From the NCBI GenBank assembly GCA_024673055.1, contig GCA_024673055.1_4537.1: a stretch of 64,000 nucleotides of DNA; one strand, 5' to 3'. The translations under genes were made by a program, and so were the position numbers. The number at the start of each line of letters is the position of its first letter. Position 1 is the stretch's first letter. The notes under the pieces were generated by a model that had not been told where the DNA came from, searched no databases, and saw nothing but the letters and a program-made list of their open reading frames with translations. This stretch comes from a phage. Positions 1 through 64,000 of this stretch are shown here, piece after piece.

Positions 1-156
1 AAAAAAACTTTAAATACTGTGGGCGCGCAAAATTTTTAAAATTTTCCTTGACTTTTGAGTTTTGTTTTGTATCTAACATTTTAATATAATTTTTCCTAAA
101 CTTTAAATTTTGGTTTTCAACTTTCACTTTTGTAAATTCTTAAAAAGTTTAAATAA

Positions 157-201
157 TTTGAGGAATTTTTGAGATAACAGGTAGTGGTAATTTGAGATAA
201 C
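157..201. repeat. Three phased copies of TTTGAG (two as TTTGAGATAAC at 168-178 and 191-201) in AT-rich non-coding leader
   Basis: Direct reading; copies at 157, 168 and 191, spacing 11 and 23 bp. Confidence 0.4.
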
Positions 202-297
202 CTTTAATCTTATTGGTAAACCTTCAGGAACCCACCTAGATCGAATCCTAGTGATGCAAACTGAAAAAGACAAAGGTTTGTATAGGACAAAATAACA

Positions 298-322
298 GGC
301 TCTCTACGGTGCTGTAGGAGCC
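298..322 (-). terminator. Stem-loop GGCTC-CTAC...GTAG-GAGCC flanked by T-rich tracts on both strands; likely terminator of minus-strand early operon
   Basis: Inverted repeat 298-322; minus strand reads hairpin then TGTTATTTTGT. Confidence 0.4.
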
Positions 323-378
323 TTATTTCTGTGCTACAAAGTGACACCTTTGTTCTAAAAATGAAAAAAGTTAAAATA

Positions 379-921
379 TCACAAATATCGTCTTTGCGGT
401 ATTTTGTCTGGGAAAAGTATTTCGATCAGTTTATTATGATATTTGCCTAAAAGATTCTGCCCTTTCCAGGTGGCAGGGTTTAGCACCCCTGGTTCATACA
501 TCCCCATTCCAATTCCGTAAACCTTATCGTAGGGGCTTGCTTCAACAAACGTTTTGTATTGGTAAAGGTGTAAGTCTGCATACAAATCTGGATTCTGTAC
601 ATATTTCAAGCATAAACCTCGCATAACAATACGCTCACGGTTCTCTTCCCATACGTTGTTATCAAAATCCGACACTGCCCTACCCATACGTTTGTAATAA
701 GCTTGTTTCCTCTCGTTGTCACGTATAGTCGAGTGATCAAGGATAGCTGCTGCAATCGCATGATCCTTGAACAGCAAAGCCTTACGCCACATCATATATT
801 GCTCAACACAACAGAAAGTCTCATTGTAACCTGGTTCAGTTTCTGTAAAGGGTGCAATATACCAATTACTAAAAACATCTTTATGTGAAAAGAAGAATAC
901 ATAATCATCCGTTATTCGCAT
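379..921 (-). CDS. NADAR (YbiA-like, DUF1768) domain protein; putative ADP-ribose/N-glycoside hydrolase
   Basis: Motifs FSNWY, CVEQYMMWRKALLF, VWEENRERIVMRGLCLKYVQNPDL, VEASPYDKVYGIG match the NADAR family pattern. Confidence 0.7.
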   Translation of the reverse strand: MRITDDYVFFFSHKDVFSNWYIAPFTETEPGYNETFCCVEQYMMWRKALLFKDHAIAAAILDHSTIRDNERKQAYYKRMGRAVSDFDNNVWEENRERIVMRGLCLKYVQNPDLYADLHLYQYKTFVEASPYDKVYGIGMGMYEPGVLNPATWKGQNLLGKYHNKLIEILFPDKIPQRRYL

Positions 922-1132
922 TTTTCACACTCTCCAAAATTTCACGTTGCCCTTTCTGATAGGCTTTCATCAGGACCACTTTAAGGTTTGTCTCCAAAAG
1001 ATCTTCATTGTAGTTATACCGCTCCACAACATATGTCAATTCATCATAAAGATCAAGAACGGGGTAGAATACAGGGTTATCTGCTAAACGTGCCATAGTT
1101 TCTCCTTTGTTAATCCATCCACCAGTAGCCAT
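905..1132 (-). CDS. hypothetical protein (75 aa)
   Basis: ORF in co-directional tightly packed minus-strand array, overlapping neighbours by a few codons. Confidence 0.4.
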   Translation of the reverse strand: MATGGWINKGETMARLADNPVFYPVLDLYDELTYVVERYNYNEDLLETNLKVVLMKAYQKGQREILESVKNANNG

Positions 1133-1475
1133 AAACTGCGTCTGCGTCGATGAGTTTGTGTTTGTTGTTCCGCATGTAGTCTAAGATAAGTAGACGTTTA
1201 TTGTATCTGGAGAGATTATGACCCTCTTTTCCGCCATAGTCAAAATATTTTGCAAGATCTTTACACTCAAACAAAATCAGTTCGGGAGTTTCTTCACACT
1301 GGTCTGTCTGGTACACTTGACGAATGATCATGTATACATCGTCGTCTTCCGCTAAATGCTCTACTGGTCCACATCCAGCAGGAACAAATTCATAGTCCCA
1401 TCGGATCAGATGTTTCTCTACTGCTTCAAAGAAATCCATCCTTTCGTTGCGCATAATTTGAACGTCAACTAACAT
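1110..1475 (-). CDS. hypothetical protein (121 aa)
   Basis: ORF in minus-strand operon; start overlaps upstream gene end. Confidence 0.45.
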   Translation of the reverse strand: MLVDVQIMRNERMDFFEAVEKHLIRWDYEFVPAGCGPVEHLAEDDDVYMIIRQVYQTDQCEETPELILFECKDLAKYFDYGGKEGHNLSRYNKRLLILDYMRNNKHKLIDADAVYGYWWMD

Positions 1476-2695
1476 GTTTCCTCCTGTAATGTTCCACCAT
1501 AAAGTTTATAAATGTTTTGTATTGAGGCCATGCAAGATAACTCTACTGTTTCTGTGTAGCCATCTGGCATAGAATATTTGCTCACTGCTTCCGTGTGAAG
1601 GACACGCTTACAACGCTTCTCTGCATCTTTGCACTGCTTCGCAGTAGGGAAGTGCCACACTTGGACCTGTTTCATAGTAAACACATTACGACTATTTTGT
1701 TCTTTGATACGGCGATCACTATTATTGGCAATTCCAAATTTCAAAGCACAGAGAATACCTTGTTCATCATGAATGTGGTTAATGTAACATTGTTGTTGTG
1801 TCTGGTTAGCACATTGCGGACAACCAGTGCCATGATTTAACAAACTACTGGCACGTCCTATTTGTACCCCATGTTTCTTACATCCATATTTAAACTTACC
1901 TAATCTTACAGACGGTTTGCCTACCCATTCGATAAAAATCAAATCTTTTTTCTGCAACTCCTTTCTCATGCGGTATGTTAACTGCTGATCGCTAAACACA
2001 TAACGTGTAGAACAACGACAAGCGAGACTCCCGTTTTTAAGACTGCCCCTTGTAGAATAAAACTTACCATCACATACTCCAGCTTGTACATATTCGTCGT
2101 ATGAGCAAATAGGACATTTTATATACCAAATACTGTCGCTCTTTCCAGTACGTTCCCCTGTATTGATGAAGATGGTTCCTGGTTGGAAAGCGCCAGTATT
2201 CATGAAATCTTGTATGTGCTGATCGTCTGGGATAACCGCACACTTGCCTAATTCTCCTATTTTCTCAGCTTTGCATTTTGGGCATCCCGAACCTCTCTTG
2301 AAATTGGCAATACTGCAAGTATTCCATTCATGATAACAAACTTTACAACGGTTAATCATTTTAGTCCGTACACCTTTAAAAGGTTTCACAACCCCAATAA
2401 TCTCAATATCTCTTTCCTGTGCTAAAGGTTGACACTCTATAAGACAGGTTTCTAAGTTTTTCTTTTTAGCTTTACCTCTACTTTCCATTTCTTTTGCACA
2501 AACAGGACAACCACTACCCCTTTTAAAATGGTTAAAAGTCGTGGTATTCCATTCATGATTGCAATCTCTTCCCCGTAGGATCATTTTAGTCTTACTTCCC
2601 TTATCCTCTCCATACGTGCCGAGGATGATGATCCCCCTCTCAGTCGCTATCGGTGCGCACTCTTCCATATATTCTTCTATTGATTTACGTCTCAC
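1469..2695 (-). CDS. Cys-rich protein with three repeated zinc-ribbon modules
   Basis: Three copies of CxxxHEWNT...F(K/N)RGSGCP(V/K/Q)C plus additional CxxC pairs. Confidence 0.6.
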   Translation of the reverse strand: MRRKSIEEYMEECAPIATERGIIILGTYGEDKGSKTKMILRGRDCNHEWNTTTFNHFKRGSGCPVCAKEMESRGKAKKKNLETCLIECQPLAQERDIEIIGVVKPFKGVRTKMINRCKVCYHEWNTCSIANFKRGSGCPKCKAEKIGELGKCAVIPDDQHIQDFMNTGAFQPGTIFINTGERTGKSDSIWYIKCPICSYDEYVQAGVCDGKFYSTRGSLKNGSLACRCSTRYVFSDQQLTYRMRKELQKKDLIFIEWVGKPSVRLGKFKYGCKKHGVQIGRASSLLNHGTGCPQCANQTQQQCYINHIHDEQGILCALKFGIANNSDRRIKEQNSRNVFTMKQVQVWHFPTAKQCKDAEKRCKRVLHTEAVSKYSMPDGYTETVELSCMASIQNIYKLYGGTLQEETC

Positions 2696-2724
2696 CTAAC
2701 GATCCTCTCTATTAAACTAAAACC

Positions 2725-2753
2725 AATATAACAAAACCCGCCGAAGCGGGTTT
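2725..2753 (-). terminator. Rho-independent terminator (AAACCCGC-CGAA-GCGGGTTT) downstream of ATPase gene
   Basis: Perfect 8-bp stem at 2734-2753; T-run follows on minus strand. Confidence 0.5.
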
Positions 2754-2769
2754 AATAAATCTCAACTTA

Positions 2770-3909
2770 TTAGAACACGCTACCCAGTGTGGTGGAACGT
2801 TGTGTTACAGGCTCCAGCACCACTCGCAGAGTGTTTCCTGGTGTAGTGCTCATAACCAGAATCTTACCACCTTCAATCAGATCACAAGTTAGACCATCAG
2901 CCGTTGCACATAGATCAATATGTGGATCACCATCTTCATCCAGGATAACATAACTGTTGGTTTCCATTGCTTCCACTTCATCATCTTTCAAACTTTGTAG
3001 ATAGATGTTCAGGGAACAAGCACCCGACAAAAACTTAGTAGGGGTGAAGTCGTGCCAGTTATTGATCCAATTCACCTTCAGGGTTTTGCCATTAGCTACG
3101 ATAGAAGCCACAGTCCATTTAGCATCGTTGCCTAAAGAAATACCCATCATTTCAAGACATTCTTTAAAAGTCATTTTTGGATAGAAATTCAATTCTTCTA
3201 CAATACCTTGAATAACATCGAAAGACAACTCTGTGCTAACATCCCATAAACGTTGGAAGTTATCTACGTGCTTTTTATTTACCAAGTTCTTATCCAAGTA
3301 ATCTAACATAGTTTCACTAGACAGTTTATCGTAATTGAAACTGTAATAGATACGACTAGGACGGTTTACAAAATATTCCGAGATATAACCACTATTTTTA
3401 GTGAGGATGTAAAGTTTATTCCCACTTCCTGTTCCATCCAACAAGGTCAACAGTGCTTCCTGATCTTCTTTCTTAGCATACACTTTATCAAATTCGTCAA
3501 ATAAAACAACAGCACGATCTGTAATTTTACTCATAAATTCTAAGAATCCAGCATCTGTGTAAGGCTGTGTAACCAAAATGGTTGGAATACCTAAACCTTC
3601 TGTGGACATTAGGGACATGCTAATTAGTTTAGCTAACATCGTCTTACCACTGCCTTTTGTGCCTGTCAGTAACACCCCAGTATTTTTACCTTCTTTACTA
3701 CGACGAGCAAATGTTTTAATAACATGTGCGGCGCGATCTTTAGTTTCCCCATAAAGAGTGTTCGGAAGAGAGAAACTTTCGCCACGCACTAAAGAGTAGT
3801 TACCGTGCGGATCGCAGTTGACAACCCAAACTCCAGCAGGAAGTTTATTAGCTTCAACGCCATATTCCTTATTTACAACAGCTACATCTCCAAAAATAGT
3901 GTATTTCAT
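2770..3909 (-). CDS. P-loop NTPase (AAA-type ATPase)
   Basis: Walker A GTKGSGKT, Walker B VVLFDEFD. Confidence 0.65.
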   Translation of the reverse strand: MKYTIFGDVAVVNKEYGVEANKLPAGVWVVNCDPHGNYSLVRGESFSLPNTLYGETKDRAAHVIKTFARRSKEGKNTGVLLTGTKGSGKTMLAKLISMSLMSTEGLGIPTILVTQPYTDAGFLEFMSKITDRAVVLFDEFDKVYAKKEDQEALLTLLDGTGSGNKLYILTKNSGYISEYFVNRPSRIYYSFNYDKLSSETMLDYLDKNLVNKKHVDNFQRLWDVSTELSFDVIQGIVEELNFYPKMTFKECLEMMGISLGNDAKWTVASIVANGKTLKVNWINNWHDFTPTKFLSGACSLNIYLQSLKDDEVEAMETNSYVILDEDGDPHIDLCATADGLTCDLIEGGKILVMSTTPGNTLRVVLEPVTQRSTTLGSVF

Positions 3910-4265
3910 TAGAACGTTTCTCCTTTTAAAATAATTACTGTAAACTTTGCAGTTTTTTCACTCTTAATATTCTTGACTAATAAGTACTCTCCTCCAGGGG
4001 CATCTTTGTATTGTTTAATAGCTACTATTTCATTTTTGCAAGTAGCTATAATCGAATAAAAAGGACGTTTCGTGTTATCTTCTTTTCCTGTATATGCCTC
4101 AACATTTTGGCACTCTTCCAGAACACCATTTCCAGGTGTATAGTAAAATTTGTTGCCTGTGATCACAACATCTTTACCAATATCCGTTTTAACTGCTACA
4201 AATTTTTGAGCGTAAGTGGTGAAGCTTACGGTAGCCAGCAATGTGACTAAGATTAATTTTTTCAT
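3909..4265 (-). CDS. secreted/periplasmic protein with N-terminal signal peptide
   Basis: MKKLILVTLLATVSFTTYAQ signal-like N-terminus; start moved to the internal Met of the track ORF. Confidence 0.5.
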   Translation of the reverse strand: MKKLILVTLLATVSFTTYAQKFVAVKTDIGKDVVITGNKFYYTPGNGVLEECQNVEAYTGKEDNTKRPFYSIIATCKNEIVAIKQYKDAPGGEYLLVKNIKSEKTAKFTVIILKGETF

Positions 4266-4276
4266 AAACTTCCCTC

Positions 4277-4441
4277 CTATTCCCACAACATACAAATCGC
4301 AGCGACAAACATATTAGCAATAGCCGCACCAAGAACTATAAACATCGCCAGTTCTGAACAATATTCACCAACCAGAGGGGATACTATTGCACAAAGTAGT
4401 CCCAATGTTAAACACAAATTGATGATGAAGTTTAAAATCAT
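4277..4441 (-). CDS. small hydrophobic membrane protein (54 aa), not in ORF track
   Basis: ORF MILNFIINLCLTLGLLCAIVSPL... preceded by AAGGAGAG RBS; fills otherwise empty gap. Confidence 0.4.
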   Translation of the reverse strand: MILNFIINLCLTLGLLCAIVSPLVGEYCSELAMFIVLGAAIANMFVAAICMLWE

Positions 4442-4450
4442 ATTCTCTCC

Positions 4451-4642
4451 TTACAACCAACCCTTTGCCTGGTAGCCTTTAGAAAATCCATCTTCCCATT
4501 CTTCGAATTCCTTTTTGTGTGTCATTGGACAGTATGGATTTACTTTATTAAACATACCAAACTTGAACCCTGCGGTATACCCTTTCTTAAAAGCTATTGA
4601 TTCTAAAGAGATCATATTCTTTCTCCTCTTAGAACTCGACAA
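4451..4642 (-). CDS. hypothetical protein (63 aa)
   Basis: ORF in minus-strand operon. Confidence 0.35.
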   Translation of the reverse strand: MSSSKRRKNMISLESIAFKKGYTAGFKFGMFNKVNPYCPMTHKKEFEEWEDGFSKGYQAKGWL

Positions 4643-4880
4643 TGATTTTGTCTAAGTGTTCTGCTTCAATTTGGGATAATGTTAACACCTGCACCAAACC
4701 TCTGTCAATGCCTAATTTGATCACTTGCAAATAATCACCGAAAAGATCAGAGATTTCAATCTGGTGTTCAGTAACCACCACGACCTCGTTACCCTTGGTA
4801 TACTCTCTCCAGATTCGTCCACACTTGTAAATGAAATCTTTCTGGTCTTCACTGATCATCTTAGGCTTAACGCTTAACAT
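4629..4880 (-). CDS. hypothetical protein (83 aa)
   Basis: ORF in minus-strand operon. Confidence 0.4.
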   Translation of the reverse strand: MLSVKPKMISEDQKDFIYKCGRIWREYTKGNEVVVVTEHQIEISDLFGDYLQVIKLGIDRGLVQVLTLSQIEAEHLDKIIVEF

Positions 4881-5236
4881 TACATACTCCCGTATTCTGG
4901 TTCAATATTATGTTTACGACAAATGGTATCCCAACGTTCATTACCAAAACTTCTTCCATGTAGAGCGTTAAATGCGAAATGCTCTGCCAACCACAATACT
5001 ACATCATCAGGATCTGTGTCAAGAGGAATTCTAAACTCTCGATCATAACGCATACGCAGAATAAAATCCTTATCATCTTCAAGGAGATACATGTGACTTT
5101 TAGCCCGTGATGCCAAATCAAAGAAAGGAGGCTCATCTTTCCAAACGTGACGCTCAACTTCAACACCATGATCAACTACCAGAGTAGCGATCACCTCTCT
5201 CATTTCTTTACTAAACATATTACCTCCATTAACCAA
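4880..5236 (-). CDS. hypothetical protein (118 aa)
   Basis: ORF, start overlaps previous stop (ATGA-type coupling). Confidence 0.45.
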   Translation of the reverse strand: MVNGGNMFSKEMREVIATLVVDHGVEVERHVWKDEPPFFDLASRAKSHMYLLEDDKDFILRMRYDREFRIPLDTDPDDVVLWLAEHFAFNALHGRSFGNERWDTICRKHNIEPEYGSM

Positions 5237-5417
5237 TTAGTTCAACCGATTTGCAAATGTAAATCCAAACTGGAGTGAGCATAAGAGCTATACCGAATAC
5301 ACAATTCCACTTAATTCCCATTTCCTCTATTAGAGACATGATTAAGCCAACAGCACTAATAATCAGATAGATCCCTAAGAAAGCCATTGTGAAGAATTCA
5401 GACATATTTAGCTCCAA
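5229..5417 (-). CDS. small membrane protein (62 aa)
   Basis: Two hydrophobic segments. Confidence 0.4.
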   Translation of the reverse strand: MELNMSEFFTMAFLGIYLIISAVGLIMSLIEEMGIKWNCVFGIALMLTPVWIYICKSVELIG

Positions 5418-5764
5418 AGATTATCAAAATAACTAGCGAATAAAAGACGGCCCTCTAATCGTGCCTTCCTTTGATCTTCAGCATACACGATTTCTGGATT
5501 ACCACTATCAATAAAAGCATTCTCCATCTTTTCTAAAATATTTAACCACTCTCTTCTACCTGTCTCCTCTTCTTCATCTGTATACGGCGCACTTCTATTT
5601 GGATACAAAACACGCATCAGTTTAGTGGGGATCATGACAAACGTGCTATTGTTTGCCTTCTCACGGAAGGCTTTAATTCCTGCATAGATTACCTTCCCCA
5701 AAGCTGCATCCAAATCCATCAGGTCACTTTCTTCTATTTGAATTTCATCGTGTACAATTTTCAT
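5408..5764 (-). CDS. hypothetical protein (118 aa)
   Basis: ORF in operon. Confidence 0.45.
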   Translation of the reverse strand: MKIVHDEIQIEESDLMDLDAALGKVIYAGIKAFREKANNSTFVMIPTKLMRVLYPNRSAPYTDEEEETGRREWLNILEKMENAFIDSGNPEIVYAEDQRKARLEGRLLFASYFDNLWS

Positions 5765-6048
5765 CGTGCCTTCTCCCGATCTGCATCTAATTTCAACAAG
5801 AAAGCTGTATACTCTTCCGAACCTTGGTGTAAAAACATGTGATAAGAGCTTACCAGTTTCTTCGTTGTCGTATAACGTTCCATTTCCCCAACAACACCTC
5901 CACCTAGTGTGTAGAGCACAATACCTTCAACTCCAACATGGGTTACTACTTCAACCAAGTCTGTGTTATCCCAATAGTAGTTAGGTGACACAATAAGATC
6001 GCCAACTGCCAGTTTAATGTTTGCTACTTCGTCTTGTGAATAATACAT
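5761..6048 (-). CDS. hypothetical protein (95 aa)
   Basis: ORF in operon. Confidence 0.45.
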   Translation of the reverse strand: MYYSQDEVANIKLAVGDLIVSPNYYWDNTDLVEVVTHVGVEGIVLYTLGGGVVGEMERYTTTKKLVSSYHMFLHQGSEEYTAFLLKLDADREKAR

Positions 6049-6060
6049 TTGGTTCTCCTT

Positions 6061-6354
6061 TCACATTAAGACACGTTTTGTGTCGATGGGCGCATTATCA
6101 AACATGTTAAGAACATTGTCAAGCAGTTTTACTAATTCATTTGTAATTTGTTCTTTTGAACGGGAGGAAGTGAGCACTTTGCTTTCACCAACGATATGCA
6201 TAACTTTTATAGGGGCATCTAAAATAATGTTGTGTTGACGATCCTCTTCAAAAGAAGCCAACCATTTCTCATTGTTACCGTGCAAGGCTACAATCACACC
6301 AAAACCGTTAATTGTTTCAGAAATATTCTTAGTTGCTAAAGTAATGTTCATCAT
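6061..6354 (-). CDS. hypothetical protein (97 aa), first gene of minus-strand block
   Basis: ORF adjacent to divergent promoter region. Confidence 0.45.
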   Translation of the reverse strand: MMNITLATKNISETINGFGVIVALHGNNEKWLASFEEDRQHNIILDAPIKVMHIVGESKVLTSSRSKEQITNELVKLLDNVLNMFDNAPIDTKRVLM

Positions 6355-6379
6355 CTACCTCTCTTGTTAATGTTCATAC

Positions 6380-6407
6380 ATGATACCTGAAAATAATTTC
6401 AGATCAA
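6380..6407 (-). promoter_or_regulatory. sigma70-like promoter for the minus-strand block (TTGATC-16-TATCAT on minus strand)
   Basis: Reverse complement of 6380-6407. Confidence 0.35.
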
Positions 6408-6410
6408 GTA

Positions 6411-6438
6411 TTGACATACTTTTTAATCTTGTTAAGAT
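6411..6438 (+). promoter_or_regulatory. sigma70-like promoter TTGACA-16-TAAGAT for the plus-strand block
   Basis: TTGACA 6411-6416, TAAGAT 6433-6438, 30 bp upstream of the 6469 ATG. Confidence 0.45.
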
Positions 6439-6468
6439 CAACTCCTACCAAACAAAAGGAGAAAACAA

Positions 6469-6912
6469 ATGCAAAACATCCAAAACATCAAACTGACTTG
6501 GCCCGAAGCTAAAGAAGCGATGAAGGAAGGTAGACGTGTTGAGCACCGCTATTTTTGTGGTGGCGAATGGTTTGAGATGCGAGATGGTGTTATTCTCGAT
6601 GAACAAGGTTATAACATGGAAACTTGGTTCAGAGGGGAAGCTTGGCAGGAAGAGGGTTGGTCTGTAATTGAAAAAGAAGACAGTAAGGAAGAAGGCGTGT
6701 TGTCTAATGTAGAACGCAAGATGAGGGAAACAAAGATACCTGCTTTGGATTTTGTATACCTGGAAGAACTTGTGGCAGCATCTTTTGTAGCAGGAAATCT
6801 TTGGAATACACCTGTTAGCCGACTGGAGAACCAAAATAACCCATCTGCTCGTAATCACAAGCTTTATAAGGGTAAAGGTCACAACAAATTAAAGAAAGGA
6901 AAGAAGAAATGA
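6469..6912 (+). CDS. hypothetical protein (147 aa), Lys-rich C-terminus
   Basis: ORF with AAAGGAG RBS. Confidence 0.5.
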   Translation: MQNIQNIKLTWPEAKEAMKEGRRVEHRYFCGGEWFEMRDGVILDEQGYNMETWFRGEAWQEEGWSVIEKEDSKEEGVLSNVERKMRETKIPALDFVYLEELVAASFVAGNLWNTPVSRLENQNNPSARNHKLYKGKGHNKLKKGKKK

Positions 6913-7058
6913 TCTACAAAAACAAGTTCACTGGTTGTCTCCGTAAATTTATCAATAAGAAAGGGTATGTTTCTCTTGACAAGGGTGTTACGTGGGTGCA
7001 AAATGGCACTTCAGAACAACTGATCAAGGCTTTACCTTACTATGAGGAGGTTTTATGA
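6909..7058 (+). CDS. hypothetical small protein (49 aa), not in ORF track
   Basis: ATG overlaps upstream stop (ATGA) and its stop overlaps the next ATG. Confidence 0.3.
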   Translation: MIYKNKFTGCLRKFINKKGYVSLDKGVTWVQNGTSEQLIKALPYYEEVL

Positions 7059-7315
7059 CACTTTATCACGTAACTACAGAAGGCGACTGTGAAGGCCGCA
7101 CTACAAAAGATTTGGGGTATGTTGAAGCAGATTCACCTGAACATGCTATCAAATACCTGCATTCCATCGGGAAGTATGCGGGTTATGAGTATACTATCTA
7201 CGAGGTTGAAATTATTAACCTTATACAAGTGGCAACTCCTATGGCAGAGTTGAAACATCTTAAGGCAAAAGTAAGACCTGGTATAGTGTCCGATTACAAA
7301 GGGGAAGTAAAGTGA
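7055..7315 (+). CDS. hypothetical protein (86 aa)
   Basis: ORF, GAGGAGG RBS. Confidence 0.5.
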   Translation: MTLYHVTTEGDCEGRTTKDLGYVEADSPEHAIKYLHSIGKYAGYEYTIYEVEIINLIQVATPMAELKHLKAKVRPGIVSDYKGEVK

Positions 7316-7524
7316 GTGGATGGATTAAAGTATCTGGTACCGAGGATGTTCCTATCGGAGAGTGGCTTGTAATCATGGCAAACGGCAAGAAGGGATTCTG
7401 TGAAGTTAACAAAACACGCAATGGCACGATAGCTGTTATCAATGGTCATTTTTATTTTGACTTGGCACCTGTGATCGCATACCATGCACTACCAACGTAT
7501 GAAGAGGAGATTAACAATGGCTAA
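7312..7524 (+). CDS. hypothetical protein (70 aa)
   Basis: ORF with start overlapping previous stop. Confidence 0.45.
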   Translation: MSGWIKVSGTEDVPIGEWLVIMANGKKGFCEVNKTRNGTIAVINGHFYFDLAPVIAYHALPTYEEEINNG

Positions 7525-7834
7525 CAAAGAACCACATGTATATACTGCACTGGTAAAGCACTTGAACAAAGAACGTAACAAGATCATTGCAGATTATCGT
7601 AAATTTAAACGTAGTAGTCTAAATCGTAAATACATGCCACATGCAGCTTTTGACGCTACACGTGCAGTATTTCGTGCAAAGATTGCGGAAATGGATAATC
7701 TGCTTAAGCTTGCACGATTATCTATTCATGCATCCAAAGTAACAGGAGTCACTCACTTCTTTGACTTCGATACTAAAGCACTATATGCACCAGAAGCAGG
7801 TGAACAATTGATTTATCTACTTAACAAAAAATAA
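7517..7834 (+). CDS. hypothetical protein (105 aa)
   Basis: ATG at 7517 after GAGGAG RBS (track ORF starts upstream at 7484). Confidence 0.5.
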   Translation: MANKEPHVYTALVKHLNKERNKIIADYRKFKRSSLNRKYMPHAAFDATRAVFRAKIAEMDNLLKLARLSIHASKVTGVTHFFDFDTKALYAPEAGEQLIYLLNKK

Positions 7835-7882
7835 GTGTTGACTTTTTTCAAAAAATATGCTACCCTAACCCCGAAGGGTCGA

Positions 7883-7977
7883 GCGATAGCGAGTATAGAT
7901 TATGTAATAGATTAATCTCTATCGTTAGATGTTCGAAGAACAGAGATTTAAGTACTTGTTCTTATCGGTAGATGATC
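7883..7977 (+). promoter_or_regulatory. Structured intergenic element: inverted repeat CGATAG/CTATCG, tandem ATAGATTA, hairpin AAGAACA-N14-TGTTCTT, flanking 16-nt direct repeats
   Basis: Direct reading of 7883-7977; preceded by a weak TTGACT promoter-like site at 7837. Confidence 0.35.
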
Positions 7978-8010
7978 GTAAGATCAAGAACAATAATAGG
8001 AGAGTGTGTT

Positions 8011-8208
8011 ATGTTAGTCAGTGAAATACTACCTGACTCTAATGGTAATCAGATCACTATTGATTGGTTTCCTGGTACTGGTACACTAGATCTAACTGCT
8101 GAATGGTCTGGTGATATTTATGGAGAAGGTGTATTATCATTGTCTACAGAACAAATGATCATCCTTCGTGACTTCTTAATTAGTTTAGATCTAGGAGAAA
8201 ACAAATGA
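8011..8208 (+). CDS. hypothetical protein (65 aa)
   Basis: ATG at 8011 after TAGGAGAG RBS. Confidence 0.4.
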   Translation: MLVSEILPDSNGNQITIDWFPGTGTLDLTAEWSGDIYGEGVLSLSTEQMIILRDFLISLDLGENK

Positions 8209-8474
8209 GTAAAACTTCTGTTGAGTTTATCGAGAAATCCCCTGTTCCAAAATTATATCGTTTAGATGAAATTGAACCTATGTCTGTTTTCTACTACTAC
8301 GATTCAGAAGTAAGTGAACAAGAACGGGACTACTACCTAGCTACAGATACAGGTGCAGTGTGCTTAACAGGTTCTCGTGCAGGAGAATACATTGTGACTA
8401 GTCGTTTTAATGAAGCAGATTACTGTTGGGCTAAGGTTGAAACTAAGATTGTCATCAACATCATTAATCATTAA
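8205..8474 (+). CDS. hypothetical protein (89 aa)
   Basis: ORF, start overlaps previous stop. Confidence 0.5.
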   Translation: MSKTSVEFIEKSPVPKLYRLDEIEPMSVFYYYDSEVSEQERDYYLATDTGAVCLTGSRAGEYIVTSRFNEADYCWAKVETKIVINIINH

Positions 8475-8484
8475 GACTAATCTG

Positions 8485-8526
8485 ACAAAGAGTTACTTGA
8501 CATGTGCAAAGCTCTTTGTGTAGAAT
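8485..8526 (+). promoter_or_regulatory. sigma70-like promoter TTGACA-18-TAGAAT bracketed by inverted repeat ACAAAGAG/CTCTTTGT (operator-like)
   Basis: TTGACA 8497-8502, TAGAAT 8521-8526; repeat arms at 8485-8492 and 8512-8519. Confidence 0.4.
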
Positions 8527-8556
8527 AAAGATTCACTTACTAAGGAGATTTTATAA

Positions 8557-8754
8557 ATGGCCACAAAGAAACAGAAAATGAAATGTCTTACTCTCACTGA
8601 ACTGGGTCAAGCTTCCAACTGCGTTACTGTTGGTAAGATTTATTCTACAGTTCTTGATAAAGACAACAACAGTTTTACTTTCAAAGATGATAACGGAAAC
8701 CCTCAAGTTGGAATCTACCCTTCCTGTGCTTTTGGTACTTGGGAAAAAGTGTAA
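8557..8754 (+). CDS. hypothetical protein (65 aa)
   Basis: ORF with AAGGAG RBS. Confidence 0.45.
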   Translation: MATKKQKMKCLTLTELGQASNCVTVGKIYSTVLDKDNNSFTFKDDNGNPQVGIYPSCAFGTWEKV

Positions 8755-8797
8755 CTAATTAGAGGGTATACTTGTAAACAAGATTAAGGAGGCATTT

Positions 8798-8971
8798 ATG
8801 GGAGATAAACAAAGTAACATCCGTTACGCGCTTTATGGAAGAATGGGTGCAGATTGTGAATGGATGCTTCTGTCGCAACGTATACCCTCTTACAAAGAGG
8901 CTCTTGAAAAAAGAGACTATTATAAACAAACATGGCGTTTTGTCATTTGTAAACACTATTTGGAGGCGTGA
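8798..8971 (+). CDS. hypothetical small protein (57 aa), not in ORF track
   Basis: ATG at 8798 after AAGGAGG RBS; stop overlaps next start. Confidence 0.4.
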   Translation: MGDKQSNIRYALYGRMGADCEWMLLSQRIPSYKEALEKRDYYKQTWRFVICKHYLEA

Positions 8972-9279
8972 TGAGTACATTATCATTAGCAGTTACGGTG
9001 CACCAGTATTACGAAGAAGCTGTAAAAGATTCAGAAAACCCATCTACATTGGTGTTTGAAGATCGGACTGGTCTTAAATGGGTAGAATCTGGGGATGAAC
9101 TCTACTTTTGGTATCCACAAGGTTGCACAAGTAATTCTAATTTGTATAGTTATGAACTGGAGTATCGTGCGCCTGTAGACGAAGATGACAATTACATCAT
9201 GTATTATGTTAATAATGGTTGCGGTGAAACGTTTAATGTAGTATTCTCTAAAGCCTTGAAGTCCGACGAGGAGATGTAA
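8971..9279 (+). CDS. hypothetical protein, tandem paralog 1
   Basis: Shares TLSLAV...H..Y...VKD...P..L.F......W...G.E.Y...ELE(Y/H)RAP...DD..IM..VN.G.GE...VVF with the next gene. Confidence 0.5.
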   Translation: MSTLSLAVTVHQYYEEAVKDSENPSTLVFEDRTGLKWVESGDELYFWYPQGCTSNSNLYSYELEYRAPVDEDDNYIMYYVNNGCGETFNVVFSKALKSDEEM

Positions 9280-9584
9280 TGCGGCACAATACGACTTTAA
9301 GTTTGGCAGTTGCAGCCCACATGCTGTACAATGATTCTGTGAAGGATGAGTTGTCGCCTGTGAGTTTAGCTTTCTATCTGATAGACAGGGATTGGATGTT
9401 CTCTGGTGAGGATGAAATCTACTACGTAAATTCACGCGGTTTTATTGAAAGTTTTGAACTTGAACATCGCGCACCAACAGCAGAAGATGATCGTTTTATT
9501 ATGTTCTGTGTAAATGATGGTTACGGAGAGGTGTATGACGTAGTATTCTTCAAAAACCGACAGAAGACTGAAGAGGAATTCTAA
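9279..9584 (+). CDS. hypothetical protein, tandem paralog 2
   Basis: Paralog of 8971-9279. Confidence 0.5.
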   Translation: MRHNTTLSLAVAAHMLYNDSVKDELSPVSLAFYLIDRDWMFSGEDEIYYVNSRGFIESFELEHRAPTAEDDRFIMFCVNDGYGEVYDVVFFKNRQKTEEEF

Positions 9585-9947
9585 ATGAAAAGGCTACTTT
9601 GTATCCTGATGTTGATGATTGCCACCAATGCTACAGCCGCCCGTGATGGTTTCAAGATTGGGGTGGAAGGTAGCCAATTCTTCACTTGGTATGGTGGTGA
9701 AGCTGTCTACCAGGTGGATGATAAAAAGTATAACTGCAAGTTTGATCGTATAGATCGTGGAGTGGATAATTGGGGTGACGCTTACAAAGCCACAGGTTTC
9801 TATTGCACAAAAGATTTATATATTACAGTCAAAGAACCACAAGACAATAGAAAGGTGTTGTTCATTGTGGTAAACCCTGCTAAATTTGAAGAACGTAAAG
9901 CTTACTATGCAGATATGTTCATTGAATACAAAAAGGAGGAAAAATGA
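9585..9947 (+). CDS. secreted protein with signal peptide
   Basis: MKRLLCILMLMIATNATAA signal-like N-terminus. Confidence 0.5.
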   Translation: MKRLLCILMLMIATNATAARDGFKIGVEGSQFFTWYGGEAVYQVDDKKYNCKFDRIDRGVDNWGDAYKATGFYCTKDLYITVKEPQDNRKVLFIVVNPAKFEERKAYYADMFIEYKKEEK

Positions 9948-10306
9948 GAGAAACAATCGTAGATGTTGTTATTAATGGTCAACGTTATGTGCCTGTTGTA
10001 GAGAAAGCTGAACCAGATGCTTTAGATGTTGTTTTTGAAGACGATGATCTTGGCACTGTTACTGTGCGTGAATATTTCAGACGACTGCTCTCTACACTTT
10101 GGGAAGAAGAAGATAGTTTCAGTGGAAAACGCCCTTTCGGTAACTCTTGCTGGCAGTTCGATTTGATTATTGGTTTGATCGATGCTGGGTACCTGGAAGG
10201 TAAAGTTTATCGTGACGAAGATGGTGGTATAGAAGATACCGACTATGATCGGGAAGAAGCAGATAAACTCATCCAGGGTCTGATCGCACGTATGTGTTTA
10301 GGTTAA
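9944..10306 (+). CDS. hypothetical acidic protein (120 aa)
   Basis: ORF in operon. Confidence 0.5.
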   Translation: MRETIVDVVINGQRYVPVVEKAEPDALDVVFEDDDLGTVTVREYFRRLLSTLWEEEDSFSGKRPFGNSCWQFDLIIGLIDAGYLEGKVYRDEDGGIEDTDYDREEADKLIQGLIARMCLG

Positions 10307-10310
10307 TATT

Positions 10311-10853
10311 GTGGACATAAAAGAACAACTGTTTTATGCTTACTACGCAGGTTGCATAGATTGTGATGGGTCTATTATAAGCAGAAACAGGGAGACTTCA
10401 GACTCCTACACAGTAAACCTTACACAACACGAGAGATCGGCAGAAGAAATGACCGATTTGGCTAAAGAGTTGGAAAGTTATGGATATACTGTCTCTTTCA
10501 CATCGCGCGTAGCTTGGGCTGAAAAATATGATAATTTGATGTATAATATCAATGTTAGCAGCAGAGAAAGTGTGATAAGATTGCTTGAGAATTTAATCCC
10601 TTATCTCCGTTTCAAAAAAGAGAAAGCGGAAGAGGCTGTCAGATTGCTAAAAGTGATGGATGTAAAGCAACCTATCATGTATGGTGTGGATGATAGACAA
10701 GCTAAACGCCGCTACTGGACAGAGGAAGAAGACCAGATTCTTGAAAAGTTAAATAGTGAAGGGTATAGTCATGCAGGGATTGGTAAGGTTCTAAACAGAT
10801 CTCGCAACTCTGTATCCCACAGGTTAATGCGAAATAAGGTCAACACAAAATAA
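10311..10853 (+). CDS. LAGLIDADG-type homing-endonuclease-like protein with C-terminal helix-turn-helix
   Basis: YAGCIDCDGSI resembles LAGLIDADG; LENLIPYLRFKKEKAEEAVRLL typical downstream block; GTG start. Confidence 0.55.
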   Translation: MDIKEQLFYAYYAGCIDCDGSIISRNRETSDSYTVNLTQHERSAEEMTDLAKELESYGYTVSFTSRVAWAEKYDNLMYNINVSSRESVIRLLENLIPYLRFKKEKAEEAVRLLKVMDVKQPIMYGVDDRQAKRRYWTEEEDQILEKLNSEGYSHAGIGKVLNRSRNSVSHRLMRNKVNTK

Positions 10854-10865
10854 GAGGAGAATTTT

Positions 10866-11219
10866 TTGAAAAATATTATTGATGTAGATGTGTTTGGTAT
10901 CACAACACTACAAGACAAACAAGCAACATTGTATTATCATAAAAAAGAGGACCAAGCTTACATCTACATCGGGGCAGAAAAGTTTGGTGTCGGAGATATG
11001 GTTTTAAATGTTGAAGGAGATCTTCCTTTAGAACAAAAGTTGAAAGTTTTTCGTTTCACAAGAGATGTTAAACTAGACGGCGTTATCGCAATCCTACAAG
11101 AAGACCATTATTATATGGTAACTTTCGTTACTCCTGCTTTCTCTGGTCTTAATGGAGAAGAAGCTCTTAACGATGTTATTATCTTAAAGATTGGTAATGC
11201 TTTAAACGATGTAAACTAA
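10866..11219 (+). CDS. hypothetical protein (117 aa)
   Basis: ORF in operon. Confidence 0.45.
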   Translation: MKNIIDVDVFGITTLQDKQATLYYHKKEDQAYIYIGAEKFGVGDMVLNVEGDLPLEQKLKVFRFTRDVKLDGVIAILQEDHYYMVTFVTPAFSGLNGEEALNDVIILKIGNALNDVN

Positions 11220-11233
11220 AGGAGGGAGTGTGT

Positions 11234-11743
11234 ATGTTCTTTGATGCAAATTCTCTTTTTGTATCTACAGCAGGGCAGTCTGCTGTTAATGCAGAATTTG
11301 AGGAAAGAGAAGAATGGATTGATAATCACAACTATGATCCAAGTAATCTAAACTGGTGCAGTTTGGCTGTTGGTAATCTTAGTAGAGATAATGCACTTAG
11401 AGCATACTACTCTGTATATACTGTTGACAATCTTTATCAATACTACGTGTTTCGTAGTTTTATTGTTAATCTTAATTTAGCTGGACGTTTAAAGAACAAT
11501 AAAGCATTCACATTGGGACATTATATTCCCTTCCGTAAAGGTGGTGTGCATTTTCCATGTAATTGGATCATTCAAACACGAAAAGAAAACAGTTTAGCAG
11601 GAGACACCATGCCAAGATTTAAAGATAAGTGGACATGGGAAAAACAAATGGGGTACATTAATGCACATTTGCCACCTAATCTAAAAGAACCTTATGCCAG
11701 CAGAGCTAAGGAAATGATGAGGATTGTCAAGAGTTTTTATTAA
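11234..11743 (+). CDS. hypothetical protein
   Basis: ATG at 11234 after GGAGGG RBS. Confidence 0.5.
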   Translation: MFFDANSLFVSTAGQSAVNAEFEEREEWIDNHNYDPSNLNWCSLAVGNLSRDNALRAYYSVYTVDNLYQYYVFRSFIVNLNLAGRLKNNKAFTLGHYIPFRKGGVHFPCNWIIQTRKENSLAGDTMPRFKDKWTWEKQMGYINAHLPPNLKEPYASRAKEMMRIVKSFY

Positions 11744-11757
11744 GAGAGGAGAAATAC

Positions 11758-13350
11758 GTGTCTACACAATTGAGTTTTACACCTACCGAGGAACAATACG
11801 CTATTGAAAGCGGGTATAAAGAAAATCGTTTCGTTACAATTCAAGCTAAATCTGGATCAGGTAAAACGTCAACACTGTATATGTTGGCTAATGGCACAAA
11901 TGATAGTATTCTATATTTGGCGTTTAACAAAAGTATGGCAGAGGAAGCTCGACGTAAAATGCCGCCTAACGTTATGTGCCGAACGCTACATTCAATCTGT
12001 TACCAGCGTCTTCCACAAAACCTTCGACACAAATTGTCTCGTCCAGAAGGTCAATATGTTAACGTAGCTGGAACTGGTAGTGAGATTGCCAAAAAATTCA
12101 AGATTCAGAATTTGATTGATAAGAATGGTAAAGTGCTACTGACTCGTGCAATGATCGGGTTAATGGTAAAACAAACTTTAGCTAAATATGAGTTTTCTGA
12201 CGATGAACATATTGGACATAAACATTTTCCTAAAGTGCATATGTCAGATCTTAAACGTAAGAACATCAACGAACAAAAACTTATTAACGAAGTTGTTAAA
12301 TATGCGAAGCAACTTTGGCGTGAGCGTATTGATCCTAAATCAGAAACCATTATGACTCATGACACCTATGTGAAACTCTTTGAATTGAGCAAAGAAGATC
12401 TAGGATACGATATTATTTTTGGAGATGAATTCCAGGATGTTAACCCTGCATTCCTGTCTATCCTTCGCAATGCTAAATCGGCTAAACGTATTGTTGTTGT
12501 GGGTGATGAATTTCAGAGTATTTATCAGTTCCGTGGAAGCCAGAACATGATGAAGCAAACGGCTACATATGGGGTTGAGTTGCCTCTGACAGCTTGTTTT
12601 CGCTTTGGTCCTAAAGTTGCGGACATTGCTAATGCGATCCTTTCTGATCGTTCACCTTTGAAGCATCCGCTGGTAGGCAAAGGTTATGATACTGTCACTG
12701 GAAGTTTTCATTCTGATGTGGTAGATTATAGTAAACCTTACACCATTATTTTCCGTAAGAATTTGACTCTGTTGCTCGAAGCTATGGACCGAATCGCTAA
12801 CGGAGAAGAGATTATTATTAACGTAGATACCAAAGATTTCATTTCTATGGTTGATAGTGTTAATGCTTTACGTAGAGGTGATTTGGACAAAGTTAAGCAT
12901 GAGACAGTTCTCCCTTACACTTCTTGGGAAGAATTTGTAGAGTGTGCAGAATCAGATCCTGATGCAAAACGGCTTTTAAACATTGTTGTTTCTGGTAAAG
13001 CTAATAATATTGCATACACTTTACGTATGCACCGTAACTCTCCAACGGCTAAAGTTACTTTAACTACAGCCCACAAATCAAAAGGTTTGGAATGGGATCA
13101 GGTTATTGTTGCAAATGACTTCCCTTCTAATTATGATAAGAAGGGTGAATGGGTAGGTCTTGAAGAATCAGAACGAAATCTTCTGTATGTTGCACATACA
13201 CGTTGTATTAAATGTCTACAATGGAACCGGACTGTTCAAGAGATTCTAGACATGCATCGTTTAGGTAAGAGCACGGCTCCTGTATCCGAAGAAGATAAGC
13301 TTATAGCTGCCCTTGCTCGTAAGATTAATCAAATCAGAGAGGATCGTTAA
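11758..13350 (+). CDS. UvrD/Rep-like superfamily 1 DNA helicase
   Basis: Walker A AKSGSGKTST, Walker B/motif II GDEFQDVN, motif III VVVGDEFQSIYQFRGS. Confidence 0.75.
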   Translation: MSTQLSFTPTEEQYAIESGYKENRFVTIQAKSGSGKTSTLYMLANGTNDSILYLAFNKSMAEEARRKMPPNVMCRTLHSICYQRLPQNLRHKLSRPEGQYVNVAGTGSEIAKKFKIQNLIDKNGKVLLTRAMIGLMVKQTLAKYEFSDDEHIGHKHFPKVHMSDLKRKNINEQKLINEVVKYAKQLWRERIDPKSETIMTHDTYVKLFELSKEDLGYDIIFGDEFQDVNPAFLSILRNAKSAKRIVVVGDEFQSIYQFRGSQNMMKQTATYGVELPLTACFRFGPKVADIANAILSDRSPLKHPLVGKGYDTVTGSFHSDVVDYSKPYTIIFRKNLTLLLEAMDRIANGEEIIINVDTKDFISMVDSVNALRRGDLDKVKHETVLPYTSWEEFVECAESDPDAKRLLNIVVSGKANNIAYTLRMHRNSPTAKVTLTTAHKSKGLEWDQVIVANDFPSNYDKKGEWVGLEESERNLLYVAHTRCIKCLQWNRTVQEILDMHRLGKSTAPVSEEDKLIAALARKINQIREDR

Positions 13351-13602
13351 ATGGCGGGGTATCACATAACAGACATTAAGAAACAACCTTATGGCAGCAT
13401 AGAAAAGATTAAAGAGGAAGTAGAAGAACTTTTTGATGCTGTTGAACAGGATTGCAAAATAATGCAACTTGTGGAATTATCAGATATTATAGGTGCTGTC
13501 GAGGGAGTTTTAGAACAACAGTTCCCAGATATGACTTTACAAGACTTAATCATTATGTCCAACATTACTAAACGCGCTTTCCGCACAGGAGGAAGATCAT
13601 GA
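13351..13602 (+). CDS. small all-alpha protein, possibly MazG-like NTP pyrophosphohydrolase
   Basis: Acidic pattern KIKEEVEELFDAVE...ELSDIIGAVEGVLEQ; weak. Confidence 0.4.
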   Translation: MAGYHITDIKKQPYGSIEKIKEEVEELFDAVEQDCKIMQLVELSDIIGAVEGVLEQQFPDMTLQDLIIMSNITKRAFRTGGRS

Positions 13603-14153
13603 ACGTAGCTGTTATTGCTCAAGCTATTGATTACTACGGGCGATTTGCGGAGATGTTGGAAGTCCCTTATCTTGTAGATGCGGATATCCTTGCATATACA
13701 TTACCAGAAGGTAAAGAGGATCGCCCCTTGGGGCATCCTAATGGTAAGTTCTACGTAGCCAGTGCAGAGCAGTCTTTCCTCCAGATGGAGAAAGATGGGT
13801 TTGAATTTTCAACAGATCATCCTTATATGGCTCTAACACCTTGCTACCGAACAGAAGAAGAGTTGGATGATGTTCATTTTAACATTTTCTTAAAGTTGGA
13901 AATTATTGAGTTTTATCCAGGAGCGTCCGTCAAAGAATATGCCGAAACTATGCGCTATTTCTTTTGGACGTATTACAAAGTTCAAACTCAAATCATAGAG
14001 ACAGATATTGGTCTTGACGTGGAAGATATGTATGGGTTAGAATTAGGTTCGTTTGGGATGAGAACTTCTCCACAAGGTCATCCATATTTATACGCCACTG
14101 GTATCGCAGAGCCTAGGGCATCTATTGCAATAAAACGAGGAGGGTTATTATGA
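13599..14153 (+). CDS. hypothetical protein (184 aa)
   Basis: ORF in operon. Confidence 0.5.
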   Translation: MNVAVIAQAIDYYGRFAEMLEVPYLVDADILAYTLPEGKEDRPLGHPNGKFYVASAEQSFLQMEKDGFEFSTDHPYMALTPCYRTEEELDDVHFNIFLKLEIIEFYPGASVKEYAETMRYFFWTYYKVQTQIIETDIGLDVEDMYGLELGSFGMRTSPQGHPYLYATGIAEPRASIAIKRGGLL

Positions 14154-15496
14154 ATGTATATGCACATAAGCAAGATTTGGTAACAGCGGCAAACAATCGG
14201 GGCTTGTTCGATAGGCTTTGCAAAGCTATTGAGATTGCATATGGTTGGACTAAAGAGACAGATCCTAAACTTACAGGACAATATGCTCTTTTACACGGTT
14301 GCACAAATTTTCCATACATCTGTCACACAGTCGGGACCGATGAATTTTCTGGAGAGCCGACAGTAGGAGATAATGAACTACGTTTTACAGGAGATGCAAT
14401 GCTAGATTTAATTTTTAAGAAAACTAAAATGCTAAAAATTGAAGATGTTTACACAGACACTAGTAACCTTTCTGAAGAAGAAATTGGAGAAATGATTACT
14501 ACTTTCAATAATACAACAGGGAAGAGTTTTTGGACTAAAAGCGATGCTTCCCGTCTTAAACGAGTAGACCCTGCTATTCCAGAAGACGGTAAGAAGTATC
14601 GAAAAGTTATCTTTTACGATAAAATGGCAGGTCTGGATGCTCTACATCTTGAGTGTGGAAGCCTTGTGCCTCCGGCTGTTAGAGAACATGAATTTGCAGT
14701 TGAGGTTGAAGCACAGGAGTTTAAAGATATGTTTTATACTAAGCATGTAAGAAAAGTGGAAGATGTGGAACAACAAAAAGAGACTTTTGAACCAGAAGAC
14801 ACAGAGCCTACCTATATTCCTAATACAGGTATTCAACCTTGTGAGGACTTTGTTCAAGTCCGTTACAAAAATGGTGTTTTAGAAGTATGTAAAGCCAACC
14901 ACTTCGAATGGGAGAAATACGACAGTGAATGGCAGATTGAAGAATATTTTGTTCTCCCAAGAACAGCAAAATACCAAGCCCACATCGGAGGTAGACGCCC
15001 TTGTGATGGTCCTGTTAATGTTCTTTTTCGAAATGGGGACCAAGGAAAAGGTTTGGCAGAGACGTTTTATTGGAGCCACTCTGGAGATGGATCAGATATT
15101 GTAGGTTATATTAAACTTAACCCGTCTCCCCGTTACCGCAAGCGTCGTCAGAAGCCTCCAGTAGGTAAGAAGAGTGTCGTTCGTGTCCTTTACACTACAC
15201 AGCAGACATACACATTTAAAAATGTGGTAGACGTGCAAGTGACCGAGGAGCGAGTTTATATCCAATATGATCGTGAAGTTACAGAGGGTATTAAAGAATC
15301 GGTTACTACCGAAATTGAAAATAAGCTTGTTATGGCAATCATTGTTGAAGAAAGTAAAGTAGAGAACGGTAAAGCCTACACTGTTCGTGATAGCTTCTTG
15401 CGCAACATTGATGGAACTTGGGATTATAATGGACACGATGGGACCGCTGTAAAGAACGGTAAGATCATGGGAAGACAATTCCTCTCCAAACGATAA
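14150..15496 (+). CDS. hypothetical protein (448 aa); weak RNase III-like signature ELRFTGDAML
   Basis: Long ORF followed by a strong terminator; motif resemblance only. Confidence 0.5.
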   Translation: MNVYAHKQDLVTAANNRGLFDRLCKAIEIAYGWTKETDPKLTGQYALLHGCTNFPYICHTVGTDEFSGEPTVGDNELRFTGDAMLDLIFKKTKMLKIEDVYTDTSNLSEEEIGEMITTFNNTTGKSFWTKSDASRLKRVDPAIPEDGKKYRKVIFYDKMAGLDALHLECGSLVPPAVREHEFAVEVEAQEFKDMFYTKHVRKVEDVEQQKETFEPEDTEPTYIPNTGIQPCEDFVQVRYKNGVLEVCKANHFEWEKYDSEWQIEEYFVLPRTAKYQAHIGGRRPCDGPVNVLFRNGDQGKGLAETFYWSHSGDGSDIVGYIKLNPSPRYRKRRQKPPVGKKSVVRVLYTTQQTYTFKNVVDVQVTEERVYIQYDREVTEGIKESVTTEIENKLVMAIIVEESKVENGKAYTVRDSFLRNIDGTWDYNGHDGTAVKNGKIMGRQFLSKR

Positions 15497-15504
15497 AACT
15501 TAAA

Positions 15505-15526
15505 GGCGCACTTTGCGCCTTTTTTG
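15505..15526 (+). terminator. Rho-independent terminator GGCGCA-CTT-TGCGCC + TTTTTTG
   Basis: Hairpin 15505-15519 followed by T-run. Confidence 0.6.
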
Positions 15527-15596
15527 ATTTTCCTCAAAGCTTTTTTCGGTTGGAAGAGGTAGAATAATAGTTCTACTCACAAAATAAGGATTAATA

Positions 15597-17411
15597 ATGA
15601 AAGATTTGTACCAAGATGTTTTTTCTTTTTTAGATCGCACTTCAGAAACATACACTAGAGAGAATGCAAACAAACCTTCCCACCTCGTTAACACGCACAG
15701 GGATCTCTTGGCGGGGATTTTAAGCAAACATATGGCAATGACACAGATACTGCCAAAAAACTTGTCAGAATGGCATACAGAAGGTTTTGGACATATTCAC
15801 GACTTGGATTATCTACTCTCTCCTCTTACAAACTGTTGTCTTGTTAATTATCAAGATATGTTAGAAAATGGTTTTAAGATCGGTGCTGCACAGATAGAAA
15901 AACCAAAATCTATTGGAGTAGCTACCACAGTGCTAACTCAAATTATCCAAGCTGTTGCCTCCAGTCAGTATGGAGGTCAGACGTGTGCGCACATTGATAA
16001 AGGTCTTAGTCCTTATGTTGAAGCTAGTTTCCTTAAAAACATGGAGATAACCAAACGTCGCTACGGTTGTTATGCAAGGAAAGAAGCCCTGGAAATGACC
16101 GAACAAGATGTATATGATGCTATGCAAACTCTCTTGTATCAGGTTAATACTTTAATGAGTGTTAATGGACAATCTCCTTTTATTACAATCAGTATGGGTC
16201 TGGATACCTCTGTTTTTGGCAGAATGATCACAGCTAATTATCTTAAAGTGCATAGTAATGGTCTAGGCAAAGATCATGTAACGCCTGTATTCCCTAAAGT
16301 TATTTTCTTTTTACAAGAAGGTGTTAACATGAAACCTAGTGATCCTAACTATGACCTTAAGCAACAAGCTTTGGCATGTTGTGCTGATCGTATTTATCCA
16401 GATTTTATTTCTGTTCCTTTGAACAAAGAAGTTACGGGATCAGCAGATGGCACTGTTACGAGTATGGGTTGTCGTTCCTTTTTGTCGTACTATGCCACCG
16501 AACAAGGAGAAAAATACGATGGACGATTCAACCTTGGAGTAGTTTCTATCAACTTACCTCTGATCGCTGCGGAAGCGAGAAGTAAAGGAGAATCTTTCAC
16601 CGATCTTCTTAATAAACATATGGAGATAGCCTACGATGCTCACATGCTACGTGTAAACCGTATCAGACATACCAAAGCATCTGAAAACCCTATTCTTTTC
16701 ATGGAAGGGGCTTTAGCGCGTTTAAATGCCAATGATGAAATTGGTGTTTTGTTTGAAGGTGGTTATGCTTCTATTAGTATTGGTTATGTAGGTCTTGCCG
16801 AAGCTTTGGAAATCCTTTATCCAGAAGAAAAAGATAAAAAGGAACTTGGTAAAAGCATTCTGCAACATATGAAAGATGTGTGTGCTGTGTTTAAAGAACG
16901 ATCTAAGCTGGCGTTTAGTCTCTATGGAACTCCAGCAGAATCCTTGTGCTATAAGTTTGCAACAGCTTTAAATGAAAAATACCCAGGTTTGGTAGAAAGA
17001 GACTATCTTACTAACTCTTTTCATCAACCTGTATGGTTGGTAACAAATCCTTTTGAAAAATGGGATTATGAAGCAGGTTTTGCACAGATTAGTAATGGTG
17101 GTAACATAAGTTATGTCGAAACACCAAACTTAAAGAATAACTTAGAAGCTTTGGAGACTTTAGTAGACTACGCTTATGAACATATTCACTATTTTGGTAT
17201 TAATCAGCCCGTGGATCAATGCTTTAAGTGTGGTTTTCATGGAGAATTTAAGGCAACGGCTAAAGGGTTTGAGTGTCCTGATTGTGGCAACCATGAAGAA
17301 GAAACTATTTCTGTAGTTAGACGTGTATCAGGGTATCTTTCTGCCCCTAATTCACGGCCTTACAACAAAGGTAAAATGCAGGAAGTTTTGCAAAGGGAGA
17401 AACATCTTTGA
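15597..17411 (+). CDS. nrdD: anaerobic ribonucleoside-triphosphate reductase (class III RNR)
   Basis: C-terminal zinc ribbon CFKCGFHG...CPDCGN and glycyl-radical motif RRVSGYL. Confidence 0.9.
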   Translation: MKDLYQDVFSFLDRTSETYTRENANKPSHLVNTHRDLLAGILSKHMAMTQILPKNLSEWHTEGFGHIHDLDYLLSPLTNCCLVNYQDMLENGFKIGAAQIEKPKSIGVATTVLTQIIQAVASSQYGGQTCAHIDKGLSPYVEASFLKNMEITKRRYGCYARKEALEMTEQDVYDAMQTLLYQVNTLMSVNGQSPFITISMGLDTSVFGRMITANYLKVHSNGLGKDHVTPVFPKVIFFLQEGVNMKPSDPNYDLKQQALACCADRIYPDFISVPLNKEVTGSADGTVTSMGCRSFLSYYATEQGEKYDGRFNLGVVSINLPLIAAEARSKGESFTDLLNKHMEIAYDAHMLRVNRIRHTKASENPILFMEGALARLNANDEIGVLFEGGYASISIGYVGLAEALEILYPEEKDKKELGKSILQHMKDVCAVFKERSKLAFSLYGTPAESLCYKFATALNEKYPGLVERDYLTNSFHQPVWLVTNPFEKWDYEAGFAQISNGGNISYVETPNLKNNLEALETLVDYAYEHIHYFGINQPVDQCFKCGFHGEFKATAKGFECPDCGNHEEETISVVRRVSGYLSAPNSRPYNKGKMQEVLQREKHL

Positions 17412-17878
17412 ATTTTGCAGGATATGAACCTGTAGATCTTATTAATGGTGAGGGAGTTAGGTGCTCCCTCTGGGTTAGTGGTTGTAGCCACGGTTGTCGT
17501 GGCTGTTTTAACCAAAAAGCCTGGTCTTATTCTTATGGGAAACCATTTACTCACGAAAATGTAGAGCAAGTTTTAAAAGATTTGTCAAGACCGTTTGTAA
17601 AAGGTTTAACAATTTTAGGAGGAGAGCCATTAGATCCGCAGAATATTTACAATGTTAAAAACCTTATAGAAAAGGTTAGAGACGTTTATGGGTCAAGCAA
17701 AGATATAATGGTGTATACAGGATATACTTTTGAGGAAGTGCCTTTGTATATTAAAAATCTTGTTGACATTATTGTAGACGGAAAGTATGAAATAAACAAT
17801 CCAACTACAAAACCTTTCAGAGGGTCAGATAATCAAAGATTATGGACCAAAACGGCAAGTGGTTGGCAATCAGATTAA
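17408..17878 (+). CDS. nrdG: anaerobic RNR activating protein (radical SAM)
   Basis: CSHGCRGCFN cysteine cluster; start overlaps nrdD stop. Confidence 0.85.
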   Translation: MNFAGYEPVDLINGEGVRCSLWVSGCSHGCRGCFNQKAWSYSYGKPFTHENVEQVLKDLSRPFVKGLTILGGEPLDPQNIYNVKNLIEKVRDVYGSSKDIMVYTGYTFEEVPLYIKNLVDIIVDGKYEINNPTTKPFRGSDNQRLWTKTASGWQSD

Positions 17879-17891
17879 CTTAGGAGGTTTC

Positions 17892-18083
17892 ATGGTTACA
17901 TATTTTGCTGTAGGAGATAGAGTAGGGACGGCAGGAGAACTTTTGAAGAACAGTGATCGGGACGTTAAGGACATTCTTGCAACCCTTGTGGATATTTTAC
18001 AAAGAAAAGAGTTGCTTTCTGATCGAGATGTTGCTAAATTACTTGATATCGGAGGAGATGAACTTCAAAGACTTCCATTTTAA
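17892..18083 (+). CDS. hypothetical small protein (63 aa)
   Basis: ATG at 17892 after TAGGAGG RBS. Confidence 0.35.
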   Translation: MVTYFAVGDRVGTAGELLKNSDRDVKDILATLVDILQRKELLSDRDVAKLLDIGGDELQRLPF

Positions 18084-18098
18084 GTGAGGAGATAAGTG

Positions 18099-18704
18099 AT
18101 GCAACATAGTGTAGTAGTTAACATGCCAAATAGCGGGGATAAATCTTTTGGTGTCCCTGCTAAAAAAGTGTGGAAAGCCCATTTTCATCTTACTTTATCT
18201 AACGTTAGTTCTGAAGAGTTGATGAAAGCAGCTAAGATTATTGGTGCCAAATGCACAACAATTGATTTACATCGGGATACAAAATCTCAACGTGATCGTA
18301 TGTTAACAAAATATCAAAGCGATCTCGACACTACTTTAATGTTGCAGTGTGTAGAAAAACTTGAGAATGCAGGTTTCAATGTTGTTCGTTACAAACTGGA
18401 ACGAATGTTTAAACATGTCGCCTGTGTTCTTTTCATGGATCTAAGTAAAGAAAATTATGGAGAAGTTCACATTAAGACTTCAGCAAGTGATCCCGAAGTA
18501 GAAACAAACTTCTTCCGTATTTCTTCTAATGCTGAAGAAATTGATTACCGATTTTATAATGCTCGCTTATATTCCGCAGAAGATAAGTTGCGTTTCAATG
18601 AAGCGTATGAGATGCTCTTGAACAGTGGGACACAGATAAAAGGCTACCACATAGAACAAGTGGTAGTGGACAGTAATCTTAATTTAGACGCATGGTGGGC
18701 TTAA
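18099..18704 (+). CDS. hypothetical protein; possible 2H-phosphoesterase-like fold
   Basis: HFHLTLS (HxTx) near N-terminus, second His-containing block GEVHIKTS; uncertain. Confidence 0.45.
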   Translation: MQHSVVVNMPNSGDKSFGVPAKKVWKAHFHLTLSNVSSEELMKAAKIIGAKCTTIDLHRDTKSQRDRMLTKYQSDLDTTLMLQCVEKLENAGFNVVRYKLERMFKHVACVLFMDLSKENYGEVHIKTSASDPEVETNFFRISSNAEEIDYRFYNARLYSAEDKLRFNEAYEMLLNSGTQIKGYHIEQVVVDSNLNLDAWWA

Positions 18705-18705
18705 T

Positions 18706-19362
18706 ATGACTATTAAACATATCTCTTTTGATGTATGGAACACACTGATCACAGCAAACTCCAATTACGCAGATATGCGAGCCTGGACTATCGCAAAATA
18801 TGGAGATATTACGGAAGTGGAAGCAAGAGCAGCTTATAAGAAGATCAAAAAGGAACTGGATAATGCAGCACTTCAAGGCAAAGCTGAGTGTGCAGCATAC
18901 GCCTGGGAAAGACTTGGTTCTGAACTTGGGATAACCCCTTGGAAGTCTGCAAAGCTTCGTTTCGAGTGTGAACAGTGGTTCCTTAAGTTTCCACCACACG
19001 TAGCCGTGGATCTGCCGATGTACTTGCTGTATCTTTCGGGACGTTATGATTTGAGTATTAAGAGCAATACCAACTTCATATCAGGAGATATCCTGCGTCG
19101 TGCTTGTAAGTTTGATAGTTGGAATTGTTTTGAGTTCACCCATTTCTCGGATGAAGCTTTACTTTGTAAACCAGATCCGCGATTCTTTGCTCGCACGCTC
19201 ACGTATTCTCCGATCCCTCTATTAGGGCACGAAGTATTGCACGTAGGCGATAGTGAAGAATACGATGGAAAATGTGTTGACTTAGGATTTAACTTCTGTC
19301 ATATTAGGAACCCTAACGACTTACTAGAGAAACTTAAAAGAGGAGAAATTGTAAATGCGTAA
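18706..19362 (+). CDS. HAD-superfamily hydrolase/phosphatase-like protein
   Basis: Motif I-like ISFDVWNTLI, motif III K-PDPRFF, motif IV HVGDSEEYD. Confidence 0.6.
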   Translation: MTIKHISFDVWNTLITANSNYADMRAWTIAKYGDITEVEARAAYKKIKKELDNAALQGKAECAAYAWERLGSELGITPWKSAKLRFECEQWFLKFPPHVAVDLPMYLLYLSGRYDLSIKSNTNFISGDILRRACKFDSWNCFEFTHFSDEALLCKPDPRFFARTLTYSPIPLLGHEVLHVGDSEEYDGKCVDLGFNFCHIRNPNDLLEKLKRGEIVNA

Positions 19363-20182
19363 TCAAACTCAAATTTTTGCAAATAAATTTGATGACCTGG
19401 AAACTGCTACTTTTGATATTAAAGATTATTCAAAATTGAAATTTGGTAGTAACCAGGCTGCGCGTCGTATGGGTAAAGAATTGGCACTTCAGTTTTTTGC
19501 TCAAGTGGCAATGAAACATATTGGGGAACAATTTGTTATAATCCCTTCTCCTTACAACCATGTGCATAATGCTGCAACAATGATGACAGATCATTTTATT
19601 AATTACTTTAATATGTTGCAATCACAATATGATCAAGGTCGTTCAGCAGAACTGGATATTATTCATCGTAAAGTTAGCTATATCAACGATTATGGTTTCT
19701 TGGATAAAGCTAGTCGTAAGAAACTTATTGATGGGGATACATTCTACTGCAACAAAGAATTCTGGGGTGATAAGAAGCTTGTGTTTATTGATGATGTAAA
19801 TATCACTGGAACTCATGAAGACAAACTGATTGAGATCCTTGATGAAAATCAAGTTAAAAATGATGTTTACTTCTTGTATTTTGCAAAATATGAAGGTAAT
19901 CAAGCAGATACCGAAGCTAAACTGAATTTTAATTATATTAATACACCAGAAGCGTTTATTAAAATGATTAATGAAGAACGTGATGCACAGTGCCTTGTTC
20001 GTCCTATTAAGTATCTTATGGGCCAAAATCACGAAGACTTCAAAATCATTCTTAGCCAATTGCCACACTACTATGTAGAGCAACTTTTCTTCGGATGTTT
20101 GGGAGAAGGTTACAACCGAATTTCAAAGTATGCTGAAAACTTTGAATTCTTGGATCGTTACACAAAACAACACATTCTGTAA
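19355..20182 (+). CDS. type I phosphoribosyltransferase-like protein
   Basis: PRPP-binding-like motif KKLVFIDDVNITGTHEDK. Confidence 0.55.
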   Translation: MRNQTQIFANKFDDLETATFDIKDYSKLKFGSNQAARRMGKELALQFFAQVAMKHIGEQFVIIPSPYNHVHNAATMMTDHFINYFNMLQSQYDQGRSAELDIIHRKVSYINDYGFLDKASRKKLIDGDTFYCNKEFWGDKKLVFIDDVNITGTHEDKLIEILDENQVKNDVYFLYFAKYEGNQADTEAKLNFNYINTPEAFIKMINEERDAQCLVRPIKYLMGQNHEDFKIILSQLPHYYVEQLFFGCLGEGYNRISKYAENFEFLDRYTKQHIL

Positions 20183-20195
20183 TAAGGAGCTAAAA

Positions 20196-20681
20196 ATGCT
20201 TAAAATGAAAACAGGTAATCTTATTGATGCCGCTAAAGCAGGTGAAGTAACTGTTATTGCTCATTGTTGCAACTGTATGTGTAATATGGGGGCAGGTATT
20301 GCCCCACAAATAAAATATGCGTTTCCATATGCATACGAAGCAGATTTAGCTACAGGAGCAGGAAACCAGAAAAAGCTTGGTTCTTTTAGTTTAGGAGAAC
20401 CAGAAGATTATCCTAATCCTATGGTATACAACCTTTATGGACAGTATCGTTATGGATACAATAGTAAAGGTCGTCAACTAGATTATGATGCACTGTATGA
20501 TGCTCTTGCAGCTATGGCAATGGACTTACACAATTACGATAAAGGAGATCAACCAGCACATAAGATTGGTCTACCTATGATTGGCGCTGGATATGCTGGA
20601 GGTAATTGGGCTATCATCCAAGTGATGATTGAAGAAACTTTAGTAAAAACAGGTCACGATGTGACTATTTATAAACTTTAA
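20196..20681 (+). CDS. macro-domain protein (ADP-ribose binding/processing)
   Basis: VIAHCCNCMCNMGAGIA and IGLPMIGAGYAGGNW resemble macro-domain Gly-rich motifs; ATG at 20196 after AAGGAG RBS. Confidence 0.6.
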   Translation: MLKMKTGNLIDAAKAGEVTVIAHCCNCMCNMGAGIAPQIKYAFPYAYEADLATGAGNQKKLGSFSLGEPEDYPNPMVYNLYGQYRYGYNSKGRQLDYDALYDALAAMAMDLHNYDKGDQPAHKIGLPMIGAGYAGGNWAIIQVMIEETLVKTGHDVTIYKL

Positions 20682-20693
20682 GAGGAGATTAGT

Positions 20694-20915
20694 ATGGGTG
20701 TTTTTGCAGGTATTGTTGCAGTGGTAAGCTTTTTTGTTATTGCTTTTATGCTTAGTTTGATTCCAGCTTGGTTACTGTTGCTGGCTTACAACTATGTTGC
20801 TGAAGTTATGGGTCATGCAGATATCACTGTCCCAGTAACCTTCTGGACCGTGGTTTGTGTTTCGTTTATTCTGGCTGTATTACGAGGAATCTTTTCCTCT
20901 CATTCAACAAAATAA
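20694..20915 (+). CDS. small membrane protein (2 predicted TM helices)
   Basis: Hydrophobic segments GIVAVVSFFVIAFMLSLIPAWLLLLAY and VTFWTVVCVSFILAVL. Confidence 0.45.
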   Translation: MGVFAGIVAVVSFFVIAFMLSLIPAWLLLLAYNYVAEVMGHADITVPVTFWTVVCVSFILAVLRGIFSSHSTK

Positions 20916-20918
20916 GTG

Positions 20919-20946
20919 TTGACATAGTTCTTAAAAAGAGTAAGAT
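20919..20946 (+). promoter_or_regulatory. sigma70-like promoter TTGACA-16-TAAGAT upstream of terC; 5'UTR hairpin GCGGGGA-ATAGT-TCCCCGC at 20959-20977
   Basis: Direct reading. Confidence 0.45.
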
Positions 20947-20994
20947 ATATCACATGAAGCGGGGAATAGTTCCCCGCAAAGAGAGGAGAAAAGA

Positions 20995-21969
20995 ATGCAA
21001 CTTGGTTTCCCAATTATTGATGTAGTTGTTTTAGTTGGTATTTTGGCATTGTCTATTGGTATCGATTTCTTTGGTCATAAAGAGAATAAAGAAATTGGAA
21101 TTAAATCTGCTTTGCTTTGGTCTGTTTTTTGGATTGCTTTAGCTTTAGGATATTACGCATTCATTTGGGTAGAACATGGTAAAGAGTTTGCCGCGCTTTT
21201 CCTAAGTGGCTATGTGTTGGAAAAGAGTCTTTCTGTAGATAACCTGATGGTGTTCATGGCAATTTTTGCAAGCTTTGGAATTAAGAGCACACATCTCCAA
21301 CATAAGATTTTACTTTGGGGGATTGCAGGAGCCATTGTCTTCCGAGGTATTTTTGTTGCAGCAGGGACCGCTTTGTTTAACCTTCATTGGTCGGTCCAAG
21401 TGTTGTTCGGTTTGATTGTAGCTTGGTCTGCCGTGGCTATCATCAAAGGTGGTGACGAAGAAGAGGATATTGATTACTCTAAGCATTGGGCTGTTCGTTT
21501 AGTAGGTAAAGTTCTGCCTGTGCACAATGCACTGGATGGTGAAAAGTTCATCACCATTAAGAATGGTATTAAATATGCAACTCCTGCTCTTCTTTGTGTG
21601 TTTGTTATTGAGCTTACAGATATTGTCTTCTCTTTTGATTCAGTTCCGGCTGTGATCGGTGTGACACAAGAACCTCTGCTAGTTTATTCTGCAATGCTGA
21701 TGGCTGTTCTTGGTTTACGTGCACTTTTCTTTGTGTTAAGTGTGGCTGTGAAATATCTGGTTCACTTAGAGAAAGCTGTTGCTGTGGTTCTGGTGTTTGT
21801 CGGTGCTAAACTTATGTATCACCCGTTCGGTGAAACACTTCATGCCAAATGGTCATTCCTCCCGCATGATATTTCCCCTAACGTAAGTCTGATGATTGTT
21901 CTAGGCACATTAGCTCTTGGTGTTATTGCAAGTTTTATCTTCCCTGAAAAAGAAGAAGCTGCTGTTTAA
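20995..21969 (+). CDS. terC: TerC-family integral membrane protein
   Basis: Multiple TM segments; EKSLSVDNLMVF and ELTDIVFSFDSVPAVIGVT match TerC signature blocks. Confidence 0.75.
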   Translation: MQLGFPIIDVVVLVGILALSIGIDFFGHKENKEIGIKSALLWSVFWIALALGYYAFIWVEHGKEFAALFLSGYVLEKSLSVDNLMVFMAIFASFGIKSTHLQHKILLWGIAGAIVFRGIFVAAGTALFNLHWSVQVLFGLIVAWSAVAIIKGGDEEEDIDYSKHWAVRLVGKVLPVHNALDGEKFITIKNGIKYATPALLCVFVIELTDIVFSFDSVPAVIGVTQEPLLVYSAMLMAVLGLRALFFVLSVAVKYLVHLEKAVAVVLVFVGAKLMYHPFGETLHAKWSFLPHDISPNVSLMIVLGTLALGVIASFIFPEKEEAAV

Positions 21970-21975
21970 TAGATG

Positions 21976-22000
21976 AGCCTCCTTCGGGAGGCTATTTTAT
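21976..22000 (+). terminator. Rho-independent terminator AGCCTCC-TTCG-GGAGGCT + ATTTTAT
   Basis: Hairpin directly after terC stop. Confidence 0.55.
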
Positions 22001-22011
22001 AGGAGAGACTT

Positions 22012-22362
22012 ATGAATAATTTTGATGAAATTCAAGAACTTATTTGGGATTTATCTGGTGATGTGGATTACGTTTTAGATTATCTTTCAAAAGTTTACCC
22101 TGGGGTAAGCGTTATGATTGTGACCAAAGATCCAATTAATTTGCCTCCTAATGTTGTAGCTTGTTGTGGAAGTGGTTCAGGAGAAGTAGAGCCTGTATCT
22201 CGTTGGGAATTAACTAAAGCTGTTTCAAAACGAAACGGTGAAGTTTTGAATATTGATATCGAACAAATATGGACTTCTCCAGCAGCCAAATGGAACGATC
22301 CAAATGGTTGGGATTTGTTCTTCTGGGATAATGAAACTGATGATGAGGTATTTTTAAAATGA
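22012..22362 (+). CDS. hypothetical protein (116 aa)
   Basis: ORF with RBS. Confidence 0.5.
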   Translation: MNNFDEIQELIWDLSGDVDYVLDYLSKVYPGVSVMIVTKDPINLPPNVVACCGSGSGEVEPVSRWELTKAVSKRNGEVLNIDIEQIWTSPAAKWNDPNGWDLFFWDNETDDEVFLK

Positions 22363-22530
22363 AATACTTGTTGGTTGTGTTTGAAAATATCTGTTTTGCA
22401 ATAGGGTTGTTTGTTGTAATTTTTGTATTGACAAGCGTAATCAACGGCAGTAAAGTGAGTTTATACCGAGATGGAGAGCAACTTTATTGCTTCTCTGGAG
22501 ATTTCAAACATAGATGTATTAATAGTCAAA

Positions 22531-22983
22531 ATGAGGAAAGCAAATATGAAAAAACTAGCCCTGATTTTAATTGGTTGTATCTTTTTAACAGCTTGCGAGG
22601 ATGAAACAAATCCTGCACAATACCAACAACCTCCTCAACAATACGCTCAACAAGGATCTGACGGAGATACAACTATTATCAACAATGGTGGCGGTTCTAG
22701 TAGTAGCGGTGTTGGTGAGTTTGCTACAGGTATGTTGTTAGGGCATATGATGAGTGGTGGTAGTAATCGTAACAGTGGAGATTATAACGATAACAGAACG
22801 ATTATTAATAAGCATTATAATACACCTAAACCGAAAACTAATTTTTATGGTAAGCCTAAACAAGAGATAAAAACTTATGAAAAGCCGAGACAAACTTTTA
22901 AAACAAATAGTAGCTATACAACTCGTAAATCTTACAATAGCCCTTTAAGTAAAAAGAGTTCATCTCGTAGCAAGCGACGTTAA
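22531..22983 (+). CDS. putative lipoprotein (Gly/Ser/Asn-rich, basic C-terminus)
   Basis: Signal peptide with lipobox LTAC; start may be 22531 or 22546. Confidence 0.5.
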   Translation: MRKANMKKLALILIGCIFLTACEDETNPAQYQQPPQQYAQQGSDGDTTIINNGGGSSSSGVGEFATGMLLGHMMSGGSNRNSGDYNDNRTIINKHYNTPKPKTNFYGKPKQEIKTYEKPRQTFKTNSSYTTRKSYNSPLSKKSSSRSKRR

Positions 22984-22997
22984 TAAGGAGAAAAACA

Positions 22998-23591
22998 ATG
23001 ACAATTTCTATTCGTACTTCCATTACAGGTGTTAAAAGTTTGCCTAATGCTTTGCAAATCACACGTGCTTTGAGGGATACGTTCTCTGCTGTGGATGAGC
23101 ATAAGATGCTCGATAATCTCTCAAATTGGCCCTATTTTCATTATTTTAAAAACGAAGACGACGAGTTTATAGACGCTGTTTCTTACGGTTATGATTTCGG
23201 TAAGGAAGTTTCCCCTGAAGAATTTGTAGCTACTGTGTTCCCAAACGGTTTGCCTACTCGCAGTAAACGTAAAAAAGGACCAAAAAACAAGAAACGTGCT
23301 ACTAATAAAGCTACCATTTTCTTTACTGATGGCACACAATATACGATTAAAGATTTTGAAGAGGTATCTTATACAGCAGGTGGGAGTCTTTCTTTCTACA
23401 CCATCAAAAAACAAAACTATACGTTCAGCCATGTTTCTAACATGATTGAAATGTTAGTAGAAGATATTGAAAGCGTGGCTGTGTTAGGTATGCATAAAAG
23501 CTTTTTAATTACAAATATTTCAGATTTCAGTGCAAGTTTATCTGGCCCTGATTTTGAAGCCACGACCACGTATTTCGCTTTTAAGGTGTAA
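22998..23591 (+). CDS. hypothetical protein (197 aa)
   Basis: ORF with AAGGAG RBS. Confidence 0.5.
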   Translation: MTISIRTSITGVKSLPNALQITRALRDTFSAVDEHKMLDNLSNWPYFHYFKNEDDEFIDAVSYGYDFGKEVSPEEFVATVFPNGLPTRSKRKKGPKNKKRATNKATIFFTDGTQYTIKDFEEVSYTAGGSLSFYTIKKQNYTFSHVSNMIEMLVEDIESVAVLGMHKSFLITNISDFSASLSGPDFEATTTYFAFKV

Positions 23592-23594
23592 GTT

Positions 23595-24185
23595 ATGCAT
23601 ACCGAGAGAGACTTGCAACTCTTGTGGTGGGAAGTGATGCAGGAAATAAAAGAAGATTTTCCTGTTTACTACAACATGTTACGTGAAGCAGGATATAAAG
23701 CTTGTGTTAGAAACAAAGTGAATAACTCTTTCGGTTGGTGCAACTACCGAGATAAAATTGTTGTTGTAAATTGGCACTTGCATAAGAACTCCACAAGAGA
23801 TATGATCGTGGATACAATGAAGCACGAAATTGCTCATGCTATTGATGGTTGTATGGGTAAGTTTAGTAGGCACGGTGCTCATTGGCAAAAACTGGCAGCA
23901 GAATTAGGGGCTAATCCTAAAGCCACTTCCAAAGAGCCGTTGAACCACGAATATAAATATGTTCTTGTTCTGGTAGATAGGTTTGCGACAAGATGTGTTA
24001 GAGGTTATAATCGTAAACCTAATCGCATGTACCCAGGTAAGCAACCTAATATGTGGTTGAAATCAGATAAAGAAGGGACCGAAGGAAAATTATGGTTGTA
24101 TAAATGGGACGATTGGGTTAAAGTAGCTAAAGAGTACGGTGTTTCACCATATATAAGAGATGCAGAAGAGGAGAATGAAGAATGA
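23595..24185 (+). CDS. SprT-like zinc metallopeptidase
   Basis: HEIAHAIDG (HExxH) followed by HGAHWQKLAAELG, as in SprT-like proteins. Confidence 0.55.
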   Translation: MHTERDLQLLWWEVMQEIKEDFPVYYNMLREAGYKACVRNKVNNSFGWCNYRDKIVVVNWHLHKNSTRDMIVDTMKHEIAHAIDGCMGKFSRHGAHWQKLAAELGANPKATSKEPLNHEYKYVLVLVDRFATRCVRGYNRKPNRMYPGKQPNMWLKSDKEGTEGKLWLYKWDDWVKVAKEYGVSPYIRDAEEENEE

Positions 24186-25294
24186 CAAGTCCATTTTTAA
24201 AAGCAGCTACTGGTGGTCAGAAGAAGCCTGAAATGAGCGTATTTGCTGCAACAACAGATGCAAGTAAATCTGTATTCGCTCCAAGCGTGTTAGATGCCAG
24301 TCCTGTTTATGCACCAGCGGCACCGCAAGAAGTTCCAGTTTTGCCTTCTATGACCCGACAAGAGATTGAAGAGATTGGGGCAGAGGCAGGAACAACCTTG
24401 CGTTCCTTGAATGCCGAGGTGTTAAAACATCAACGTAGTAATCAAGGCGATCAGATGAGTGAACGACTCACAGCTTTGATTAAACAGGCAAAACAACTTG
24501 ATCCAAACTCTATTAAACAAAGCAAGGGTATTACTAAACTCATTAAAAAAGTTATGGGTATGAAAGAAGACCTGTTCGGGGAGTTTGATAATGTTAATAA
24601 CCGTATTGAAGAGTTGGTAAAGAACCTTCAAATGGATATTCGCAAAGAAGAAGATTCCTTAGTATATCTTGAAAAGCTACATCAAGCTATTGGACAATAT
24701 GCTGCAAGTTTGAACCGAGATATGCAGCTTCTAACAGCAACCTATGAAAAAGAAGAACAAGCTTTGGCTGCTCTTCCAGAAGATGCAGTAGAACAGCGAC
24801 AAGTGATCCGAGATACTTTGGATCTTCTGGAGATTCGTATTGCAGATTTAAAAGCATTGCGCCTACTGTGTGTCCAAATGGGACCGCGTGTACAAGGTAT
24901 GCAAAAAGTTTCTGCAAGCTTAATGCGATCTGCGCGTAACATAGTAAATAATGTTATTCCTGCTTACTCTGCTAACTTCTCAATGTATATCGAGAGCTTA
25001 CGTCAAATGAAAGCAGCAGAGACGCAGAATAACGTTCTTGATGAATTTAACCTGGCAATTAAACTGGGTAGCGATCTTGCCACACAGAATCAGATCGAAG
25101 CAGCAGCACTGGCTAACCGTCAAGTGTTGGATATTGAAACTCTGCGTCACGATCAGGAAAACTTGGTTAAGATGTTGGAAGAAACTAACCGCATCAATAC
25201 GGAAGCCCGTGCTGCTCGTGTTGATTATATTAATGAAGTTCAGTCTCTGGAAGACGGGATGGTAGCTGCTGTGAAACGAGGGCTTGGTAAATGA
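24182..25294 (+). CDS. coiled-coil protein, possibly TelA-like toxic-anion-resistance family
   Basis: 370-aa helical protein inside a Ter-like gene neighbourhood; family assignment by size and context only. Confidence 0.4.
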   Translation: MTSPFLKAATGGQKKPEMSVFAATTDASKSVFAPSVLDASPVYAPAAPQEVPVLPSMTRQEIEEIGAEAGTTLRSLNAEVLKHQRSNQGDQMSERLTALIKQAKQLDPNSIKQSKGITKLIKKVMGMKEDLFGEFDNVNNRIEELVKNLQMDIRKEEDSLVYLEKLHQAIGQYAASLNRDMQLLTATYEKEEQALAALPEDAVEQRQVIRDTLDLLEIRIADLKALRLLCVQMGPRVQGMQKVSASLMRSARNIVNNVIPAYSANFSMYIESLRQMKAAETQNNVLDEFNLAIKLGSDLATQNQIEAAALANRQVLDIETLRHDQENLVKMLEETNRINTEARAARVDYINEVQSLEDGMVAAVKRGLGK

Positions 25295-25488
25295 GAATCC
25301 GTATCTATATAATTGATGAGGACATTGGTGTCCGTTATGATGACGAAAAACGATTCGCACCGATGGGAGGCATATATCCCCCAAGTGTTCTAGCAGTTTG
25401 TCGTGATTGTTATATTTATGAAGGTTGTCGTAACTTCCGTAAATTCGAACTCCTTGCAGATATTGACTTCAATGAGGAGGAGGAGTAA
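25291..25488 (+). CDS. small Cys-containing protein (65 aa)
   Basis: ORF, CRDCYIYEGC. Confidence 0.4.
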   Translation: MRIRIYIIDEDIGVRYDDEKRFAPMGGIYPPSVLAVCRDCYIYEGCRNFRKFELLADIDFNEEEE

Positions 25489-25661
25489 TGAAAATATTAC
25501 GAGTGAATATTGAAACTGCTTGGTGTGGATGCAATGAGGTTGTGGATATCGAAATTGAAGATGATATGTCTCAAGAGGATATAGAAGATCTTGCACACGA
25601 AACCTTTCAGGATTATTGTAATTACGGGTTCCATATTTTAGAGGAGGAAGAAGATGTATAA
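25488..25661 (+). CDS. hypothetical small acidic protein (57 aa), not in ORF track
   Basis: ATG overlapping previous stop (TAATG); GGAGGAGG RBS. Confidence 0.3.
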   Translation: MKILRVNIETAWCGCNEVVDIEIEDDMSQEDIEDLAHETFQDYCNYGFHILEEEEDV

Positions 25662-26052
25662 TCCAACAGGTATTCTTTTAAAACTTACAGTAACAGACCC
25701 TACTCTTTTCACTAAGTTAGCAAGTGGTGAAGTTTATGAAGTAATGAAAGATGATGACGGTTGGTGTTATCTTTGTGGCTACTTCCTCTGTGATGCAGAA
25801 GAGTTAGAATCCATTGTAACTAAAGGTTTTTATGAAGAACCAGGGTTCCGTGTGGAAACTACGCAGAAACCTGATACCATTACGTTGACTCGACAGGAAC
25901 TGATCACAATCATTGAAGATGCTTTTATTGATGGCTGGAATACACAAGATAATGACTGGGGTGGACCCGAAGCTTTTCTGGAACATCATAAAGCTTATGG
26001 AGAATTTTGTGAAACCACTGTAGCTCTTGATAATCTGAAGGAGGGTTTGTAA
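25654..26052 (+). CDS. hypothetical protein (132 aa)
   Basis: ORF with RBS. Confidence 0.45.
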   Translation: MYNPTGILLKLTVTDPTLFTKLASGEVYEVMKDDDGWCYLCGYFLCDAEELESIVTKGFYEEPGFRVETTQKPDTITLTRQELITIIEDAFIDGWNTQDNDWGGPEAFLEHHKAYGEFCETTVALDNLKEGL

Positions 26053-26615
26053 TGGGTTGTTTTAGCTTTTTGTGCAAAGAATCGGGCAAAGCTGCCCTTT
26101 CTACTTCTTTCGACGGATCACCTTGCTACCTCTTTCTTTTGAAGGACGGTGTTGTTATTGAAGAGATGTATGGCAACTATGATAGTTATGGTTGTGTTTT
26201 CTCTGGAAAGGAGGATGAAAATGGTGTTCGTGAACGATTTGAATGGGCTATGGATTGGAGTAAGGTTTGTGATTTGATGCATTCCTCAAATCCAAGGGAC
26301 GGTATCGCTATGGTGCTGGAAGAGTACTTTACAGGTGAAATCCCTACAGAACAATCTGACGGAGATCCTAACCAAGGTTGGGGTGATGGTGAAGAAGATC
26401 CAGATTGTTTTTTCAGCACAGAAAAGAATAAGTTTAAACGTGTTGACAACCCTTATCACAAAGTGCATAATACTCTCATTGAAACAGAAGATGACAAGAT
26501 GGAAATTGAAGAAGATGATCCTCTTGTAACACTTCCTATAAGTGAGTTACAAAAGATCACTAAGGAAGCTTACGATTTGGGCTTCAAAATTGGTAGAGGA
26601 GGTATGCGTGTTTAG
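26052..26615 (+). CDS. hypothetical acidic protein (187 aa)
   Basis: ORF with RBS. Confidence 0.45.
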   Translation: MGCFSFLCKESGKAALSTSFDGSPCYLFLLKDGVVIEEMYGNYDSYGCVFSGKEDENGVRERFEWAMDWSKVCDLMHSSNPRDGIAMVLEEYFTGEIPTEQSDGDPNQGWGDGEEDPDCFFSTEKNKFKRVDNPYHKVHNTLIETEDDKMEIEEDDPLVTLPISELQKITKEAYDLGFKIGRGGMRV

Positions 26616-26886
26616 ATTCAATATTCAAGAAGAAAAAAGTCAAGATTTACCTATTGCTTTCGAAGATCTTGACGTAGGGGCAACATTCATGTATTATGAT
26701 GCCTATGAAGACGCAGGGTTGGATACCTACCGTAACTTGGTGTTCATTAAAAATTCCACAAACAGTGCGATTTGTATTAATGGATCACTAGCACAACGAG
26801 GCTATACTCATTGCATCCCACCAGATACAAATATGGTGGAAGTAGATTTAGAAGTTACCAATATTACACTTAAGAAGGAGAAATAA
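26608..26886 (+). CDS. small protein, paralog A of 27908-28177
   Basis: GTG start after AGGAGG; shares (I/F)xDLDVG(A/D)TF(M/V)Y...GLD...EV(D/E)L(E/T)VT(N/G)ITLK with 27908-28177. Confidence 0.45.
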   Translation: MFRFNIQEEKSQDLPIAFEDLDVGATFMYYDAYEDAGLDTYRNLVFIKNSTNSAICINGSLAQRGYTHCIPPDTNMVEVDLEVTNITLKKEK

Positions 26887-26887
26887 T

Positions 26888-27682
26888 ATGTCCGAGAAAA
26901 TCAGCCTGAAAAAACGTCAAGAAAACCTTGCTTTCTCTCTGAAAAAGAATAAGAACCTGAATGAAGGTAAGATTGTTCTTCGTGTAGCATGTGCTCTAGA
27001 TATTTCTGGTAGTATGCATGGTCTATATTCTAGTGGGGTAGTGAGTGATTTTGTAGGTAAACTGCTTCCTTTTGGTATGCTGTTCGACGATAATCAACAA
27101 ATTGATATGTGGGCCTTCAATACGAGTTCCCAAGAGCTTACTCCAGCAACAGCAGACGTTTACGATGACTATGTTGGTAAATGTATGCGTAATGTTCGTA
27201 TCGGAGGTGGAACAAATTACGCCCCTGTAATGGCAGATATCTACGATGAGTATTTTGGCACTGTTACCAAATATATTACCACTAAACAAGTGGTACAAGA
27301 GGAGGCTCCAAAGAAAGGCTTCTTTAATCGTCTGCTTGGTAAAACTGAAACAGTGTCTGTAGAGCGTGAAAAAGTTGTAGCTGTATCTGAACCAGGTGCT
27401 GACGTTACCCCTGGTGTTGTATTCTTCCAGACGGATGGTGAGAATGGTGATCCTAGTGCTGTTCGTCGTCTTATTGAAGAGAATAAGAATAAACCTATTT
27501 ATTGGTTCATGGTTGGCGTTGGTAATGAGAAGTTTGGCTTCCTGAAAGAACTGGCAAATGCTTATGATAATGTTGGTTTTATTGGCATTAAAGATTTAGA
27601 CTTGACAGATTCAGAGCTTTATGACAAACTCTTATCTGAAGAGTTCGGAGAGTGGGTTGTTAAAGTAGGTGCTAAAAAATGA
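26888..27682 (+). CDS. von Willebrand factor A (vWA) domain protein, TerY-like, with TerD-like N-terminal leader
   Basis: MIDAS motifs DISGSM, GGTN, QTDGE; N-terminus KISLKK...SLKK resembles TerD N-terminus. Confidence 0.7.
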   Translation: MSEKISLKKRQENLAFSLKKNKNLNEGKIVLRVACALDISGSMHGLYSSGVVSDFVGKLLPFGMLFDDNQQIDMWAFNTSSQELTPATADVYDDYVGKCMRNVRIGGGTNYAPVMADIYDEYFGTVTKYITTKQVVQEEAPKKGFFNRLLGKTETVSVEREKVVAVSEPGADVTPGVVFFQTDGENGDPSAVRRLIEENKNKPIYWFMVGVGNEKFGFLKELANAYDNVGFIGIKDLDLTDSELYDKLLSEEFGEWVVKVGAKK

Positions 27683-27927
27683 TCGACGAGCTTGCCTCTC
27701 AAGTCATAGAAAATTATTGGCGCGAGAGAGAAGCTTTCATTATGCGCAGTCTCAAAGAGTATTTCATTGGGACTGTGCGAATGGAAGATATTGTAAGTAG
27801 AGTAGAGATTCATGTATGGCCCGATTATGAAGAATGGGTTGACAAAGAAAATGAAAATGCTATAATTCTTCGTATATACAAACCGGAGATAACATTAGGA
27901 GGAAGAAGTGTTAAACTTCGAAATTGA
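27679..27927 (+). CDS. hypothetical protein (82 aa)
   Basis: ORF, start overlaps previous stop. Confidence 0.4.
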   Translation: MIDELASQVIENYWREREAFIMRSLKEYFIGTVRMEDIVSRVEIHVWPDYEEWVDKENENAIILRIYKPEITLGGRSVKLRN

Positions 27928-28177
27928 TGAGCAAAAAGTAAATAAACGATGTCTTACCATTAAAGATTTGGATGTAGGAGATACTTTCGTCTATGAAAAT
28001 GCATTTGACGAAAATGGTTTAGACCTTAGTGAAATCATTGTTTATTTAAAAGTAGATGATGGGGAAAATGATTGTTCTGCTGTAGAACTAAACCATCATG
28101 CACAATTAGTATCAATCCAAAACACATCCAAGCTTTTGGAAGTAGAATTGACTGTAACTGGTATTACACTTAAATAA
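27908..28177 (+). CDS. small protein, paralog B of 26608-26886
   Basis: See 26608-26886. Confidence 0.45.
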   Translation: MLNFEIDEQKVNKRCLTIKDLDVGDTFVYENAFDENGLDLSEIIVYLKVDDGENDCSAVELNHHAQLVSIQNTSKLLEVELTVTGITLK

Positions 28178-28192
28178 TAGAGGAGACAAAAG

Positions 28193-28795
28193 ATGACTGA
28201 TAAAATTTCCCTGAAAAAAGGCTCTAGCGAAAAAATTTCCCTGAAGAAAGTTGCTCCGGCTCTGAAAGAACTGCGCCTGGAATTCTCTTGGAAATCTGAT
28301 TCTAAACTGGATCTGGATGTAAGTGCACTGGTTTGTCGTCACAATGCCACTGGCAATCCTGAAATGCTGTCTGCACGTCACCTGGTTTGCTATGCTAACA
28401 AGTTTGATCCTGAACGTTCTACCTTCGCTGGTGACGATGTTCGTGATGGAACTGGCAGCATGGAGCAGATTGATATTACTCTGGCTAAAATCTCTCCTGA
28501 TGCACAAGAGATTGCCTTTGTTCTGACCATTGATGATGATACAGGTCTGAAACGTTTTGGTCATGCTTCTGAAGGTATGCTTAAAATCTTTGACTCCGAG
28601 CGCAATGTTGAAATTCTGGATTTTGACTTCCTGGCTCCTGAAGTAGCTGGCAACACAATCTGCCACGTGGCTTCCTTGGTTCGTGAAGATGGGGAATGGA
28701 AGCTGAAAGCATATGGTGTAGGTAAAGCTGGTCTGGATATTTGTGATGTGGTGATGGCCTTCGGTGGTAAAAAAGAATGGTATGAATGTCCATAA
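28193..28795 (+). CDS. terD: TerD-family protein
   Basis: Duplicated KISLKK leader, DLDVSAL, AGDDVRDGTGS, AFVLTIDDD, DGEWKLKAYGVG align to TerD-family blocks; CTG/CGT/GGT-dominated codon usage. Confidence 0.8.
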   Translation: MTDKISLKKGSSEKISLKKVAPALKELRLEFSWKSDSKLDLDVSALVCRHNATGNPEMLSARHLVCYANKFDPERSTFAGDDVRDGTGSMEQIDITLAKISPDAQEIAFVLTIDDDTGLKRFGHASEGMLKIFDSERNVEILDFDFLAPEVAGNTICHVASLVREDGEWKLKAYGVGKAGLDICDVVMAFGGKKEWYECP

Positions 28796-28813
28796 TAATT
28801 AACAAATGATTTT

Positions 28814-28836
28814 GAGGGGGAGAAATCCCCCTCTTG
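28814..28836 (+). terminator. Rho-independent terminator GAGGGGG-AGAAAT-CCCCCTC
   Basis: Hairpin after terD stop; T-run weak. Confidence 0.5.
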
Positions 28837-28862
28837 CAATAAAGCCTCTATCGTGTTATACT
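28834..28862 (+). promoter_or_regulatory. sigma70-like promoter TTGCAA-17-TATACT
   Basis: Direct reading upstream of the 28895 gene. Confidence 0.45.
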
Positions 28863-28894
28863 AGAAATTCGTTAACTTAAAAAGGAGGCAAAAT

Positions 28895-29416
28895 TTGCTG
28901 ATAAAAAACTTTGTAACAGTTGCGTTACTATCCTTAACTGCTTTTACATTTACACCTGTTGTGGCGAAAGCCGAAGCTGCAAACGTAAAAACCGCTAAAG
29001 TAGTTCACAAATGTACAAAGCAATATAATGATAAAATTCTATTAGCTTGTGCAATTTACGCAGAAGGTCGCGGTCTGGGTAAAAAAGGAATGAATGCCGT
29101 TGGGAATGTGGTAATCAACAGAAGAAATGATACCTACTTCCCTAACACAGTCAGAGGAGTCTTGTTCCAGAAAGGACAATTCTCATATGCGAAAACTTTT
29201 AACGTAACAGAGAAAGATAAGTGGCAGGAAGCAAAAGCAATAGCGGAGCGTTTACTTTATCTAGAGAAACATTTTCCTGAATTGCGGTCTGTTTTAGATG
29301 TTACTAAAGGTGCTCTATACTTCAAGAAACGGAATATAAAGACACACTGGGAACGTGATATGCGTCTTGTTTATCGAGATAAAGTGCATGGTTTCTATCT
29401 ACCAAAGGGGAGTTAA
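28895..29416 (+). CDS. SleB-like cell-wall hydrolase with signal peptide (candidate endolysin)
   Basis: AIYAEGRG...MNAVGNVVINR...FPNTVRGVLFQKGQFSY matches the SleB/Hydrolase_2 pattern; TTG start. Confidence 0.65.
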   Translation: MLIKNFVTVALLSLTAFTFTPVVAKAEAANVKTAKVVHKCTKQYNDKILLACAIYAEGRGLGKKGMNAVGNVVINRRNDTYFPNTVRGVLFQKGQFSYAKTFNVTEKDKWQEAKAIAERLLYLEKHFPELRSVLDVTKGALYFKKRNIKTHWERDMRLVYRDKVHGFYLPKGS

Positions 29417-29417
29417 A

Positions 29418-29702
29418 ATGCAAGAAGATAATACTGTTGTTGTAGCAAGTTACCTGGTTGTCGGTCTTACCGAAGAGGATGTATACTACACCCGTAAGCA
29501 TTTAGAAGCATACGCTACTTTGTTTATGGAAGATGAAAAGGATGTAGATAAATATAGCATTGATATGATCAACGACAGTATTTATCCTTGTATGGTTCTT
29601 AAAGTAGATGCTGTGTTGTGGGAGCGTTTTGCAAGGACTCATGATGCTGTAGAATGCTCCGCAGTAATGTCTCAAAACAACATTTTAGGGGAGATTCATT
29701 GA
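29418..29702 (+). CDS. hypothetical protein (94 aa)
   Basis: ATG at 29418 (track ORF starts upstream at 29355). Confidence 0.4.
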   Translation: MQEDNTVVVASYLVVGLTEEDVYYTRKHLEAYATLFMEDEKDVDKYSIDMINDSIYPCMVLKVDAVLWERFARTHDAVECSAVMSQNNILGEIH

Positions 29703-29932
29703 TGGGAGAAGTCATTGAAGTCAATTTTCGCACTAAACAGAAAGTGCAAAAATATGTCGTTATTAAAAACATTTGCGTTGTCTGCTTCAATACAGTAATA
29801 TACGACTCACGACGCGGAGAAAACGAAAATGAACCTTACATTGAAATTTCTAAGAACAAAGGTCAATGTATTTGTAAGAACTGTGCAGTAGCTATTAAGG
29901 AGGTTGTAAATGAAAACGCTTGGGACCAATGA
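29702..29932 (+). CDS. small Cys-containing protein (76 aa)
   Basis: ATG overlapping previous stop (TGATG); CVVCF...CICKNC. Confidence 0.4.
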   Translation: MGEVIEVNFRTKQKVQKYVVIKNICVVCFNTVIYDSRRGENENEPYIEISKNKGQCICKNCAVAIKEVVNENAWDQ

Positions 29933-30101
29933 AACTGGCGAAATCTCTCTTCAAGAAGTGACAAACGACAAACTGATTAAGCTACGAGACGTAGCTCGTG
30001 ACCATCTTCAAGAATCTTTTAAAGAATACATGGAAGCACGAGATCGTGTCATCCAAATCCAACAGGAAATGATTAAACGCGGGATTGTAGCCGACAGTTA
30101 A
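29910..30101 (+). CDS. hypothetical protein (63 aa)
   Basis: ORF. Confidence 0.35.
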   Translation: MKTLGTNETGEISLQEVTNDKLIKLRDVARDHLQESFKEYMEARDRVIQIQQEMIKRGIVADS

Positions 30102-30117
30102 TATAACGGAGGGGAGA

Positions 30118-30681
30118 ATGATTTATTATATTACTCCCTATCTGACAGGAAATATCGGCAAGGCTATCAATGAAGCCATTGCCGTTCTTCCAGATGATAG
30201 TTGGGTGTGTTTAAGAGATACCGATACAATGTTCCTCCTACCTGATCAACCATCTATGCTTGAAGAGCTTGTTATGTCAAACCCGCCTTTTGATGTAATA
30301 GGTGCAACTTGTAACAGGTTAGGCAGTGGTTATCAGCTTTTCTCTAACCAAATTAACGATGATCCAGATATTCTAAACCATATAGAATATGCTAAGATTG
30401 CAAAAGAATATCATAAAGTGAGTGTTGAAGAAGTTCCTTTCGGAACACCTCTGGCAGGTTTCTTTTTGCTTTTTAGAAAATCATTGTGGAATGAAATTCC
30501 TTTCGAAGAAAAATCTATCCAATTCGACTTAATTTTCTCTCGCACTTTACATGAAAAAGGAAAGAGGTTAGGATTGATGCGGGGAATGTATCTGTTTCAC
30601 ATTTACAGATTAGGTCAAACAAATCCTCAACGGTCTATACATCATTTATTACACTGTCACGATCACAGTAAAACTATTTAG
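30118..30681 (+). CDS. hypothetical protein, possibly glycosyltransferase-like
   Basis: LRDTDTMF (DxD-like); weak. Confidence 0.4.
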   Translation: MIYYITPYLTGNIGKAINEAIAVLPDDSWVCLRDTDTMFLLPDQPSMLEELVMSNPPFDVIGATCNRLGSGYQLFSNQINDDPDILNHIEYAKIAKEYHKVSVEEVPFGTPLAGFFLLFRKSLWNEIPFEEKSIQFDLIFSRTLHEKGKRLGLMRGMYLFHIYRLGQTNPQRSIHHLLHCHDHSKTI

Positions 30682-30689
30682 GAGAGAAA

Positions 30690-31373
30690 ATGGAAAATAT
30701 TAAAATCGGAGTGGGTGTTATCACTGTAGGTGTCCGTCCACTTAAAGACTACCTTGTAACAGATCCACGTGCAGATTTTCGAGTATTCAACGATCCAGAC
30801 CGTAAAGGTGTAGCTTATGCCAGGAATGAACTTATGCACCAGTTTTATGAAGAAGGTTATGATTATTGGTTTATTTTTGACGACGATTGCTACCCAGTCA
30901 TGGAAGGATGGGAAACATACTTTGTAGATCAAGCTGTTTCTGGAGGATGGGATTTCTTTGGTATGCCGGAGTACTTCAAAGATAAAGTTGTTGGAAGCAA
31001 AGGAGAAGTTATTCTCTGGGAACTTGCAATGTGTCAATTTGCAATGTATTCTCGTGCCGTTGTTGAGAAGATGGGTTATTTCCGCCCTTACACTCACGGT
31101 TATGGTTTTGAAGATGCCGAATGGGGACACCGTTTGAAAGCTGCTGGTTTGAATCATGGTATTCAGGCAACACCTTGTCCACTTCGTATCATGGCTTATA
31201 TCCACCCAGACGATGTTTTTGGAAACAATCCTATGCCTTTTGCTAATCTGACAAAAGAAGAGAAAGAAGCTGCTATCGGGATTAACTGGGAAGAATATAA
31301 AGCATCTTTAGAGGATATTAAAAATGGGAAAATCCGAATTTCCTATGAGGAGGCACTGGCACATGTCAAATAA
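30690..31373 (+). CDS. GT-A fold glycosyltransferase-like protein
   Basis: FIFDDDCYP (DxD), YGFEDAEWGHRL. Confidence 0.55.
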   Translation: MENIKIGVGVITVGVRPLKDYLVTDPRADFRVFNDPDRKGVAYARNELMHQFYEEGYDYWFIFDDDCYPVMEGWETYFVDQAVSGGWDFFGMPEYFKDKVVGSKGEVILWELAMCQFAMYSRAVVEKMGYFRPYTHGYGFEDAEWGHRLKAAGLNHGIQATPCPLRIMAYIHPDDVFGNNPMPFANLTKEEKEAAIGINWEEYKASLEDIKNGKIRISYEEALAHVK

Positions 31374-32310
31374 AAAATGGTCTAAACTAAAAATTGATGC
31401 GAAACCTCACAGCGGTTGTGACTATCATCGTATTGTTATGCCACTTAACAACCATAATCTTCAACCTAAGAAAGATGTTGTTGTGTTTAACCGTATCCAC
31501 TCTAAAGGTGCAGAATACGTTTTATCTTTGAAACGTCAAGGTGTTAAGATTGTTGTAGATTTAGATGATTTCTACCAACTTAATCCAGAACATTATTTAG
31601 CAAGTCTATACGAGTCAAACACTCATACTATTGTAGCTATGGTTAAGCTTGCTGATGTGGTTATTGTGACTACAGAATATTTGGCATATAAGATCCGTCA
31701 CTTAAATAGGAATGTTGTTGTGATCCGAAATGCACTTCCTTTTGATAGTGGACAATTCACTTTGTCAAATGATCGTTCATCCGGTACCCCTGTTGTATGG
31801 GCTGGAGGTGCTAGTCACGAACCAGATTTACGACTAGTCTCTAATACTTTCGATGATGAGCTTCTTACTATTGCGGGATATGAAGCATCGCAGAGCATCA
31901 CGGGACAAGAGTGGATTAAGATTCGCAGAAATTTACCAAATGCTAAATATAAAGCTGCTGTAAAAGATTTAGATAATTACATGAGTGTTTACGAAAGTCA
32001 TGCTATTGCTATAGCTCCTTTGGTAGATAATGATTTTAATAATTGTAAAAGTAATCTCAAAATCCTAGAAGCTGGAGCAAAGGGTATTCCGATTGTTTGT
32101 TCTAAGGTATTACCTTATTTTAACCCTGTAGATGCTCGTGCTGTTGCTTACGCAGAGAACAAAGCAGAATGGCATTACGAAATTGTTAAGCTTCTTCGCA
32201 ATCCAAACTATCGGGAAGATCGTGGCTTGTTCTTGGCTGAACATGTTCGAACACATTATAATCTGGCAGATGCAAATGAGTTGCGACGCCAGGTTATTGA
32301 AAGTTTGTAG
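31363..32310 (+). CDS. GT-B fold glycosyltransferase-like protein, paralog 1
   Basis: SNLKILEAGAKGIPIVCS resembles GT4-type E-A-x-A-x-G-x-P motif; ATG at 31363 after GAGGAGG. Confidence 0.55.
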   Translation: MSNKKWSKLKIDAKPHSGCDYHRIVMPLNNHNLQPKKDVVVFNRIHSKGAEYVLSLKRQGVKIVVDLDDFYQLNPEHYLASLYESNTHTIVAMVKLADVVIVTTEYLAYKIRHLNRNVVVIRNALPFDSGQFTLSNDRSSGTPVVWAGGASHEPDLRLVSNTFDDELLTIAGYEASQSITGQEWIKIRRNLPNAKYKAAVKDLDNYMSVYESHAIAIAPLVDNDFNNCKSNLKILEAGAKGIPIVCSKVLPYFNPVDARAVAYAENKAEWHYEIVKLLRNPNYREDRGLFLAEHVRTHYNLADANELRRQVIESL

Positions 32311-32317
32311 GTGAAGT

Positions 32318-33262
32318 ATGGGACAAATAATTCTTGACAATCGTAACGGAATCAATTATAGTGTCTGCGATTTCCATAGGGTAGTGCTGCCTTACTCAAG
32401 GCAGTTCTCTTCACAACCTAAATACAACGTTTTCGTTTTTAACGGAGTGCCAACAAAAGGTAAAGAGGGCTTTTTAGCCCTTAAAAACCTAGGCTTTAAA
32501 ATGGTTATGGATTTGGATGACTCTTTAGTTATTCCAAAAGGACACATGTTAGAAGGTATTTTTGAATCAGGTATTCGTGAACATTTAAAATGGTTTTTAG
32601 AGCACAGCGATCTTGTTACAACTACGACACCTGCTTTGCAAGTTGAACTTTCACAATACAATGATAATGTGCACATAATCCCTAATGGACTTCCTTACGA
32701 TGAAGGTCAATTTGTGTTGACCCGTGATCGCTACTCCAAAACTCCATTAGTCTGGGCTGGAAGTGAAACACATAAACAAGATTTGGCTATCTTACCTGAT
32801 TTTGGTAAAGATCTTACAATATGTGGTTTTCGTAGGGATTCTGAAGTTTTAAGTAGTCGTGAATGGTCTGTAATCAGAGAAAATGTAGCACCAACTTGTG
32901 TTTATGAAGGTGTAAGACCATATGCCAACTACATGGAATCTTACGATGGTCATCAAATCAGTCTTGCGCCATTGATTGATAACGTGTTTAATAATGCAAA
33001 AAGCAATCTTAAAATTCTTGAGGCAGGTGCTAAGGGTTTACCTTTGATCTGTTCTCCTCGTGAGAATTATCATACGCAAGAGTTTAAAGATTTGTTATTC
33101 TTTGCTGAAACACCTTCCGAGTGGAAAGATATTACGGAATACTTATTAAGTGCTCCCGATGTTTGCATGGAGAAAGGATTAGCATTAGCTAAGTATGTCA
33201 GGACTCATTATCACATTGATGTGTTGAATGAGCGTCGTAGACTTTTATTTGAGGAGCTATAA
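32318..33262 (+). CDS. GT-B fold glycosyltransferase-like protein, paralog 2
   Basis: Collinear similarity to 31363-32310 (VVFN..., DLDD, SNLKILEAGAKGLPLICS, YVRTHY). Confidence 0.55.
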   Translation: MGQIILDNRNGINYSVCDFHRVVLPYSRQFSSQPKYNVFVFNGVPTKGKEGFLALKNLGFKMVMDLDDSLVIPKGHMLEGIFESGIREHLKWFLEHSDLVTTTTPALQVELSQYNDNVHIIPNGLPYDEGQFVLTRDRYSKTPLVWAGSETHKQDLAILPDFGKDLTICGFRRDSEVLSSREWSVIRENVAPTCVYEGVRPYANYMESYDGHQISLAPLIDNVFNNAKSNLKILEAGAKGLPLICSPRENYHTQEFKDLLFFAETPSEWKDITEYLLSAPDVCMEKGLALAKYVRTHYHIDVLNERRRLLFEEL

Positions 33263-33540
33263 TGATTAACACTTTTGATTTTGAATACACCACTCGTAAC
33301 GGGAAAGCTTTAGTCGTGGAGGTGGATTACTATTATGAAGAGCCTAACCCGCTTTCTCGTGAAAGTGATTGGGATTACCACGGAGGGCTTTTAATTGACG
33401 GTATTCGTTTTTACGAAGGCTCTACAGAAGTTTTTGAAAAAGATTTAAATGTAACTGTAGCAGAAATTGCTTTCCAATTTAGAAAGCACATGGAAGAACT
33501 AGAAGCAGAATATATGATGGAGACTAACGAACCATTTTAA
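33262..33540 (+). CDS. hypothetical protein (92 aa)
   Basis: ORF, start overlaps previous stop. Confidence 0.45.
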   Translation: MINTFDFEYTTRNGKALVVEVDYYYEEPNPLSRESDWDYHGGLLIDGIRFYEGSTEVFEKDLNVTVAEIAFQFRKHMEELEAEYMMETNEPF

Positions 33541-33552
33541 CAGGAGAACAAA

Positions 33553-35331
33553 GTGTCGCACATTATAACTAAATATGGATTTGATGTTGATCTTAGCAAG
33601 GAAGGGCATACAGGTTGTCCGCGCTGCATGAAAAATGGCAAGGATCGCTCTCGTAATAACCTGATGGTTTATGGATTAGATTCTAATGGAGAGCATAAAG
33701 GTGCTAAGTGCTTTGCGTGTGAATACACTATTCCTAGCGTAGAATGGTTACGAGAAAATGGTGAAGTTTTAGAAGAAGAGGAGGAGATTGTGGGTTCGGA
33801 ATTTAATAAACAGATTCATCGTAAAATTGTTCAAGAAACATCAACCAACCCACGTGGTTATCGAGGCATTAAAGAAAAAGTTTCATCTTTCTATGGTGTT
33901 CGTTATGAATACCGTCAGGAAGGGGATCAGATGGTAGTAGAAAGTTGTTTATATCCAACTACTATCGGTAAAGAATTGGTTGGTTTTAAGCGTCGTATTC
34001 ATCCTAAAGATTTCAGTAAACCTATTGGTCAAGTAGGTAAAGATGTAGATCTTTTTGGACAAATTCGTTTTGCAGACCGTTCTCATACTGTGGTAATTAC
34101 AGGTGGTGAACACGATGCTCTGGCAGCTTATCAAATGCTGTCTGAAAACTTGGACAACAAATATGAACTTCCAGCAGTAGTTAGTGGCACAACTGGTGAA
34201 ACCAGTATGTATAAACAAGTTCAGGCACAATATCCTTTTTTTGAAAAATTTAAGAAGATTATTGTTTGCATGGATAATGACAAAGCAGGTAATGAGGCAT
34301 TTGAAAATATTGTTAAGGTGCTGCCTCGTAACAAAGTCTACCGTATGCAGATGGATCTTAAGGATGCCAATCAGTATCTGGAAGAAGGTCGTGCAAAGGA
34401 TTTCGTAAAAGCTTTTTGGAGTGCTCGTCTATACACCCCAGCAGGTGTTTATGCTTCTAATGTCTTGTATGAAGCTGCATTAGAATGCTTGGAATCCAAG
34501 ATGATTACCTTGCCTCCTTTTATGCGTGTTGCTGCAAATATGCTGGGTGGTGGTTTAGTAGAGGAAGAGATTACAGTCATCCTGGCAAAGACCAGTATCG
34601 GTAAAACTTTGATGGTGAACGAGATCACCAAACATATTATTGTTGCGCACCCAGAACATACCCTAGGTATTCTGTCCTTGGAAGCAACTTATAAGAAATA
34701 TTCTCGTAACCTGTTGTCCTCGTTCCTGCATATTCCTCTACACAGGAAAACACCGGAAGAGAAATTTCAAATCTTGGAAGAGAATAAAGAAAAAATCCTA
34801 GATTTTTACGAAAGAGAAGATGGATCACCACGTTTTTATGTATGTGATGATCGTGGAGCAGATGTGGAGTCTATCAAAGAAAAAGTTTTGGAGATGATCA
34901 TCTATTTTGGAGTAACAATTCTTGTTATCGACCCTTATTCTGATTTGCTTTCTGGTATGGATGTTCAAGCCCAGGAAGAGTTAGCAACATGGTTGAAGCG
35001 CATCATGAAAGAGTATGCTATAACTATTATCGTCATCTCACACGTTAAGAAATCGGCTAATGGTGGCAATGAACACTTAACAGAGGACGATGCAATGGGT
35101 AGTAGTTTCTTGGCTAAAGGTGCTGGTATTACCTTGGCTTTGGAACGAGATAAAGCCGCTGAAGACCCTGTAGAACGCAATACGACTCATTGCTTTATCC
35201 TAAAAAACCGTGAGTTTTCGGAAACTGGTCCGGCAGGGCAGTTTTACTATGACATTAGAACTGCAACTCTGCATGACAAAGAGCAGTATTTCAACAATCC
35301 TGCTAATTTGCCTACGGATAGCAACTATTAA
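33553..35331 (+). CDS. bifunctional DNA primase-helicase (T7 gp4-like)
   Basis: N-terminal zinc ribbon CPRC...CFAC, TOPRIM-like VVITGGEHD/CMDNDKAG, Walker A AKTSIGKT, Walker B LVIDPYSD; GTG start. Confidence 0.85.
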   Translation: MSHIITKYGFDVDLSKEGHTGCPRCMKNGKDRSRNNLMVYGLDSNGEHKGAKCFACEYTIPSVEWLRENGEVLEEEEEIVGSEFNKQIHRKIVQETSTNPRGYRGIKEKVSSFYGVRYEYRQEGDQMVVESCLYPTTIGKELVGFKRRIHPKDFSKPIGQVGKDVDLFGQIRFADRSHTVVITGGEHDALAAYQMLSENLDNKYELPAVVSGTTGETSMYKQVQAQYPFFEKFKKIIVCMDNDKAGNEAFENIVKVLPRNKVYRMQMDLKDANQYLEEGRAKDFVKAFWSARLYTPAGVYASNVLYEAALECLESKMITLPPFMRVAANMLGGGLVEEEITVILAKTSIGKTLMVNEITKHIIVAHPEHTLGILSLEATYKKYSRNLLSSFLHIPLHRKTPEEKFQILEENKEKILDFYEREDGSPRFYVCDDRGADVESIKEKVLEMIIYFGVTILVIDPYSDLLSGMDVQAQEELATWLKRIMKEYAITIIVISHVKKSANGGNEHLTEDDAMGSSFLAKGAGITLALERDKAAEDPVERNTTHCFILKNREFSETGPAGQFYYDIRTATLHDKEQYFNNPANLPTDSNY

Positions 35332-35350
35332 GGGCTTCGGCCCTTTTATT
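35331..35350 (+). terminator. Rho-independent terminator GGGC-TTCG-GCCC + TTTTATT
   Basis: Hairpin immediately after primase-helicase stop. Confidence 0.5.
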
Positions 35351-35361
35351 AAAAATACCTG

Positions 35362-35390
35362 TTGACAACTTTACGGAAGGGACTTATACT
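35362..35390 (+). promoter_or_regulatory. strong sigma70-like promoter TTGACA-17-TATACT
   Basis: Near-consensus hexamers. Confidence 0.5.
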
Positions 35391-35422
35391 TGTCTCATCA
35401 ACCAAACAAGAGGAGAAGTAAA

Positions 35423-35854
35423 ATGCGTATGACAATCGATCTGAATGCAAAAGTTAAAGCTGCTGGTGCTCTGGGTGCTGGTGTTATTAAACACAAACAA
35501 GCGTTGGCATTTGCCATCCCACATATGATTGTTGAGGATCATCCTGAAGAGTTTGCTGTAAAAGTTGTTGAGAATAATGTCTCTGTTATTGAACATCTTC
35601 CAACTGGACGTTCTTACCGTGTTGTTTCTTCTAAAGGTTTCCGTTTCGATGTAAGCCCTTCTTTCACAAAAGGTGCTGGTCGTAGTAAAGTGGGTATTCT
35701 TTCTTACAAATATTATATCGATAAAGTTGCAGATGGTGTTGCCTTCTGTCGTGTAAGTGAAGGTAAAGTAGATATCATCTTTAAAAATACCAAAAACATG
35801 GTTATTTCTGACGATGGTAAAGTTGACCTCACTATTGAGTTCGCTAACAACTAA
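35423..35854 (+). CDS. hypothetical protein, likely highly expressed (143 aa)
   Basis: ATG at 35423 after AGGAGAAG; CTG/CGT/GGT-rich codon usage. Confidence 0.55.
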   Translation: MRMTIDLNAKVKAAGALGAGVIKHKQALAFAIPHMIVEDHPEEFAVKVVENNVSVIEHLPTGRSYRVVSSKGFRFDVSPSFTKGAGRSKVGILSYKYYIDKVADGVAFCRVSEGKVDIIFKNTKNMVISDDGKVDLTIEFANN

Positions 35855-35863
35855 GGAGGACTA

Positions 35864-36658
35864 TTGAGCAAGTTGAACACACTTGATCAATATTACACTA
35901 ACCCCGCTTATGCGGGGTTCTTATGTGATAAGATCAAAGAAATTTTTGGAGAGGAAGCTAACTACGTAGAACCATCTGCGGGAGAAGGAGCTTTCTCTTC
36001 TTGTTTTAAAAACATAACTTCTTTTGATATTGACCCTAAGTTTGAAGATTGTATTGAGGCAGATTTTTTAGCTCAATCTGTTGAGTCTGTTGGTAGTGTA
36101 ACTGCTTTTGTCGGTAATCCCCCGTTTGGAAAAAATGCTAGTCTTGCCATTAAGTTCTTTAACCATTGTGCTGAAATGTTGGATAACGAAGGTGGTATTT
36201 GTTTTATCTTGCCTCGCACATTTCAAAAAATCTTTTTTGCACACAAACTAAATCCCCACATGCATCTTCTTTACGAAGAAGAATGTCCAAAAGGATCTTT
36301 TATTCTTCATGGAGAACCTTGGGATGTTCCTTGCGTATTCCAGATATGGATTAAACGCAATGAGAAGCGTTCTCCCGTTGTTTTAGGAGAGAATCGACTG
36401 TTCGTATTAGGTAACAGTAAAGACTACGATATAGCCGTTAGGAGAGCGGGAGCAAGTGCAGGTAAAGTGTTATCAGAAGAAGATTCTTTATCTGAAGCAT
36501 CCACCTATTTTTTAAAAGCCTTGACTTCTGATCTTAAAACGCGTATCATTGAGGCTTACCCGTTACTTAAAGCTGAAGCTAGTAAAACTGCGGGAGTAAG
36601 AAGTTTAAGTTTAAAAGAACTTCAGTGGGTTCTGGAGAACATTAGAAAGGAGGAATAG
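35864..36658 (+). CDS. SAM-dependent N6-adenine/N4-cytosine-type methyltransferase (orphan)
   Basis: Motif I EPSAGEGAF, motif IV NPPF; TTG start after GGAGGA. Confidence 0.55.
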   Translation: MSKLNTLDQYYTNPAYAGFLCDKIKEIFGEEANYVEPSAGEGAFSSCFKNITSFDIDPKFEDCIEADFLAQSVESVGSVTAFVGNPPFGKNASLAIKFFNHCAEMLDNEGGICFILPRTFQKIFFAHKLNPHMHLLYEEECPKGSFILHGEPWDVPCVFQIWIKRNEKRSPVVLGENRLFVLGNSKDYDIAVRRAGASAGKVLSEEDSLSEASTYFLKALTSDLKTRIIEAYPLLKAEASKTAGVRSLSLKELQWVLENIRKEE

Positions 36659-39600
36659 TGAGTAAGTTTACATGGGATATTGAAGCAAACGGATTGTTGA
36701 ATAATGACACTATTGATTATTTAGCTAGTCCTTATCGTCTCAAAGACACATTTCAAATGCACTGTATTGTCTTAGAGAACCATGAAACAGGAGAAATAGT
36801 AGCTTTCCACGATGGCCCTAAATACATCTTTGATGGGCGTCCTTATGAAGAGTCAGATGGTAAATACACATATGTTCTTAAAGAGTATGTGGCGCAAGAT
36901 TACACACATTTTCAACTAAAAGATTTCCCAGACTTTATTAATCATGAAGGTTATTTTAAAGATAAGCCTGAATATCTGGTTGAAATGGCTGTGGCTCACA
37001 ACGGTATCAACTACGACTGGTTGGCTACAAAACTGTTTTATGGCTTAGATTACAGTGTTAAATATAACACGTGGGGCAAAAATAAGGTAAAACTTATTGA
37101 CTCCTTGATTTTGAGTAAAGTGTTAAACCCAGATCGAAAGATTGAGGGCAAATCAGGACATAGTTTGGCAGCACTTTCTCGAAAGGCAGGTGGTGATGTA
37201 AAAATAGATTTCCGTAAAGAGATTCCAGAAGAAGATCGATTTAAGACTTTTGCTGCGGATATGCTTTATTACTGTATTTATGACAACAAAGCCAATACGA
37301 GCGTATATAATTACCTTATGGAAGAATGGGGCGATTATGATAAATGGGAAGGTCCATTTGAACTTGAACAACGTGTAGCAGACATTATTACACGCCAGGA
37401 ACACCGTGGGTTTGCTTTTAACATGAAGCAAGCAGAAGAGAACCTTGCTTTTTTGGATGCAGAAATGGAGCGTCTTCGTTTACTCGTTGAGCCTATTTTG
37501 CCACCTAAACCAGCAACAAAAGGTTATCTTAAGGCTTTTATTCCACCTAAGTTGCAAATTAAAAAGAACTTAGAGCCAACTAACCATATGATCAATTTTG
37601 CTAAGAAACATGATGGTCATTTGGAAGAGAGGGATGGCGATTGGTGGTTAGTTATGTTGGGGAAAGAGTGGAAACTGCCAGTTGCAGCAGATGAGCCTCT
37701 ATGTGATCCTAACATTCCTGCAACATTGAACGATACAACCCATATTAAAAACTGGCTCGTAGGATTAGGTTGGGTACCGTCTGAATATAAAGATAAAGAC
37801 TTGACGCTTAAATCTGGCACCAAAATTAAAAAGAGCGAGGAAGAACTTCAGAAAGGTATTAGAGCTTACGTTGAGCAAACTCTATCTTCTAATTTTTGTC
37901 AGGATCGTTGTGATCATCTGGAGTGCACACCGGAAACTTTGGAAAGGAAGATTCAAGAGCGTATAGCAAAAGGTAAAGGTCGCGGTCTTAAAGTATTGAC
38001 TAACCCATGTTTTACCAAAGGTCAGGAAAAAGAAATTTGTCCTAACCTGCAAGCTTTGGGTGAGAAATTTCCTTATGCTACACAGATTGTAGAATACTTA
38101 ACGTATAAGCATCGTAGGAACTCTATTTTAGGTGGCGGTGCTGATTGGGAAGAAGATGAAGAAGATCAAGAATACGATAAAGGTTTCTTAGCCGCAGTAA
38201 GGGCGGATGGGCGTATTCCTACACCAGCCGCTACATGTGATGCTGCAACCTCTCGTATGAAACATAGATCTGTAGCTAATATTCCTCGTGTCACATCTTT
38301 GTTTGGATGGGAGATGCGTAACTTGTTTGGTGTAGAGGTTCCTAAATACTTCCAGATTGGCTACGACTTCGACTCTTTGGAAGCAAAAATTGAATCGCAT
38401 TACTGTGTGCCGATGGATGCTCAAGCTTTGACTCGTAAAGGTTGGGTAGGATATCACGACCTGAAGGAAGGGGATGAGATTTTAGGGTACAATGCTGAAA
38501 CAGGTCTGAAAGAATGGACTAAAGTAAAAGGTAAGGTCTTCTATAAAAATAGTAAGACGTTTGAGATTAAAGGGAAATCACACACTTACCGTGCAACAGC
38601 AGATCACCGTTGGTATGTTAATACCCGTAGTAAAGGGAATACTTATGTGCCTAAAGTCAGAACAACTGCCGAGCTTTGCACAGGAGATAACATTATTTGT
38701 AATGCTCCATTTAACATGGAACAAGATCAGGTAAATAGTTTAACTTCTGTTCAACAGGGTAAATGGGATGTTCCGTGGGTAGAACGTGTAGTTAATATGT
38801 CTCATGCCGAGCGTGTAGCTTTCTTGGAAGGTTTCTTGATTGCAGATGGTTACTGGCACGAACATAAACAAAAACCTGTTTGGCGTTGGGCGCAGAACCC
38901 AGGTGAACTTTTTGAAGCAGCTTTAACTGCCTCGTACCTGGTGCATGGAGGCAATATCTCTGTAGCTTTCAATACAAAAGAGCAGAAAGTAAAAGTGGCA
39001 ACATTGACTAACCGCTCTCACATTCCTGTTCAAAGTTTGACTATTGAAGAGTGGGGTGTAGAAGATGTTTGGTGTCCACAAACAGAACTTGGTACGTGGG
39101 TCATGCGTCAGAAAGACTGCATTACCATCACAGGAAACTGTTGGCGGTACGAGCCGGAGCCACACGAATATTGTAACGCTCTGTTGTTAGAGAAACCTAA
39201 TGATGTTCACACAATGATGGCAAAACGTATCACTGAAACTATTGGACGTAAATTTGAACGTAGTCCTGCTAAATCTGTTAAGTATGGTATTACCTATGGT
39301 GCACAAGCCGACAAGGTTGCTAAAACAATTGGTAGCGACAAGTTTACAGGTCAATTGGTGTTCGATGCTTTCTGGGAAGCTGCATTCCCATTGGCGCGTC
39401 TTAAAGAACGTTTAAACGATTTCTGGGTTAAGACTGGTAAACAATATGTTTTGGGTATTGACGGTCGTAAGGTTCCTACTCGTTCTGCTCACGCGATTCT
39501 TAACTCTCTGTTCCAAAGCGGTGGGGTTATCTGTGCTAAACGTGCAATGGTTATTTATGATGACATGATCGAAGAAGAAGGGCTAAGTGTTGACTTCTTT

Positions 39601-39990
39601 AAAGATGACTGGAAGAATAAAGACTTCGTGCAACAAATGATTGCATATCACGATGAAGCCCAGCTTGAAGTTTCTCGTAACCTTGTAGAATTCAAATGGT
39701 TTTCACCGGAATCATTAGGTTGGAAGAAAGTAGACGATCCTGAAGAACAAAAGAAAATTGATAAAGAATGCCTTGCTAAAGTTGAAGAATGGAAGCATAA
39801 TAAGGAAAAAGAGACAGGGCAAATTTGGGCTAACATTCATGAATCTCCCAAAGGTGGATGGTTTACAGCTTATAGTCGGGCAGGTGAACTTGCTGCTTTA
39901 GCTGTTACTAAGGCTGGAGAATTTTACAATCTTAATGTTCAGCTTACTGCTGGATATGACGTGGGGAATTCCTGGGCCAGTTGTCACTGA
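36658..39990 (+). CDS. family A DNA polymerase with 3'-5' exonuclease domain, interrupted by an intein
   Basis: Exo I WDIEANGL; motif A DFDSLEAKIESHY; motif B RSPAKSVKYGITYG; motif C YHDEAQLEV; about 245-aa insert between motifs A and B. Confidence 0.9.
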   Translation: MSKFTWDIEANGLLNNDTIDYLASPYRLKDTFQMHCIVLENHETGEIVAFHDGPKYIFDGRPYEESDGKYTYVLKEYVAQDYTHFQLKDFPDFINHEGYFKDKPEYLVEMAVAHNGINYDWLATKLFYGLDYSVKYNTWGKNKVKLIDSLILSKVLNPDRKIEGKSGHSLAALSRKAGGDVKIDFRKEIPEEDRFKTFAADMLYYCIYDNKANTSVYNYLMEEWGDYDKWEGPFELEQRVADIITRQEHRGFAFNMKQAEENLAFLDAEMERLRLLVEPILPPKPATKGYLKAFIPPKLQIKKNLEPTNHMINFAKKHDGHLEERDGDWWLVMLGKEWKLPVAADEPLCDPNIPATLNDTTHIKNWLVGLGWVPSEYKDKDLTLKSGTKIKKSEEELQKGIRAYVEQTLSSNFCQDRCDHLECTPETLERKIQERIAKGKGRGLKVLTNPCFTKGQEKEICPNLQALGEKFPYATQIVEYLTYKHRRNSILGGGADWEEDEEDQEYDKGFLAAVRADGRIPTPAATCDAATSRMKHRSVANIPRVTSLFGWEMRNLFGVEVPKYFQIGYDFDSLEAKIESHYCVPMDAQALTRKGWVGYHDLKEGDEILGYNAETGLKEWTKVKGKVFYKNSKTFEIKGKSHTYRATADHRWYVNTRSKGNTYVPKVRTTAELCTGDNIICNAPFNMEQDQVNSLTSVQQGKWDVPWVERVVNMSHAERVAFLEGFLIADGYWHEHKQKPVWRWAQNPGELFEAALTASYLVHGGNISVAFNTKEQKVKVATLTNRSHIPVQSLTIEEWGVEDVWCPQTELGTWVMRQKDCITITGNCWRYEPEPHEYCNALLLEKPNDVHTMMAKRITETIGRKFERSPAKSVKYGITYGAQADKVAKTIGSDKFTGQLVFDAFWEAAFPLARLKERLNDFWVKTGKQYVLGIDGRKVPTRSAHAILNSLFQSGGVICAKRAMVIYDDMIEEEGLSVDFFKDDWKNKDFVQQMIAYHDEAQLEVSRNLVEFKWFSPESLGWKKVDDPEEQKKIDKECLAKVEEWKHNKEKETGQIWANIHESPKGGWFTAYSRAGELAALAVTKAGEFYNLNVQLTAGYDVGNSWASCH
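38404..39138 (+). mobile_element. intein (about 245 aa) within the DNA polymerase, with degenerate LAGLIDADG-like block
   Basis: Starts with Cys right after motif A; block B-like RATADHRWYV; LEGFLIADGYW; ends ...ITGN followed by Cys; flanks resemble uninterrupted T7-type pol sequence. Confidence 0.65.
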
Positions 39991-40008
39991 TCTAACGTAT
40001 TGTTTTAT

Positions 40009-40030
40009 AAGGGGCTTCTGCCCCTTTATA
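40009..40030 (+). terminator. Rho-independent terminator GGGGC-TTCT-GCCCC + TTTATA
   Basis: Hairpin after polymerase stop. Confidence 0.55.
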
Positions 40031-40039
40031 GGAGAAGAT

Positions 40040-40231
40040 ATGAGTTACGATTTAGATTGTTTTGGTATGCCTTATCTACCAGATGAATTTGAAGGTGAAG
40101 AAGAACGTGAATGGGACGATGGGGATATCCGTTGTTGGTCTTGTGGCAAAGATATGTCTTATGAACAACATATGCACAATGATGGTTTCTGCATACATTG
40201 TTATAATGAAATTGATCTGGAGGAAGATTAA
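40040..40231 (+). CDS. small zinc-ribbon protein (63 aa)
   Basis: CWSCG...CIHCY; ATG at 40040 after GGAGAAG. Confidence 0.4.
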   Translation: MSYDLDCFGMPYLPDEFEGEEEREWDDGDIRCWSCGKDMSYEQHMHNDGFCIHCYNEIDLEED

Positions 40232-40398
40232 TGGGAAATGGTATCATGATTTGCTATAAAATTGTGCGTATTGTCGGAGACGAAATTACCACTCGGTATT
40301 TTATGATAGAGTCTCAAGCCGATGAGGTTTACAATGACTGGCTTGAAAAAGGTGGGTACGATTTTGTATCTAAAGAAACTTTCCGTTTAGAAGTATAA
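40231..40398 (+). CDS. hypothetical small protein (55 aa), not in ORF track
   Basis: ATG overlapping previous stop (TAATG). Confidence 0.3.
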   Translation: MGNGIMICYKIVRIVGDEITTRYFMIESQADEVYNDWLEKGGYDFVSKETFRLEV

Positions 40399-40408
40399 GG
40401 AGAAAACA

Positions 40409-40627
40409 ATGCGTAAATTAGTGAGCTTTAATGTTTCAATTTTTGTTGATGAACAAAATGAAGATGTTATTAAGGGTCTTGCAAATAAGATTGCAGGTGG
40501 AATGACGGAAGCTGAAGTGTGGGAAGAATGTGCTCGACTTTATGAGGAAGGTGTTATTGAGGTCTTGGGGGATGAGATTAATATGGACGATGTTGTAAAA
40601 GTAACTGTGGAGCGTATCAATGACTAA
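40409..40627 (+). CDS. hypothetical acidic protein (72 aa)
   Basis: ORF with AAGGAG RBS. Confidence 0.4.
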   Translation: MRKLVSFNVSIFVDEQNEDVIKGLANKIAGGMTEAEVWEECARLYEEGVIEVLGDEINMDDVVKVTVERIND

Positions 40628-41213
40628 ATCAAAACAAATCAATATTGCCAAAGAAATTCTTACCGTATTAAAGATCGCTGATCCTAATTCTGTCTTGGCT
40701 GGCGGTGCTGTTCGTGATTGGCGTATTCTTGATATTGCTGGACGTGATCTGGATTTCTATACATCCCTTCCTGCACATCGGACTGAAGAACAAATACAAG
40801 GATTAATTGCATCTGCTTTAATGGGAACCAATATTCGTAAACTAGGAAACAAAGAGGCTTCTGACAATTATGAAGGTGTTACTGGTCTTAAACACGTTTT
40901 TGAGTTTGAACGTGATGGTCAGCTTTGCAACCTTATGATTATGGAACCAAGCGTAATGACAACCTTTCTAAATGAGTTCGATCTGTCCATCTGCCAAGCT
41001 GCATTTGATGGGAAGGATTGTTATTATTCTAAAGATTTTGAAACAACCTTGGAAACAGGGATCTGCTTCTTGCACAAAGACGTTAGAGAAGATGCCAAAC
41101 ACGTTATTAAAATTGCTACACGTTTCCCATATCTTCGTTTTGTGAAAGAGGTTAAGGTTCCACGTCCACCTCAAGTAGATACCAGATTGGAAGAAGATGA
41201 TATTCCTTGGTAA
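40620..41213 (+). CDS. nucleotidyltransferase-fold protein (Pol-beta superfamily) with SSB-tail-like C-terminus
   Basis: LAGGAVRDWRILDIAGRDLDFY resembles the GGxVRD...DxD head motif of CCA-adding/polyA polymerases; C-terminus ...LEEDDIPW. Confidence 0.45.
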   Translation: MTKSKQINIAKEILTVLKIADPNSVLAGGAVRDWRILDIAGRDLDFYTSLPAHRTEEQIQGLIASALMGTNIRKLGNKEASDNYEGVTGLKHVFEFERDGQLCNLMIMEPSVMTTFLNEFDLSICQAAFDGKDCYYSKDFETTLETGICFLHKDVREDAKHVIKIATRFPYLRFVKEVKVPRPPQVDTRLEEDDIPW

Positions 41214-41220
41214 TTAAAGC

Positions 41221-41250
41221 TTGACAATATTAAACATTTTATGATAGGAT
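41221..41250 (+). promoter_or_regulatory. sigma70-like promoter TTGACA-18-TAGGAT
   Basis: Direct reading. Confidence 0.35.
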
Positions 41251-41258
41251 AGCATTCA

Positions 41259-41651
41259 ATGACTGAACGTTCTAAGATAGCTGTTGAAACTGTTTATGGA
41301 AACTATACCAGTTTGACACTAGTTGAGAAAAATGTTGTAGGTCTTGACAACTCTTTTTATTTTCAAATTTTGGTTATTCAAGGTGGAAACAAGAAGCTAA
41401 CTGCTCGTGTTGAAACATCTGAAATAATTGAAACCACTGTTACAAACAAAGAATTCATTTCACTGCAAGATACAATCCGAAACGTTATAGACGAAGAAGG
41501 CAAAGCTGCCACAATTAAACTCGGAGGTTTTCCAGTGCAAATAGTTCATTTCCCTAATGGTGAAATTGGAGTTGGAATAGGTAAAGGTAAATACCTGTTA
41601 GAGCAAGATGATATGGAAAGACTCCGCTCTTTCTGTGCAAAATTAATGTAA
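41259..41651 (+). CDS. hypothetical protein (130 aa)
   Basis: ORF. Confidence 0.45.
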   Translation: MTERSKIAVETVYGNYTSLTLVEKNVVGLDNSFYFQILVIQGGNKKLTARVETSEIIETTVTNKEFISLQDTIRNVIDEEGKAATIKLGGFPVQIVHFPNGEIGVGIGKGKYLLEQDDMERLRSFCAKLM

Positions 41652-41667
41652 TGTAGAGGAGATAATA

Positions 41668-42600
41668 ATGTCCGTAATTAATACTGAAACTGATCGTAAA
41701 GGCAAAACCGTAACTTATGCAACTGGTATCGTAGACTACGTTAAACTGGATAAATTCGCTGAACCTAAAACTTTTCATTGGGAAGGAAAAACGATTGTTT
41801 CAACTCACCGAGCTTCTCTTGTTCTGAAAGAGAAAGGTGCTAAACCAGATGAGAAAGGTGTTTGGATTTCTCTTGGTGACATTGAACTGAAAGAAGGTTA
41901 TGAAAACCTGCAAGTCAAAGAAGGTGATAATTGGATCACTATTGAAAAAGGTGTAGAAGTAAGTATTGATATTGATCGCGTTGATAATAAAGGCGGTAAA
42001 ACTTACTACAATACTAAAAAATCTCGTATTACAGTATTGTCTACCGATGGTGTTCAGAAGTCTAACAAATCTTCTGGCAATAAAGGTTCCAACGATGCTG
42101 CTCCTAAGCAATCCTATAAAAAACGTGATACTGTAGGTCTGGAAACTGGTCACGCAGTAAATGGTGCACTGGAACTGATTCGTAATGGTGTTAAAGGCGA
42201 TGCTTTCGATATCGCTGGGGTTGTTCAATCTGCAACTGTCACGCTGAAATCGGAAATTGCTGAATCTCGTGGCGTTGATATTAATGATTATGATCTTGGG
42301 GCATCTGTTGGTCACGCTATTCTTAATGCTTGTAAAGACCATACCATTAAGACTGTATCTGTAGAAGATCTGATTGACTCTGCTCGTAAAGTTCTAGCTC
42401 TGTCTGATAAAGTTGCTGCTGCCATTCGTGGTTCCGCAGAACAACCTAAGAAAGAAGAGAAGAAAGAAGTTAAAAAGCCTGAACCACAACCAGAACCAAC
42501 TCCAAGTAATCAAGAAGAACCTCCAATGGACTTCGACGATGATATTCCATTTGCTCCTATTGGACTGCAATATGGTCGAAACTTCCTGCATTGCTTCTAA
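41668..42600 (+). CDS. single-stranded-DNA-binding-protein-like (SSB-like)
   Basis: Contains ...EEPPMDFDDDIPF, matching the E. coli SSB C-terminal tip, followed by 15 extra residues; CTG/CGT/GGT-rich codon usage. Confidence 0.55.
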   Translation: MSVINTETDRKGKTVTYATGIVDYVKLDKFAEPKTFHWEGKTIVSTHRASLVLKEKGAKPDEKGVWISLGDIELKEGYENLQVKEGDNWITIEKGVEVSIDIDRVDNKGGKTYYNTKKSRITVLSTDGVQKSNKSSGNKGSNDAAPKQSYKKRDTVGLETGHAVNGALELIRNGVKGDAFDIAGVVQSATVTLKSEIAESRGVDINDYDLGASVGHAILNACKDHTIKTVSVEDLIDSARKVLALSDKVAAAIRGSAEQPKKEEKKEVKKPEPQPEPTPSNQEEPPMDFDDDIPFAPIGLQYGRNFLHCF

Positions 42601-42635
42601 GGTTTGTTTCAAGTGTGTGAGGTTGAACGCTGAAT

Positions 42636-42670
42636 AAAAGAAAGGAGCCATTTGGCTCCTTTTCTTATTT
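42636..42670. terminator. bidirectional terminator between convergent gene blocks (A-run, GGAGCC-ATTT-GGCTCC, T-run)
   Basis: Hairpin 42644-42659 flanked by A-rich and T-rich tracts. Confidence 0.6.
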
Positions 42671-45337
42671 ATAATTGGAAGGAATGTTGTTATAATCAGA
42701 AAGTTTTGTGCAATACCTGAATAGGTAACTATTAGCTACTCCGCCTAATGTATTTGTTAATGTTGTTCCTGTTCCTGTAAGATTTGTGCATCCACTAAAG
42801 AAAGAAGATAATGCTCCACGTTTACCACAAACAGTTAACCCTGGGTTGTCATTAAAGATTTTATTAAAATCTGTAAGTGCTAAACAACCTTGGAATGTGG
42901 CTGTTAAAGAGGTCACTTTCGTTGGAATATTATCAAACATTCCTGCTGGAACTTCTGCAAGAGAGGTGCAATCTTTAAAGGTGTAAGAATATCTTGTAAC
43001 TTTTGATAGATTCTTAAATAAATCTGAAGGAATAGATGTTAAAGATGTACAACCTTCAAACGTGCTTGACATTGTTGTCATTGAAGGAAATAAAGCATCA
43101 CTGAATAATCCTTCAGGGATAGCTGTCAAACTTGTGCAGCCAGAGAAGATACCGCTTATAGATGTTCCGGTGTAAGATGTGTTACTAAAACAATCAGAAG
43201 TTATTCGTCTTAAGTTAGCACAACCTTTTAAGAATTGTGAGGCTGGGCTTGTAGAATAACCAATTCTGTTGCCGCCCCATAATTCTAAAAGATCTGGATT
43301 TGCTTCCATAGACACATCAACACTATTCACTACTGAAGCACTTGCAAATTCAATAGCCAGTCTATATTCTCCTGCTGGATAACTATCCACTGTAGAGAAA
43401 GCTTTATTTCTAAATATTACTTTATTTGAAGGTATTACAACGTCATCCACCTTAACTACAAAGTTAGCTGGTGTGACAGTACCCGATAAAATTGGGAACG
43501 TAATTGCCCCATCTGCCGAGTGGTTGAAATATCCGTTTAGAACCGTTAAACTACTACTCGGAGATGGAGCTAACTCCTTTCCCGCAACAGCGTTCACCGT
43601 TAAATAAGAACTATCAGAAGCGGTAACAACACCTTGATATGTAGCTGTGCAACCAATCCTACAACCACCATCACCAACACCAGTTATTACACCAGTTGTA
43701 GGATCTACTGTAGCAACACTAGGATCTGTAGTTGTATACTCAACAACCATACCAGGTAAGCTTGCTGCTCCTGTTGGTGTTATTTCTGCTACCATTGTTT
43801 GTGTTGTTCCTACATCCATCGCAGATAAGCTAGGGGTGTAAACACTCAATGTTGAAGCATACCCTCCAGAGGTATCTGATAAAGTTGTTCCTTCAGCGTT
43901 TAAGGCTGTCATACCTGCATCAAAACCACCTTCTGCATGGAAAGTCATTAAACCAGTAGATGATATTGTCATGTTTGCAGGGGCAGAAGAAGTGTATTTA
44001 ATATTGAAAAGTTTACCTCCTTCTGGGCTAACAGAATGTGTCAACTGTTTAGTTCCACCTACAATACAAATTCCTAAAGAATCTGTAGTTAAGCTAGTTG
44101 CCAGCACATCTCCCGTAATCACAGAGCTTGCTATCGGTGTGAATTTATTATAATTTAGACCACTGTTGAACAGATACGAGGCTTTCCCATCTTTCCAAAT
44201 ACCGGAATAATACATATCCCCGTTATAAACGAAAAAGGTTCCTTGATAACCTAATTGGTTAGTAATATCCATATTCAGCGTATGAACGCTTGTGAGCTTG
44301 TTTATATCCCAGGAACCCACTCCTTCAGGTTTAACTGGTTTTCCCACTTGGAGTGGATCTCCGCTCGCAGAATCATACCCCAAACCTAAGTTTGCAGTGT
44401 AGTTCTTACCAATAGCCCACAAGGAATTATTGATCCCAACGAAAAAAGAGTGGCGGCTTGGTGGAAATTTCCATGTTGAGAAACCTGCTGCAAAGGTGTC
44501 CAGTTTAGTGTAGGTTGTTTCTGTATTAGACCTAACATATAAGTAGTTTACTGTACCCGTGCCGCCGGAGGTATCTCCTACAACTATTGTCTGGGAAACT
44601 GTATTGATGTAATCTTTGACATACACTGTTTCAGTAGTGGATATCGTGGCATTGACAAAAGCGGTTGTTGTGTTATTATTACCTGCTAAACCTTTACTAG
44701 CTCCACAAACACGCAAGGTTCCCACATTGTTGACATAAGAGCATTGGTTGTAACCTGCATCAAAAGCAACTGCTGAACTTGTTATCTGACGAGGAGTAGA
44801 AACTTCGTTAGTAGTGCTTGCACCTAAACTACCTACTGTGTTTTGACCCGATCCATAAAGAACACCACTATTCATTAACCAGAGAGTATTGTTATACCCT
44901 CCTTTAACCTCTTTAAGATTGGCTAAAGAAATAGTCCCTGTTATTACAGATGGAAAGCTGGTCCAAGTAGTTACACATGCATCCGTACCACCTGCTGCTA
45001 TAGATCCTACCAACCCTGCTGTCAATCCTGAATATTGCCATCCCCCACTATTAGTTTTAATAACAAAACAACGATCTGCGGTAAACACATCCGCTACTAC
45101 AGTAGAAGCTAAGTGGAAATTATTGAATCGTGCACTACGAGTTCCATCTGCAATCTCACCAAAGAGGTTTGCGCCTTGAGTAAACAATCTACCATCATTA
45201 AGCAAAATTGCTAAACTACTGTTAGAATTACCAGCGTTATCTGGGTAATCTAAAGTAATTACTTTTTTAACAATACCTGCTGGCAGAGGAACGACACCAG
45301 TACTGGTCATAATAGTAAATATTGGAATTGGAAACAT
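42665..45337 (-). CDS. multidomain tail fibre-like protein: RCC1-like repeats, Ig-like segment, C-terminal BspA-type leucine-rich repeats
   Basis: Repeats FxGCTSLTxIPxxLF, FKDCTSLAEVPAGMF, FQGCLALT, FSGCTNLTG; Gly-rich propeller-like repeats near N-terminus. Confidence 0.6.
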   Translation of the reverse strand: MFPIPIFTIMTSTGVVPLPAGIVKKVITLDYPDNAGNSNSSLAILLNDGRLFTQGANLFGEIADGTRSARFNNFHLASTVVADVFTADRCFVIKTNSGGWQYSGLTAGLVGSIAAGGTDACVTTWTSFPSVITGTISLANLKEVKGGYNNTLWLMNSGVLYGSGQNTVGSLGASTTNEVSTPRQITSSAVAFDAGYNQCSYVNNVGTLRVCGASKGLAGNNNTTTAFVNATISTTETVYVKDYINTVSQTIVVGDTSGGTGTVNYLYVRSNTETTYTKLDTFAAGFSTWKFPPSRHSFFVGINNSLWAIGKNYTANLGLGYDSASGDPLQVGKPVKPEGVGSWDINKLTSVHTLNMDITNQLGYQGTFFVYNGDMYYSGIWKDGKASYLFNSGLNYNKFTPIASSVITGDVLATSLTTDSLGICIVGGTKQLTHSVSPEGGKLFNIKYTSSAPANMTISSTGLMTFHAEGGFDAGMTALNAEGTTLSDTSGGYASTLSVYTPSLSAMDVGTTQTMVAEITPTGAASLPGMVVEYTTTDPSVATVDPTTGVITGVGDGGCRIGCTATYQGVVTASDSSYLTVNAVAGKELAPSPSSSLTVLNGYFNHSADGAITFPILSGTVTPANFVVKVDDVVIPSNKVIFRNKAFSTVDSYPAGEYRLAIEFASASVVNSVDVSMEANPDLLELWGGNRIGYSTSPASQFLKGCANLRRITSDCFSNTSYTGTSISGIFSGCTSLTAIPEGLFSDALFPSMTTMSSTFEGCTSLTSIPSDLFKNLSKVTRYSYTFKDCTSLAEVPAGMFDNIPTKVTSLTATFQGCLALTDFNKIFNDNPGLTVCGKRGALSSFFSGCTNLTGTGTTLTNTLGGVANSYLFRYCTKLSDYNNIPSNYK

Positions 45338-45349
45338 TTAAACCCTCCA

Positions 45350-45375
45350 TAAAAAGAAAGCCCCTTTCGGGGCTT
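45350..45375 (-). terminator. Rho-independent terminator (GCCCC-TTTC-GGGGC) for the collagen-like fibre gene
   Basis: Hairpin followed by T-run on minus strand. Confidence 0.55.
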
Positions 45376-45378
45376 CTG

Positions 45379-47403
45379 TTATCGTGTTACAACAACCATG
45401 TCCACGACATTACCCACACCAGGATACGTTAATTGCAAAATTGTTACTGCGTTAGCAGTAGTTGCTATTTCTGTATCATTCAGTGCTCCATAAGACGCAT
45501 CTAGTGTAACCGTGTGTCCCGTTGTATCTTGAATCAAATAAATCATTGCTGAAAACGCTTTAGGCTTTGTAGAGCCAGTGACACCAGGCCATGCTCCAAC
45601 TGTTAAAGCATCGGTTACTGTAACAACATACATATTGGAAGTTCCAGAAGGAGTCCAAGATGCTCCAGAGTTGGCAGTAGTTGTTTCAAGTTCCATGAAA
45701 CCTGCTGTAACTCTAGTTGGTGTTATAGCTTCCGTAGGATCTGATCCTGATATTTCAATCCAGTTCCCATCAGAACGACCATACGTCAAGCCGTCTTGAG
45801 GTGCTTCTGGTATACTAGGAAGAGTTCCTATAAGTGTCCAAGTAGAAGAATCTGTTTTCTTGAACACTGCTCCAGTGGTAGTATTGAAGGCGTAATCATT
45901 GATAACACCGTCTCCTGCGACTGGATTAGTTGTTGCTACAAACCACTGTGCGCCGTCCTTACCGTTGGTCCCATCAGTACCGTTGGTTCCGTTTGTTCCA
46001 GGATCACCCTTATCTCCTTTATCCCCTTTTTCACCTTTGTCGCCTTTAATACTTCCCATGTCAATAAAAGATGCGGAATTGGTGTCTTGATCGTAGGTAT
46101 AGATGTAAAGATTACTAGTGTCTTCAGTTAAATAGGCATCGCCATAGTTATTATAAACAGGGAGAGCTTCACTGTTCGGAACATGACCTTTAGCTGTAAT
46201 TGATGTTCCTCCAAGACTGCCAACATTCATCCATTCCGTAGCATCTTGAACCCAAACATATAAATCATTATTAATTTTATATGCATCACCCACTTCTCCG
46301 GTAGGAGGAAGTTCAGCTTCACTGTTCAGAACCCCGATAATATCTAAGCCTGATCCTGTTGCACCCACTGGTCCTTGTGGACCTAGTTCACCTTGTGGAC
46401 CTCGCTCTCCTTGATCACCCTTGTCTCCTTTTGGACCTTTAAGTGAGGCAATAAAATCTACTTCTGTCCCTTCATTACCAGCATCCAGCCAACTTTGATA
46501 TGCAGATTTCCCTTCATCTCCATCTGTTCCATCAAGACCGTCTTTACCTGCCTCACCTTGTGGACCTTGAGGACCAACAATATTACCCATGTTGACCCAA
46601 GCTGTCCCATTAGAAACATAAAGATTACCATTGATAGAATAAGCTTGACTTACGTTTTCAGAGTTTGGTTGTGGTAAGTTACTTGTAGAAGGCAAATCCC
46701 CACGATAATCAAAACCGTTGGCGTTAACACCAGGTGCTCCCTGTGGCCCTGTAGGACCAACATCACCTTTATCACCTTTTATAGAGGTAAGAAAATCATA
46801 AACAGATCCTGTATTACCATCTGCCAACCATACCTCGTAAGCTGATTTACCTTCTGGCCCAAGAGAAGAAATAAGTTTCCAAACAGAACCATCCCAAGCG
46901 TAGATTACATCACCTACGATATAACCATCCCCTGCAACGTTACCTGTGGATGGTAGTTCACTAGTGCTTGCTAATGATCCTTTAATATTAAGTTGAGCAC
47001 CAGTATCCCCTTTCAAAGAAGCAAGCCATTGTGCTTCTGTTCCAACAAAACCATTATCAAGCGCGATCTGATAAGCCGATTTACCAGCTTCAGGTATTGT
47101 TTCCGACAGATCATCAATCTGTTGCTGCATTGCCGTAAACTTGGCATTGATAATTGCTATATCATCAGCGGTCCCAACACTTTGCCATGCAAGGGAAGAA
47201 ATACCACCTGTGGTGGCTGGCGTAGAGTTTGCTGGAACAACTTTAGGAAAAGTTCCTTTCCATTGGTAATAATTCCCTTCTGCTGCTAACAGCAAAACTT
47301 CACGGGAATTACGTAATGTAAAACCTGCCTCAAAGCTGCGACGTTTTCGATAAGTAGCTTCTACCAGATCGGCTATCGCACTATTAGGTCTTGTTAAATT
47401 CAT
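45379..47403 (-). CDS. collagen-like tail fibre protein
   Basis: Gly-X-Y runs (GPQGPQGEAGKDGLDGTDG; GDKGEKGDKGDKGDPGTNGTNG); three repeats of GKSAY(Q/E).W...G..G.....(F/W)L.S(L/I)KG; N-terminal W.G.FPK.VPA.STP module. Confidence 0.8.
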   Translation of the reverse strand: MNLTRPNSAIADLVEATYRKRRSFEAGFTLRNSREVLLLAAEGNYYQWKGTFPKVVPANSTPATTGGISSLAWQSVGTADDIAIINAKFTAMQQQIDDLSETIPEAGKSAYQIALDNGFVGTEAQWLASLKGDTGAQLNIKGSLASTSELPSTGNVAGDGYIVGDVIYAWDGSVWKLISSLGPEGKSAYEVWLADGNTGSVYDFLTSIKGDKGDVGPTGPQGAPGVNANGFDYRGDLPSTSNLPQPNSENVSQAYSINGNLYVSNGTAWVNMGNIVGPQGPQGEAGKDGLDGTDGDEGKSAYQSWLDAGNEGTEVDFIASLKGPKGDKGDQGERGPQGELGPQGPVGATGSGLDIIGVLNSEAELPPTGEVGDAYKINNDLYVWVQDATEWMNVGSLGGTSITAKGHVPNSEALPVYNNYGDAYLTEDTSNLYIYTYDQDTNSASFIDMGSIKGDKGEKGDKGDKGDPGTNGTNGTDGTNGKDGAQWFVATTNPVAGDGVINDYAFNTTTGAVFKKTDSSTWTLIGTLPSIPEAPQDGLTYGRSDGNWIEISGSDPTEAITPTRVTAGFMELETTTANSGASWTPSGTSNMYVVTVTDALTVGAWPGVTGSTKPKAFSAMIYLIQDTTGHTVTLDASYGALNDTEIATTANAVTILQLTYPGVGNVVDMVVVTR

Positions 47404-47430
47404 TTATCTCTCCTATCATTAGACCATTCT

Positions 47431-47459
47431 ATTGGAAGAAGAGGGGGAATCCCCCCTCT
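47431..47459 (-). terminator. Rho-independent terminator (GAGGGGG-AATC-CCCCCTC)
   Basis: Hairpin downstream of 47466 gene on minus strand. Confidence 0.5.
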
Positions 47460-47465
47460 ATTCCA

Positions 47466-50400
47466 TTAGGTTGTTGGCACATCTACTACTGGCGTTGGGC
47501 GAATAACCGCAGTATTACCTACAGAAACATTACTGGAATCATTAGGTATGGTTTTAATTCTAACTCCAGCACTTGTAGGCGTTACAATTGGATCTGCAAT
47601 GTCTATTTTAACTGGGTTAGTCCACGTATCATTATCTTGATAAGGTGCACGAGTAATAACTGTGTCCAAATCTGCTCCACCTACACCAGCGCCAGGAATA
47701 CGGATACGTGTCCCTGCTGACAGAGGGTAATGATACAACCAAGAAGCATTTGTTGCTGTCCCGTTAGGAGTCAAGTTCTGTGTCAGGAAGGTATCTCCTG
47801 CCTGTGTAGCTCGAATACCGAAAGCTGGAATATCTGGAATATATGCCCCACTTGTTGTTACAAGGAAGAACGTATTATCCGCCTTGACTATCATATCACC
47901 TTTGTCAAACTCTTTCCCTGTTGGGAAATGCATTCCATCAATGTTTCGACTAGGATTAGGCTCTAAGTAATAAACTTTGCCCGTTGTCCCTACAATAGCT
48001 CCAATACCACCTGCGATATTGGTATACATATTAGCTTCAACATTACAGTTGACACGATGAATATCCGAGTAACGGCAACGGCTCCACTGTGGACGACCAG
48101 TAACCATCGTCTTGCCATCTGGGTAACAGTTTACGTTAACCATTTCAAGAACAGATTTTTCTCTACGGAAGAATCCATCATAAAATGTCCCTGGACCAGA
48201 TTCAGGTTGACCAACACAATCGAAGATATTACAGGTGATATTAGACATTGAAAGCCAAGAAGCTATACCGAACAACTGCAATGCAGCGCAACGAATATTT
48301 TCAAAGCTAACTCTGTTTTCATAACCTGGCCCAGCGGAAACTCCCGCAAAAACACGCCCAGTTTTGGTGTGAATGTTACGAACAGAATAGTTAAAACATG
48401 GATTTGAAGGTCTGCCCTGTGCCGGAACTACCGGATTACCCTCTTCGTCCAGAACTGCGTTAGTTCCCCACTCCAAATAAATCATACGGATATTACTTGC
48501 AAGTGTGCTACCGTCTGTTTTAGGCTCTCCATAAACACCGTCAATCGTAAAATCTTTACTTCCGTACATTACAACTGCGCCAGTTGCCAAACCTGTCCCA
48601 ACAGATACAGTCTGATCTGGATCGCCATGAATGTTTTCGATAGAGATATTACGACCAACTTCTACGTGGACAATCTGACGACAACGTTTTGCAAAAACGT
48701 TACGAATTGTAATATTCTTGCAATATTGATCATCAGGGATTCCGTAACCATATGGTCCTTTACCAGCTACACCGATACCGATACCCCAGTTGGACAGAGG
48801 AATAGGAGCGTTAGTCCCATCGATATTAGACAGGTAAATATTCTCAATCACACAACCATCGTCATAATGTTTATTGATGACGTTCAGTTCTATTGCATCA
48901 CCTTGCATGTCCATGAAGGTAAGGTTACGGAAGACACCACGTGTTACTGGTTCCCCTGTTCCTTGTTGAAGGATGCCATACAACCCGTTTTTAAAAGTAC
49001 AGTTATCAATTTCAAAAGTACCTGATATTGGGTTGCCTTGGAATACCAAGCTACCAACTTGACCTGCGCGAGGAGCACCGTCCCACAAACAATCGAACAT
49101 GCGCACAGCACCACCCCAATACATAACACGAGAGTTACGGAAAGTTGTGCCTTCTACTGTAGCATTTTGCACACGATAGTCGCGTTGACCACGGAACACA
49201 CCCCCACGCAAAGTGATACCTTGAATATCAAAAGAGCTTGTCGTGAAAGTCATATCGCAACCGTAAGCATCGAGAATCTTGCTTTTCGAAGCTTTTGCTG
49301 CTAACAGTGCCGCTTGGAAAGCTGCTTCTGGTGTGGTATAGGTAGTTGTATTGTTAGCAAATTCGGACAAGTAGACAACATCGAATAAATCGTTGTATGT
49401 TCCACCACGAGGGGTTAACAGTCCTTCTGTATTAGTCAGAACCCATGCATTTGGACCTAATCCTCCGCTCGTCTCCAAGGTATCGGAAGCCAAAATACTT
49501 TTTGGTAAACTTCCAGCCCAACGATAACGACCAGCGCCACGTCCAATCGTCTGATTTTTAGCTGTCAGAGTTACATTATTACCAAAGCTTGTAGGCAAAT
49601 GAACAAACTGTCCACGCTCAACAGCCAGTGCAGAAAGGTCTACAGATCCTCCAGAATAAGTCATTACTCCAGAAATAGACAAGGATGTTAAAGTGCCTGT
49701 AATGTTAGGAGGTAATGTGTAGGAAGACTGCGCTACCGGATCATACAGAGCTTTAATCCCTGTTAACGATTGACCTGCTGTTGCGTAAGCCACCTCATCA
49801 TCTAACAAACCATACTTACGAGCAATAGTTTGCAGAGGGACTTTATCCATGCTTTCTGTTAGTTCTTCCGTTTTTGTTTCTAAACTAACAAGACGGTTCT
49901 CTAGATTAGGATCTGTATCTGCTGAAGCTACGATTTTGCCAATATAAGCAAAAAGTTTGTTTGGCAGTCCTGTTGCAGGATCGTGTCCCAAAGGTTCAGA
50001 TAAGATGATCTTACTATCTTCTATACGGAAAGCTTCCCCCAGAACCTGAATAACACCATTGATCGTAACAATAGCACTATCAAAGATGTAAGGAGGACTA
50101 ATTACTGTTTCATAACCAGTTGCACCAGAATATACCCAAGGGGTGACTTCTGTTGCCAATTGTTCTGTCTTCAGTCCCCACAATACCCAGTTGTTATCTC
50201 CTACTGGAGTCCCTTGCATAGGGATTGGGTTAACCAATGTAGCGTTAGGGGCATAGTAATAACCGCTCAATACTCCATTCTGGAAATAACGAAGTTGGTT
50301 AAAAACTGTTTCGTTTGTGCCTTGCGCCCAATCCAATGGGCTTTTAAAGAAAAAGTTGTCAACAAGGGCTTTTCTCAGGGTTGGTATCAACCCTGATTCT

Positions 50401-50519
50401 GTTTCAATACTCTCTGTAGCACTTCCATTAATAACATCATGGAGTTGGTTAGATGAGAAAATAACCAGGTCTACGCCCTGTTCGAGAGACGTTGCTGGAT
50501 ATGTTGGGAATGTTGCCAT
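47466..50519 (-). CDS. tailspike/tail fibre protein with right-handed beta-helix (pectin-lyase-like) domain
   Basis: Periodic N/G/I/V-rich repeats typical of parallel beta-helix (e.g. NITIRNVFAKRCRQIVHVEVGRNISIENIHG). Confidence 0.7.
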   Translation of the reverse strand: MATFPTYPATSLEQGVDLVIFSSNQLHDVINGSATESIETESGLIPTLRKALVDNFFFKSPLDWAQGTNETVFNQLRYFQNGVLSGYYYAPNATLVNPIPMQGTPVGDNNWVLWGLKTEQLATEVTPWVYSGATGYETVISPPYIFDSAIVTINGVIQVLGEAFRIEDSKIILSEPLGHDPATGLPNKLFAYIGKIVASADTDPNLENRLVSLETKTEELTESMDKVPLQTIARKYGLLDDEVAYATAGQSLTGIKALYDPVAQSSYTLPPNITGTLTSLSISGVMTYSGGSVDLSALAVERGQFVHLPTSFGNNVTLTAKNQTIGRGAGRYRWAGSLPKSILASDTLETSGGLGPNAWVLTNTEGLLTPRGGTYNDLFDVVYLSEFANNTTTYTTPEAAFQAALLAAKASKSKILDAYGCDMTFTTSSFDIQGITLRGGVFRGQRDYRVQNATVEGTTFRNSRVMYWGGAVRMFDCLWDGAPRAGQVGSLVFQGNPISGTFEIDNCTFKNGLYGILQQGTGEPVTRGVFRNLTFMDMQGDAIELNVINKHYDDGCVIENIYLSNIDGTNAPIPLSNWGIGIGVAGKGPYGYGIPDDQYCKNITIRNVFAKRCRQIVHVEVGRNISIENIHGDPDQTVSVGTGLATGAVVMYGSKDFTIDGVYGEPKTDGSTLASNIRMIYLEWGTNAVLDEEGNPVVPAQGRPSNPCFNYSVRNIHTKTGRVFAGVSAGPGYENRVSFENIRCAALQLFGIASWLSMSNITCNIFDCVGQPESGPGTFYDGFFRREKSVLEMVNVNCYPDGKTMVTGRPQWSRCRYSDIHRVNCNVEANMYTNIAGGIGAIVGTTGKVYYLEPNPSRNIDGMHFPTGKEFDKGDMIVKADNTFFLVTTSGAYIPDIPAFGIRATQAGDTFLTQNLTPNGTATNASWLYHYPLSAGTRIRIPGAGVGGADLDTVITRAPYQDNDTWTNPVKIDIADPIVTPTSAGVRIKTIPNDSSNVSVGNTAVIRPTPVVDVPTT

Positions 50520-50522
50520 TAA

Positions 50523-50858
50523 TTACCCCTTATTCTGTGTACGTTTAACTATGTCATCTAGCATCATTTGGATAGTCGCATTCTTGAGGTCCATAATCTT
50601 TTCAATTTTTTGCTCAAGGGTGTTATTATTTGCCATTAATGTAGAGTTAATTTGATTTAGCATCTGGGTAAGTTCGGCTTTAGTTGCATAAGTTGATTCA
50701 ACAAAGACCAACTTCTTCTCTAGCTCTCGACTTTTCTCCTCCATTTCCTCAAGATCAGAGCCGAATTTATCCATTTTTTGTTTGAAAAAGAACCAGATGA
50801 CTCCGATTAAAGGGATTATTGCATCCTTTGCAAGTCCCCATGCTTCTTGAAATTCCAT
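50523..50858 (-). CDS. membrane-anchored coiled-coil protein (111 aa)
   Basis: N-terminal hydrophobic helix IIPLIGVIWFFF then coiled-coil-like sequence. Confidence 0.45.
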   Translation of the reverse strand: MEFQEAWGLAKDAIIPLIGVIWFFFKQKMDKFGSDLEEMEEKSRELEKKLVFVESTYATKAELTQMLNQINSTLMANNNTLEQKIEKIMDLKNATIQMMLDDIVKRTQNKG

Positions 50859-50867
50859 AGTGATCCC

Positions 50868-51413
50868 TTATTTTGTCGGTAATGTAGGCCAATCTATAGC
50901 GTAAGGATAGTCTTTTTGAAGCGGAACACGATTTAGTTTAACTACATAAACTTGAAGATTTTTAAGATAAGCTAATTCGTCTTCAGTAGCCATTTCTAAA
51001 TCTTTAGCATACTGTAAAGGTGTTATAAGTGCTACCGCTGTTTCTTGTAAAGAGCGAATTTTTGCACTAGCTTGTGTCATCAACTCTTCACGGGAATACT
51101 CTTTATCCTTAAGAGTTAAGGTTTCTAAATCCAGAACCTTGTTCCTAATATCCTCAAAAGTATCTATATTAAAGTCTACTTGTGCTATAGAAAGATCTTC
51201 AGGGCAAAGTAGTGTAGGATCAGTATTCCAAAACACAATACGATTTTGATCATCAAAAACGACTTTCATTTTATCGTTATTGAATTCTGTGCTACGTAAA
51301 TCATACCAATCGTAACCTTGATCGCAACGAAGAAAAAGAATGTTCTCTGCTTCTACCAATTCTTTTAGTTCAGGGTCTTCAGGAATATATTTTTTAAAGT
51401 TTGTAAATATCAT
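50868..51413 (-). CDS. tail fibre assembly chaperone (Tfa-like)
   Basis: C-terminal ...LAYLKNLQVYVVKLNRV...YAIDWPTLP resembles Tfa C-terminal motif. Confidence 0.5.
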   Translation of the reverse strand: MIFTNFKKYIPEDPELKELVEAENILFLRCDQGYDWYDLRSTEFNNDKMKVVFDDQNRIVFWNTDPTLLCPEDLSIAQVDFNIDTFEDIRNKVLDLETLTLKDKEYSREELMTQASAKIRSLQETAVALITPLQYAKDLEMATEDELAYLKNLQVYVVKLNRVPLQKDYPYAIDWPTLPTK

Positions 51414-52475
51414 TTAGCCTCCAATATCGTACCAGTTTCCGTTAACGTTGCGCTGGAGGCGTTTGAAGTAAACCCCACCGATGTTATCCGCAGAGCTACG
51501 TCCTGTTTCCTGTACGATAATACCAGAAAGAACATAACCAGAAGAACAGATATAAGTCCAAGAAACTTCGTTCCCTGGTGGATAATACACACCTTGGCTA
51601 GTATAACGAATATCTCTTACAAAGGTTCCGTTAGCATAATTGTAGTTATTTGTAATCTGATTTTGATGATTACTTTCTACATTGTTTATACGGGAAGAGA
51701 GGTTGCTGTTAACACTATTCAGGTTGTTTTGAACAGTGTTAATATTCGTCTGCAATGTGTTCTGAAGAGAAGTCAAACGAGAATTCAGATAATCTAAGCG
51801 AACTAAAGCGTTTCCGTTAGAAGTATCTTGTCCACTGTTTGATCTTGGACTGTCTATTAGAACATAACCTGCATCATATAAACGAACACCTGCCGATACA
51901 TTACCTGTGCTAGGATTTCTACGATAGATGTAAAGCTGACCTCCGCTTTGATACTCGGCAGAAATCTCACCATTTGTTTGTCCTGCGAAGTTTTTGAAGA
52001 ACAGTGTTGCAGGATCTGTTGTGGAAGTACCGTTAACATAAACATCGCCACCATAAATAGCACCACCCGCATCACGTTTTACCAGCACGTTTGGTGTTAC
52101 TGTTGAACTAGTGGCATCTGTAATGTTTGCCGACAAGTGATTATGACTGTTATCTTGAACCTGGATAGATAAAGTAACTTCTTTGTTACCGTTCCAAGTA
52201 GCCTCACCAGTAGCATCACCTGCCATTGTAATCTTAGTTCCCACTAAAGGCAAGTAAGTATCAGGTAAAGTTGGAAGAAAGTCATCCACCAAATAGCGAA
52301 TCCATAAACCGATATTATTAAGAATCCAGTTCATTTCTTCGCAAGTCATGATTTGACCATAATCCATACCAACTGTGCGGATGGTTTCTTTAGGTCTAAT
52401 TTTGTTTGTGTTTAAAGTTCCTGGGAGCGTTACAGTTTGTGTAGCCCAGTCAGGATAATATATTGGCTTCGCCAT
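51414..52475 (-). CDS. tail fibre protein
   Basis: Asn/Ser/Thr-rich repeats (NTLQTNINTVQNNLNSVNSNLSSRINNVESN) and C-terminal globular tip. Confidence 0.6.
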   Translation of the reverse strand: MAKPIYYPDWATQTVTLPGTLNTNKIRPKETIRTVGMDYGQIMTCEEMNWILNNIGLWIRYLVDDFLPTLPDTYLPLVGTKITMAGDATGEATWNGNKEVTLSIQVQDNSHNHLSANITDATSSTVTPNVLVKRDAGGAIYGGDVYVNGTSTTDPATLFFKNFAGQTNGEISAEYQSGGQLYIYRRNPSTGNVSAGVRLYDAGYVLIDSPRSNSGQDTSNGNALVRLDYLNSRLTSLQNTLQTNINTVQNNLNSVNSNLSSRINNVESNHQNQITNNYNYANGTFVRDIRYTSQGVYYPPGNEVSWTYICSSGYVLSGIIVQETGRSSADNIGGVYFKRLQRNVNGNWYDIGG

Positions 52476-52484
52476 TTAAACTCC

Positions 52485-53114
52485 TTAATCTATTTGCTTG
52501 AGAAGCGTACACATGCGTCCTGTTTCATCCCCAGTAGATTCCATGTACAGGGAACCTAAACCACCAATACCATGAGGCGGTTTGGTAGCATAATAAGAAC
52601 TAAAACCAAAAGCTGATCCTGCTTTTGCTCCAAGACGGTAGCTACTAATAATAGGGAAAACACTTAGCAACTGCTCTAAAGCTTGATCAGATTGAAGACA
52701 CAGGTTGTAGAAAAACACATCAAAGGTTTTATTCAAACCTACGTAAGTATTAAGCGTTTCACGTTCTGTTCCTGTGAAACGGGCGAAGATATCAATTATG
52801 TCACCACGAGTCCCCGATGAGGCTACGCGGTAAGCCCTGATTTTTAATATTGTTCTATACTCTTCATCATCAGAGCCATTACGTTCGATCCCCATTTCTT
52901 CCCCTAGAATATCTAGGTATTTGCCTGTGGCTGTAGAGATCAAGCGGTGTTTAGCAAGATAGATCATTGCCTGATCTATCTTTTGCTTTTCACTGGATAC
53001 GATGTAGAGGAGCTTGACAATGTTAGGAGAAGATTTAAAATCTTCAATCAGAAGGTTTTTAACGTCTTCATTGATACTGGCCCAAGTTGTTACATGGTCA
53101 ACACTCACTGCCAT
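52485..53114 (-). CDS. baseplate-associated protein (209 aa)
   Basis: Position between J-like and tail fibre genes. Confidence 0.45.
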   Translation of the reverse strand: MAVSVDHVTTWASINEDVKNLLIEDFKSSPNIVKLLYIVSSEKQKIDQAMIYLAKHRLISTATGKYLDILGEEMGIERNGSDDEEYRTILKIRAYRVASSGTRGDIIDIFARFTGTERETLNTYVGLNKTFDVFFYNLCLQSDQALEQLLSVFPIISSYRLGAKAGSAFGFSSYYATKPPHGIGGLGSLYMESTGDETGRMCTLLKQID

Positions 53115-53116
53115 TT

Positions 53117-54604
53117 TTACACTCCATACTCGTAAGAAATGTTATCAAGGTCAAAAGAAGGGACAACATTATAAGCAGGAACTATATTATTCTCTGTATA
53201 TTTACTGTCATCCTCAGTATTAAGTTTAACATAAACACGAAGAGAAGTCAAGCGTCCAAAAGCAAGTGCTGCATAAATAACACCTTTGATTTGATCGTTC
53301 GTTACTGAAGAACCTAATTCAAAGTAAGCTTGCAGGTTTTGTAAAGCTTCTACGATGTTTTGTTTTTCTGTTCCACTTAAAGTTGTTCCGTTGACAGTTT
53401 GATAAACAAGTTTTACAGAATACATAGCAGAAGCACCAGGAGAGAAGCGAATAATTTCTTGTCCTCCATCTTCTGTTGTAACTGTTATGTTAGTTGTTCC
53501 GTGTGTCAAAGTGTTGATTGGTTTGGTTTTATAGATAACATTTGCAATTTCTTCTGCACTGCCACCATAAACTATGGTCTGGAAAGTCATAGCTGGAGCA
53601 TGTTCTTGATCGTGTAATGTGGGGTTATCGTAGATTTTCACTTTGGTAACACCATCTGTAAGCAGTAGTGCTTTCACAATAGCTGCTCGTGTCCCCGCAT
53701 TAGCTTCATCAACGTTGTCATTGAAACGAGAGCGGAATTCTGCGTCTGTCTCAACATCCCGACCAGGAGAAAATGAATAAAAGTTACCACTGTCAAGATA
53801 ACCTGTAAAGGTAGAAGATATCCCTGTAATAGACTCCACACCAACAGGATTGTATCCTTTCTCTGCTGCAACTACTGGAATTTCACTCCATTTGGTTCCA
53901 ACTGGAACACTGGCATAAAATTTGATAGGAGTTACTAGTCCCACTGGAGTATCGCTGGTTAAAGAAGTAAAACCAATTGATAAGTTACCTGAATCAGAAA
54001 ATACAAGACTACGATCAGCTTCTGTTAAATTCGCCTTGATAAAAGTTTCAAGATCGGCTATAAATGTAGAAGAACCAGGTGCAAGTGTTTTACTGTTTAA
54101 TCCTCCGTCTACCGCACTTTGTGCATAAAAAGTAATATTTGGAACACCTGTAGCAGTTGCATTAGCACGAGAGATTTGATAAGCTGCAATCTTAGCATTC
54201 AACATAGTTGGTGTGCTAACATAGTAGTTCATATCACTGTCAGAGTTGAAGTAAATATCCGTGCCTAGTTCATAAGTCCAAGCTGCTTTGTTATTACTCT
54301 TAACATATGCATAACCTGTACTTGCTGCTGCACCTGCTCGATAGAAACCGCGTTTAGAAAAGATTTCATCAAGATAAATACCTTCTGCACCATCCAGTGT
54401 TTGAGTATTATAAACACCTTGCATACCTTCCCACAATGTGTAATCTGTGTATGCAATTATTCTAAACAGTTGTCCGATCACAGTATCTTCCGAAGTGGCT
54501 GCATCTGCACCAAATGTGTTTTTTACTGCTGTCATGTAGTTGTTTAAAACATCGTCAAAAGTCGGGATTACAAATCCCGCATCTGTCAAACCATATTCGT
54601 CCAT
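53117..54604 (-). CDS. baseplate wedge protein (J/gp6-like), tentative
   Basis: Size, position and general resemblance to baseplate J-like proteins. Confidence 0.45.
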   Translation of the reverse strand: MDEYGLTDAGFVIPTFDDVLNNYMTAVKNTFGADAATSEDTVIGQLFRIIAYTDYTLWEGMQGVYNTQTLDGAEGIYLDEIFSKRGFYRAGAAASTGYAYVKSNNKAAWTYELGTDIYFNSDSDMNYYVSTPTMLNAKIAAYQISRANATATGVPNITFYAQSAVDGGLNSKTLAPGSSTFIADLETFIKANLTEADRSLVFSDSGNLSIGFTSLTSDTPVGLVTPIKFYASVPVGTKWSEIPVVAAEKGYNPVGVESITGISSTFTGYLDSGNFYSFSPGRDVETDAEFRSRFNDNVDEANAGTRAAIVKALLLTDGVTKVKIYDNPTLHDQEHAPAMTFQTIVYGGSAEEIANVIYKTKPINTLTHGTTNITVTTEDGGQEIIRFSPGASAMYSVKLVYQTVNGTTLSGTEKQNIVEALQNLQAYFELGSSVTNDQIKGVIYAALAFGRLTSLRVYVKLNTEDDSKYTENNIVPAYNVVPSFDLDNISYEYGV

Positions 54605-54846
54605 TAGTCATCCTCTTTGGTAGATTGTGATCTGCCCCAGCGTAAATCAATAAGATTTTTCATGAGGCGAGAAGGAGTTATCATGAAAACAAAAGCCCAA
54701 CCCATCCATTCAGGAATTTCTTTTTCTATTCCTAAAAAGATAAACATGCCTGTCATAACCGACATGCCTACAGCGTTCCAGACTTTCGTAGAACTGACTT
54801 TATTATCAGGATATGTACAGAACATACCTATTAAAAATTTTCTCAT
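54604..54846 (-). CDS. small membrane protein (2 TM)
   Basis: Hydrophobic segments; start overlaps upstream stop. Confidence 0.45.
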   Translation of the reverse strand: MRKFLIGMFCTYPDNKVSSTKVWNAVGMSVMTGMFIFLGIEKEIPEWMGWAFVFMITPSRLMKNLIDLRWGRSQSTKEDD

Positions 54847-55151
54847 AGTGCGTTCCCATTACTTTTTAAATCACGAGATACAGCTAATTCCCCAAGGTCT
54901 ACAGAACCCGCTGAATGCACAAGTACAGCAGCACTAAGACTAATGGCAGTAATACCTGAGGCAATATCAGCAGGTAGGGAATACGCCCTTTGCGTCTCCT
55001 TATCATAGATAACCTTATACCCACCCAAATCCACACCAACTGAGAAGTAAACAACCTCAGATTGTTTGACTCCAAAGTAACGGGCTACTGCTTGTTTATT
55101 GGTTAAGATTCCGGTTGAACCTTTACCACCTTGGGAGAACATTTCGTTCAC
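54843..55151 (-). CDS. hypothetical protein (102 aa)
   Basis: ORF downstream of 240-bp non-coding gap. Confidence 0.45.
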   Translation of the reverse strand: MNEMFSQGGKGSTGILTNKQAVARYFGVKQSEVVYFSVGVDLGGYKVIYDKETQRAYSLPADIASGITAISLSAAVLVHSAGSVDLGELAVSRDLKSNGNAL

Positions 55152-55390
55152 AACAACCTCTTTGTTTTTCTAAGTAAGCCCCTCTTTGGAGGGGCTTGCA
55201 GTGGTAGTGACAACACTTTGAGTTAGTACGATAGTAACTAAAGACAAGATTAACCCTGCTACGATATGTTTTCATCATTTTATCACATGGCGATGAGATT
55301 CGCTTGCAGGACATAGTTTGTGTGAGTCGTAATGAAGTCCATGATGTCACATTTATAATTTCCCCGCCGAAGCGGGGTTATTGTTTGCTC

Positions 55391-57490
55391 TTACATACTG
55401 CTTATGAACTCAAGCTCGTAAAGCTGAACACGGTCTGTTGTGATATTTGCCTCAAAGTACGTTCCATCGTAGCTAGCAAGTTTCACATCATTTATATGCC
55501 CAGCATAGGCATCATCATACATAAAAATAACCTGACCTGTTCCTTTACCTACATACTTACACGTCCAGGTTCCTAGGGTTGTAGTGTTATTCGCCAGAGC
55601 GATTGTTGTCTCTACACCGCCTGTAGCGATAACTCCATATGCAGTGTTAGCTACATATTTAATACCAAAGTAGTTACCTGACGCGACAGAGCCACAAACC
55701 AGATAACCCGCTAAGGCTGTGACACCTGATGGTATGGCAAATGCCACTGCAAATCCAAGGTAGTTAGAGTTCTCAAACTGCCTTACCAAACGACGCTCTC
55801 GCTTATATCTCTGGATTGCAGTACCCCCAGCAGTACCAGCTCGAACAACTAAGCCACCTTCTACATAGTATTCGATACCAGATCCAGTACCGGTTACAGT
55901 ATTGGTGAACTTGTCATAATCCTGAAATTGCGTATGGTGGCGGGTGGTATCTAGTCTGAAAGAGGATGTCACACCGTTGATGGATTTGGTGGCTGTTTCT
56001 ATAATGACTCCAGCCTGTACACCATCAACCCGTGATTGTGCCACTTTACCTATTGCCATACCAAGGTCATTAGCGATTATTGTCCCGCCGATAGCCACTG
56101 CTACCCACGATTTGAGCACACCAGACATAGGAGCTAAAGCACTACCAATGCGAGTGGAGTTTGACATGATGGTCCCACCATGTTTAACCACCATACCCTT
56201 GTCATTTATATCTGTCCCAAAATCACAACCTTCAACACTGATAGTAGAGTTATATGCCTCTATACACTTGTCGACTCCAACACCATTGAAAGAGCATTTA
56301 TTAACGGCCCCGCTAGTGCAACCGTAAAATTCAACTGAACAATTCTCGTCGCTGTGGGTTCGATTGGTAAAGTTCAGGTTTTCTAAGTTAGGTGAGTAAG
56401 GCGTACCACCGCAAGAAAATACTTGTGCAGATCTGTAACTTACTTTTGTGCGGTCTTTGGATTTACTGGTAATAACCAAAATAGCCTGTTGACCGGACTC
56501 AGGCGGGAAGTTTGGAGTACACCCTCGTTTATTACGAATCACAAGGTCTTCATCGTAGGTTCCATCGGAAACCTGAATAGTAATAAATTGCCAGTAGTTG
56601 TCCGGCACCGCGTCAATGGCGGCCTGCATAGTAGGGTAGTCCTCTGGCACGTTTACCGTAACGTTGTAGGTGTAGACGCCAGGGACGGTAGAGGAATCAA
56701 CCCCGTATTGTTTGATATAGTTACGATACGGATCACCCCCGCCAATTGAGTTGATAAAACCCTCAATGCGAACTTTATTTGTTGTTGAGTATATATATCC
56801 GTTTTCACCTACATCTACGCGGAAAAGACGCGGGATTGTCAAATCCTCTTTAATCTCAACAGGGACATTAATGTAAACGCGACCACGACCACTTGCTATA
56901 GCTCGCTTTAATGCCTGAGTATAGTCTGGAGCGATGGGATCGCCGTCTCTAACGTAAGCACGAATGTCATCGTTAACTTCATCTCGCCCACCTATAAGGG
57001 TGAATCCTTTGCTGCTAGTTAATTCGTTTCGCAATGAAGCATTACCAACACTAACCCATGCACCTGTTCCAACACCACCTGTTGATGTAGGGGTTGAGTC
57101 AGCGGGAACAGCTTTAGGGAAAGCACCATCCCATGTATAGCACTGTCCACCAGCAATGTGCCAAACAGCATCGGTTGAACTATTGGCTGTCGCCCCTTCT
57201 TCAAAGCTACCATCAACAAGAGTTAACCCAGCCTCGGCAAGACTACGACACCACTGTTCACGATCATTAAGAAGATTGTTATTCAACTCTTCCTGAACAG
57301 TATTACCATTTGAGGATTGTATTAAATCTGCTCCATCTGTATCTTTCAACTGGGTGGCTAAAACCACCCCAGTGTCAGTAAGAAATTTGGAAACTGTGCT
57401 TTTAACAGTCTTATCAGGTTGGTCTAAAACCAGGTAATCAGAATCATTAACTTTTGATGTTTCGGGTAAATTAGTAATTGTAGTTGACAT
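55391..57490 (-). CDS. tailspike protein with beta-helix domain
   Basis: Shares the W.G.FPK.VPA.STP..TGG module with the collagen-like fibre; N/G-rich beta-helix-like repeats. Confidence 0.7.
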   Translation of the reverse strand: MSTTITNLPETSKVNDSDYLVLDQPDKTVKSTVSKFLTDTGVVLATQLKDTDGADLIQSSNGNTVQEELNNNLLNDREQWCRSLAEAGLTLVDGSFEEGATANSSTDAVWHIAGGQCYTWDGAFPKAVPADSTPTSTGGVGTGAWVSVGNASLRNELTSSKGFTLIGGRDEVNDDIRAYVRDGDPIAPDYTQALKRAIASGRGRVYINVPVEIKEDLTIPRLFRVDVGENGYIYSTTNKVRIEGFINSIGGGDPYRNYIKQYGVDSSTVPGVYTYNVTVNVPEDYPTMQAAIDAVPDNYWQFITIQVSDGTYDEDLVIRNKRGCTPNFPPESGQQAILVITSKSKDRTKVSYRSAQVFSCGGTPYSPNLENLNFTNRTHSDENCSVEFYGCTSGAVNKCSFNGVGVDKCIEAYNSTISVEGCDFGTDINDKGMVVKHGGTIMSNSTRIGSALAPMSGVLKSWVAVAIGGTIIANDLGMAIGKVAQSRVDGVQAGVIIETATKSINGVTSSFRLDTTRHHTQFQDYDKFTNTVTGTGSGIEYYVEGGLVVRAGTAGGTAIQRYKRERRLVRQFENSNYLGFAVAFAIPSGVTALAGYLVCGSVASGNYFGIKYVANTAYGVIATGGVETTIALANNTTTLGTWTCKYVGKGTGQVIFMYDDAYAGHINDVKLASYDGTYFEANITTDRVQLYELEFISSM

Positions 57491-57498
57491 TTTTACTC

Positions 57499-59652
57499 CT
57501 ATATATAAAATTTTTGTGTTGTTACTAAATCTTCTCCAGATTTAGTAGCTAATGTAATTCCACTTATGGTAGCAATCTCAACATTTGCTTGTTTAAGAGT
57601 GATATCTTGCAAATAACAATTCAAAGGCACATTACCCATATAGAAAACTTGGGATTGAGAATTAACTACCGTGATAGAATCGTGCATTATTTGAGGATAG
57701 GCCCATATATATTGTGTAAGTCCATTGAACTTATTGGCGTTCAACACTATGTTACCTATAATCATTTTCCAAAGATACGTGCGGTAGTTTGATTCAGGAT
57801 CAAAGCCATACAAAGGTGCAAGAGTAGCATCTGGAACAAAACCTGCAAGATAGTGAATATCAGAATATTCAAAACCTAATTTTTCATGTGGTATGGTAAT
57901 TGCATCAAATGCTTTCATCATTTTACCTTCCAGAAGCCAGTCGTAACACTCCGAACAGTAAAAATCAAAAGCTTCAGGAATGTAGTAATCAGACGGAAAG
58001 TTAACTTTCTCCATCAATCCGTTGCCAATAATTGATGGTAAGAATGGAAGCAATGTTACTTTAGCTCCTGGATAAGTTGCTCTGGTGTCTGTTGCAAACT
58101 TTGTAACTCTTAACCCTAGTTTACGAGACAAAAATGCATAGTATTCGTCAAATGGTGTTCCTGTTTTATAATTATCTATTGTTCCTGCATCTTGTGCAAA
58201 TAAGCCTGTTTCTGTATTGAATGCCAGTTTGGTAGTGTAATCATATATACAAGGCATTTTACTTGCTGTATTATACCACCACCAAGGTTCACCAATTTGA
58301 ATTACGACTGGAATATTGTTAGCTTGAGAAATAGATGCTATTTTGTTAATAACATTTTGCAAATATTCCATGCCTTCGTCAATAGTTGGAGACAACACGT
58401 AACTAGGAGGCTTATACCCTGTTGCTGCAAGAGCATCGTTCCAATCATGCTGGACCCATTCAACAGGACAAACTGTGCTCATCAACTCAAAACTTAAAGA
58501 GTTCATTATTGTGTAACCCTTCTCGTTCGCTATAGAATGGAAACTATTTAGCCAAGCTTCTGTAGCTGGATTCAGGAAGACAGATCTATTTAAAGCCCAA
58601 GATGTTCCGTTCCATGAGAACTCATAATAGTGAGACATTCCGTTGTAATGGTTAATCATTCCACGATAACCTAGTGCATATGTATTATAAATAACTCTCT
58701 CTGGAGTCAGGTTATACATATCATCATAAGATGTGCACATGCGAATATCATGTTCAGGCTGGACAAGGTTGCTGACTTTCATCATACTGTAACCAGAAGT
58801 AGGTTCAAGAAGAGTGAAAGTAAACCAAGCCTCTTGACTGGCAATAGGTACAATCTCTTCTATTTCTTCATACCTTGCTGTAATCAAAGAGAAGAAAATA
58901 TTATCTACAGCACTCATATCCAAAGGAATATCATTATTAGGGCCAGAAAAGATATTACCAAAATCTAACTTTATTGTGGCTGTTTTACCATCTTCTGAAA
59001 TATCTGAAGCGTAGAATCCTAAACTGACATAATGAACACTTTTATCCAGGAGAGTTACAGTCAAAGTCGGCACCAAAGGTTCTTCTTTAAAACCTGGCAT
59101 GTTTTGACTAATTTCCATTTTAAACCAAAGTTTCTCTGAACTTAAATCTGTGTGAGGCAAATACCCAACACCTTTATGGTCATATTTGTCAACTGTACTC
59201 CAGATAACCCCTGCCAAACCTGCTGTTGTTCTGTTTACAAATCTTGCAGTAAAAGAGTCTCCATGAGATACAATAGAACAACTTTCCGTTGCTTGAGAAT
59301 CTATTGTCCAATACATAGGAGAGAACATTTTAACGTCTTTTGTAGTCCAAGTTATTGGAGTAGTATTTTCTTGGATAGTAGTTATAATACAATTGATGGT
59401 TGTTTCAACCATCATGTTATTTTGACTAATCCCTGAAACTTGGAGGGAGAAGTTAAGATCTATTGAGTTCTTTGGTCGTTCAAATACTTCAACCACAATA
59501 GTAGCAGAATCAGCATCATCAGGGAACACAAGTGTTCCCGATTTTGCAATATAATCTCTACCAGCGACTGCTGTTCCGTCAACAGTCGTGTAGTTAAATG
59601 AACTCGCATTTACTCTCTTGTCTCGCGTGACAGTAAATATAGCTTGTTTCAT
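57499..59652 (-). CDS. virion-associated protein with N-terminal Calx-beta-like domain and large putative carbohydrate-active domain
   Basis: YTTVDGTAVAGRDYIAKSGTLVFPDDADSATIVVEVFERP matches Calx-beta pattern. Confidence 0.6.
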   Translation of the reverse strand: MKQAIFTVTRDKRVNASSFNYTTVDGTAVAGRDYIAKSGTLVFPDDADSATIVVEVFERPKNSIDLNFSLQVSGISQNNMMVETTINCIITTIQENTTPITWTTKDVKMFSPMYWTIDSQATESCSIVSHGDSFTARFVNRTTAGLAGVIWSTVDKYDHKGVGYLPHTDLSSEKLWFKMEISQNMPGFKEEPLVPTLTVTLLDKSVHYVSLGFYASDISEDGKTATIKLDFGNIFSGPNNDIPLDMSAVDNIFFSLITARYEEIEEIVPIASQEAWFTFTLLEPTSGYSMMKVSNLVQPEHDIRMCTSYDDMYNLTPERVIYNTYALGYRGMINHYNGMSHYYEFSWNGTSWALNRSVFLNPATEAWLNSFHSIANEKGYTIMNSLSFELMSTVCPVEWVQHDWNDALAATGYKPPSYVLSPTIDEGMEYLQNVINKIASISQANNIPVVIQIGEPWWWYNTASKMPCIYDYTTKLAFNTETGLFAQDAGTIDNYKTGTPFDEYYAFLSRKLGLRVTKFATDTRATYPGAKVTLLPFLPSIIGNGLMEKVNFPSDYYIPEAFDFYCSECYDWLLEGKMMKAFDAITIPHEKLGFEYSDIHYLAGFVPDATLAPLYGFDPESNYRTYLWKMIIGNIVLNANKFNGLTQYIWAYPQIMHDSITVVNSQSQVFYMGNVPLNCYLQDITLKQANVEIATISGITLATKSGEDLVTTQKFYI

Positions 59653-59660
59653 TTTACCCC

Positions 59661-62537
59661 TTACTCGGTAACGTCCACACTAATGTTTGCCATTGTCAAA
59701 ACAGTAAGTGCAGGAATATTGCTCGAATCCAAAACAGGTGATGCATTTTGGGGATTAAGTTTTTTGTATAAAGCATACAACCCAAAACCACGTAACAACT
59801 CTCCAGCGTGGAAGCCAAAGAAGACTCCGTTATCACTGTCTGGTCTAGGAGCAGCACTCCAACAACCATTCATAACGTGATTAGGACCAAGAACAATATA
59901 GTTTTCCTGAATAAGTTCAAAACAGCGGTCTGCTACTATTTTAATGTTAGGAATTTCTGAATCATATCCAGCCATCCCCATTATAGCACATCCCGCCATA
60001 AAGAGCGCAGACATGTGACTTGTAAAGTCATCTACAGGCGCAGCCACTTCTCCGTTGGGATAAAATATTGTTGGTGTTCTTCCTTCGTTGTTATCTTGGA
60101 ACCACTTCAGGTAGTTGATCCAGTTTTTACAAACTGTTAAAAGTTTTTCAGGAACTTCGGCTCCTCGTCGCTTTAGTTCGTATACCGTATGACACGCACA
60201 GAAGAATGCTCGTGCTTCATAACCATCCCAAGCTTTATCGTTCCAATGATACATTGTGAACTCATTTTTGTTTCCATATTTATGAGCATCCCAACGATCC
60301 CAAACATAAGCTTGTGCCATTGGCCCAGGCATTACAGGGGCAAACTTATTATAAAACCACATTTGTGAATCATATAAAAAGTCTATACTGTTGTTCATAC
60401 GAACCCAGTCAATATCTCTCCCTTTAAAACAATATAAGGATGGGTATTGATAACCTGGGTAAGGAATACCACGCCAACCGTCATATAATGCTGTGTTAGG
60501 ATCACTAATATTGGAAAATGGAATGATTCCTGGAGTATAATTCAAACTGTCAAGTTTGTAGTCCAGTATTGTACAATCTCCAAGTTTTGCTGTATAAGGA
60601 TTTTCAGATGAAACTGTAACCCTGAAATACATTGTGTAATCATCACCAGCGGCTGAAGAATACAAAGATGGGATATCGTTAACACAATAAAAATCGATTG
60701 CCCCTGTCAAGCCATTTGCAGGTTCAGAATCCAATGCAATGTTGATCTGATCAACAGCAGTCAGGTTTATTGACGAAGGTTTTGTCTCTGTGTCGTTATG
60801 ATCGGGTTGCCAAGTGCTTAATTTGAAATCAGCAGGACTTAAAGCTTTAGTAACCCATGTAGAATTTGTTTTTTCTAACATGGCCCACCATCTCCAACCT
60901 GCGGAATCCGTAATAGTGATGTTAAAATCATCTGCGTATGAACGATATGTAATAGATTTTAAATTGGCTGTTTTAGTTGGTGTTAACCAAAACCCAACAG
61001 TAAAACCACCATCTGAATCCATATTAGCAGAAACTATCTGATCACTATTTGTCCCAGCAATACCAGTTGCATATTTATATTGTATCACAGTATTGCTTCC
61101 CCAGTCAACAATAATTCTGGGTTCAGCAATAATATATACACCACCTCCAGGAGGTTCTGTGCGCATAAAACTAGATAAAGGTATATCCATCTTAGTCATA
61201 TTAGCTGCACCAAGAGGTAAGCCACAACGATATGTCACTGTGTCTGTTTCACTCTTAGTTTTGCTTAATTCTAGCTCTGGACGGAAAAGAACACCTTCCC
61301 CTGCATCATCTACACCTTGAAACTCAATACGCAGTTTTGAATTCTGATCTACTCTGAACCAAACTGCCTGTTGTTCTAGAGTTGTTTGTGCTGAAACATC
61401 TTGGCGAATTACTGTGTATCCTAATTCGTCACGAGAATATTTAGGTATTGCTGTAGATGGGTATGAGTAATCATACGAGATACCATCTGTAAAAGGAATT
61501 ATTGCTGTCGTAGATCTACGGAAGAATTTATCAAACATATCGATGTTTGAGTAGTCTTGACACAACAATAAAGAAGATTGCCAGCAAAGCCAGTATTTTC
61601 TCTCTCCTGTGATCTGATACATCAAGTAGTTTGCATCACACCACCACGTTTCAGCATCGGAAGCATTATCTTGATAACCTAACCCTACCGGAACGTTTAC
61701 AGGACGGTTATGCCACATCTCATTACGCTTAAGCAGATATCCACCGTGTTCTACAGGGTTGCATGTAGCGTAGTTGAATTTATAATCACCGTTCACAGAA
61801 GCATTTTTAAGTTGCACTGTTCCATATTCTGCGAAGCTGTGACCTGTAGATAAAATGTTACCATCCCAATCAACTTTACGTCCTAGACGATCTATAATCC
61901 ATTCAACGTCCCACTGATCTCCGTATTCTTTCCAGTTGGTTGAACCATCTGGATTAGTTGCATAAACTGTTGCGTTAACGGAGTTCCAACCAAGATTGCC
62001 ATTGAAAGCAAACCAAGCTTTATCTAAGTATTCCCCCCAATGCGGTGCACCTTTAGGAATAACAGTCCTTCCGTTAATCCAAGTCATCATGCTACCTTTG
62101 AACCCACCGTGCGTAGGATACCCATCATCTGTGAGAGGGTAATGTGCTAAACGTGGTTCTTTACCATTGATGATCCAGTTGGGACGATACTTAGCCGGAG
62201 GATCAGGAATAGGTTGGCCCCCGAAGAAGTGATCTATATAGGCTTGCCAATACTTCTCGGCAGATTCAAGATATTTTTTATCCCCTGTAGCCAAATATGC
62301 ATAAGCAAAACCAGTGATAAGCACAGATTGACCTTCGGTAGTAGCGTCACCGTTTGGTTGCCCTTCCTGCGCTGTCCAGTTAATAAAGTGTCTGTTGTTC
62401 GCCAATACGTTTTGTGGGTTGATAATGTAATGCTGAACCGTAGGATCTATGGTAAGCCCAGTATTTCTTTCCAAAAACTGAACCAACCCTTCAATCAACT
62501 GAAACGTGTTGTCAATATTGTGCTTAACTCTTGACAT
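59661..62537 (-). CDS. large structural protein (958 aa), possible polysaccharide-degrading domain
   Basis: Long ORF in structural operon; Trp/Tyr-rich segments; function not resolved. Confidence 0.55.
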   Translation of the reverse strand: MSRVKHNIDNTFQLIEGLVQFLERNTGLTIDPTVQHYIINPQNVLANNRHFINWTAQEGQPNGDATTEGQSVLITGFAYAYLATGDKKYLESAEKYWQAYIDHFFGGQPIPDPPAKYRPNWIINGKEPRLAHYPLTDDGYPTHGGFKGSMMTWINGRTVIPKGAPHWGEYLDKAWFAFNGNLGWNSVNATVYATNPDGSTNWKEYGDQWDVEWIIDRLGRKVDWDGNILSTGHSFAEYGTVQLKNASVNGDYKFNYATCNPVEHGGYLLKRNEMWHNRPVNVPVGLGYQDNASDAETWWCDANYLMYQITGERKYWLCWQSSLLLCQDYSNIDMFDKFFRRSTTAIIPFTDGISYDYSYPSTAIPKYSRDELGYTVIRQDVSAQTTLEQQAVWFRVDQNSKLRIEFQGVDDAGEGVLFRPELELSKTKSETDTVTYRCGLPLGAANMTKMDIPLSSFMRTEPPGGGVYIIAEPRIIVDWGSNTVIQYKYATGIAGTNSDQIVSANMDSDGGFTVGFWLTPTKTANLKSITYRSYADDFNITITDSAGWRWWAMLEKTNSTWVTKALSPADFKLSTWQPDHNDTETKPSSINLTAVDQINIALDSEPANGLTGAIDFYCVNDIPSLYSSAAGDDYTMYFRVTVSSENPYTAKLGDCTILDYKLDSLNYTPGIIPFSNISDPNTALYDGWRGIPYPGYQYPSLYCFKGRDIDWVRMNNSIDFLYDSQMWFYNKFAPVMPGPMAQAYVWDRWDAHKYGNKNEFTMYHWNDKAWDGYEARAFFCACHTVYELKRRGAEVPEKLLTVCKNWINYLKWFQDNNEGRTPTIFYPNGEVAAPVDDFTSHMSALFMAGCAIMGMAGYDSEIPNIKIVADRCFELIQENYIVLGPNHVMNGCWSAAPRPDSDNGVFFGFHAGELLRGFGLYALYKKLNPQNASPVLDSSNIPALTVLTMANISVDVTE

Positions 62538-63010
62538 TAAATAACTCCTGCTAAAACTAAGCTACCTGTCCAAGTTGCACCATTATCATAACTGATAAAC
62601 TCAAAAGTGTCTGTTGCACCTTGACGATAACTCAAAACTGGGGAACGACCAAAACTCCATTTTACAGAAGAAGGCCATACGACTTTATTTGCGCCACTTC
62701 CTTGACGCAAAGCTAAAGTAAAGTTTAAAACTGCATTCGTTGCTACTGGAATATTAGTAAAACTAATTGTGCATGTTGCAGAAGATAAAGTTGCCGAAAA
62801 ATATTCTGCTGAACTAATATCTAATGCCAAGGTGCTAGTTACTGTTCCACGTGCATTTAAACGGTTTCTAGTTACCCCTGCACCACTCAACAGCACTTTC
62901 AAAGAAGTCTTCTTTGTTATTCCAGCCTGATCTGTTACAAAGAAATCTGTATCAGATACAGAGGTTGTTTGTGTAAGATCAGAAACTTTGATCGTAGTTA
63001 AATCTGCCAT
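62537..63010 (-). CDS. baseplate/tail-fibre-adaptor-like protein (157 aa)
   Basis: N-terminus D.T....DTDFFVTDQ similar in pattern to the N-terminus of 55391-57490. Confidence 0.45.
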   Translation of the reverse strand: MADLTTIKVSDLTQTTSVSDTDFFVTDQAGITKKTSLKVLLSGAGVTRNRLNARGTVTSTLALDISSAEYFSATLSSATCTISFTNIPVATNAVLNFTLALRQGSGANKVVWPSSVKWSFGRSPVLSYRQGATDTFEFISYDNGATWTGSLVLAGVI

Positions 63011-63636
63011 TATTCTTCTACTCCTGTCATAGCTGTTATACCGAAATTATTGTTTGTAGCTAATGCATCACCTTTTTCGTTAACCATGATTCTTTCCCCT
63101 GCTGACTCTGTAGACCATTCATTCCACCAAGTAGAGTAGGTATCACGTGGCAAACCAACAAAGTTGATAAAGCGATAAAGTCTATTCGAATTCTCAACAA
63201 TACTGTAAGCTTCACAAATGATCGCTGCATTGTCTTCACCAGCTTCAGGGTAAATAAACTCTTCAGAAGGTTGAGTATTGAATATGGATGTTACTGTATC
63301 TGCTCCAACTGTCACCATAACTGTCATTGAGTAATAACGTTGGTCCATGTCATAAGCAGATTTATAACTGTTTATTGTATCTATGTAAACGTTTTTGGCA
63401 ATCTCCGCTAAAAATATTCTGTCTACAATATCTTTCTTTCTAGCAACACCAATAATCTCTTGTAAGTAAGGAACACCGAAGTTAGTATTTAAAAACCACT
63501 CTCCACGATACGTGTTCAGAGTTATCCCAAGAGTTTGTGCTGCAATTTCTGTTCTGGTTGTGGTGAGGACCAAATCCCCATCATCCATGATGAGGTCGTT
63601 GTTTGGTCCAAGTTTTAAGTCAAAAGGGATTCCCAT
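63010..63636 (-). CDS. baseplate wedge protein, gp25/GpW-like (tentative)
   Basis: YRGEWFLNTNFGVPYL resembles the GER...P.FG block of GpW/gp25-family proteins. Confidence 0.4.
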   Translation of the reverse strand: MGIPFDLKLGPNNDLIMDDGDLVLTTTRTEIAAQTLGITLNTYRGEWFLNTNFGVPYLQEIIGVARKKDIVDRIFLAEIAKNVYIDTINSYKSAYDMDQRYYSMTVMVTVGADTVTSIFNTQPSEEFIYPEAGEDNAAIICEAYSIVENSNRLYRFINFVGLPRDTYSTWWNEWSTESAGERIMVNEKGDALATNNNFGITAMTGVEE

Positions 63637-63637
63637 G

Positions 63638-63877
63638 TTAGGCTCCTGTTGGTTTTAAGGACTCGGCACTTGAGCTACCGCTCTGAATGTTACGAACCGT
63701 GTGCGTGTGAGTATGGAATCCGATGCCATTACCATCTGTCATCAAACCGTTCTGATCTATTTTAAGACCATTGATATCTGCTACGCCGCCTTTGAAAGTT
63801 AAATTACCACCTTTTAGATCCAAAGTCCCTGTGCCATCTGTAATAGTAATACCAGAGGTAGTAATATCTATTTTCAT
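63638..63877 (-). CDS. baseplate spike tip-like protein (tentative)
   Basis: Gly-rich beta-strand repeats ending in GFHTHTHTV histidine cluster. Confidence 0.35.
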   Translation of the reverse strand: MKIDITTSGITITDGTGTLDLKGGNLTFKGGVADINGLKIDQNGLMTDGNGIGFHTHTHTVRNIQSGSSSAESLKPTGA

Positions 63878-64000
63878 CCCTTGACTATTCCATATTGAAA
63901 TATTACCTGTAGGGTCGAAAGAAGCGTACGTGTTTTTGTTATTAGAAATAACTACCTTTTCAGAATCTACAGCTTCTGTTGAATCTGTTCCTGTAGCTAT

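What the first reader, a model, noticed from the sequence alone, without database searches (positions are those of the whole stretch)
30118..33262. Block of four glycosyltransferase-like genes next to the replisome genes
One weak GT-like ORF, one GT-A-like ORF with a DxD motif, and two paralogous GT-B-like ORFs lie directly upstream of primase-helicase and DNA polymerase. Placement among DNA metabolism genes fits DNA base glycosylation as an anti-restriction hypermodification, but surface glycan modification is also possible. No hydroxymethylase is visible in this window.
Basis: inference. Interest (0 to 1): 0.55.

Follow-up and report, generated by a model that had tools for sequence, protein, structure and literature searches.

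The report
Four-gene phage sugar-transferase cassette
Four adjacent genes in this E. coli phage (phAPEC8 group) really do encode sugar-adding enzymes, but what they put sugar on is unknown, and the attractive idea that they coat the phage DNA to block restriction enzymes is poorly supported.

Summary
The window is a Phapecoctavirus (phAPEC8-like) genome. Four tightly packed, co-oriented genes lie just upstream of primase-helicase, a methyltransferase-like gene and DNA polymerase I. They encode two GT-A enzymes (ORF1, ORF2) and two paralogous GT-B enzymes (ORF3, ORF4). RefSeq already calls all four glycosyltransferases, and DNA rhamnosylation has already been proposed for these phages.

That proposal is weak. 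I found no route to a hydroxylated base in a near-identical genome, only ThyX. BASEL phage PaulScherrer carries the same four-gene block plus RmlC, and its group is reported as exceptionally sensitive to restriction systems. Neither fold resembles DNA glycosyltransferases more than it resembles lipid, wall or protein glycosyltransferases.

The GT-B/GT-A pair is the mobile core of variable gene clusters in unrelated phages. These clusters add further GTs, sugar-type O-methyltransferases and an acetyltransferase, and usually sit beside packaging or head genes. In one lineage the GT-B lies in a DNA-modification hot spot.

My best reading is a glycan-assembly cassette fed partly by phage RmlC/RmlD. 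The acceptor is unresolved: virion protein about 0.35, DNA about 0.2. Interest is moderate.

The parts
30118..30681 (+). ORF1, 187 aa, small soluble GT2-like GT-A glycosyltransferase (DxD = D34-T-D36; GFFLLFRKSLW...FD motif)
   Evidence: Matches phrog_14179 (E 1e-112) and the C-terminal half of phrog_26101. A strong GGAGGGGAG ribosome-binding site precedes it. The family profile finds 982 representatives. The ORF1-like domain of P0086 scores 44 bits against Pfam Glycos_transf_2, and fusions with TOD1_MUCI70 and Methyltransf_24 occur. There is no direct Pfam, NCBIfam or PDB hit.
30690..31373 (+). ORF2, 227 aa, acidic (pI 5.0) GT-A glycosyltransferase, DDD 64-66 and ED 141-142 invariant
31363..32310 (+). 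ORF3, 315 aa, mildly basic (pI 8.5) GT-B glycosyltransferase. This is the widespread ('ancestral') type of the family.
   Evidence: Matches phrog_7162 (E 2.5e-148). The start is supported by a ribosome-binding site. Relatives outside the subfamily are closer to ORF3 than to ORF4, for example 51% against 39% in a Serratia prophage. Conserved motifs are CDYHR, DLDD and KSNLKxLEA.
32318..33262 (+). ORF4, 314 aa, acidic (pI 5.6) GT-B glycosyltransferase, a paralog of ORF3; among the loci examined the duplicate was seen only in this large-myovirus group
33262..33540 (+). 92-aa very acidic ORF (pI 4.2), translationally coupled to ORF4 (ATGA overlap); a possible partner of unknown function
   Evidence: Matches phrog_4240, function unknown. 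It keeps the same position after the second GT-B in relatives, including PaulScherrer. Its membership in the cassette is inferred from position only.

Best explanation
The block is a cytoplasmic glycan-assembly cassette. It consists of four soluble Leloir-type glycosyltransferases: two GT-A (ORF1 GT2-like, ORF2) and two paralogous GT4-like GT-B (ORF3, ORF4). They are co-transcribed with the replication genes. I infer that they act in sequence to build a short oligosaccharide on a phage-made macromolecule.

At least one donor is probably dTDP-L-rhamnose. The phage carries RmlC and RmlD about 74 kb away, outside the window. These would complete a pathway whose first two steps every enterobacterial host supplies through its ECA genes rffH and rffG.

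The ORF3-type GT-B plus the ORF2-type GT-A form the conserved, horizontally mobile core. ORF1 and the ORF4 duplicate are add-ons.

The acceptor is not shown. On comparative grounds I judge a virion structural protein, possibly a fibre, more likely than DNA. Bulk replacement or decoration of a DNA base is unlikely.

- Shown: the enzyme folds and motifs, the paralogy, the mobility and composition of the module, and the absence of a recognisable hydroxylated-base pathway.
- Inferred: sequential action, the rhamnose donor, and the acceptor.
For: **The four proteins are glycosyltransferases.** None has a membrane segment.

**The module is mobile.**
- A Serratia HK97-like prophage has ORF1, ORF2 and ORF3 homologs in the same order (41%, 37% and 51% identity). 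They lie between the lysis genes and HNH/terminase.
- Pseudomonas prophages have the GT-A/GT-B pair directly upstream of terS/TerL.
- A 45-kb phage contig has the pair between TerL and portal.
- In 66 of 78 loci found with the GT-A as seed, the GT-B is in the same locus (within 10 kb; adjacent in the gene maps examined).

**The clusters carry glycan-tailoring enzymes.**
- A hexapeptide acetyltransferase occurs in 31 loci.
- SAM methyltransferases also occur.
- A second lineage has GT-B, GT-A, two further GT2 genes and FkbM and Methyltransf_24 methyltransferases immediately before TerL.

**ORF1 relatives show the same pattern.**
- In Cellulophaga phage phi18:1, a TOD1 plus ORF1-like GT and a Methyltransf_24 gene sit inside the head module, between portal/MuF and protease/capsid.
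- The Che8 operon gp108-110 sits in the same slot before HNH/terminase, and gp108 carries a second, C-terminal domain that I read from its sequence, unchecked against Pfam, as a TylF-type methyltransferase. PMC12363180, citing Freeman 2023, reports glycosylated Che8 virion proteins and names gp110 as essential for capsid glycosylation.

**Rhamnose supply.** RmlC and RmlD are co-inherited with the block across Stephanstirmvirinae and related Klebsiella phages.

**Against bulk DNA modification.** See, and PMC8594841 and PMC13463889.
Against: - No glycoprotein has been reported for any phage of this group.
- The 2026 cryo-EM study of phi92 reached 3-3.9 A for capsid, tail and baseplate. A text search of it found no mention of glycans, glycosylation or extra density. 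The fibres were not resolved.
- The capsid, decoration, sheath and tube proteins have no Ser/Thr-rich tails like those of glycosylated mycobacteriophage proteins.
- The Che8 enzymes are related only at GT-A superfamily level.
- In this genome the block is transcribed with replication genes, not late genes.
- In one environmental lineage the GT-B lies within a few kb of ParB, C5-methyltransferase, Mom, TET/JBP and TAGT genes.
- Validated phage DNA GT-B enzymes have the same structural neighbours, BshA, MshA and PglH (bioRxiv 10.1101/2023.12.21.572611).
Confidence: 0.35

Rival explanations
1. DNA glycosylation. One GT (ORF3, the basic one) adds a sugar to a modified base in replicated phage DNA and the others extend it, protecting the DNA from some nuclease-based defences. 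To fit the data it would have to be sparse or sequence-specific, or use an acceptor made by an unrecognised enzyme.
For: - The block is co-transcribed with primase-helicase, an N6-methyltransferase-like gene and Pol I.
- ORF2 family members give weak TAGT hits, 12 of 19 members, best E 1e-4. ORF2 also gives a local hit to phrog_842, beta-glucosyl-HMC-alpha-glucosyltransferase.
- ORF3-type GT-B proteins are mildly basic.
- In environmental siphovirus contigs, GT-B relatives lie near ParB (24 loci), C5-methyltransferase (10), Mom (6), TET/JBP (2) and TAGT-like genes (3).
- Validated 5mYOX-associated phage DNA GT-B enzymes share the structural neighbours BshA, MshA, PglH and T4 beta-GT, and DNA di- and trisaccharides exist (bioRxiv 10.1101/2023.12.21.572611).
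- Rhamnosylation of hydroxymethylated bases was proposed for these phages in PMC7552041.
Against: - No ThyA homolog, TET/JBP or C5-methyltransferase is detectable; only ThyX and an NT5C-like gene are.
- PaulScherrer, with the same block, belongs to a group reported as exceptionally RM-sensitive (PMC8594841).
- Stephanstirmvirinae phages Bas61 and Bas62 are sensitive to Druantia III and ARMADA II, which the authors think recognise unmodified DNA (PMC13463889).
- TAGT matches are below threshold and cover only the DxD region. TAGT ranks 46th among viral structural neighbours.
- T4 alpha-GT and beta-GT rank 17 and 32.
- Of 78 loci seeded with the GT-A, none has TET, TAGT or Mom.
- ORF1, ORF2 and ORF4 are acidic.
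- To my knowledge, O-methyl or O-acetyl tailoring and clusters of four or more GTs are not known for DNA glycans.
Confidence: 0.2
2. Host envelope remodelling. The GTs act at the cytoplasmic face on Und-PP-linked ECA or O-antigen intermediates or on LPS core. This would mask or deplete the phage's own glycan receptors, giving superinfection exclusion or less loss of progeny on debris. The phage RmlC and RmlD would divert the ECA precursor dTDP-4-keto-6-deoxyglucose.
For: - Top structural neighbours are lipid-linked glycan, LPS and teichoic acid enzymes: WlaC, PglA-like, PimA, HepE and TarM for GT-B, and GlfT2, TarP, TarS and RmlT for GT-A.
- These phages use ECA and the first outer-core glucose as receptors (PMC8594841).
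- Homologs occur in prophages.
Against: - There are no membrane segments and no GtrA, GtrB or GtrC, flippase or ligase partners.
- In prophages the genes lie in the late operon next to the terminase, not in a lysogenic-conversion position.
- Complete surface remodelling within a lytic cycle is considered futile for abundant glycans (discussion in PMC11990801).
- The family is almost confined to phages: 23 loci in 185,579 species genomes against at least 572 in IMG/VR.
Confidence: 0.15
3. Glycosylation of a cytoplasmic host or phage protein, an RNA or a small molecule. Examples would be a host-takeover modification analogous to T4 ADP-ribosylation, or EarP-type arginine rhamnosylation.
For: The enzymes are soluble and are expressed with early or middle genes. 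The rhamnose supply genes lie among nucleotide-metabolism genes. A Ter-type 'nucleoside-like metabolite' cluster lies directly upstream.
Against: - There is no specific similarity to EarP, NleB, Lgt or toxin GTs in the fold searches.
- Four GTs plus tailoring enzymes suggest an oligosaccharide rather than a single regulatory sugar.
- The module occurs without Ter genes in all small phages examined.
Confidence: 0.12

Closest known systems
T4 alpha- and beta-glucosyltransferases (GT72, GT63) and the T2/T6 beta-glucosyl-HMC glucosyltransferase
   Different: No 5-hydroxymethylpyrimidine pathway is present. The similarity is lower than to many lipid and small-molecule GTs. Relatives are restriction-sensitive. 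The cassette also has GT-A members and, in relatives, tailoring enzymes.
TET/5mYOX-associated glycosyltransferases (Pfam TAGT PF20691; Burke 2021, PMC8256090; Pyle 2023, bioRxiv 10.1101/2023.12.21.572611)
   Same: ORF2 has the GT-A fold with an R...DDD...ED motif. Both occur in small phages near ParB, methyltransferase and terminase genes. In a few environmental contigs the GT-B relative is within a few kb of TET/JBP or TAGT-like genes: TAGT in L030/L031, TET plus a TAGT-like gene in L084, TET alone in L034.
   Different: ORF2 scores below the Pfam cut-off, and only over the DxD region. No 5mYOX or C5-methyltransferase is present in this genome. None of the 78 GT-A-seeded loci has TET or TAGT.
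Mycobacteriophage virion glycosylation operons (Che8 gp108-110, Corndog, Myrna; Freeman et al. 2023, cited through PMC12363180)
   Same: Both are clusters of three or four soluble GTs with a sugar-type methyltransferase. The Che8 operon sits just before HNH/terminase, the same slot as in the Serratia and Pseudomonas prophage relatives.
   Different: The Che8 enzymes are all GT-A and are related only at superfamily level, with no GT-B. No glycosylated virion protein is known for any Gram-negative phage of this group. Here the block sits in the replication module.
Giant-virus capsid and fibril glycosylation machinery (PBCV-1 A064R, mimivirus rhamnose and viosamine clusters)
   Same: Both combine virus-encoded nucleotide-sugar steps, including rhamnose, with several GT-A domains and methyltransferases. 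PBCV-1, mimivirus and STIV GTs appear among the GT-A structural neighbours. The biology of those systems is from my own knowledge.
   Different: The similarity is only at fold level, and the hosts and virion architecture differ.
Prophage seroconversion systems (GtrABC; TarP)
   Different: The Gtr systems are membrane proteins expressed from the prophage. This cassette is soluble, lies in lytic operons, and is carried mainly by virulent phages.

Membership tests
GT-B glycosyltransferases, GT4-like / Pfam Glyco_trans_1_2 (PF13524) | Two Rossmann-like domains; C-terminal nucleotide-sugar motif (…LEAxAxGxP…) | tested here: met
GT-B glycosyltransferases, GT4-like / Pfam Glyco_trans_1_2 (PF13524) | Pfam score at or above the gathering threshold | tested here: inconclusive
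   ORF4 scores 25.2 bits against a cut-off of 25. ORF3 scores 20.2 bits, below the cut-off.
GT-A / GT2-like glycosyltransferases | Single Rossmann-like fold with a DxD motif and a downstream acidic (xED) motif | tested here: met
GT-A / GT2-like glycosyltransferases | Pfam Glycos_transf_2 score at or above threshold | tested here: not met
   ORF2 scores 14.4 bits against a cut-off of 23.3. ORF1 has no hit.
T4-type DNA glucosyltransferases | Closest structural or sequence relatives are AGT or BGT | tested here: not met
T4-type DNA glucosyltransferases | The genome encodes a dCMP/dUMP hydroxymethylase or hydroxylase (ThyA homolog) that provides the acceptor | tested here: not met
   The whole-genome annotation of a 98.8%-identical phage lists only ThyX. 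Pfam confirms Thy1 and an NT5C-like gene and finds no ThyA. Not every hypothetical protein was scanned.
T4-type DNA glucosyltransferases | Virion DNA contains glycosylated bases and resists restriction | not testable with these tools
   Literature only: phi92-like phages with the same block are reported as exceptionally RM-sensitive (PMC8594841; block shown).
TET-associated glycosyltransferases (TAGT, PF20691) | Pfam score at or above 27.5 bits over the full domain | tested here: not met
   ORF2 scores 19.3 bits, over residues 32-68 only. Twelve of 19 family members hit the model, all with weak E-values (best 1e-4), and ORF2 itself is below the cut-off.
TET-associated glycosyltransferases (TAGT, PF20691) | Neighbouring 5mYOX (TET/JBP) and usually a C5-methyltransferase | tested here: not met
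   None is present in the window or among the candidate genes of the relative's genome. Of 78 GT-A-seeded loci, none has TET or TAGT.
Mycobacteriophage-type virion glycosylation operon | GTs homologous to Che8 gp108-110 | tested here: not met
   Only GT-A superfamily-level similarity was found: BLASTP E 5e-4 for ORF2 against gp108, with weak profile scores.
Mycobacteriophage-type virion glycosylation operon | Operon placed beside the packaging or head genes | tested here: inconclusive
   This is met in the small-phage relatives. It is not met in this window, where the block adjoins the replication genes.
Mycobacteriophage-type virion glycosylation operon | Glycans covalently attached to capsid or tail proteins | not testable with these tools
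   The phi92 cryo-EM paper mentions no glycans, and its fibres were unresolved.
Gtr-type seroconversion system | Membrane GtrA flippase, GtrB bactoprenol GT and a serotype-specific GtrC | tested here: not met
   None of the four proteins has a hydrophobic segment; the maximum Kyte-Doolittle 19-residue mean is 1.65 or less. No such Pfam domains were found.

The most novel reading that the evidence does not exclude
The cassette installs a rhamnose-containing oligosaccharide on phage DNA at low density or at specific sequences. It would use an acceptor made without any ThyA-type or TET-type enzyme, which would be new acceptor chemistry, for example through the divergent ThyX or an unrecognised oxygenase. 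Such a modification would escape the EcoRI, EcoRV, type I and type III assays done so far, yet could counter other defences.
Probability: 0.12. Interest if true: 0.85.

Novelty: new variant of a known kind. Interest (0 to 1): 0.4.

Why it matters
Phapecoctavirus and phi92-like phages have some of the broadest host ranges among coliphages and are often chosen for therapy and biocontrol. A strictly conserved four-GT block plus a rhamnose-completing pair is therefore likely to matter for their fitness.

If the acceptor is a virion protein, this would be, to my knowledge, the first virion glycosylation system in phages of Gram-negative bacteria. That would bear on immune recognition and pharmacokinetics. 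If the acceptor is DNA, it would be a new hypermodification made without the known hydroxylating enzymes.

Either way, the GT-B/GT-A pair defines a large, phage-restricted family of variable glycan gene clusters that has not been studied experimentally. There are at least 572 viral contigs for the GT-B and 982 representative clusters for the ORF1 family. The acceptor question can be tested directly with BASEL phage Bas60 on E. coli K-12.

Tried and rejected
1. Sequence search of all solved structures with ORF1, ORF2 and ORF4, and with an ORF1 profile, found nothing meaningful.
2. NCBIfam gave no family for any of the proteins.
3. A profile-profile comparison of the ORF1 and ORF2 families was not significant. 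ORF1 was placed by transitive homology instead.
4. The promoter and terminator scan showed no excess over shuffles, so no operon boundaries could be defined.
5. I looked for Ser/Thr-rich tails on capsid, decoration, sheath and tube proteins as a sign of O-glycosylation and found none.
6. I looked for 5mYOX among the conserved unknown neighbours of the GT-B in environmental contigs. Cluster 3 has no HxD…H motif and looks like a DNA-binding protein. True TET/JBP is present in only two loci.
7. Cluster look-up for the names of distant ORF1 relatives returned only unnamed metagenomic proteins.
8. The 108-aa 'glucose-1-phosphate thymidylyltransferase' annotated beside RmlC in several records has no Pfam support. 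The 'complete dTDP-rhamnose pathway' claimed in PMC7552041 is therefore only RmlC plus RmlD.
9. The collagen-like tail fibre as acceptor is a lead only. Full-length homologs track the GT-bearing subfamily, but collagen-like fibres are common in phages that show no sign of the cassette.
10. Freeman 2023 and Schwarzer 2012 could not be read because they are not held.
Full report
**Identity of the window.** The 3.1-kb region is 98-99% identical to more than 60 sequenced phages of the genus Phapecoctavirus (phAPEC8-like, Stephanstirmvirinae). Five records with no similarity between 80% and 95% mark more distant relatives. RefSeq records already label all four genes 'glycosyltransferase'.

**The observation.** The ORF listing shows four co-oriented ORFs: 30118-30681, 30690-31373, 31324/31363-32310 and 32318-33262. 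A 92-aa ORF follows and overlaps the ORF4 stop. After it come primase-helicase (33553-35331), a 154-aa ORF, a methyltransferase-like gene (35864-36658) and DNA polymerase I (36658-39990).
- ORF1 has a strong ribosome-binding site.
- ORF3 most likely starts at 31363, behind a GAGGAGG site, which agrees with the PHROG alignment and the annotations of relatives.
- PHROG matches are very strong: phrog_14179, phrog_2456 and phrog_7162 twice. Pfam matches are weak or marginal.
- ORF3 and ORF4 are 41% identical paralogs.

**What the proteins are.**
- ORF2 (pLDDT 89.4) is a GT-A with invariant DDD and ED motifs. It is closest to GlfT2, chondroitin polymerase, ppGalNAc-T, beta4GalT7, TarP, TarS and RmlT. 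Among predicted viral structures its neighbours are generic 'glycosyltransferase 2-like' proteins. A TAGT protein appears only at rank 46.
- ORF1 has no Pfam, NCBIfam or PDB match, and its family profile does not align significantly with the ORF2 family. A profile search of 1.84 billion representatives found 982 relatives, many of them about 400-aa fusions. In P0086 the ORF1-like domain scores 44 bits against Glycos_transf_2. Other relatives are fused to a TOD1/MUCI70 GT-like domain and to Methyltransf_24. ORF1 is therefore a small GT2-like GT-A.
- All four proteins lack hydrophobic segments. ORF3 is mildly basic (pI 8.5), and the other three are acidic.

**The rest of the genome.** The window does not cover the whole phage, so I read the full annotation of phage anhysbys, which is 98.8% identical over the block.
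- RmlC and RmlD lie about 74 kb away, beside glutaredoxin, NrdAB and ThyX.
- There is no RmlA or RmlB. The 108-aa ORF that some records call RmlA has no Pfam support.
- From established knowledge of enterobacterial common antigen synthesis, every enterobacterial host makes dTDP-4-keto-6-deoxyglucose through RffH and RffG, whereas RmlC and RmlD are strain-specific. I infer that the phage pair guarantees dTDP-L-rhamnose in any host.
- RmlC is found in almost the same set of cultured phage groups as the GT block.
- No ThyA homolog, TET/JBP or C5-methyltransferase was found. Pfam confirms a divergent ThyX and an NT5C-like protein, and finds nothing in the 'Dcm-like' gene.

**What the literature says.**
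- Olsen et al. noted the rhamnose genes and speculated about rhamnosylation of hydroxymethylated nucleotides (PMC7552041).
- I checked that BASEL phage PaulScherrer (Bas60) carries the same four genes in the same order, followed by the small ORF and primase-helicase. Its ORF2 is 75% identical, and it also has RmlC.
- Bas61 and Bas62 are sensitive to Druantia III, ARMADA II and plasmid-expressed Zorya II. [quoted passage not shown]
- Taken together, this argues against wholesale base replacement or decoration.
- No experimental study of the DNA or of virion glycans of these phages turned up in my searches.

**Comparative context of the GT-B.**
- The family is almost confined to phages. There are at least 572 confirmed loci in IMG/VR and only 23 in one genome per 185,579 species. 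Most of the latter are prophages, plus a few giant multidomain proteins.
- Relatives outside the subfamily resemble ORF3 more than ORF4, so ORF4 is a lineage-specific duplicate.
- A Serratia HK97-like prophage has ORF1, ORF2 and ORF3 homologs in the same order, between the lysis cassette and HNH/terminase.
- Pseudomonas prophages and related contigs have the GT-A/GT-B pair directly before terS/TerL.
- A 45-kb contig has the pair between TerL and portal.
- In a large environmental siphovirus lineage the order is: replication, Erf and resolvase genes; unknown genes; hexapeptide acetyltransferase; GT-A; GT-B; ParB; terS; TerL.
- Some contigs of that lineage place the GT-B after a tape-measure-like gene, but the annotation there is weak.

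**Context that points towards DNA.** In the same environmental lineage, the stretch around the GT-B is a hot spot for DNA-modification genes. Counted over about 100 loci, these are ParB-like genes in 24 loci, C5-methyltransferase in 10, Mom in 6, TET/JBP in 2 and TAGT-like genes in 3. Pyle et al. showed that 5mYOX-associated phage GT-A and GT-B enzymes glycosylate 5hmC with mono- to trisaccharides. The structural neighbours of those GT-B enzymes are BshA, MshA, PglH and T4 beta-GT, the same set I obtained (bioRxiv 10.1101/2023.12.21.572611). Fold therefore cannot decide the acceptor, and a DNA role cannot be excluded.

**Context that points away from DNA.**
- When I seeded the search with the GT-A instead, 66 of 78 loci carried the GT-B within the 10-kb flanks, and it was adjacent in the gene maps I examined. 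None had TET, TAGT or Mom, 2 had C5-methyltransferase and 3 had ParB.
- A second lineage has extended clusters immediately before TerL. They contain GT-B, GT-A, two more GT2 genes, several unknown genes and FkbM-type and Methyltransf_24-type methyltransferases.
- In Cellulophaga phage phi18:1, a TOD1 plus ORF1-like GT and a Methyltransf_24 gene sit inside the head module, between portal/MuF and protease/major capsid protein.
- The Che8 operon gp108-110 occupies the slot just before HNH/terminase. PMC12363180, citing Freeman 2023, reports that Che8 virion proteins are glycosylated and names gp110 as essential for capsid glycosylation. Reading its sequence, I take the C-terminal half of gp108 to be a TylF-type methyltransferase domain; I did not check this against Pfam.
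- Multi-GT clusters with O-methyl and O-acetyl tailoring are typical of protein or envelope glycans. To my knowledge they are not known for DNA glycans.

**Limits of the virion-protein reading.**
- The Che8 enzymes are related only at superfamily level.
- The 2026 phi92 cryo-EM paper (3-3.9 A) does not mention glycans, although its fibres were not resolved.
- The major structural proteins have no Ser/Thr-rich tails.
- In this genome the block is transcribed with replication genes.
- One lead is a 674-aa tail fibre with collagen-like Gly-X-Y runs at 45379-47403 on the minus strand. Its full-length homologs are confined to the GT-bearing subfamily. By analogy with rhamnosylated collagen-like BclA of Bacillus anthracis (own knowledge), it could be an acceptor. 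This is speculation.

**Verdict.** The anti-restriction DNA-glycosylation interpretation is already in the literature and is not supported by what can be checked. The best-supported description is a conserved, mobile glycan-assembly cassette with an unresolved acceptor. The feature is already annotated but functionally unstudied, so interest is moderate. My estimates for the acceptor are:

| Acceptor | Probability |
|---|---|
| Virion protein | about 0.35 |
| DNA (sparse or specific) | about 0.2 |
| Host envelope intermediates | about 0.15 |
| Other cytoplasmic targets | about 0.12 |
| Unknown | remainder |

Noticed in passing
window 18706-28795 (+): A phage-borne Ter-type cluster lies directly upstream of the GT block. 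By Pfam it contains a weak, sub-threshold HAD-hydrolase match (18706-19362), ComF-like PRTase_3 (19355-20182, E 7e-42), a weak Macro-like domain (20130-20681), TerC (20995-21969), an SprT-like gene (23595-24185), TelA (24182-25294), vWA-TerF-like (26888-27682) and TerD (28193-28795). It resembles the Ter-associated 'nucleoside-like metabolite' module predicted by Anantharaman, Iyer and Aravind (own knowledge). Its role in a virulent phage is unexplained.
   Followed up: partly
window 36658-39990 (+), insertion about 38407-39138: DNA polymerase I is 1110 aa here but 865 aa in phage ETEC-TG. The difference is one 244-aa insertion (residues 584-827) that starts with Cys and is followed by Cys, which is intein-like. 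The flanks are 99.7-100% identical. Phage anhysbys has the long form.
   Followed up: partly
window 45379-47403 (-): A 674-aa tail fibre protein has four collagen-like Gly-X-Y runs, including GTNGTNGTDGTNG. Full-length homologs occur only in Stephanstirmvirinae, while rV5-like phages match only the last 90 or so residues. It is a possible glycosylation acceptor, which is speculative.
   Followed up: partly
window 35864-36658 (+): A 264-aa gene between primase-helicase and Pol I has weak Eco57I-type N6-methyltransferase similarity and is annotated as an N6-adenine methyltransferase in relatives. It suggests these phages rely partly on methylation.
   Followed up: no
L030, L031, L033, L034, L084 and related IMG/VR loci, about 1-6 kb around the GT-B: Environmental siphovirus contigs that carry GT-B relatives have a variable DNA-modification island between ParB and the terminase. 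It can hold Mom-family genes (E 8e-51), C5-methyltransferase, TET/JBP and TAGT (42.7 bits, above the cut-off). When TET or TAGT is present, the GT-A and the acetyltransferase are absent and a SAM methyltransferase is present.
   Followed up: partly
proteins P0013 and P0014 (alignment): Two database GT-B proteins are chimeras with an ORF3-type N-terminal half and an ORF4-type C-terminal half. They could be recombinants between the tandem paralogs or assembly artefacts.
   Followed up: no
L105-L109 (Gammaproteobacteria MAGs): Giant proteins of 880-1700 aa contain a domain about 30% identical to ORF3, and they are the main non-prophage cellular relatives of the family. Their function was not examined.
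   Followed up: no
anhysbys L003 42852-43850 (-), outside the window: The phage 'ThyX' is divergent. Only residues 22-175 match Pfam Thy1, at 35 bits, in a 332-aa protein, and it sits beside an NT5C-like deoxynucleotidase. It is worth checking before a non-canonical pyrimidine pathway is ruled out.
   Followed up: no

Follow-up and report, generated by a model that had tools for sequence, protein, structure and literature searches.

A compact intein with a single LAGLIDADG half-domain in the family A DNA polymerase of a phi92/phAPEC8-like coliphage

In the stretch of phage DNA that we analysed (64,000 nucleotides, hereafter the window), the gene for the family A DNA polymerase carries an insert of 245 codons that is very probably a real, functional intein in this essential enzyme. 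We infer splicing from the viability of phages that have the intein in their essential polymerase and from the purifying selection acting on it. The phage of the window is a phi92/phAPEC8-like coliphage (Stephanstirmvirinae) with a Phapecoctavirus-like genome, and its intein is already known, having been annotated as such in MZ501100 and PQ821640. The proposal of a sequence-only reading, that an intein lies between motifs A and B of the polymerase, was supported on every test available, namely presence and absence among alleles, junction residues, the Hint fold, homology to inteins in other proteins, selection and GenBank annotation.

Results

Organization of the polymerase precursor and its insert

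The open reading frame matches Pfam DNA_pol_A (PF00476) above the cut-off (E 2e-11), motifs A (DFDSLE) and B (KSVKYGITYG) can be read directly in it, and the ORF shows 98.9% nucleotide identity to the DNA polymerase I gene of Escherichia phage EF1-1. Its features are given below; conservation counts refer to 154 relatives for the ends, the +1 residue and the length, and to 119 related inteins for profile positions.

36658..39990, + strand: ORF of the intein-containing family A DNA polymerase precursor, 1110 aa plus stop (from the ORF list)
36658..38403, + strand: N-extein, 582 aa, ending in ...GYDFDSLEAKIESHY (by reading; collinear with the intein-free ABPW7 allele)
38365-38382, + strand: motif A, DFDSLE, inside the N-extein
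38404..39138, + strand: intein, 245 aa, Cys1 to Asn245 (CVPMD...ITITGN, then Cys)
38404..38442, + strand: block A (CVPMDAQALTRKG), with Cys1 as N-terminal nucleophile (Cys1 in 154/154 relatives; G13 and W14 near-invariant)
38596..38613, + strand: block B core, T65-A-D-H68-R-W70, i.e. TxxH plus Trp at B:12 (T65 118/119, H68 119/119, W70 118/119)
38764..39015, + strand: nested single LAGLIDADG half-domain, residues ~121-204
38821-38850, + strand: motif FLEGFLIADG in the half-domain (D148 at 38845-38847; Q164 at 38893-38895)
39064..39111, + strand: block F (DVWCPQTELGTWVMRQ), with V222, W223, C224 (119/119), T227 and Q236 conserved
39073-39075, + strand: Cys224, position F:4
39118..39141, + strand: block G (CITITGN) plus Cys+1 (T243 119/119, G244 118/119, N245 119/119)
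39139..39987, + strand: C-extein, 283 aa, starting CWRYEPEPHEY (by reading; collinear with the intein-free allele)
39271-39300, + strand: motif B, KSVKYGITYG, inside the C-extein

The insert begins 8 residues past catalytic motif A and consists of 735 nt, or 245 codons, which are in frame and free of stops. Its junction codons are TGT (Cys, 38404-38406) at the start, AAC (Asn, 39136-39138) at the end and TGT (Cys, 39139-39141) directly after it, and the sequence 3' of the insert runs Cys, WRYEPEPHEY...DVHTMMAKRI...KSVKYGITYG. In block G, Thr243 occupies G:5, Gly244 is the penultimate and Asn245 the terminal residue. Direct reading thus bears out the layout described from the sequence alone, with a Cys after the motif A region, an insert of about 245 aa, an Asn|Cys end, a penultimate Gly in place of His and a polymerase that resumes afterwards; the strings quoted there were also all found (CVPMDAQALT at residues 1-10, RATADHRWYV at 63-72, FLEGFLIADGYW at 140-151 and the terminal GN). 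The GC content is 0.41-0.45 in the intein and 0.39-0.43 in the flanks, and a search for an anomaly in this composition between the two found none.

Empty-site alleles and distribution

The polymerase gene of Acinetobacter phage ABPW7 (OP562383) is 99.3% identical at the nucleotide level and is without exactly these 735 nt, so that comparison with an intein-free homologous polymerase, as the sequence-only reading had advised, removes precisely the 245 codons. The ABPW7 junction reads ...KIESHY|CWRYEPE..., the flanks show 3/180 nt differences, and the empty site of this type is GAATCGCATTAC|TGTTGGCGGTAC. The existence of this allele, together with a match of E 5e-91 over the full length to a profile built from 119 related inteins, shows that the insert is more than a chance resemblance. 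Among phage records, about 35-36 have the intein and 219 have the site uninterrupted, and the carriers have repeatedly been isolated as viable lytic phages. A search for a second intein of the same family elsewhere in the window found none. A DNA match to Pseudomonas phage PAK_P3 that ends at the junction was set aside as simple divergence, as this phage has an intein-less polymerase of 885 aa; this distant enzyme has a native Cys at the first position of the C-extein.

Hint fold and relatives of the insert

The insert has the Hint fold and the residues expected of an intein: Cys1, a block B Thr-x-x-His, a C-terminal Asn and a Cys at +1. The penultimate His, which is common in inteins but not obligatory, and the usual His of block F are both absent. 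Inteins without a penultimate His can splice (PMC5050341; PMC7664689), position G:6 is often Gly, Lys or Ser in phage inteins, and in the gp51 intein of mycobacteriophage Bethlehem, which has a penultimate Gly, it is the G316H mutant that accumulates precursor (PMC5050341).

Profile searches of the Hint type gave a divided answer. The Pfam model Intein_splicing (PF14890) scored 16.6 bits on the insert against a cut-off of 35.8, an NCBIfam scan gave no intein match, and among ten full-length relatives scanned, eight matched DNA_pol_A and none an intein model at E<=0.001; sub-threshold scores of these curated models therefore neither confirm nor refute an intein. A sequence profile compared with the PDB, on the other hand, matched the Spl DnaX intein (2e-5) and the NrdJ-1 intein (3.6e-5). 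Family profiles were required for this, since a single-sequence PDB search gave weak matches only (E 0.075 or higher). Similarly, a word-indexed homologue search returned 9 proteins only, and it was an exhaustive search that recovered the family, with 2300 cluster representatives at E<=1e-3 and 835 at E<=1e-10.

The relatives occupy many different host-protein contexts. Their median length is 253 aa, 153/154 end in Gly-Asn, and the +1 residue is Ser in 66, Thr in 42 and Cys in 46 (30% Cys+1). The suggestion that the intein might be degenerate or atypical, made on account of its penultimate Gly and small size, thus holds in one part only: within its family the Gly is the rule, about 250 aa is the modal size and the sequence is under strong purifying selection, so that degeneracy is not supported, whereas compared with textbook inteins it can fairly be called atypical for its single LAGLIDADG half-domain and for a class 3 W/C/T triplet alongside Cys1.

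Selection and alternatives to protein splicing

Compared with the phi92 allele, the intein shows 52 synonymous and 6 non-synonymous differences, corresponding to a dN/dS of 0.024, and the nested insert domain taken alone has a dN/dS of 0.042. These data bear on two other accounts of the insert. The first is that the insert is not an intein but a group I or II intron that splices itself and has its ORF in frame, and group I introns with homing endonuclease genes do occur in phage polymerase genes. The frame, however, is continuous and in phase over both junctions, the boundaries coincide exactly with the Cys and Asn|Cys codons, it is the protein sequence that is conserved, and the product has a Hint fold, all of which leaves an intron barely conceivable. 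The second account is that the insert does not splice and is kept in the mature enzyme, either as a tolerated permanent insertion domain or as a dead intein. It draws on the sub-threshold scores of the curated intein models and on the indirect route by which splicing itself is deduced, but we regard it as very improbable. The catalytic positions are all conserved under the strong selection just described, the insert would sit only 8 residues beyond catalytic motif A, and its carriers have been isolated many times as viable lytic phages. Furthermore, the flanking polymerase is unchanged with respect to intein-free alleles, which indicates that the host enzyme has not adapted to the insert.

In the proposed scheme of splicing, the 1110-aa precursor would be translated, and the intein would fold as a Hint domain and excise itself, with ligation of ...IESHY to CWRYEPE... 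yielding a polymerase of 865 aa like that encoded directly by intein-free sister phages.

Class 1 and class 3 features of the active site

The class 1 route is in our view the most likely chemistry, and we favour it with some reserve. It would begin with an N-S acyl shift at Cys1, aided by Thr65/His68, and proceed by transfer to Cys+1, cyclisation of Asn245 and a final S-N shift; the Asn cyclisation would take place without a penultimate His, as across the whole family. What makes the class 1 assignment uncertain is that the class 3 triplet, Trp B:12, Cys F:4 and Thr G:5 (block positions as in PMC2807308), is invariant in the family, W70, C224 and T243 being found in 118, 119 and 119 of 119 relatives, respectively.

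The same intein might thus use a class 3 route or a relay, in which attack of Cys224 (F:4) on the N-terminal junction would give a branched thioester at block F, from which the N-extein would then pass to Cys+1, leaving Cys1 dispensable or secondary, for example as a redox partner. In addition to the triplet, the class 3 inteins (mycobacteriophage Bethlehem DnaB, MchDnaB-1 and AceL NrdHF) have a phage origin in common with the window intein, and AceL NrdHF is also without a penultimate His and ranks second among the structural matches to the better model of the intein. An origin of class 3 inteins in a phage intein has been proposed. Nevertheless, we consider this route unlikely. Class 3 inteins lack an N-terminal nucleophile, whereas Cys1 is present in 154/154 relatives here, an invariance which argues that it is needed, and Thr B:7 and His B:10 are invariant in class 1-like fashion. 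Class 3 inteins have Ser or Thr at +1, with one known exception, whereas Cys+1 is found in the window intein and in 30% of its family. The family profile matches AceL NrdHF at E 0.0034 but misses the canonical class 3 intein MchDnaB-1 and scores class 1 inteins higher, and no particular sequence affinity to the DnaB-type class 3 clade is apparent. Class 1 inteins that carry Cys at F:4 have been described and are polyphyletic (PMC3196547). A further, rather unlikely reading of the combination of Cys1, the class 3 triplet and a Gly-Asn end is that the family uses a relay with two nucleophiles (Cys1 to Cys F:4 to +1) or is intermediate between class 1 and class 3.

Mobility and the nested half-domain

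Between Phapecoctavirus and Justusliebigvirus, the intein is 92.1% identical at the nucleotide level and the exteins only 72% and 79%, and the tract of high identity between the genera coincides with the intein. This discordance between intein and extein divergence, together with the distribution of the intein, indicates that the element probably is, or recently was, mobile between phages at the DNA level. Ordinary recombination between co-infecting phages could be an alternative source of the distribution.

The nested domain has a single motif (FLEGFLIADG) in a single helix-strand-strand-helix-strand-strand unit, in place of the two motifs of pseudo-dimeric enzymes (blocks C and E), and it has the LAGLIDADG core fold, with an acidic residue ending the motif helix. 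That residue is D/E in 117/119 relatives, G149 and Q164 are conserved (119/119), and the positions of D148 and Q164 correspond, in alignment, to the catalytic Asp and Gln of I-DmoI. With I-CreI-type homodimeric endonucleases the domain shares one LAGLIDADG helix ending in Asp-Gly, a hairpin with a conserved Gln, a helix and a second hairpin; those enzymes differ in being free-standing or intron-encoded, of ~160 aa, and in having extra C-terminal helices and a conserved Lys. The weakest step in our interpretation, offered tentatively from the conservation of this ~85-residue half-domain and the selection on it, is that it might still serve mobility by recognising or cleaving DNA, perhaps in dimeric form. 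If active, a single half-domain would require a homodimer of two inteins or of two precursors, and no precedent for an endonuclease role of a single intein-nested LAGLIDADG half-domain was found in the literature searched.

The half-domain could instead be a non-catalytic remnant, left after loss of one half of a two-motif endonuclease; homing would then have ceased, and the intein would spread by vertical descent and general recombination only. In agreement with this, the intein of the nepoznato relative (324 aa, 32% identical) has two motifs, and alignment to it opens a gap of ~80 residues in the window intein at the place of the first motif; the helices found after strand four in I-CreI-type enzymes are missing as well. 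The reconstructed empty site is without a clear pseudo-palindrome of the sort that a homodimeric enzyme should have (best 6/11, a level to be expected when so many centres are tried), and the copy in KP13-16 and its exteins have diverged to a similar degree (77% for the intein, 74-76% for the exteins), as vertical descent predicts. Decay, however, would be expected to produce variable lengths and loss of the acidic residue, G149 and Q164. Instead, 119/154 relatives fall in a tight range at the single-motif size, these residues are kept, the domain is itself under purifying selection, and the intein is far more alike between genera than the exteins. A remnant is therefore, in our estimate, rather unlikely, and we retain a role in mobility as the preferred, tentative reading.

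Other sources of endonuclease activity were also considered. Out-of-frame or antisense endonuclease ORFs within inteins have been described for actinophage inteins; among ORFs >=60 aa there is no such endonuclease inside the intein of the window, the only overlapping ones being two short ORFs on the antisense strand, of 80 and 89 aa, which extend across its ends. Among the genes near the polymerase are those for a primase/helicase, a DNA methyltransferase and a nucleotidyltransferase, the others encoding an uncharacterised protein of 154 aa and small uncharacterised proteins, and these neighbours give no support for a free-standing homing endonuclease that could mobilise the intein. The 154-aa ORF is unrelated to phi92 gp160, which is annotated 'potential endonuclease'.

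Discussion

The same element, at the same site and with the same 245 aa, is present in Escherichia phage PaulScherrer (Bas60, MZ501100) and phage SD2 (PQ821640), whose intein is 97.6% identical to ours in amino acids and 92% in nucleotides; these phages belong to the genus Justusliebigvirus, in contrast to the Phapecoctavirus-like genome studied here. Both records describe an 'intein-containing DNA polymerase precursor' with a mat_peptide 'intein', and this annotation, which is independent of ours, was made by comparative genomics (PMC8594841). The mat_peptide of MZ501100 is one codon off (VPMD...GNC), a shift that is invisible to alignment because a Cys flanks both ends; this placement is incompatible with Cys1/Asn/Cys+1 chemistry.

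A homologous intein of 324 aa (32% identity) occurs in the same polymerase gene of phages nepoznato, ukendt, nieznany, phiWec187 and AV126, with the same termini (CVP.D...T(I/L)TGN|C). It differs in having two LAGLIDADG motifs and in its site in motif B, 49 residues downstream (KSVKYG|C; the nepoznato-type site is TAT|ACGTGGAGATAT). The two inteins never co-occur, as either search gave at most one matching place per record. Canonical class 1 inteins (PI-SceI, PI-PfuI, PI-PkoII and TliVMA) have a nested two-motif LAGLIDADG domain and 360-540 aa, whereas the window intein has one half-domain in 245 aa, a penultimate Gly rather than His and Cys rather than Asp at F:4. The Bethlehem gp51 (RDF) intein and other phage class 1 inteins without a penultimate His share the penultimate Gly and splice efficiently (PMC5050341); the gp51-type inteins differ in host protein, in belonging to an unrelated family and in their canonical two-motif endonuclease.

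These coliphages are candidates for therapy, and in most of their GenBank and RefSeq entries the gene is listed as plain 'DNA polymerase I' or as 'hypothetical protein'; as late as 2024, a paper stated that inteins had yet to be reported from coliphages (PMC11162368). The correct annotation would give the mature polymerase 865 aa, not 1110 aa. On a wider scale, we think it doubtful, if worth stating, that these elements make up a large and mostly uncatalogued phage intein family, invisible to Pfam and NCBIfam, that pairs a single half-domain bearing the catalytic Asp/Gln with a mixed class 1/3 active site. The intein raises the questions of whether homing can be driven by a single LAGLIDADG half-domain within an intein, and of whether an active site with both Cys1 and the class 3 triplet splices as in class 1, as in class 3 or in either way. 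The family also supplies a natural intein that is compact, at 245 aa, is compatible with E. coli and has a Cys at each of its two junctions.

An intein present in some alleles of a phage DNA polymerase

Our analysis showed that the element inserted in the polymerase gene is a real intein. The gene is a single long ORF whose product belongs to the family A DNA polymerases (Pfam PF00476, E 2e-11), and the sequence strings from which an intein had been proposed were all found in the DNA at their positions, as follows:

36658..39990, + strand: polymerase precursor ORF, 1110 aa
ending at 38403, + strand: motif A, GYDFDSLEAKIESHY
from 38404, + strand: TGT Cys codon, first of the insert, directly after the motif A stretch
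39136-39138, + strand: AAC (Asn), last of the 245 insert codons
39139-39141, + strand: TGT (Cys), the +1 residue, reading on as CWRYEPEPHEY...DVHTMMAKRI
39271-39300, + strand: motif B, KSVKYGITYG

The gene shares 97-99% identity with its counterparts in many Phapecoctavirus-type coliphages (Stephanstirmvirinae), EF1-1 matching best at 98.9%. The whole of it is covered by 34 records; others cover 78% in two pieces, i.e. all but 735 nt. In ABPW7 (OP562383), an allele of 99.3% identity specifies a polymerase of 865 aa (...KIESHY/CWRYEPE...); exactly the 245 insert codons are missing, and across 180 nt of flank just 3 positions differ from the window. A 180-nt query reconstructing the intein-less junction matched 290 phage records, in 219 of which the site is contiguous; since these records contain 326 matching places, at most 36 can have a split site, in line with a count of 35 records encoding the insert with at least 90% identity. 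Many alleles are thus uninterrupted, rather than keeping the segment as a conserved non-intein insertion, and this presence/absence pattern is what mobile intervening sequences classically leave. The polymerase lineage has Cys at +1 natively, as both intein-less ABPW7 and the distant Pseudomonas phage PAK_P3 carry it. Among the matches to the empty site, the gene of the related Escherichia phages alia and outra is annotated as "DNA polymerase, part I", so another lineage may have a polymerase gene that is split or interrupted in some other way.

The insert has the residues expected for splicing: Cys1, a block B Thr65-x-x-His68, and Asn245 at its end, followed by Cys. An exhaustive search recovered 2300 cluster representatives at E<=1e-3, of which 835 reach E<=1e-10 and 80 reach E<=1e-30. 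In the 154 relatives with both intein ends locatable, the first residue is always Cys and the +1 residue is Ser (66), Cys (46) or Thr (42) and nothing else. They occupy many sequence contexts, most often within family A polymerases, where they use several sites (motif B, an SSPN site and the site equivalent to that of the window intein, the last in relatives P0012, P0019 and P0022), and also in a small protein (FDVYP/SAYANG) and further hosts, a spread that an intein would show and a domain specific to polymerases would not. Columns conserved among the 119 relatives of 235-265 aa include C1, G13, W14, G23, W38, T65, H68, W70, A101, V222-W223-C224, T227, Q236 and I242-T243-G244-N245, and a profile of these 119 matches the window segment end to end (E 5e-91). 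The same profile found no second copy in the 64-kb window.

In the profile searches, suggested as a check in the sequence-only reading, the family profile reaches solved inteins (Spl DnaX, 2e-5; NrdJ-1, 3.6e-5; gp41-1, 0.003), and Pfam Intein_splicing scored the insert at 16.6 bits, below its cut-off of 35.8, with no match in NCBIfam. Eight of ten full-length relatives scanned (P0010-P0086) matched DNA_pol_A only, and two matched no polymerase or intein model. Given the many representatives and curated profiles (Pfam-A, NCBIfam) that stay below threshold, this is a large family that in effect lacks annotation. The better model of the intein matched solved structures:

Structural matches of the better intein model (match; score; extent)
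TliVMA intein (endonuclease-associated); 18.6; 229 of 246
AceL NrdHF intein; 18.2; 143
NpuDnaB intein; 17.4; 132
NrdJ-1 intein; 17.1; 131
PI-PkoII; 16.8; 223
Hedgehog Hint domain; 16.6; 138
PI-PfuI; 16.1; 223

The exact absence from ABPW7, the splice residues, the varied hosts of the relatives and these matches support the intein reading.

Two other features of the region deserve mention. A 98-aa ORF (39935-40231, +) starts within the 3' end of the polymerase gene and is read in a different frame. Over its C-terminal 63 residues it matches phrog_25582 (function unknown), and the CxxC...CxxC spacing there points to a possible zinc ribbon; its ABPW7 homologue is annotated with a start further downstream (64 aa). 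Tandem paralogous glycosyltransferase genes (31324-32310 and 32318-33262, +; both phrog_7162, E ~1e-145) sit in the replication module, just upstream of primase/helicase.

Mobility and a related intein in motif B

Compared with the allele of phi92 and PaulScherrer, the intein differs by 52 synonymous and 6 non-synonymous changes (dN/dS 0.024). Its identity to that allele is 92.1%, compared to 72% for the N-extein and 79% for the C-extein, and the stretch of high identity (38458-39207) matches the intein in position. Since the intein is far closer than the exteins, it has moved between the Phapecoctavirus and Justusliebigvirus lineages after their polymerases had diverged. In Klebsiella phage KP13-16, divergence is in step (intein 77% at the nucleotide level, exteins 74-76%), consistent with vertical descent. 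The GC content of the intein is unremarkable.

A 324-aa relative, 32% identical to the window intein, interrupts motif B of the same polymerase, 49 residues downstream of the window site (KSVKYG/C...TLTGN/C):

2501-3472 of the phage nepoznato locus (MN850571): nepoznato-type intein, between KSVKYG and ITYG, equivalent to window 39288/39289

It occurs in 12 records, including nepoznato, ukendt, nieznany, phiWec187, AV126 and four named 'Campylobacter phage'. Its alleles have Cys instead of Ile at +1, and Thr instead of Cys at the insertion site of the window intein, with many substitutions clustered right there. Both intein searches gave one matching place per record, so no record has both. The features of the nepoznato record contain no intein annotation, and the product names of the other 11 are silent on it. 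The four 'Campylobacter phage' records (MG065639, MG065645, MG065656 and MG065689; 146 kb, unannotated) have a Phapecoctavirus-type polymerase with this intein at 99.7% identity, and their host attribution looks doubtful.

Splicing class

Class 3 inteins are defined by a Trp/Cys/Thr (WCT) triplet and normally have no N-terminal nucleophile. The family of the window intein shares the triplet and is set apart by its invariant Cys1. With blocks numbered as in PMC2807308, the triplet residues, invariant or nearly so in the family, are:

38611-38613, + strand: W70 (B:12)
39073-39075, + strand: C224 (F:4)
39130-39132, + strand: T243 (G:5)

Its conservation alongside Cys1 would fit splicing by a class 3 or relay route, and Tori et al. 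listed Ser1 or Cys1 in 3 of 37 WCT inteins, leaving their mechanism open. A later paper holds that Cys at F:4 is also found in some class 1 inteins, these being polyphyletic, whereas class 3 is monophyletic (PMC3196547). We consider the class 3 or relay route rather unlikely because Cys1 and His B:10 are invariant and Thr B:7 nearly so, 30% of members have Cys at +1, class 1 inteins score higher with the family profile, and this profile does not detect MchDnaB-1. On these sequence features, class 1 chemistry is the somewhat favoured reading.

A single LAGLIDADG half-domain

The intein had been suspected of degeneracy for its penultimate Gly and small size. Both features are the norm for the family: Gly-Asn ends 153 of 154 relatives, and lengths cluster tightly around a median of 253 aa (119 members at 200-280 aa, 31 above 280 aa and 4 minis). 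The penultimate His is often missing in phage inteins; in the Bethlehem gp51 intein, where Gly is the natural penultimate residue, the G316H mutation makes splicing worse (PMC5050341).

Residues ~121-204 are predicted to form a helix (134-148, FLEGFLIAD), two strands, a second helix (168-180) and two further strands. The LAGLIDADG-like block noticed earlier thus belongs to a nested domain that, as modelled, is one LAGLIDADG core unit. An insert-only profile matched only LAGLIDADG enzymes in the PDB, weakly (E 0.06-1: I-DmoI, I-HjeMI, TliVMA, I-Tsp061I and I-AniI); in the weak I-DmoI alignment, D148-G149 falls on GDG and Q164 on the Gln of ITQK. These positions are conserved in the family (D/E at 148 in 117/119, G149 in 117/119, Q164 in 119/119), and dN/dS of the LAGLIDADG part alone is 0.042. 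Canonical intein endonucleases have two LAGLIDADG motifs, in contrast to this single half-domain; the nepoznato-type intein also carries two, and the window intein aligns to the second. In the limited library searched, no intein that conserves just one half-domain is described. The ORF list shows no alternative-frame endonuclease ORF in the intein, no free-standing endonuclease is recognisable among the neighbours of the polymerase gene, and the empty site has no clear palindrome. The half-domain may cleave DNA as a dimer, merely bind DNA, or be only structural.

Prior annotation and significance of the family

The PaulScherrer record (Bas60, MZ501100) names an 'intein-containing DNA polymerase precursor', with mat_peptides for polymerase and intein, and SD2 (PQ821640) uses the same product name; the BASEL paper identified inteins by comparative genomics (PMC8594841). 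In MZ501100 the mat_peptide 'intein' (2504-3238; VPMD...GNC) lies one codon downstream of the Cys1...Asn/Cys+1 placement (2501-3235). The two are indistinguishable by alignment because Cys flanks both ends, but only Cys1...Asn245/Cys satisfies intein chemistry and fits the family alignment. Neither phi92 gp159 nor the RefSeq records carry an intein annotation, and most records say 'DNA polymerase I', probably because the intein escapes curated libraries. According to a 2024 paper, coliphages had no reported inteins (PMC11162368); recognition of the coliphage intein is thus poor despite the GenBank annotations. Since the same intein is already annotated in sister phages, it is ordinary as a discovery, and its residual interest lies at the level of the family, with its single LAGLIDADG half-domain, an active site combining Cys1 with the WCT triplet, and its invisibility to curated profiles.

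Follow-up and report, generated by a model that had tools for sequence, protein, structure and literature searches.

[quoted passage not shown] As a tentative interpretation, plausible although short of probable, we propose that this Gad2-related mini-NTase is tethered by its SSB-tip mimic to the replisome or to an SSB hub. Gabija is among the commonest bacterial defence systems and Gad2 is its verified inhibitor; the catalytic domain of Gad2 falls within a much larger family of stand-alone phage NTases of about 200 residues, to which the protein described here belongs.

The gene occupies positions 40620..41213 on the + strand of the window, the 64,000-nucleotide stretch of DNA that was analysed as a whole, and runs from an ATG start to a TAA stop (41211-41213, included). 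An upstream open reading frame of 72 residues (40409-40627) overlaps the start of the NTase gene by 8 nt at its 3' end, and a promoter scan gave a result no better than that obtained with shuffled sequence. The protein matches PHROG 10174 (E 6.5e-63) and PHROG 1614 'nucleotidyltransferase', and more than 60 Phapecoctavirus records carry it at 97-100% identity. Public records label the gene 'nucleotidyltransferase' or 'putative tRNA nucleotidyltransferase/poly(A) polymerase'; the second kind of label is widespread in therapeutic E. coli phages and is probably misleading.

Fold and active site of the NTase

A preceding sequence-only reading had pointed to a GGAVRD...DLDF motif and a terminal EEDDIPW, and both are found in the 197-residue product, with GGAVRD at residues 28-33, DLDF at residues 43-46 and EEDDIPW as the true C-terminus. 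The first two elements are parts of active-site motif A (AGGAVRDW...RDLDFY, residues 27-47; 40698..40760, + strand), in which G28-G29-A-V-R-D33 is encoded at 40701-40718 and D43-L-D45-F46, with the putative metal-binding residues D43 and D45, at 40746-40757. The assignment draws on family conservation and on alignment to CCA-adding enzymes. Among 132 family members, G28, G29, D43 and D45 are invariant and A27, A30, R32, D33 and W34 are at least 90% conserved, and the family profile aligns to motif A of the CCA-adding enzymes 6ibp, 3aql and 1miv, the corresponding NTase segment being GGAVRDWRILDIAGRDLD. The usual Pol-beta topology suggests E95 (40902..40904, + strand), on strand V93-F-E95, as the likely third catalytic carboxylate; of the 132 members, 80 have E in this column, 14 have D and 20 have N.

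An AlphaFold2 model based on the 132-sequence alignment reached a mean pLDDT of 92.3 and replaced a run with a 12-sequence alignment, for which pLDDT was only 65. The nucleotidyltransferase fold that had been expected from the letters was borne out by this model, whose 30 best Foldseek matches in the PDB are all class II tRNA NTases and which contains the helix, G[GS] turn and DxD strand of the Pol-beta superfamily within an alpha/beta NTase fold. Its catalytic core, residues 1-175 (40620..41144, + strand), comprises a Pol-beta NTase head and a short helical neck stub, and as modelled the protein is a class II CCA/poly(A)-polymerase-like enzyme reduced to its head and a stub of the neck. Single-sequence searches of Pfam and NCBIfam yielded only sub-threshold PolyA_pol and CCA matches, and phmmer against PDB sequences returned only noise, such as an abscisic-acid receptor. 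The core is mildly acidic (pI 5.6) and has no evident nucleic-acid-binding surface. Because the catalytic residues are invariant across the family, we argue that the NTase is probably a catalytically active, minimal member of the Pol-beta superfamily.

In class II enzymes, motif B (RRD) serves ribose recognition and motif D (EDxxR) is the amino-acid template for CTP and ATP. The segment EDAKH (residues 157-161) was considered as a motif D and rejected: the column of E157 contains D (20), W (19) and E (14), that of D158 D (21) and K (21), and the position of the arginine H (76) and Y (50).

The NTase family and its relationship to Gad2

The family comprises 1045 clusters at E<=1e-3 and 333 at E<=1e-10, and most of the best 150 of the 1045 clusters are stand-alone proteins of 190-220 residues. 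Its structural neighbours in BFVD are NTases of 170-215 residues, most of them encoded by podoviruses, among which Pseudomonas phage LKD16, Caulobacter phage Cd1 and Pectobacterium phage PP2 are T7-like. The family is patchy among related phages and its copy in ICP1 is truncated or split, which suggests that the NTase is dispensable. A bacterial protein of similar design, NP_344798.1 of Streptococcus pneumoniae (PDB 2la3), consists of a 'CCA-adding enzyme head domain' alone; it went undetected with the NTase family profile at E<=10 and is not known to carry an SSB-like tail.

The likeness to the head domain of CCA-adding enzymes and poly(A) polymerases, noted by the sequence-only reading, is strengthened by the alignment of motif A, and to it has to be added a homology which that reading had missed. 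Aligned with hhalign, the family matches a Gad2 alignment with 95% probability (E 3.8e-8) over 119 columns at ~18% identity, residues 11-153 of the NTase corresponding to residues 16-141 of Gad2; against the single verified Brevibacillus Gad2, the probability is 88% (E 2.8e-6). The Gad2 query was the verified sequence from the supplement of the Gad2 paper. Pfam PF26128 'Gad2' is precomputed on many family members, including P0166 and P0009, the latter being 60% identical to the NTase and ending in a DDDIPW tail, and on 120/120 listed homologues of the experimentally verified Brevibacillus Gad2; P0001, the 90% cluster of the NTase itself, has no precomputed PF26128 match. These profile comparisons indicate that the family is homologous, if remotely, to the catalytic domain of Gad2.

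Both proteins are phage-encoded and have in common the GG and DxD elements, an equivalent of the conserved Q104 and an F-D-x-[ST]-[IV]-C motif, but Gad2 reads GGTITS where the NTase family has GGAPRDW. Gad2 has about 400 residues, with a C-terminal domain of about 250 residues that is missing from the 197-residue NTase; Gad2 homologues span 355-474 residues with invariant positions as far as 349, an architecture that the NTase does not have in full. Gad2 is located at a variable anti-Gabija site of SPbeta-like Bacillus phages and lacks an SSB-like tail, whereas the NTase lies in a replisome operon and carries one. P0079 (400 residues) was examined as a family member with Gad2 architecture and rejected, as tblastn matches shared only its C-terminal NTase part and included no Bacillus phage; searches of the N- and C-terminal extensions of longer family members found no Pfam domains.

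The anti-Gabija activity of Gad2 is verified and an NTase domain is predicted in it, and inhibition of Gabija has been demonstrated for SPbetaL7 Gad2 and a Brevibacillus homologue only (Yirmiya et al., bioRxiv 10.1101/2023.05.01.538930). Its mechanism is still listed as unknown in a 2026 review, and the label 'Gad2-like' therefore explains little by itself.

An SSB-tip-like tail on a flexible linker

Beyond residue 175 the AlphaFold2 model has no secondary structure, and pLDDT falls to 75 for residues 181-190 and to 58 for residues 191-197. Residues 176-190 (KEVKVPRPPQVDTRL; 41145..41189, + strand) form a flexible, proline-rich basic linker with a pI of 10, and residues 191-197 (EEDDIPW-COOH; 41190..41210, + strand) the SSB-tip-like tail. 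The tail peptide is PPQVDTRLEEDDIPW. Linker length and sequence vary among relatives, whereas DDIPW is kept down to 59% identity, with P0003 (83% identity, ending ...EEDDSFPW) as the exception among close relatives; the homologue in Citrobacter phage Tr1, at 36% identity, still keeps DIPW (...SKPKDIPW). These alignments support a conserved motif of the SSB-tip type at the C-terminus of the NTase, borne on a flexible linker.

The mimicry of the SSB acidic tip that had been suspected at the outset holds up in this comparison. E. coli SSB (PDB 1eqq) ends ...PPMDFDDDIPF-COOH, and in both proteins an acidic run is followed by I-P-aromatic at the very C-terminus, behind a flexible linker. The SSB tip has a final Phe and belongs to an OB-fold ssDNA-binding protein, whereas the NTase tail has a final Trp and belongs to an enzyme; its acidity also varies among relatives, as in Tr1.

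A protein end of the form D-I-P-[FWY] is expected by chance with a frequency of ~2e-5, or ~0.006 per 270-gene phage, and the complete genome of Mt1B1_P17, a near-identical phage, has DDIP[FW] only in the NTase and in the neighbouring SSB-like protein; the tail is not a product of chance. Among distant family members, 4/258 end in -IP[FWY]-COOH where 0.08 would be expected (p 1.5e-6). The same ending is present on 8/715 neighbour ORFs, seven of which read as SSB-like from tail and position. This specific test replaced a loose definition of the tail (aromatic end and >=3 acidic residues in the last 10), which outside the close clade gave weak enrichment, with 7/75 NTases against 31/780 other ORFs. 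In several lineages, these NTases have come to carry an SSB-tip-like docking peptide. Most family members have no such tail, and its absence from Justusliebigvirus homologues shows that the basic function of the family does not require it.

In phage T7, gp2.5 and gp4 both dock on the polymerase via acidic tails that end in an aromatic residue, a precedent for the use of one docking motif by several replisome proteins.

Replication neighbourhood

The NTase gene is part of a + strand replication gene block. Upstream of it lie a T7 gp4-type DNA primase/helicase of 592 residues (33553..35331, + strand), which represents the family-wide neighbour cluster PHROG 239, and a family A DNA polymerase (PolA) of 1110 residues with an intein-like insert (36658..39990, + strand; neighbour cluster PHROG 17). 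Equivalents of the former are annotated 'putative primase/helicase' in phage muut and contain the Pfam domains Toprim_2 and DnaB_C in relative L010, and the counterpart of PolA in Mt1B1_P17, with 865 residues, is annotated DNA polymerase I. The next gene 3' of the NTase encodes a conserved 130-residue protein (41259..41651, + strand; PHROG 16560), which directly follows the NTase throughout Stephanstirmvirinae, stands at +1 in 10/10 loci of its cluster and is kept in muut and Tr1; searches of Pfam and the PDB with this protein gave no matches. It is followed by an SSB-like protein of 310 residues (41668..42600, + strand), annotated 'single-stranded DNA-binding protein' in Mt1B1_P17, and a bidirectional terminator-like hairpin (42640..42663) closes the block.

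Residues 279-295 of the SSB-like protein (PSNQEEPPMDFDDDIPF) copy the E. coli SSB tip, with a host-identical PPMDFDDDIPF. Comparison of allelic 3' ends showed that DDDIPF is internal in this phage, being followed by 15 further residues, and the local docking network may therefore depart from the E. coli paradigm. No Pfam or PDB matches were obtained for candidate SSB-like proteins that end in DIPW or DTPW.

In 55 dereplicated IMG/VR locus groups, the neighbours within +-5 kb included the primase/helicase (PHROG 239) in 36/55 and PolA (PHROG 17) in 32/55, another DNA polymerase (PHROG 1252) in 7/55 and an exonuclease (PHROG 107) in 10/55. The order primase-helicase, PolA, NTase, 130-residue protein, SSB-like protein is kept across genera of Stephanstirmvirinae, and the homologue in Pseudomonas phage Emajogi, gp22, is numbered immediately ahead of the primase/helicase gp23. 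These NTases are embedded in T7-type replication modules.

Proposed role and alternative explanations

Taken with the larger NTase family and the SSB-tip-like peptide, the T7-type modules suggest that the NTase acts at SSB-coated ssDNA, in the replisome or at DNA ends. We infer that the -DDIPW-COOH tail would dock the NTase into a pocket that normally receives the SSB tip and that may belong to the phage PolA, to the primase-helicase, to the SSB-like protein or to a host enzyme that interacts with SSB. Docking would concentrate the enzyme on the SSB-coated ssDNA of phage replication forks and DNA ends. There it would transfer nucleotides, and the acceptor, as for its closest structural relatives, would most likely be a polynucleotide 3'-OH. 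The most likely pay-off would be that replicating or linear phage DNA is shielded from host systems for sensing DNA ends or ssDNA, for example Gabija, and the outcome would be a Gad2-like counter-defence built into the replisome operon. Several observations weigh against this model: the relationship to Gad2 is remote and the Gad2 C-terminal domain is missing, cluster P0001 has no PF26128 match, the core is mildly acidic, the E95 column holds N in 20/132 members, and Justusliebigvirus homologues have no tail.

Among the alternatives, the one that survives best is a replisome accessory with a housekeeping role and no part in defence, in which the tethered NTase tails or processes the 3' ends of primers, Okazaki fragments or genome termini. 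Example purposes in normal T7-type replication would be priming, marking or aiding concatemer formation. The position of the NTase between PolA and the SSB-like gene is fixed across genera, which is unusual for anti-defence genes and fits a housekeeping role equally well; the co-occurrence of the family with primase-helicase and PolA and the extension of polynucleotide 3'-OH ends by its nearest fold relatives point the same way. Set against these are the anti-defence function of Gad2, the only experimentally characterised relative, and the patchy distribution of the family with its damaged copy in ICP1. To our knowledge, the model T7-type replisome, that of T7 itself, also replicates without such an NTase, and on balance we regard a pure housekeeping role as rather unlikely. 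Even an ordinary NTase of this kind would correct the annotation and document an SSB-Ct-like motif on an enzyme rather than on an SSB.

A more specific form of counter-defence, which we consider doubtful, would have the DIPW tail act as SSB-tip mimic and bring the NTase to the pockets or DNA structures by which SSB partners are normally recruited. The NTase would there covalently modify either a DNA 3' end or a repair or defence protein of the host that interacts with SSB, blinding immunity that senses DNA ends or ssDNA, such as Gabija. If true, it would represent a kind of counter-defence not described before, enzyme-based and embedded in the replisome, and would provide a first mechanistic handle on Gad2-type NTases.

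The sequence-only reading had suggested tRNA 3'-end repair, in line with the public annotation. In such repair CCA, or its terminal A only, would be restored on host or phage tRNAs that defence nucleases have damaged, and the evidence does not support it. Class II CC-, A- and CCA-adding enzymes are the closest solved folds and their motif A (GGxVRD...DxD) is matched by the NTase; the phage has 11 tRNA genes, OLD-family defences that cleave tRNA exist and repair enzymes of the CCA-adding type are encoded by jumbo phages. The NTase nevertheless lacks the body and tail domains, which contact the acceptor and T-arm of the tRNA; it has 197 residues against 340-460, with 153-164 residues aligned. 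Motif B (RRD) is absent from its sequence, and just ahead of FDLSICQAA it has LNE, a position that is not basic in the family. PolyA_pol scores 13.9 bits against a Pfam cut-off of 23 (E 0.07), and the NCBIfam CCA model TIGR02692 12.6 bits against 438.8. In the near-identical phage, 11/11 tRNA genes already encode CCA, and tRNA genes are found within +-5 kb in only 5/60 family loci, as opposed to about two thirds for primase-helicase or PolA. Finally, an SSB-tip tail aims at DNA-maintenance hubs and not at tRNA. The NTase is less than half the size of class II tRNA NTases and bacterial poly(A) polymerase I (PF01743; PDB 3aql, 3h37, 1miv, 3wfo) and differs from them in its SSB-tip-like tail and its location in a replisome operon. 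We therefore judge tRNA repair to be quite unlikely; it is more likely that the NTase works at replicating DNA than on tRNA.

It is very unlikely that the tail is the main effector, a decoy lodged in the pockets for SSB tips on repair or defence proteins of the host (ExoI, RecQ, PriA or SSB-sensing systems) while NTase activity is secondary or lost. Its -IPW-COOH is truly C-terminal, as SSB-Ct pockets require, the DDDIPF of the SSB-like protein is masked by its 15 extra residues in this phage, and a literature table lists several defence systems that sense phage SSB. The invariant catalytic residues, however, favour an active enzyme, most family members have no tail, and a decoy would have to compete stoichiometrically with abundant SSB tetramers.

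Nucleotide signalling, also raised by the sequence-only reading, would mean that the NTase makes a signal or decoy, either an oligonucleotide in cyclic or linear form or a modified nucleotide, which would jam host immune signalling or shift nucleotide pools. The cGAMP and c-di-AMP made by certain Pol-beta NTases of phages block TIR-STING, and such MNT-like enzymes synthesise competitor cyclic dinucleotides and are located in anti-defence neighbourhoods (bioRxiv 10.1101/2022.06.09.495361). The MNT-like NTases of Ho et al. resemble the protein described here in being small, phage-encoded members of the Pol-beta superfamily; the anti-defence role is theirs. An assignment of the NTase to this type was rejected, as neither GS-x-AY[GAN]T-x4-SDxD nor the downstream NP-x-h2[DE] is present and the family reads GGAPRDW-x8-DLDFY (AGGAVRDW...RDLDF here). 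We found no evidence for signalling and hold it to be highly improbable, given that the known cyclic-dinucleotide-making phage NTases have a different active-site motif, GS..SDxD, which is absent from the family, and that a docking tail makes little sense on a maker of soluble small molecules. On its side stand the title of Cheng et al. (2021), which calls GajA of Gabija a nucleotide-sensing endonuclease, and the setting of a distant tail-bearing member, P0121, which sits amid genes for MazG, dNMP kinase, thymidine kinase and NUDIX proteins.

Genomic setting

The nucleotidyltransferase gene (40620–41213, + strand) is an intact ORF, from ATG to TAA, which encodes a 197-aa Pol-beta-type mini nucleotidyltransferase (window NTase) with active-site residues AGGAVRDW (27–34) and RDLDFY (42–47) and the C-terminus ...RLEEDDIPW. 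When ORF, motifs and tail were re-read, the description and coordinates of the sequence-only reading proved exact. At its start the gene shares 8 nt with the end of the preceding 72-aa ORF, and the region is 97–99% identical to >60 genomes of Phapecoctavirus, phAPEC8-like E. coli myoviruses of ~150 kb (subfamily Stephanstirmvirinae), whose records label the protein 'nucleotidyltransferase', 'putative tRNA nucleotidyl transferase / poly(A) polymerase' or 'hypothetical protein'. The same-strand block opens with glycosyltransferases, followed by a primase-helicase (33553–35331), a 154-aa ORF, a 264-aa ORF with an NPPF motif (35864–36658), a family A DNA polymerase (PolA; 36658–39990), three small ORFs and the NTase. 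Directly after it come a conserved 130-aa protein (41259–41651) and an SSB-like protein (41668–42600), and a terminator-like hairpin (42640–42663) ends the block. Justusliebigvirus (phage muut, phi92-like), Citrobacter phage Tr1 and a metagenomic relative have PolA, NTase, 130-aa protein and SSB-like protein in the same order.

A class II head without tRNA-binding domains

The AlphaFold2 model of the window NTase (132-sequence alignment) has a mean pLDDT of 92.3 and a pTM of 0.85; the fold is well resolved up to roughly residue 175, beyond which pLDDT drops to 75 and then 58. In Foldseek searches of the PDB, the best 30 matches were all class II tRNA NTases (TMq 0.5–0.59). Model and matches together establish the NTase fold and the likeness to the head domain of CCA-adding enzymes and poly(A) polymerases (CCA/PAP), both expected from the motifs, and the protein consists of a class II head plus a neck stub.

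The sequence nevertheless fails the Pfam PolyA_pol cut-off (13.9 versus 23 bits) and the NCBIfam CCA cut-offs. Positions conserved in the 132-member family alignment are Q6, A10, AGGA(P/V)RDW, DLDFY, Y84, V93-x-E95, Q104, F120, S123, C125, F140, H161, K164 and F169-P170. Motif B (RRD) is absent from the sequence, and the family alignment shows no conservation of EDAKH (157–161), which resembles motif D (EDxxR). Compared with class II tRNA NTases, the window NTase also lacks the tRNA-binding body and tail domains. Judged by these cut-offs, conservation pattern and missing motifs and domains, it lies outside the CCA/PAP family, though it shares their catalytic core.

Relationship to Gad2

An exhaustive profile search returned 1045 clusters at E≤1e-3 (333 at E≤1e-10), and most of the best 150 of these are stand-alone proteins of 190–220 aa. 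Isolated phages with a family member include Phapecoctavirus, Justusliebigvirus, Vibrio phages (including ICP1 ORF223), Aeromonas, Pseudanabaena and Nonlabens phages, and numerous podophages, among them LKD16, Cd1, PP2 and phiAS7. Many members carry a precomputed match to Pfam PF26128 ('Gad2'). Gad2, the second Gabija anti-defence protein, comes from SPbeta-like Bacillus phages and has ~400 aa with a predicted NTase domain; SPbetaL7 requires it for resistance to Gabija, and a Brevibacillus homologue suffices for Gabija inhibition (bioRxiv 10.1101/2023.05.01.538930). With the verified Brevibacillus sequence from the supplement of that study as query, PF26128 was present on 120/120 of the listed homologues. 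When the profile of the mini-NTase family was compared with that of 40 aligned Gad2 sequences, the probability was 95% (E 3.8e-8, 119 columns), and window NTase residues 11–153 aligned with Gad2 residues 16–141. Common to both are GG, DxD, F-D-x-[ST]-[IV]-C and a counterpart of Q104, whereas the C-terminal 250 residues of Gad2 are missing from the window NTase. By alignment and common motifs, the window NTase is thus a distant homologue of the Gad2 catalytic domain. The mechanism of Gad2 is still unelucidated according to a 2026 review.

The ICP1 homologue (5001–5363 of locus L039) has 137 aa and spans window NTase residues 4–127; in many ICP1 records the match crosses two annotated ORFs, which points to truncation or a split gene. 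With 137 positions, PHROG 10174, to which the window NTase has its best PHROG match, is equally short.

An SSB-tip-like tail

E. coli SSB ends in ...PSNEPPMDFDDDIPF-COOH (PDB 1eqq), compared with ...RLEEDDIPW-COOH in the window NTase. DDIPW is retained down to 59% identity, and the linker before it varies in length and sequence; an exception is one closer relative, P0003 (83% identity), which ends in ...DDSFPW. As the Citrobacter phage Tr1 homologue (36% identity) ends in ...SKPKDIPW, the conserved core is D-I-P-W-COOH and acidity is variable. Justusliebigvirus homologues have no such tail and end in ...NNEEFKI. D-I-P-[FWY] is expected at any given C-terminus with a chance of ~2e-5, and in the entire genome of the near-identical phage Mt1B1_P17, DDIP[FW] is present in just two proteins, the NTase and the SSB-like one. 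Among distant family representatives, 4 of 258 end in -IP[FWY] (NDIPW, DDGIPF, KPIPF and ESIPY) versus 0.08 expected (p 1.5e-6); a fifth such ending (NNIPF) occurs in IMG/VR. The ending is also present on 8 of 715 non-redundant ORFs neighbouring family NTases, seven of which we take for SSB-like proteins by their tail and position. By these counts, -IP[FWY] marks SSB-like proteins and, recurrently, the NTase family. The 1eqq comparison upholds the resemblance to the SSB acidic tip noticed earlier, and DDIPW retention, its rarity by chance and this enrichment suggest that the resemblance is functional.

Association with T7-type replisomes

In the 5 kb on either side of the NTase, 36 of 55 dereplicated IMG/VR locus groups have a T7 gp4-type primase/helicase (PHROG 239), 32 have PolA (PHROG 17), 15 homing endonucleases, 10 an exonuclease (PHROG 107) and 7 a second DNA polymerase type (PHROG 1252). 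Linkage of the family to T7-type replisome genes looks obligate. In L053, a typical podophage-like locus, the NTase gene follows those for a 550-aa and a 170-aa protein and precedes those for proteins of 645 aa, 152 aa and 245 aa, the last of them acidic with the ending ...EGEDTPW; judging from size and order, we take the proteins of 550 and 645 aa to be primase-helicase and polymerase. The homologue in Pseudomonas phage Emajogi, gp22, comes directly before the primase/helicase (gp23) in gene numbering; its over-expression is mildly toxic, and in some phages it is annotated as Gad2 family.

Proposed role and alternatives

The window NTase has a core of the 3'-OH-extending class II type with the conserved catalytic motif intact; it has no substrate-binding domain, and its flexible linker ends in the SSB-tip mimic. 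The tail may stand in for the missing body and tail domains as a targeting device, docking in an SSB-tip-accepting pocket on the phage polymerase, helicase, SSB-like protein or host SSB partners. Docking would bring the active site to ssDNA coated with SSB or to DNA ends, and the enzyme would there transfer nucleotides to a 3' end or, less probably, to a protein. As a benefit, the shielding of replication intermediates or genome ends from immunity sensing DNA ends or ssDNA would be most plausible. Gabija is the obvious candidate. Recent work ties it to DNA ends without RecBCD, and Gad2, the anti-Gabija enzyme to which the window NTase is homologous, is among the Gabija inhibitors listed in a 2026 review. 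We put this reading forward tentatively, as somewhat short of an even chance.

A housekeeping role in the replisome only is unlikely. Repair of tRNA 3' ends, proposed by the sequence-only reading, is not supported and is a minority hypothesis that we consider improbable. A catalytic core like that of tRNA NTases and the existence of tRNA-cleaving defences leave it some probability, but motifs B and D and the body and tail domains are missing. No tRNA genes were found within the 64-kb window, and only 5 of 60 family loci have any within ±5 kb of the NTase. All 11 annotated tRNA genes of Mt1B1_P17, ~40 kb away, encode CCA, and therefore CCA addition is not needed for their maturation. This cluster lies at 94212–96131 (28210–30132 of L009, the Mt1B1_P17 locus), with two of the genes flagged pseudo. 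The tRNA annotation of the NTase gene is probably misleading, and correcting it is of further value. A tail serving only as a decoy is slightly more improbable still, and least probable is the synthesis of a nucleotide signal, also raised earlier; phage NTases known to make cyclic dinucleotides form a clade apart with a GS..SDxD motif (bioRxiv 10.1101/2022.06.09.495361).

Databases already contain the gene together with its PHROG and Pfam families, so the window NTase does not represent a new kind of protein. Three aspects seem to be new: the recognition of a catalytic domain common to mini-NTases and Gad2, the systematic association with T7-type replisomes, and, on an enzyme, a docking motif that resembles the C-terminal tip of SSB; searches of literature on SSB-tail mimics and NTases of this phage group gave no paper describing the latter two. 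Together they offer a concrete, testable clue to the mechanism of Gad2.

Neighbouring genes and other SSB-like tails

The SSB-like protein contains a copy of the tip of host SSB (PSNQEEPPMDFDDDIPF versus PSNEPPMDFDDDIPF in E. coli), and here 15 extra residues (APIGLQYGRNFLHCF; 3' end 42553–42600) follow the copy and mask the free carboxylate. The extension is shared by Mt1B1_P17, Justusliebigvirus muut and Citrobacter Tr1; in the related loci L013 (identical NTase), L014, L015 and L019–L023, the gene stops directly after IPF and a terminator hairpin follows. In Mt1B1_P17, an endonuclease gene adjoins the SSB-like gene downstream, so the extension may be the footprint of a mobile element. Outside the tail, the sole match of the SSB-like protein is PHROG 4477.

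Acidic proteins of 223–245 aa (PHROG 862) in podophage-like replication modules end in ...KDKDIPW (L044, 2134–2805), ...DGDDVPW (L038, 727–1416) and ...EGEDTPW (L053, 7807–8544). Sequence searches of Pfam and PDB gave no match to them. They are probably the ssDNA-binding proteins of their phages, in which case the SSB-tip motif also occurs naturally with a terminal Trp. Proteins of 131–138 aa in NTase loci L088 (569–985) and L089 (774–1169), which are not SSB-sized yet carry an SSB-tip-like tail near a family member, end in ...IFDDDIPF or ...IFDDDIAF. In the window, a 92-aa ORF just 5' of the primase-helicase (33262–33540) has the acidic Pro-Phe C-terminus ...AEYMMETNEPF.

The 130-aa protein (PHROG 16560), for which Pfam and PDB searches gave no match, always lies between the NTase and SSB-like genes in Stephanstirmvirinae; it may cooperate functionally with the NTase. 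Just 5' of its gene is a sigma-70-like TTGACA-18-TAGGAT site (41221–41250); promoter-like sites in the region are no commoner than in shuffled sequence. The NPPF motif (GNPPFGKN) of the 264-aa ORF, annotated as hypothetical in Mt1B1_P17, is typical of N6-adenine DNA methyltransferases. Finally, the DNA polymerase has 1110 aa in the window versus 865 aa in Mt1B1_P17, and the insert of ~245 aa, from about ...SHY/CVPMD... to ...TITGN/CWRY, looks like an intein or homing insertion interrupting the polymerase.
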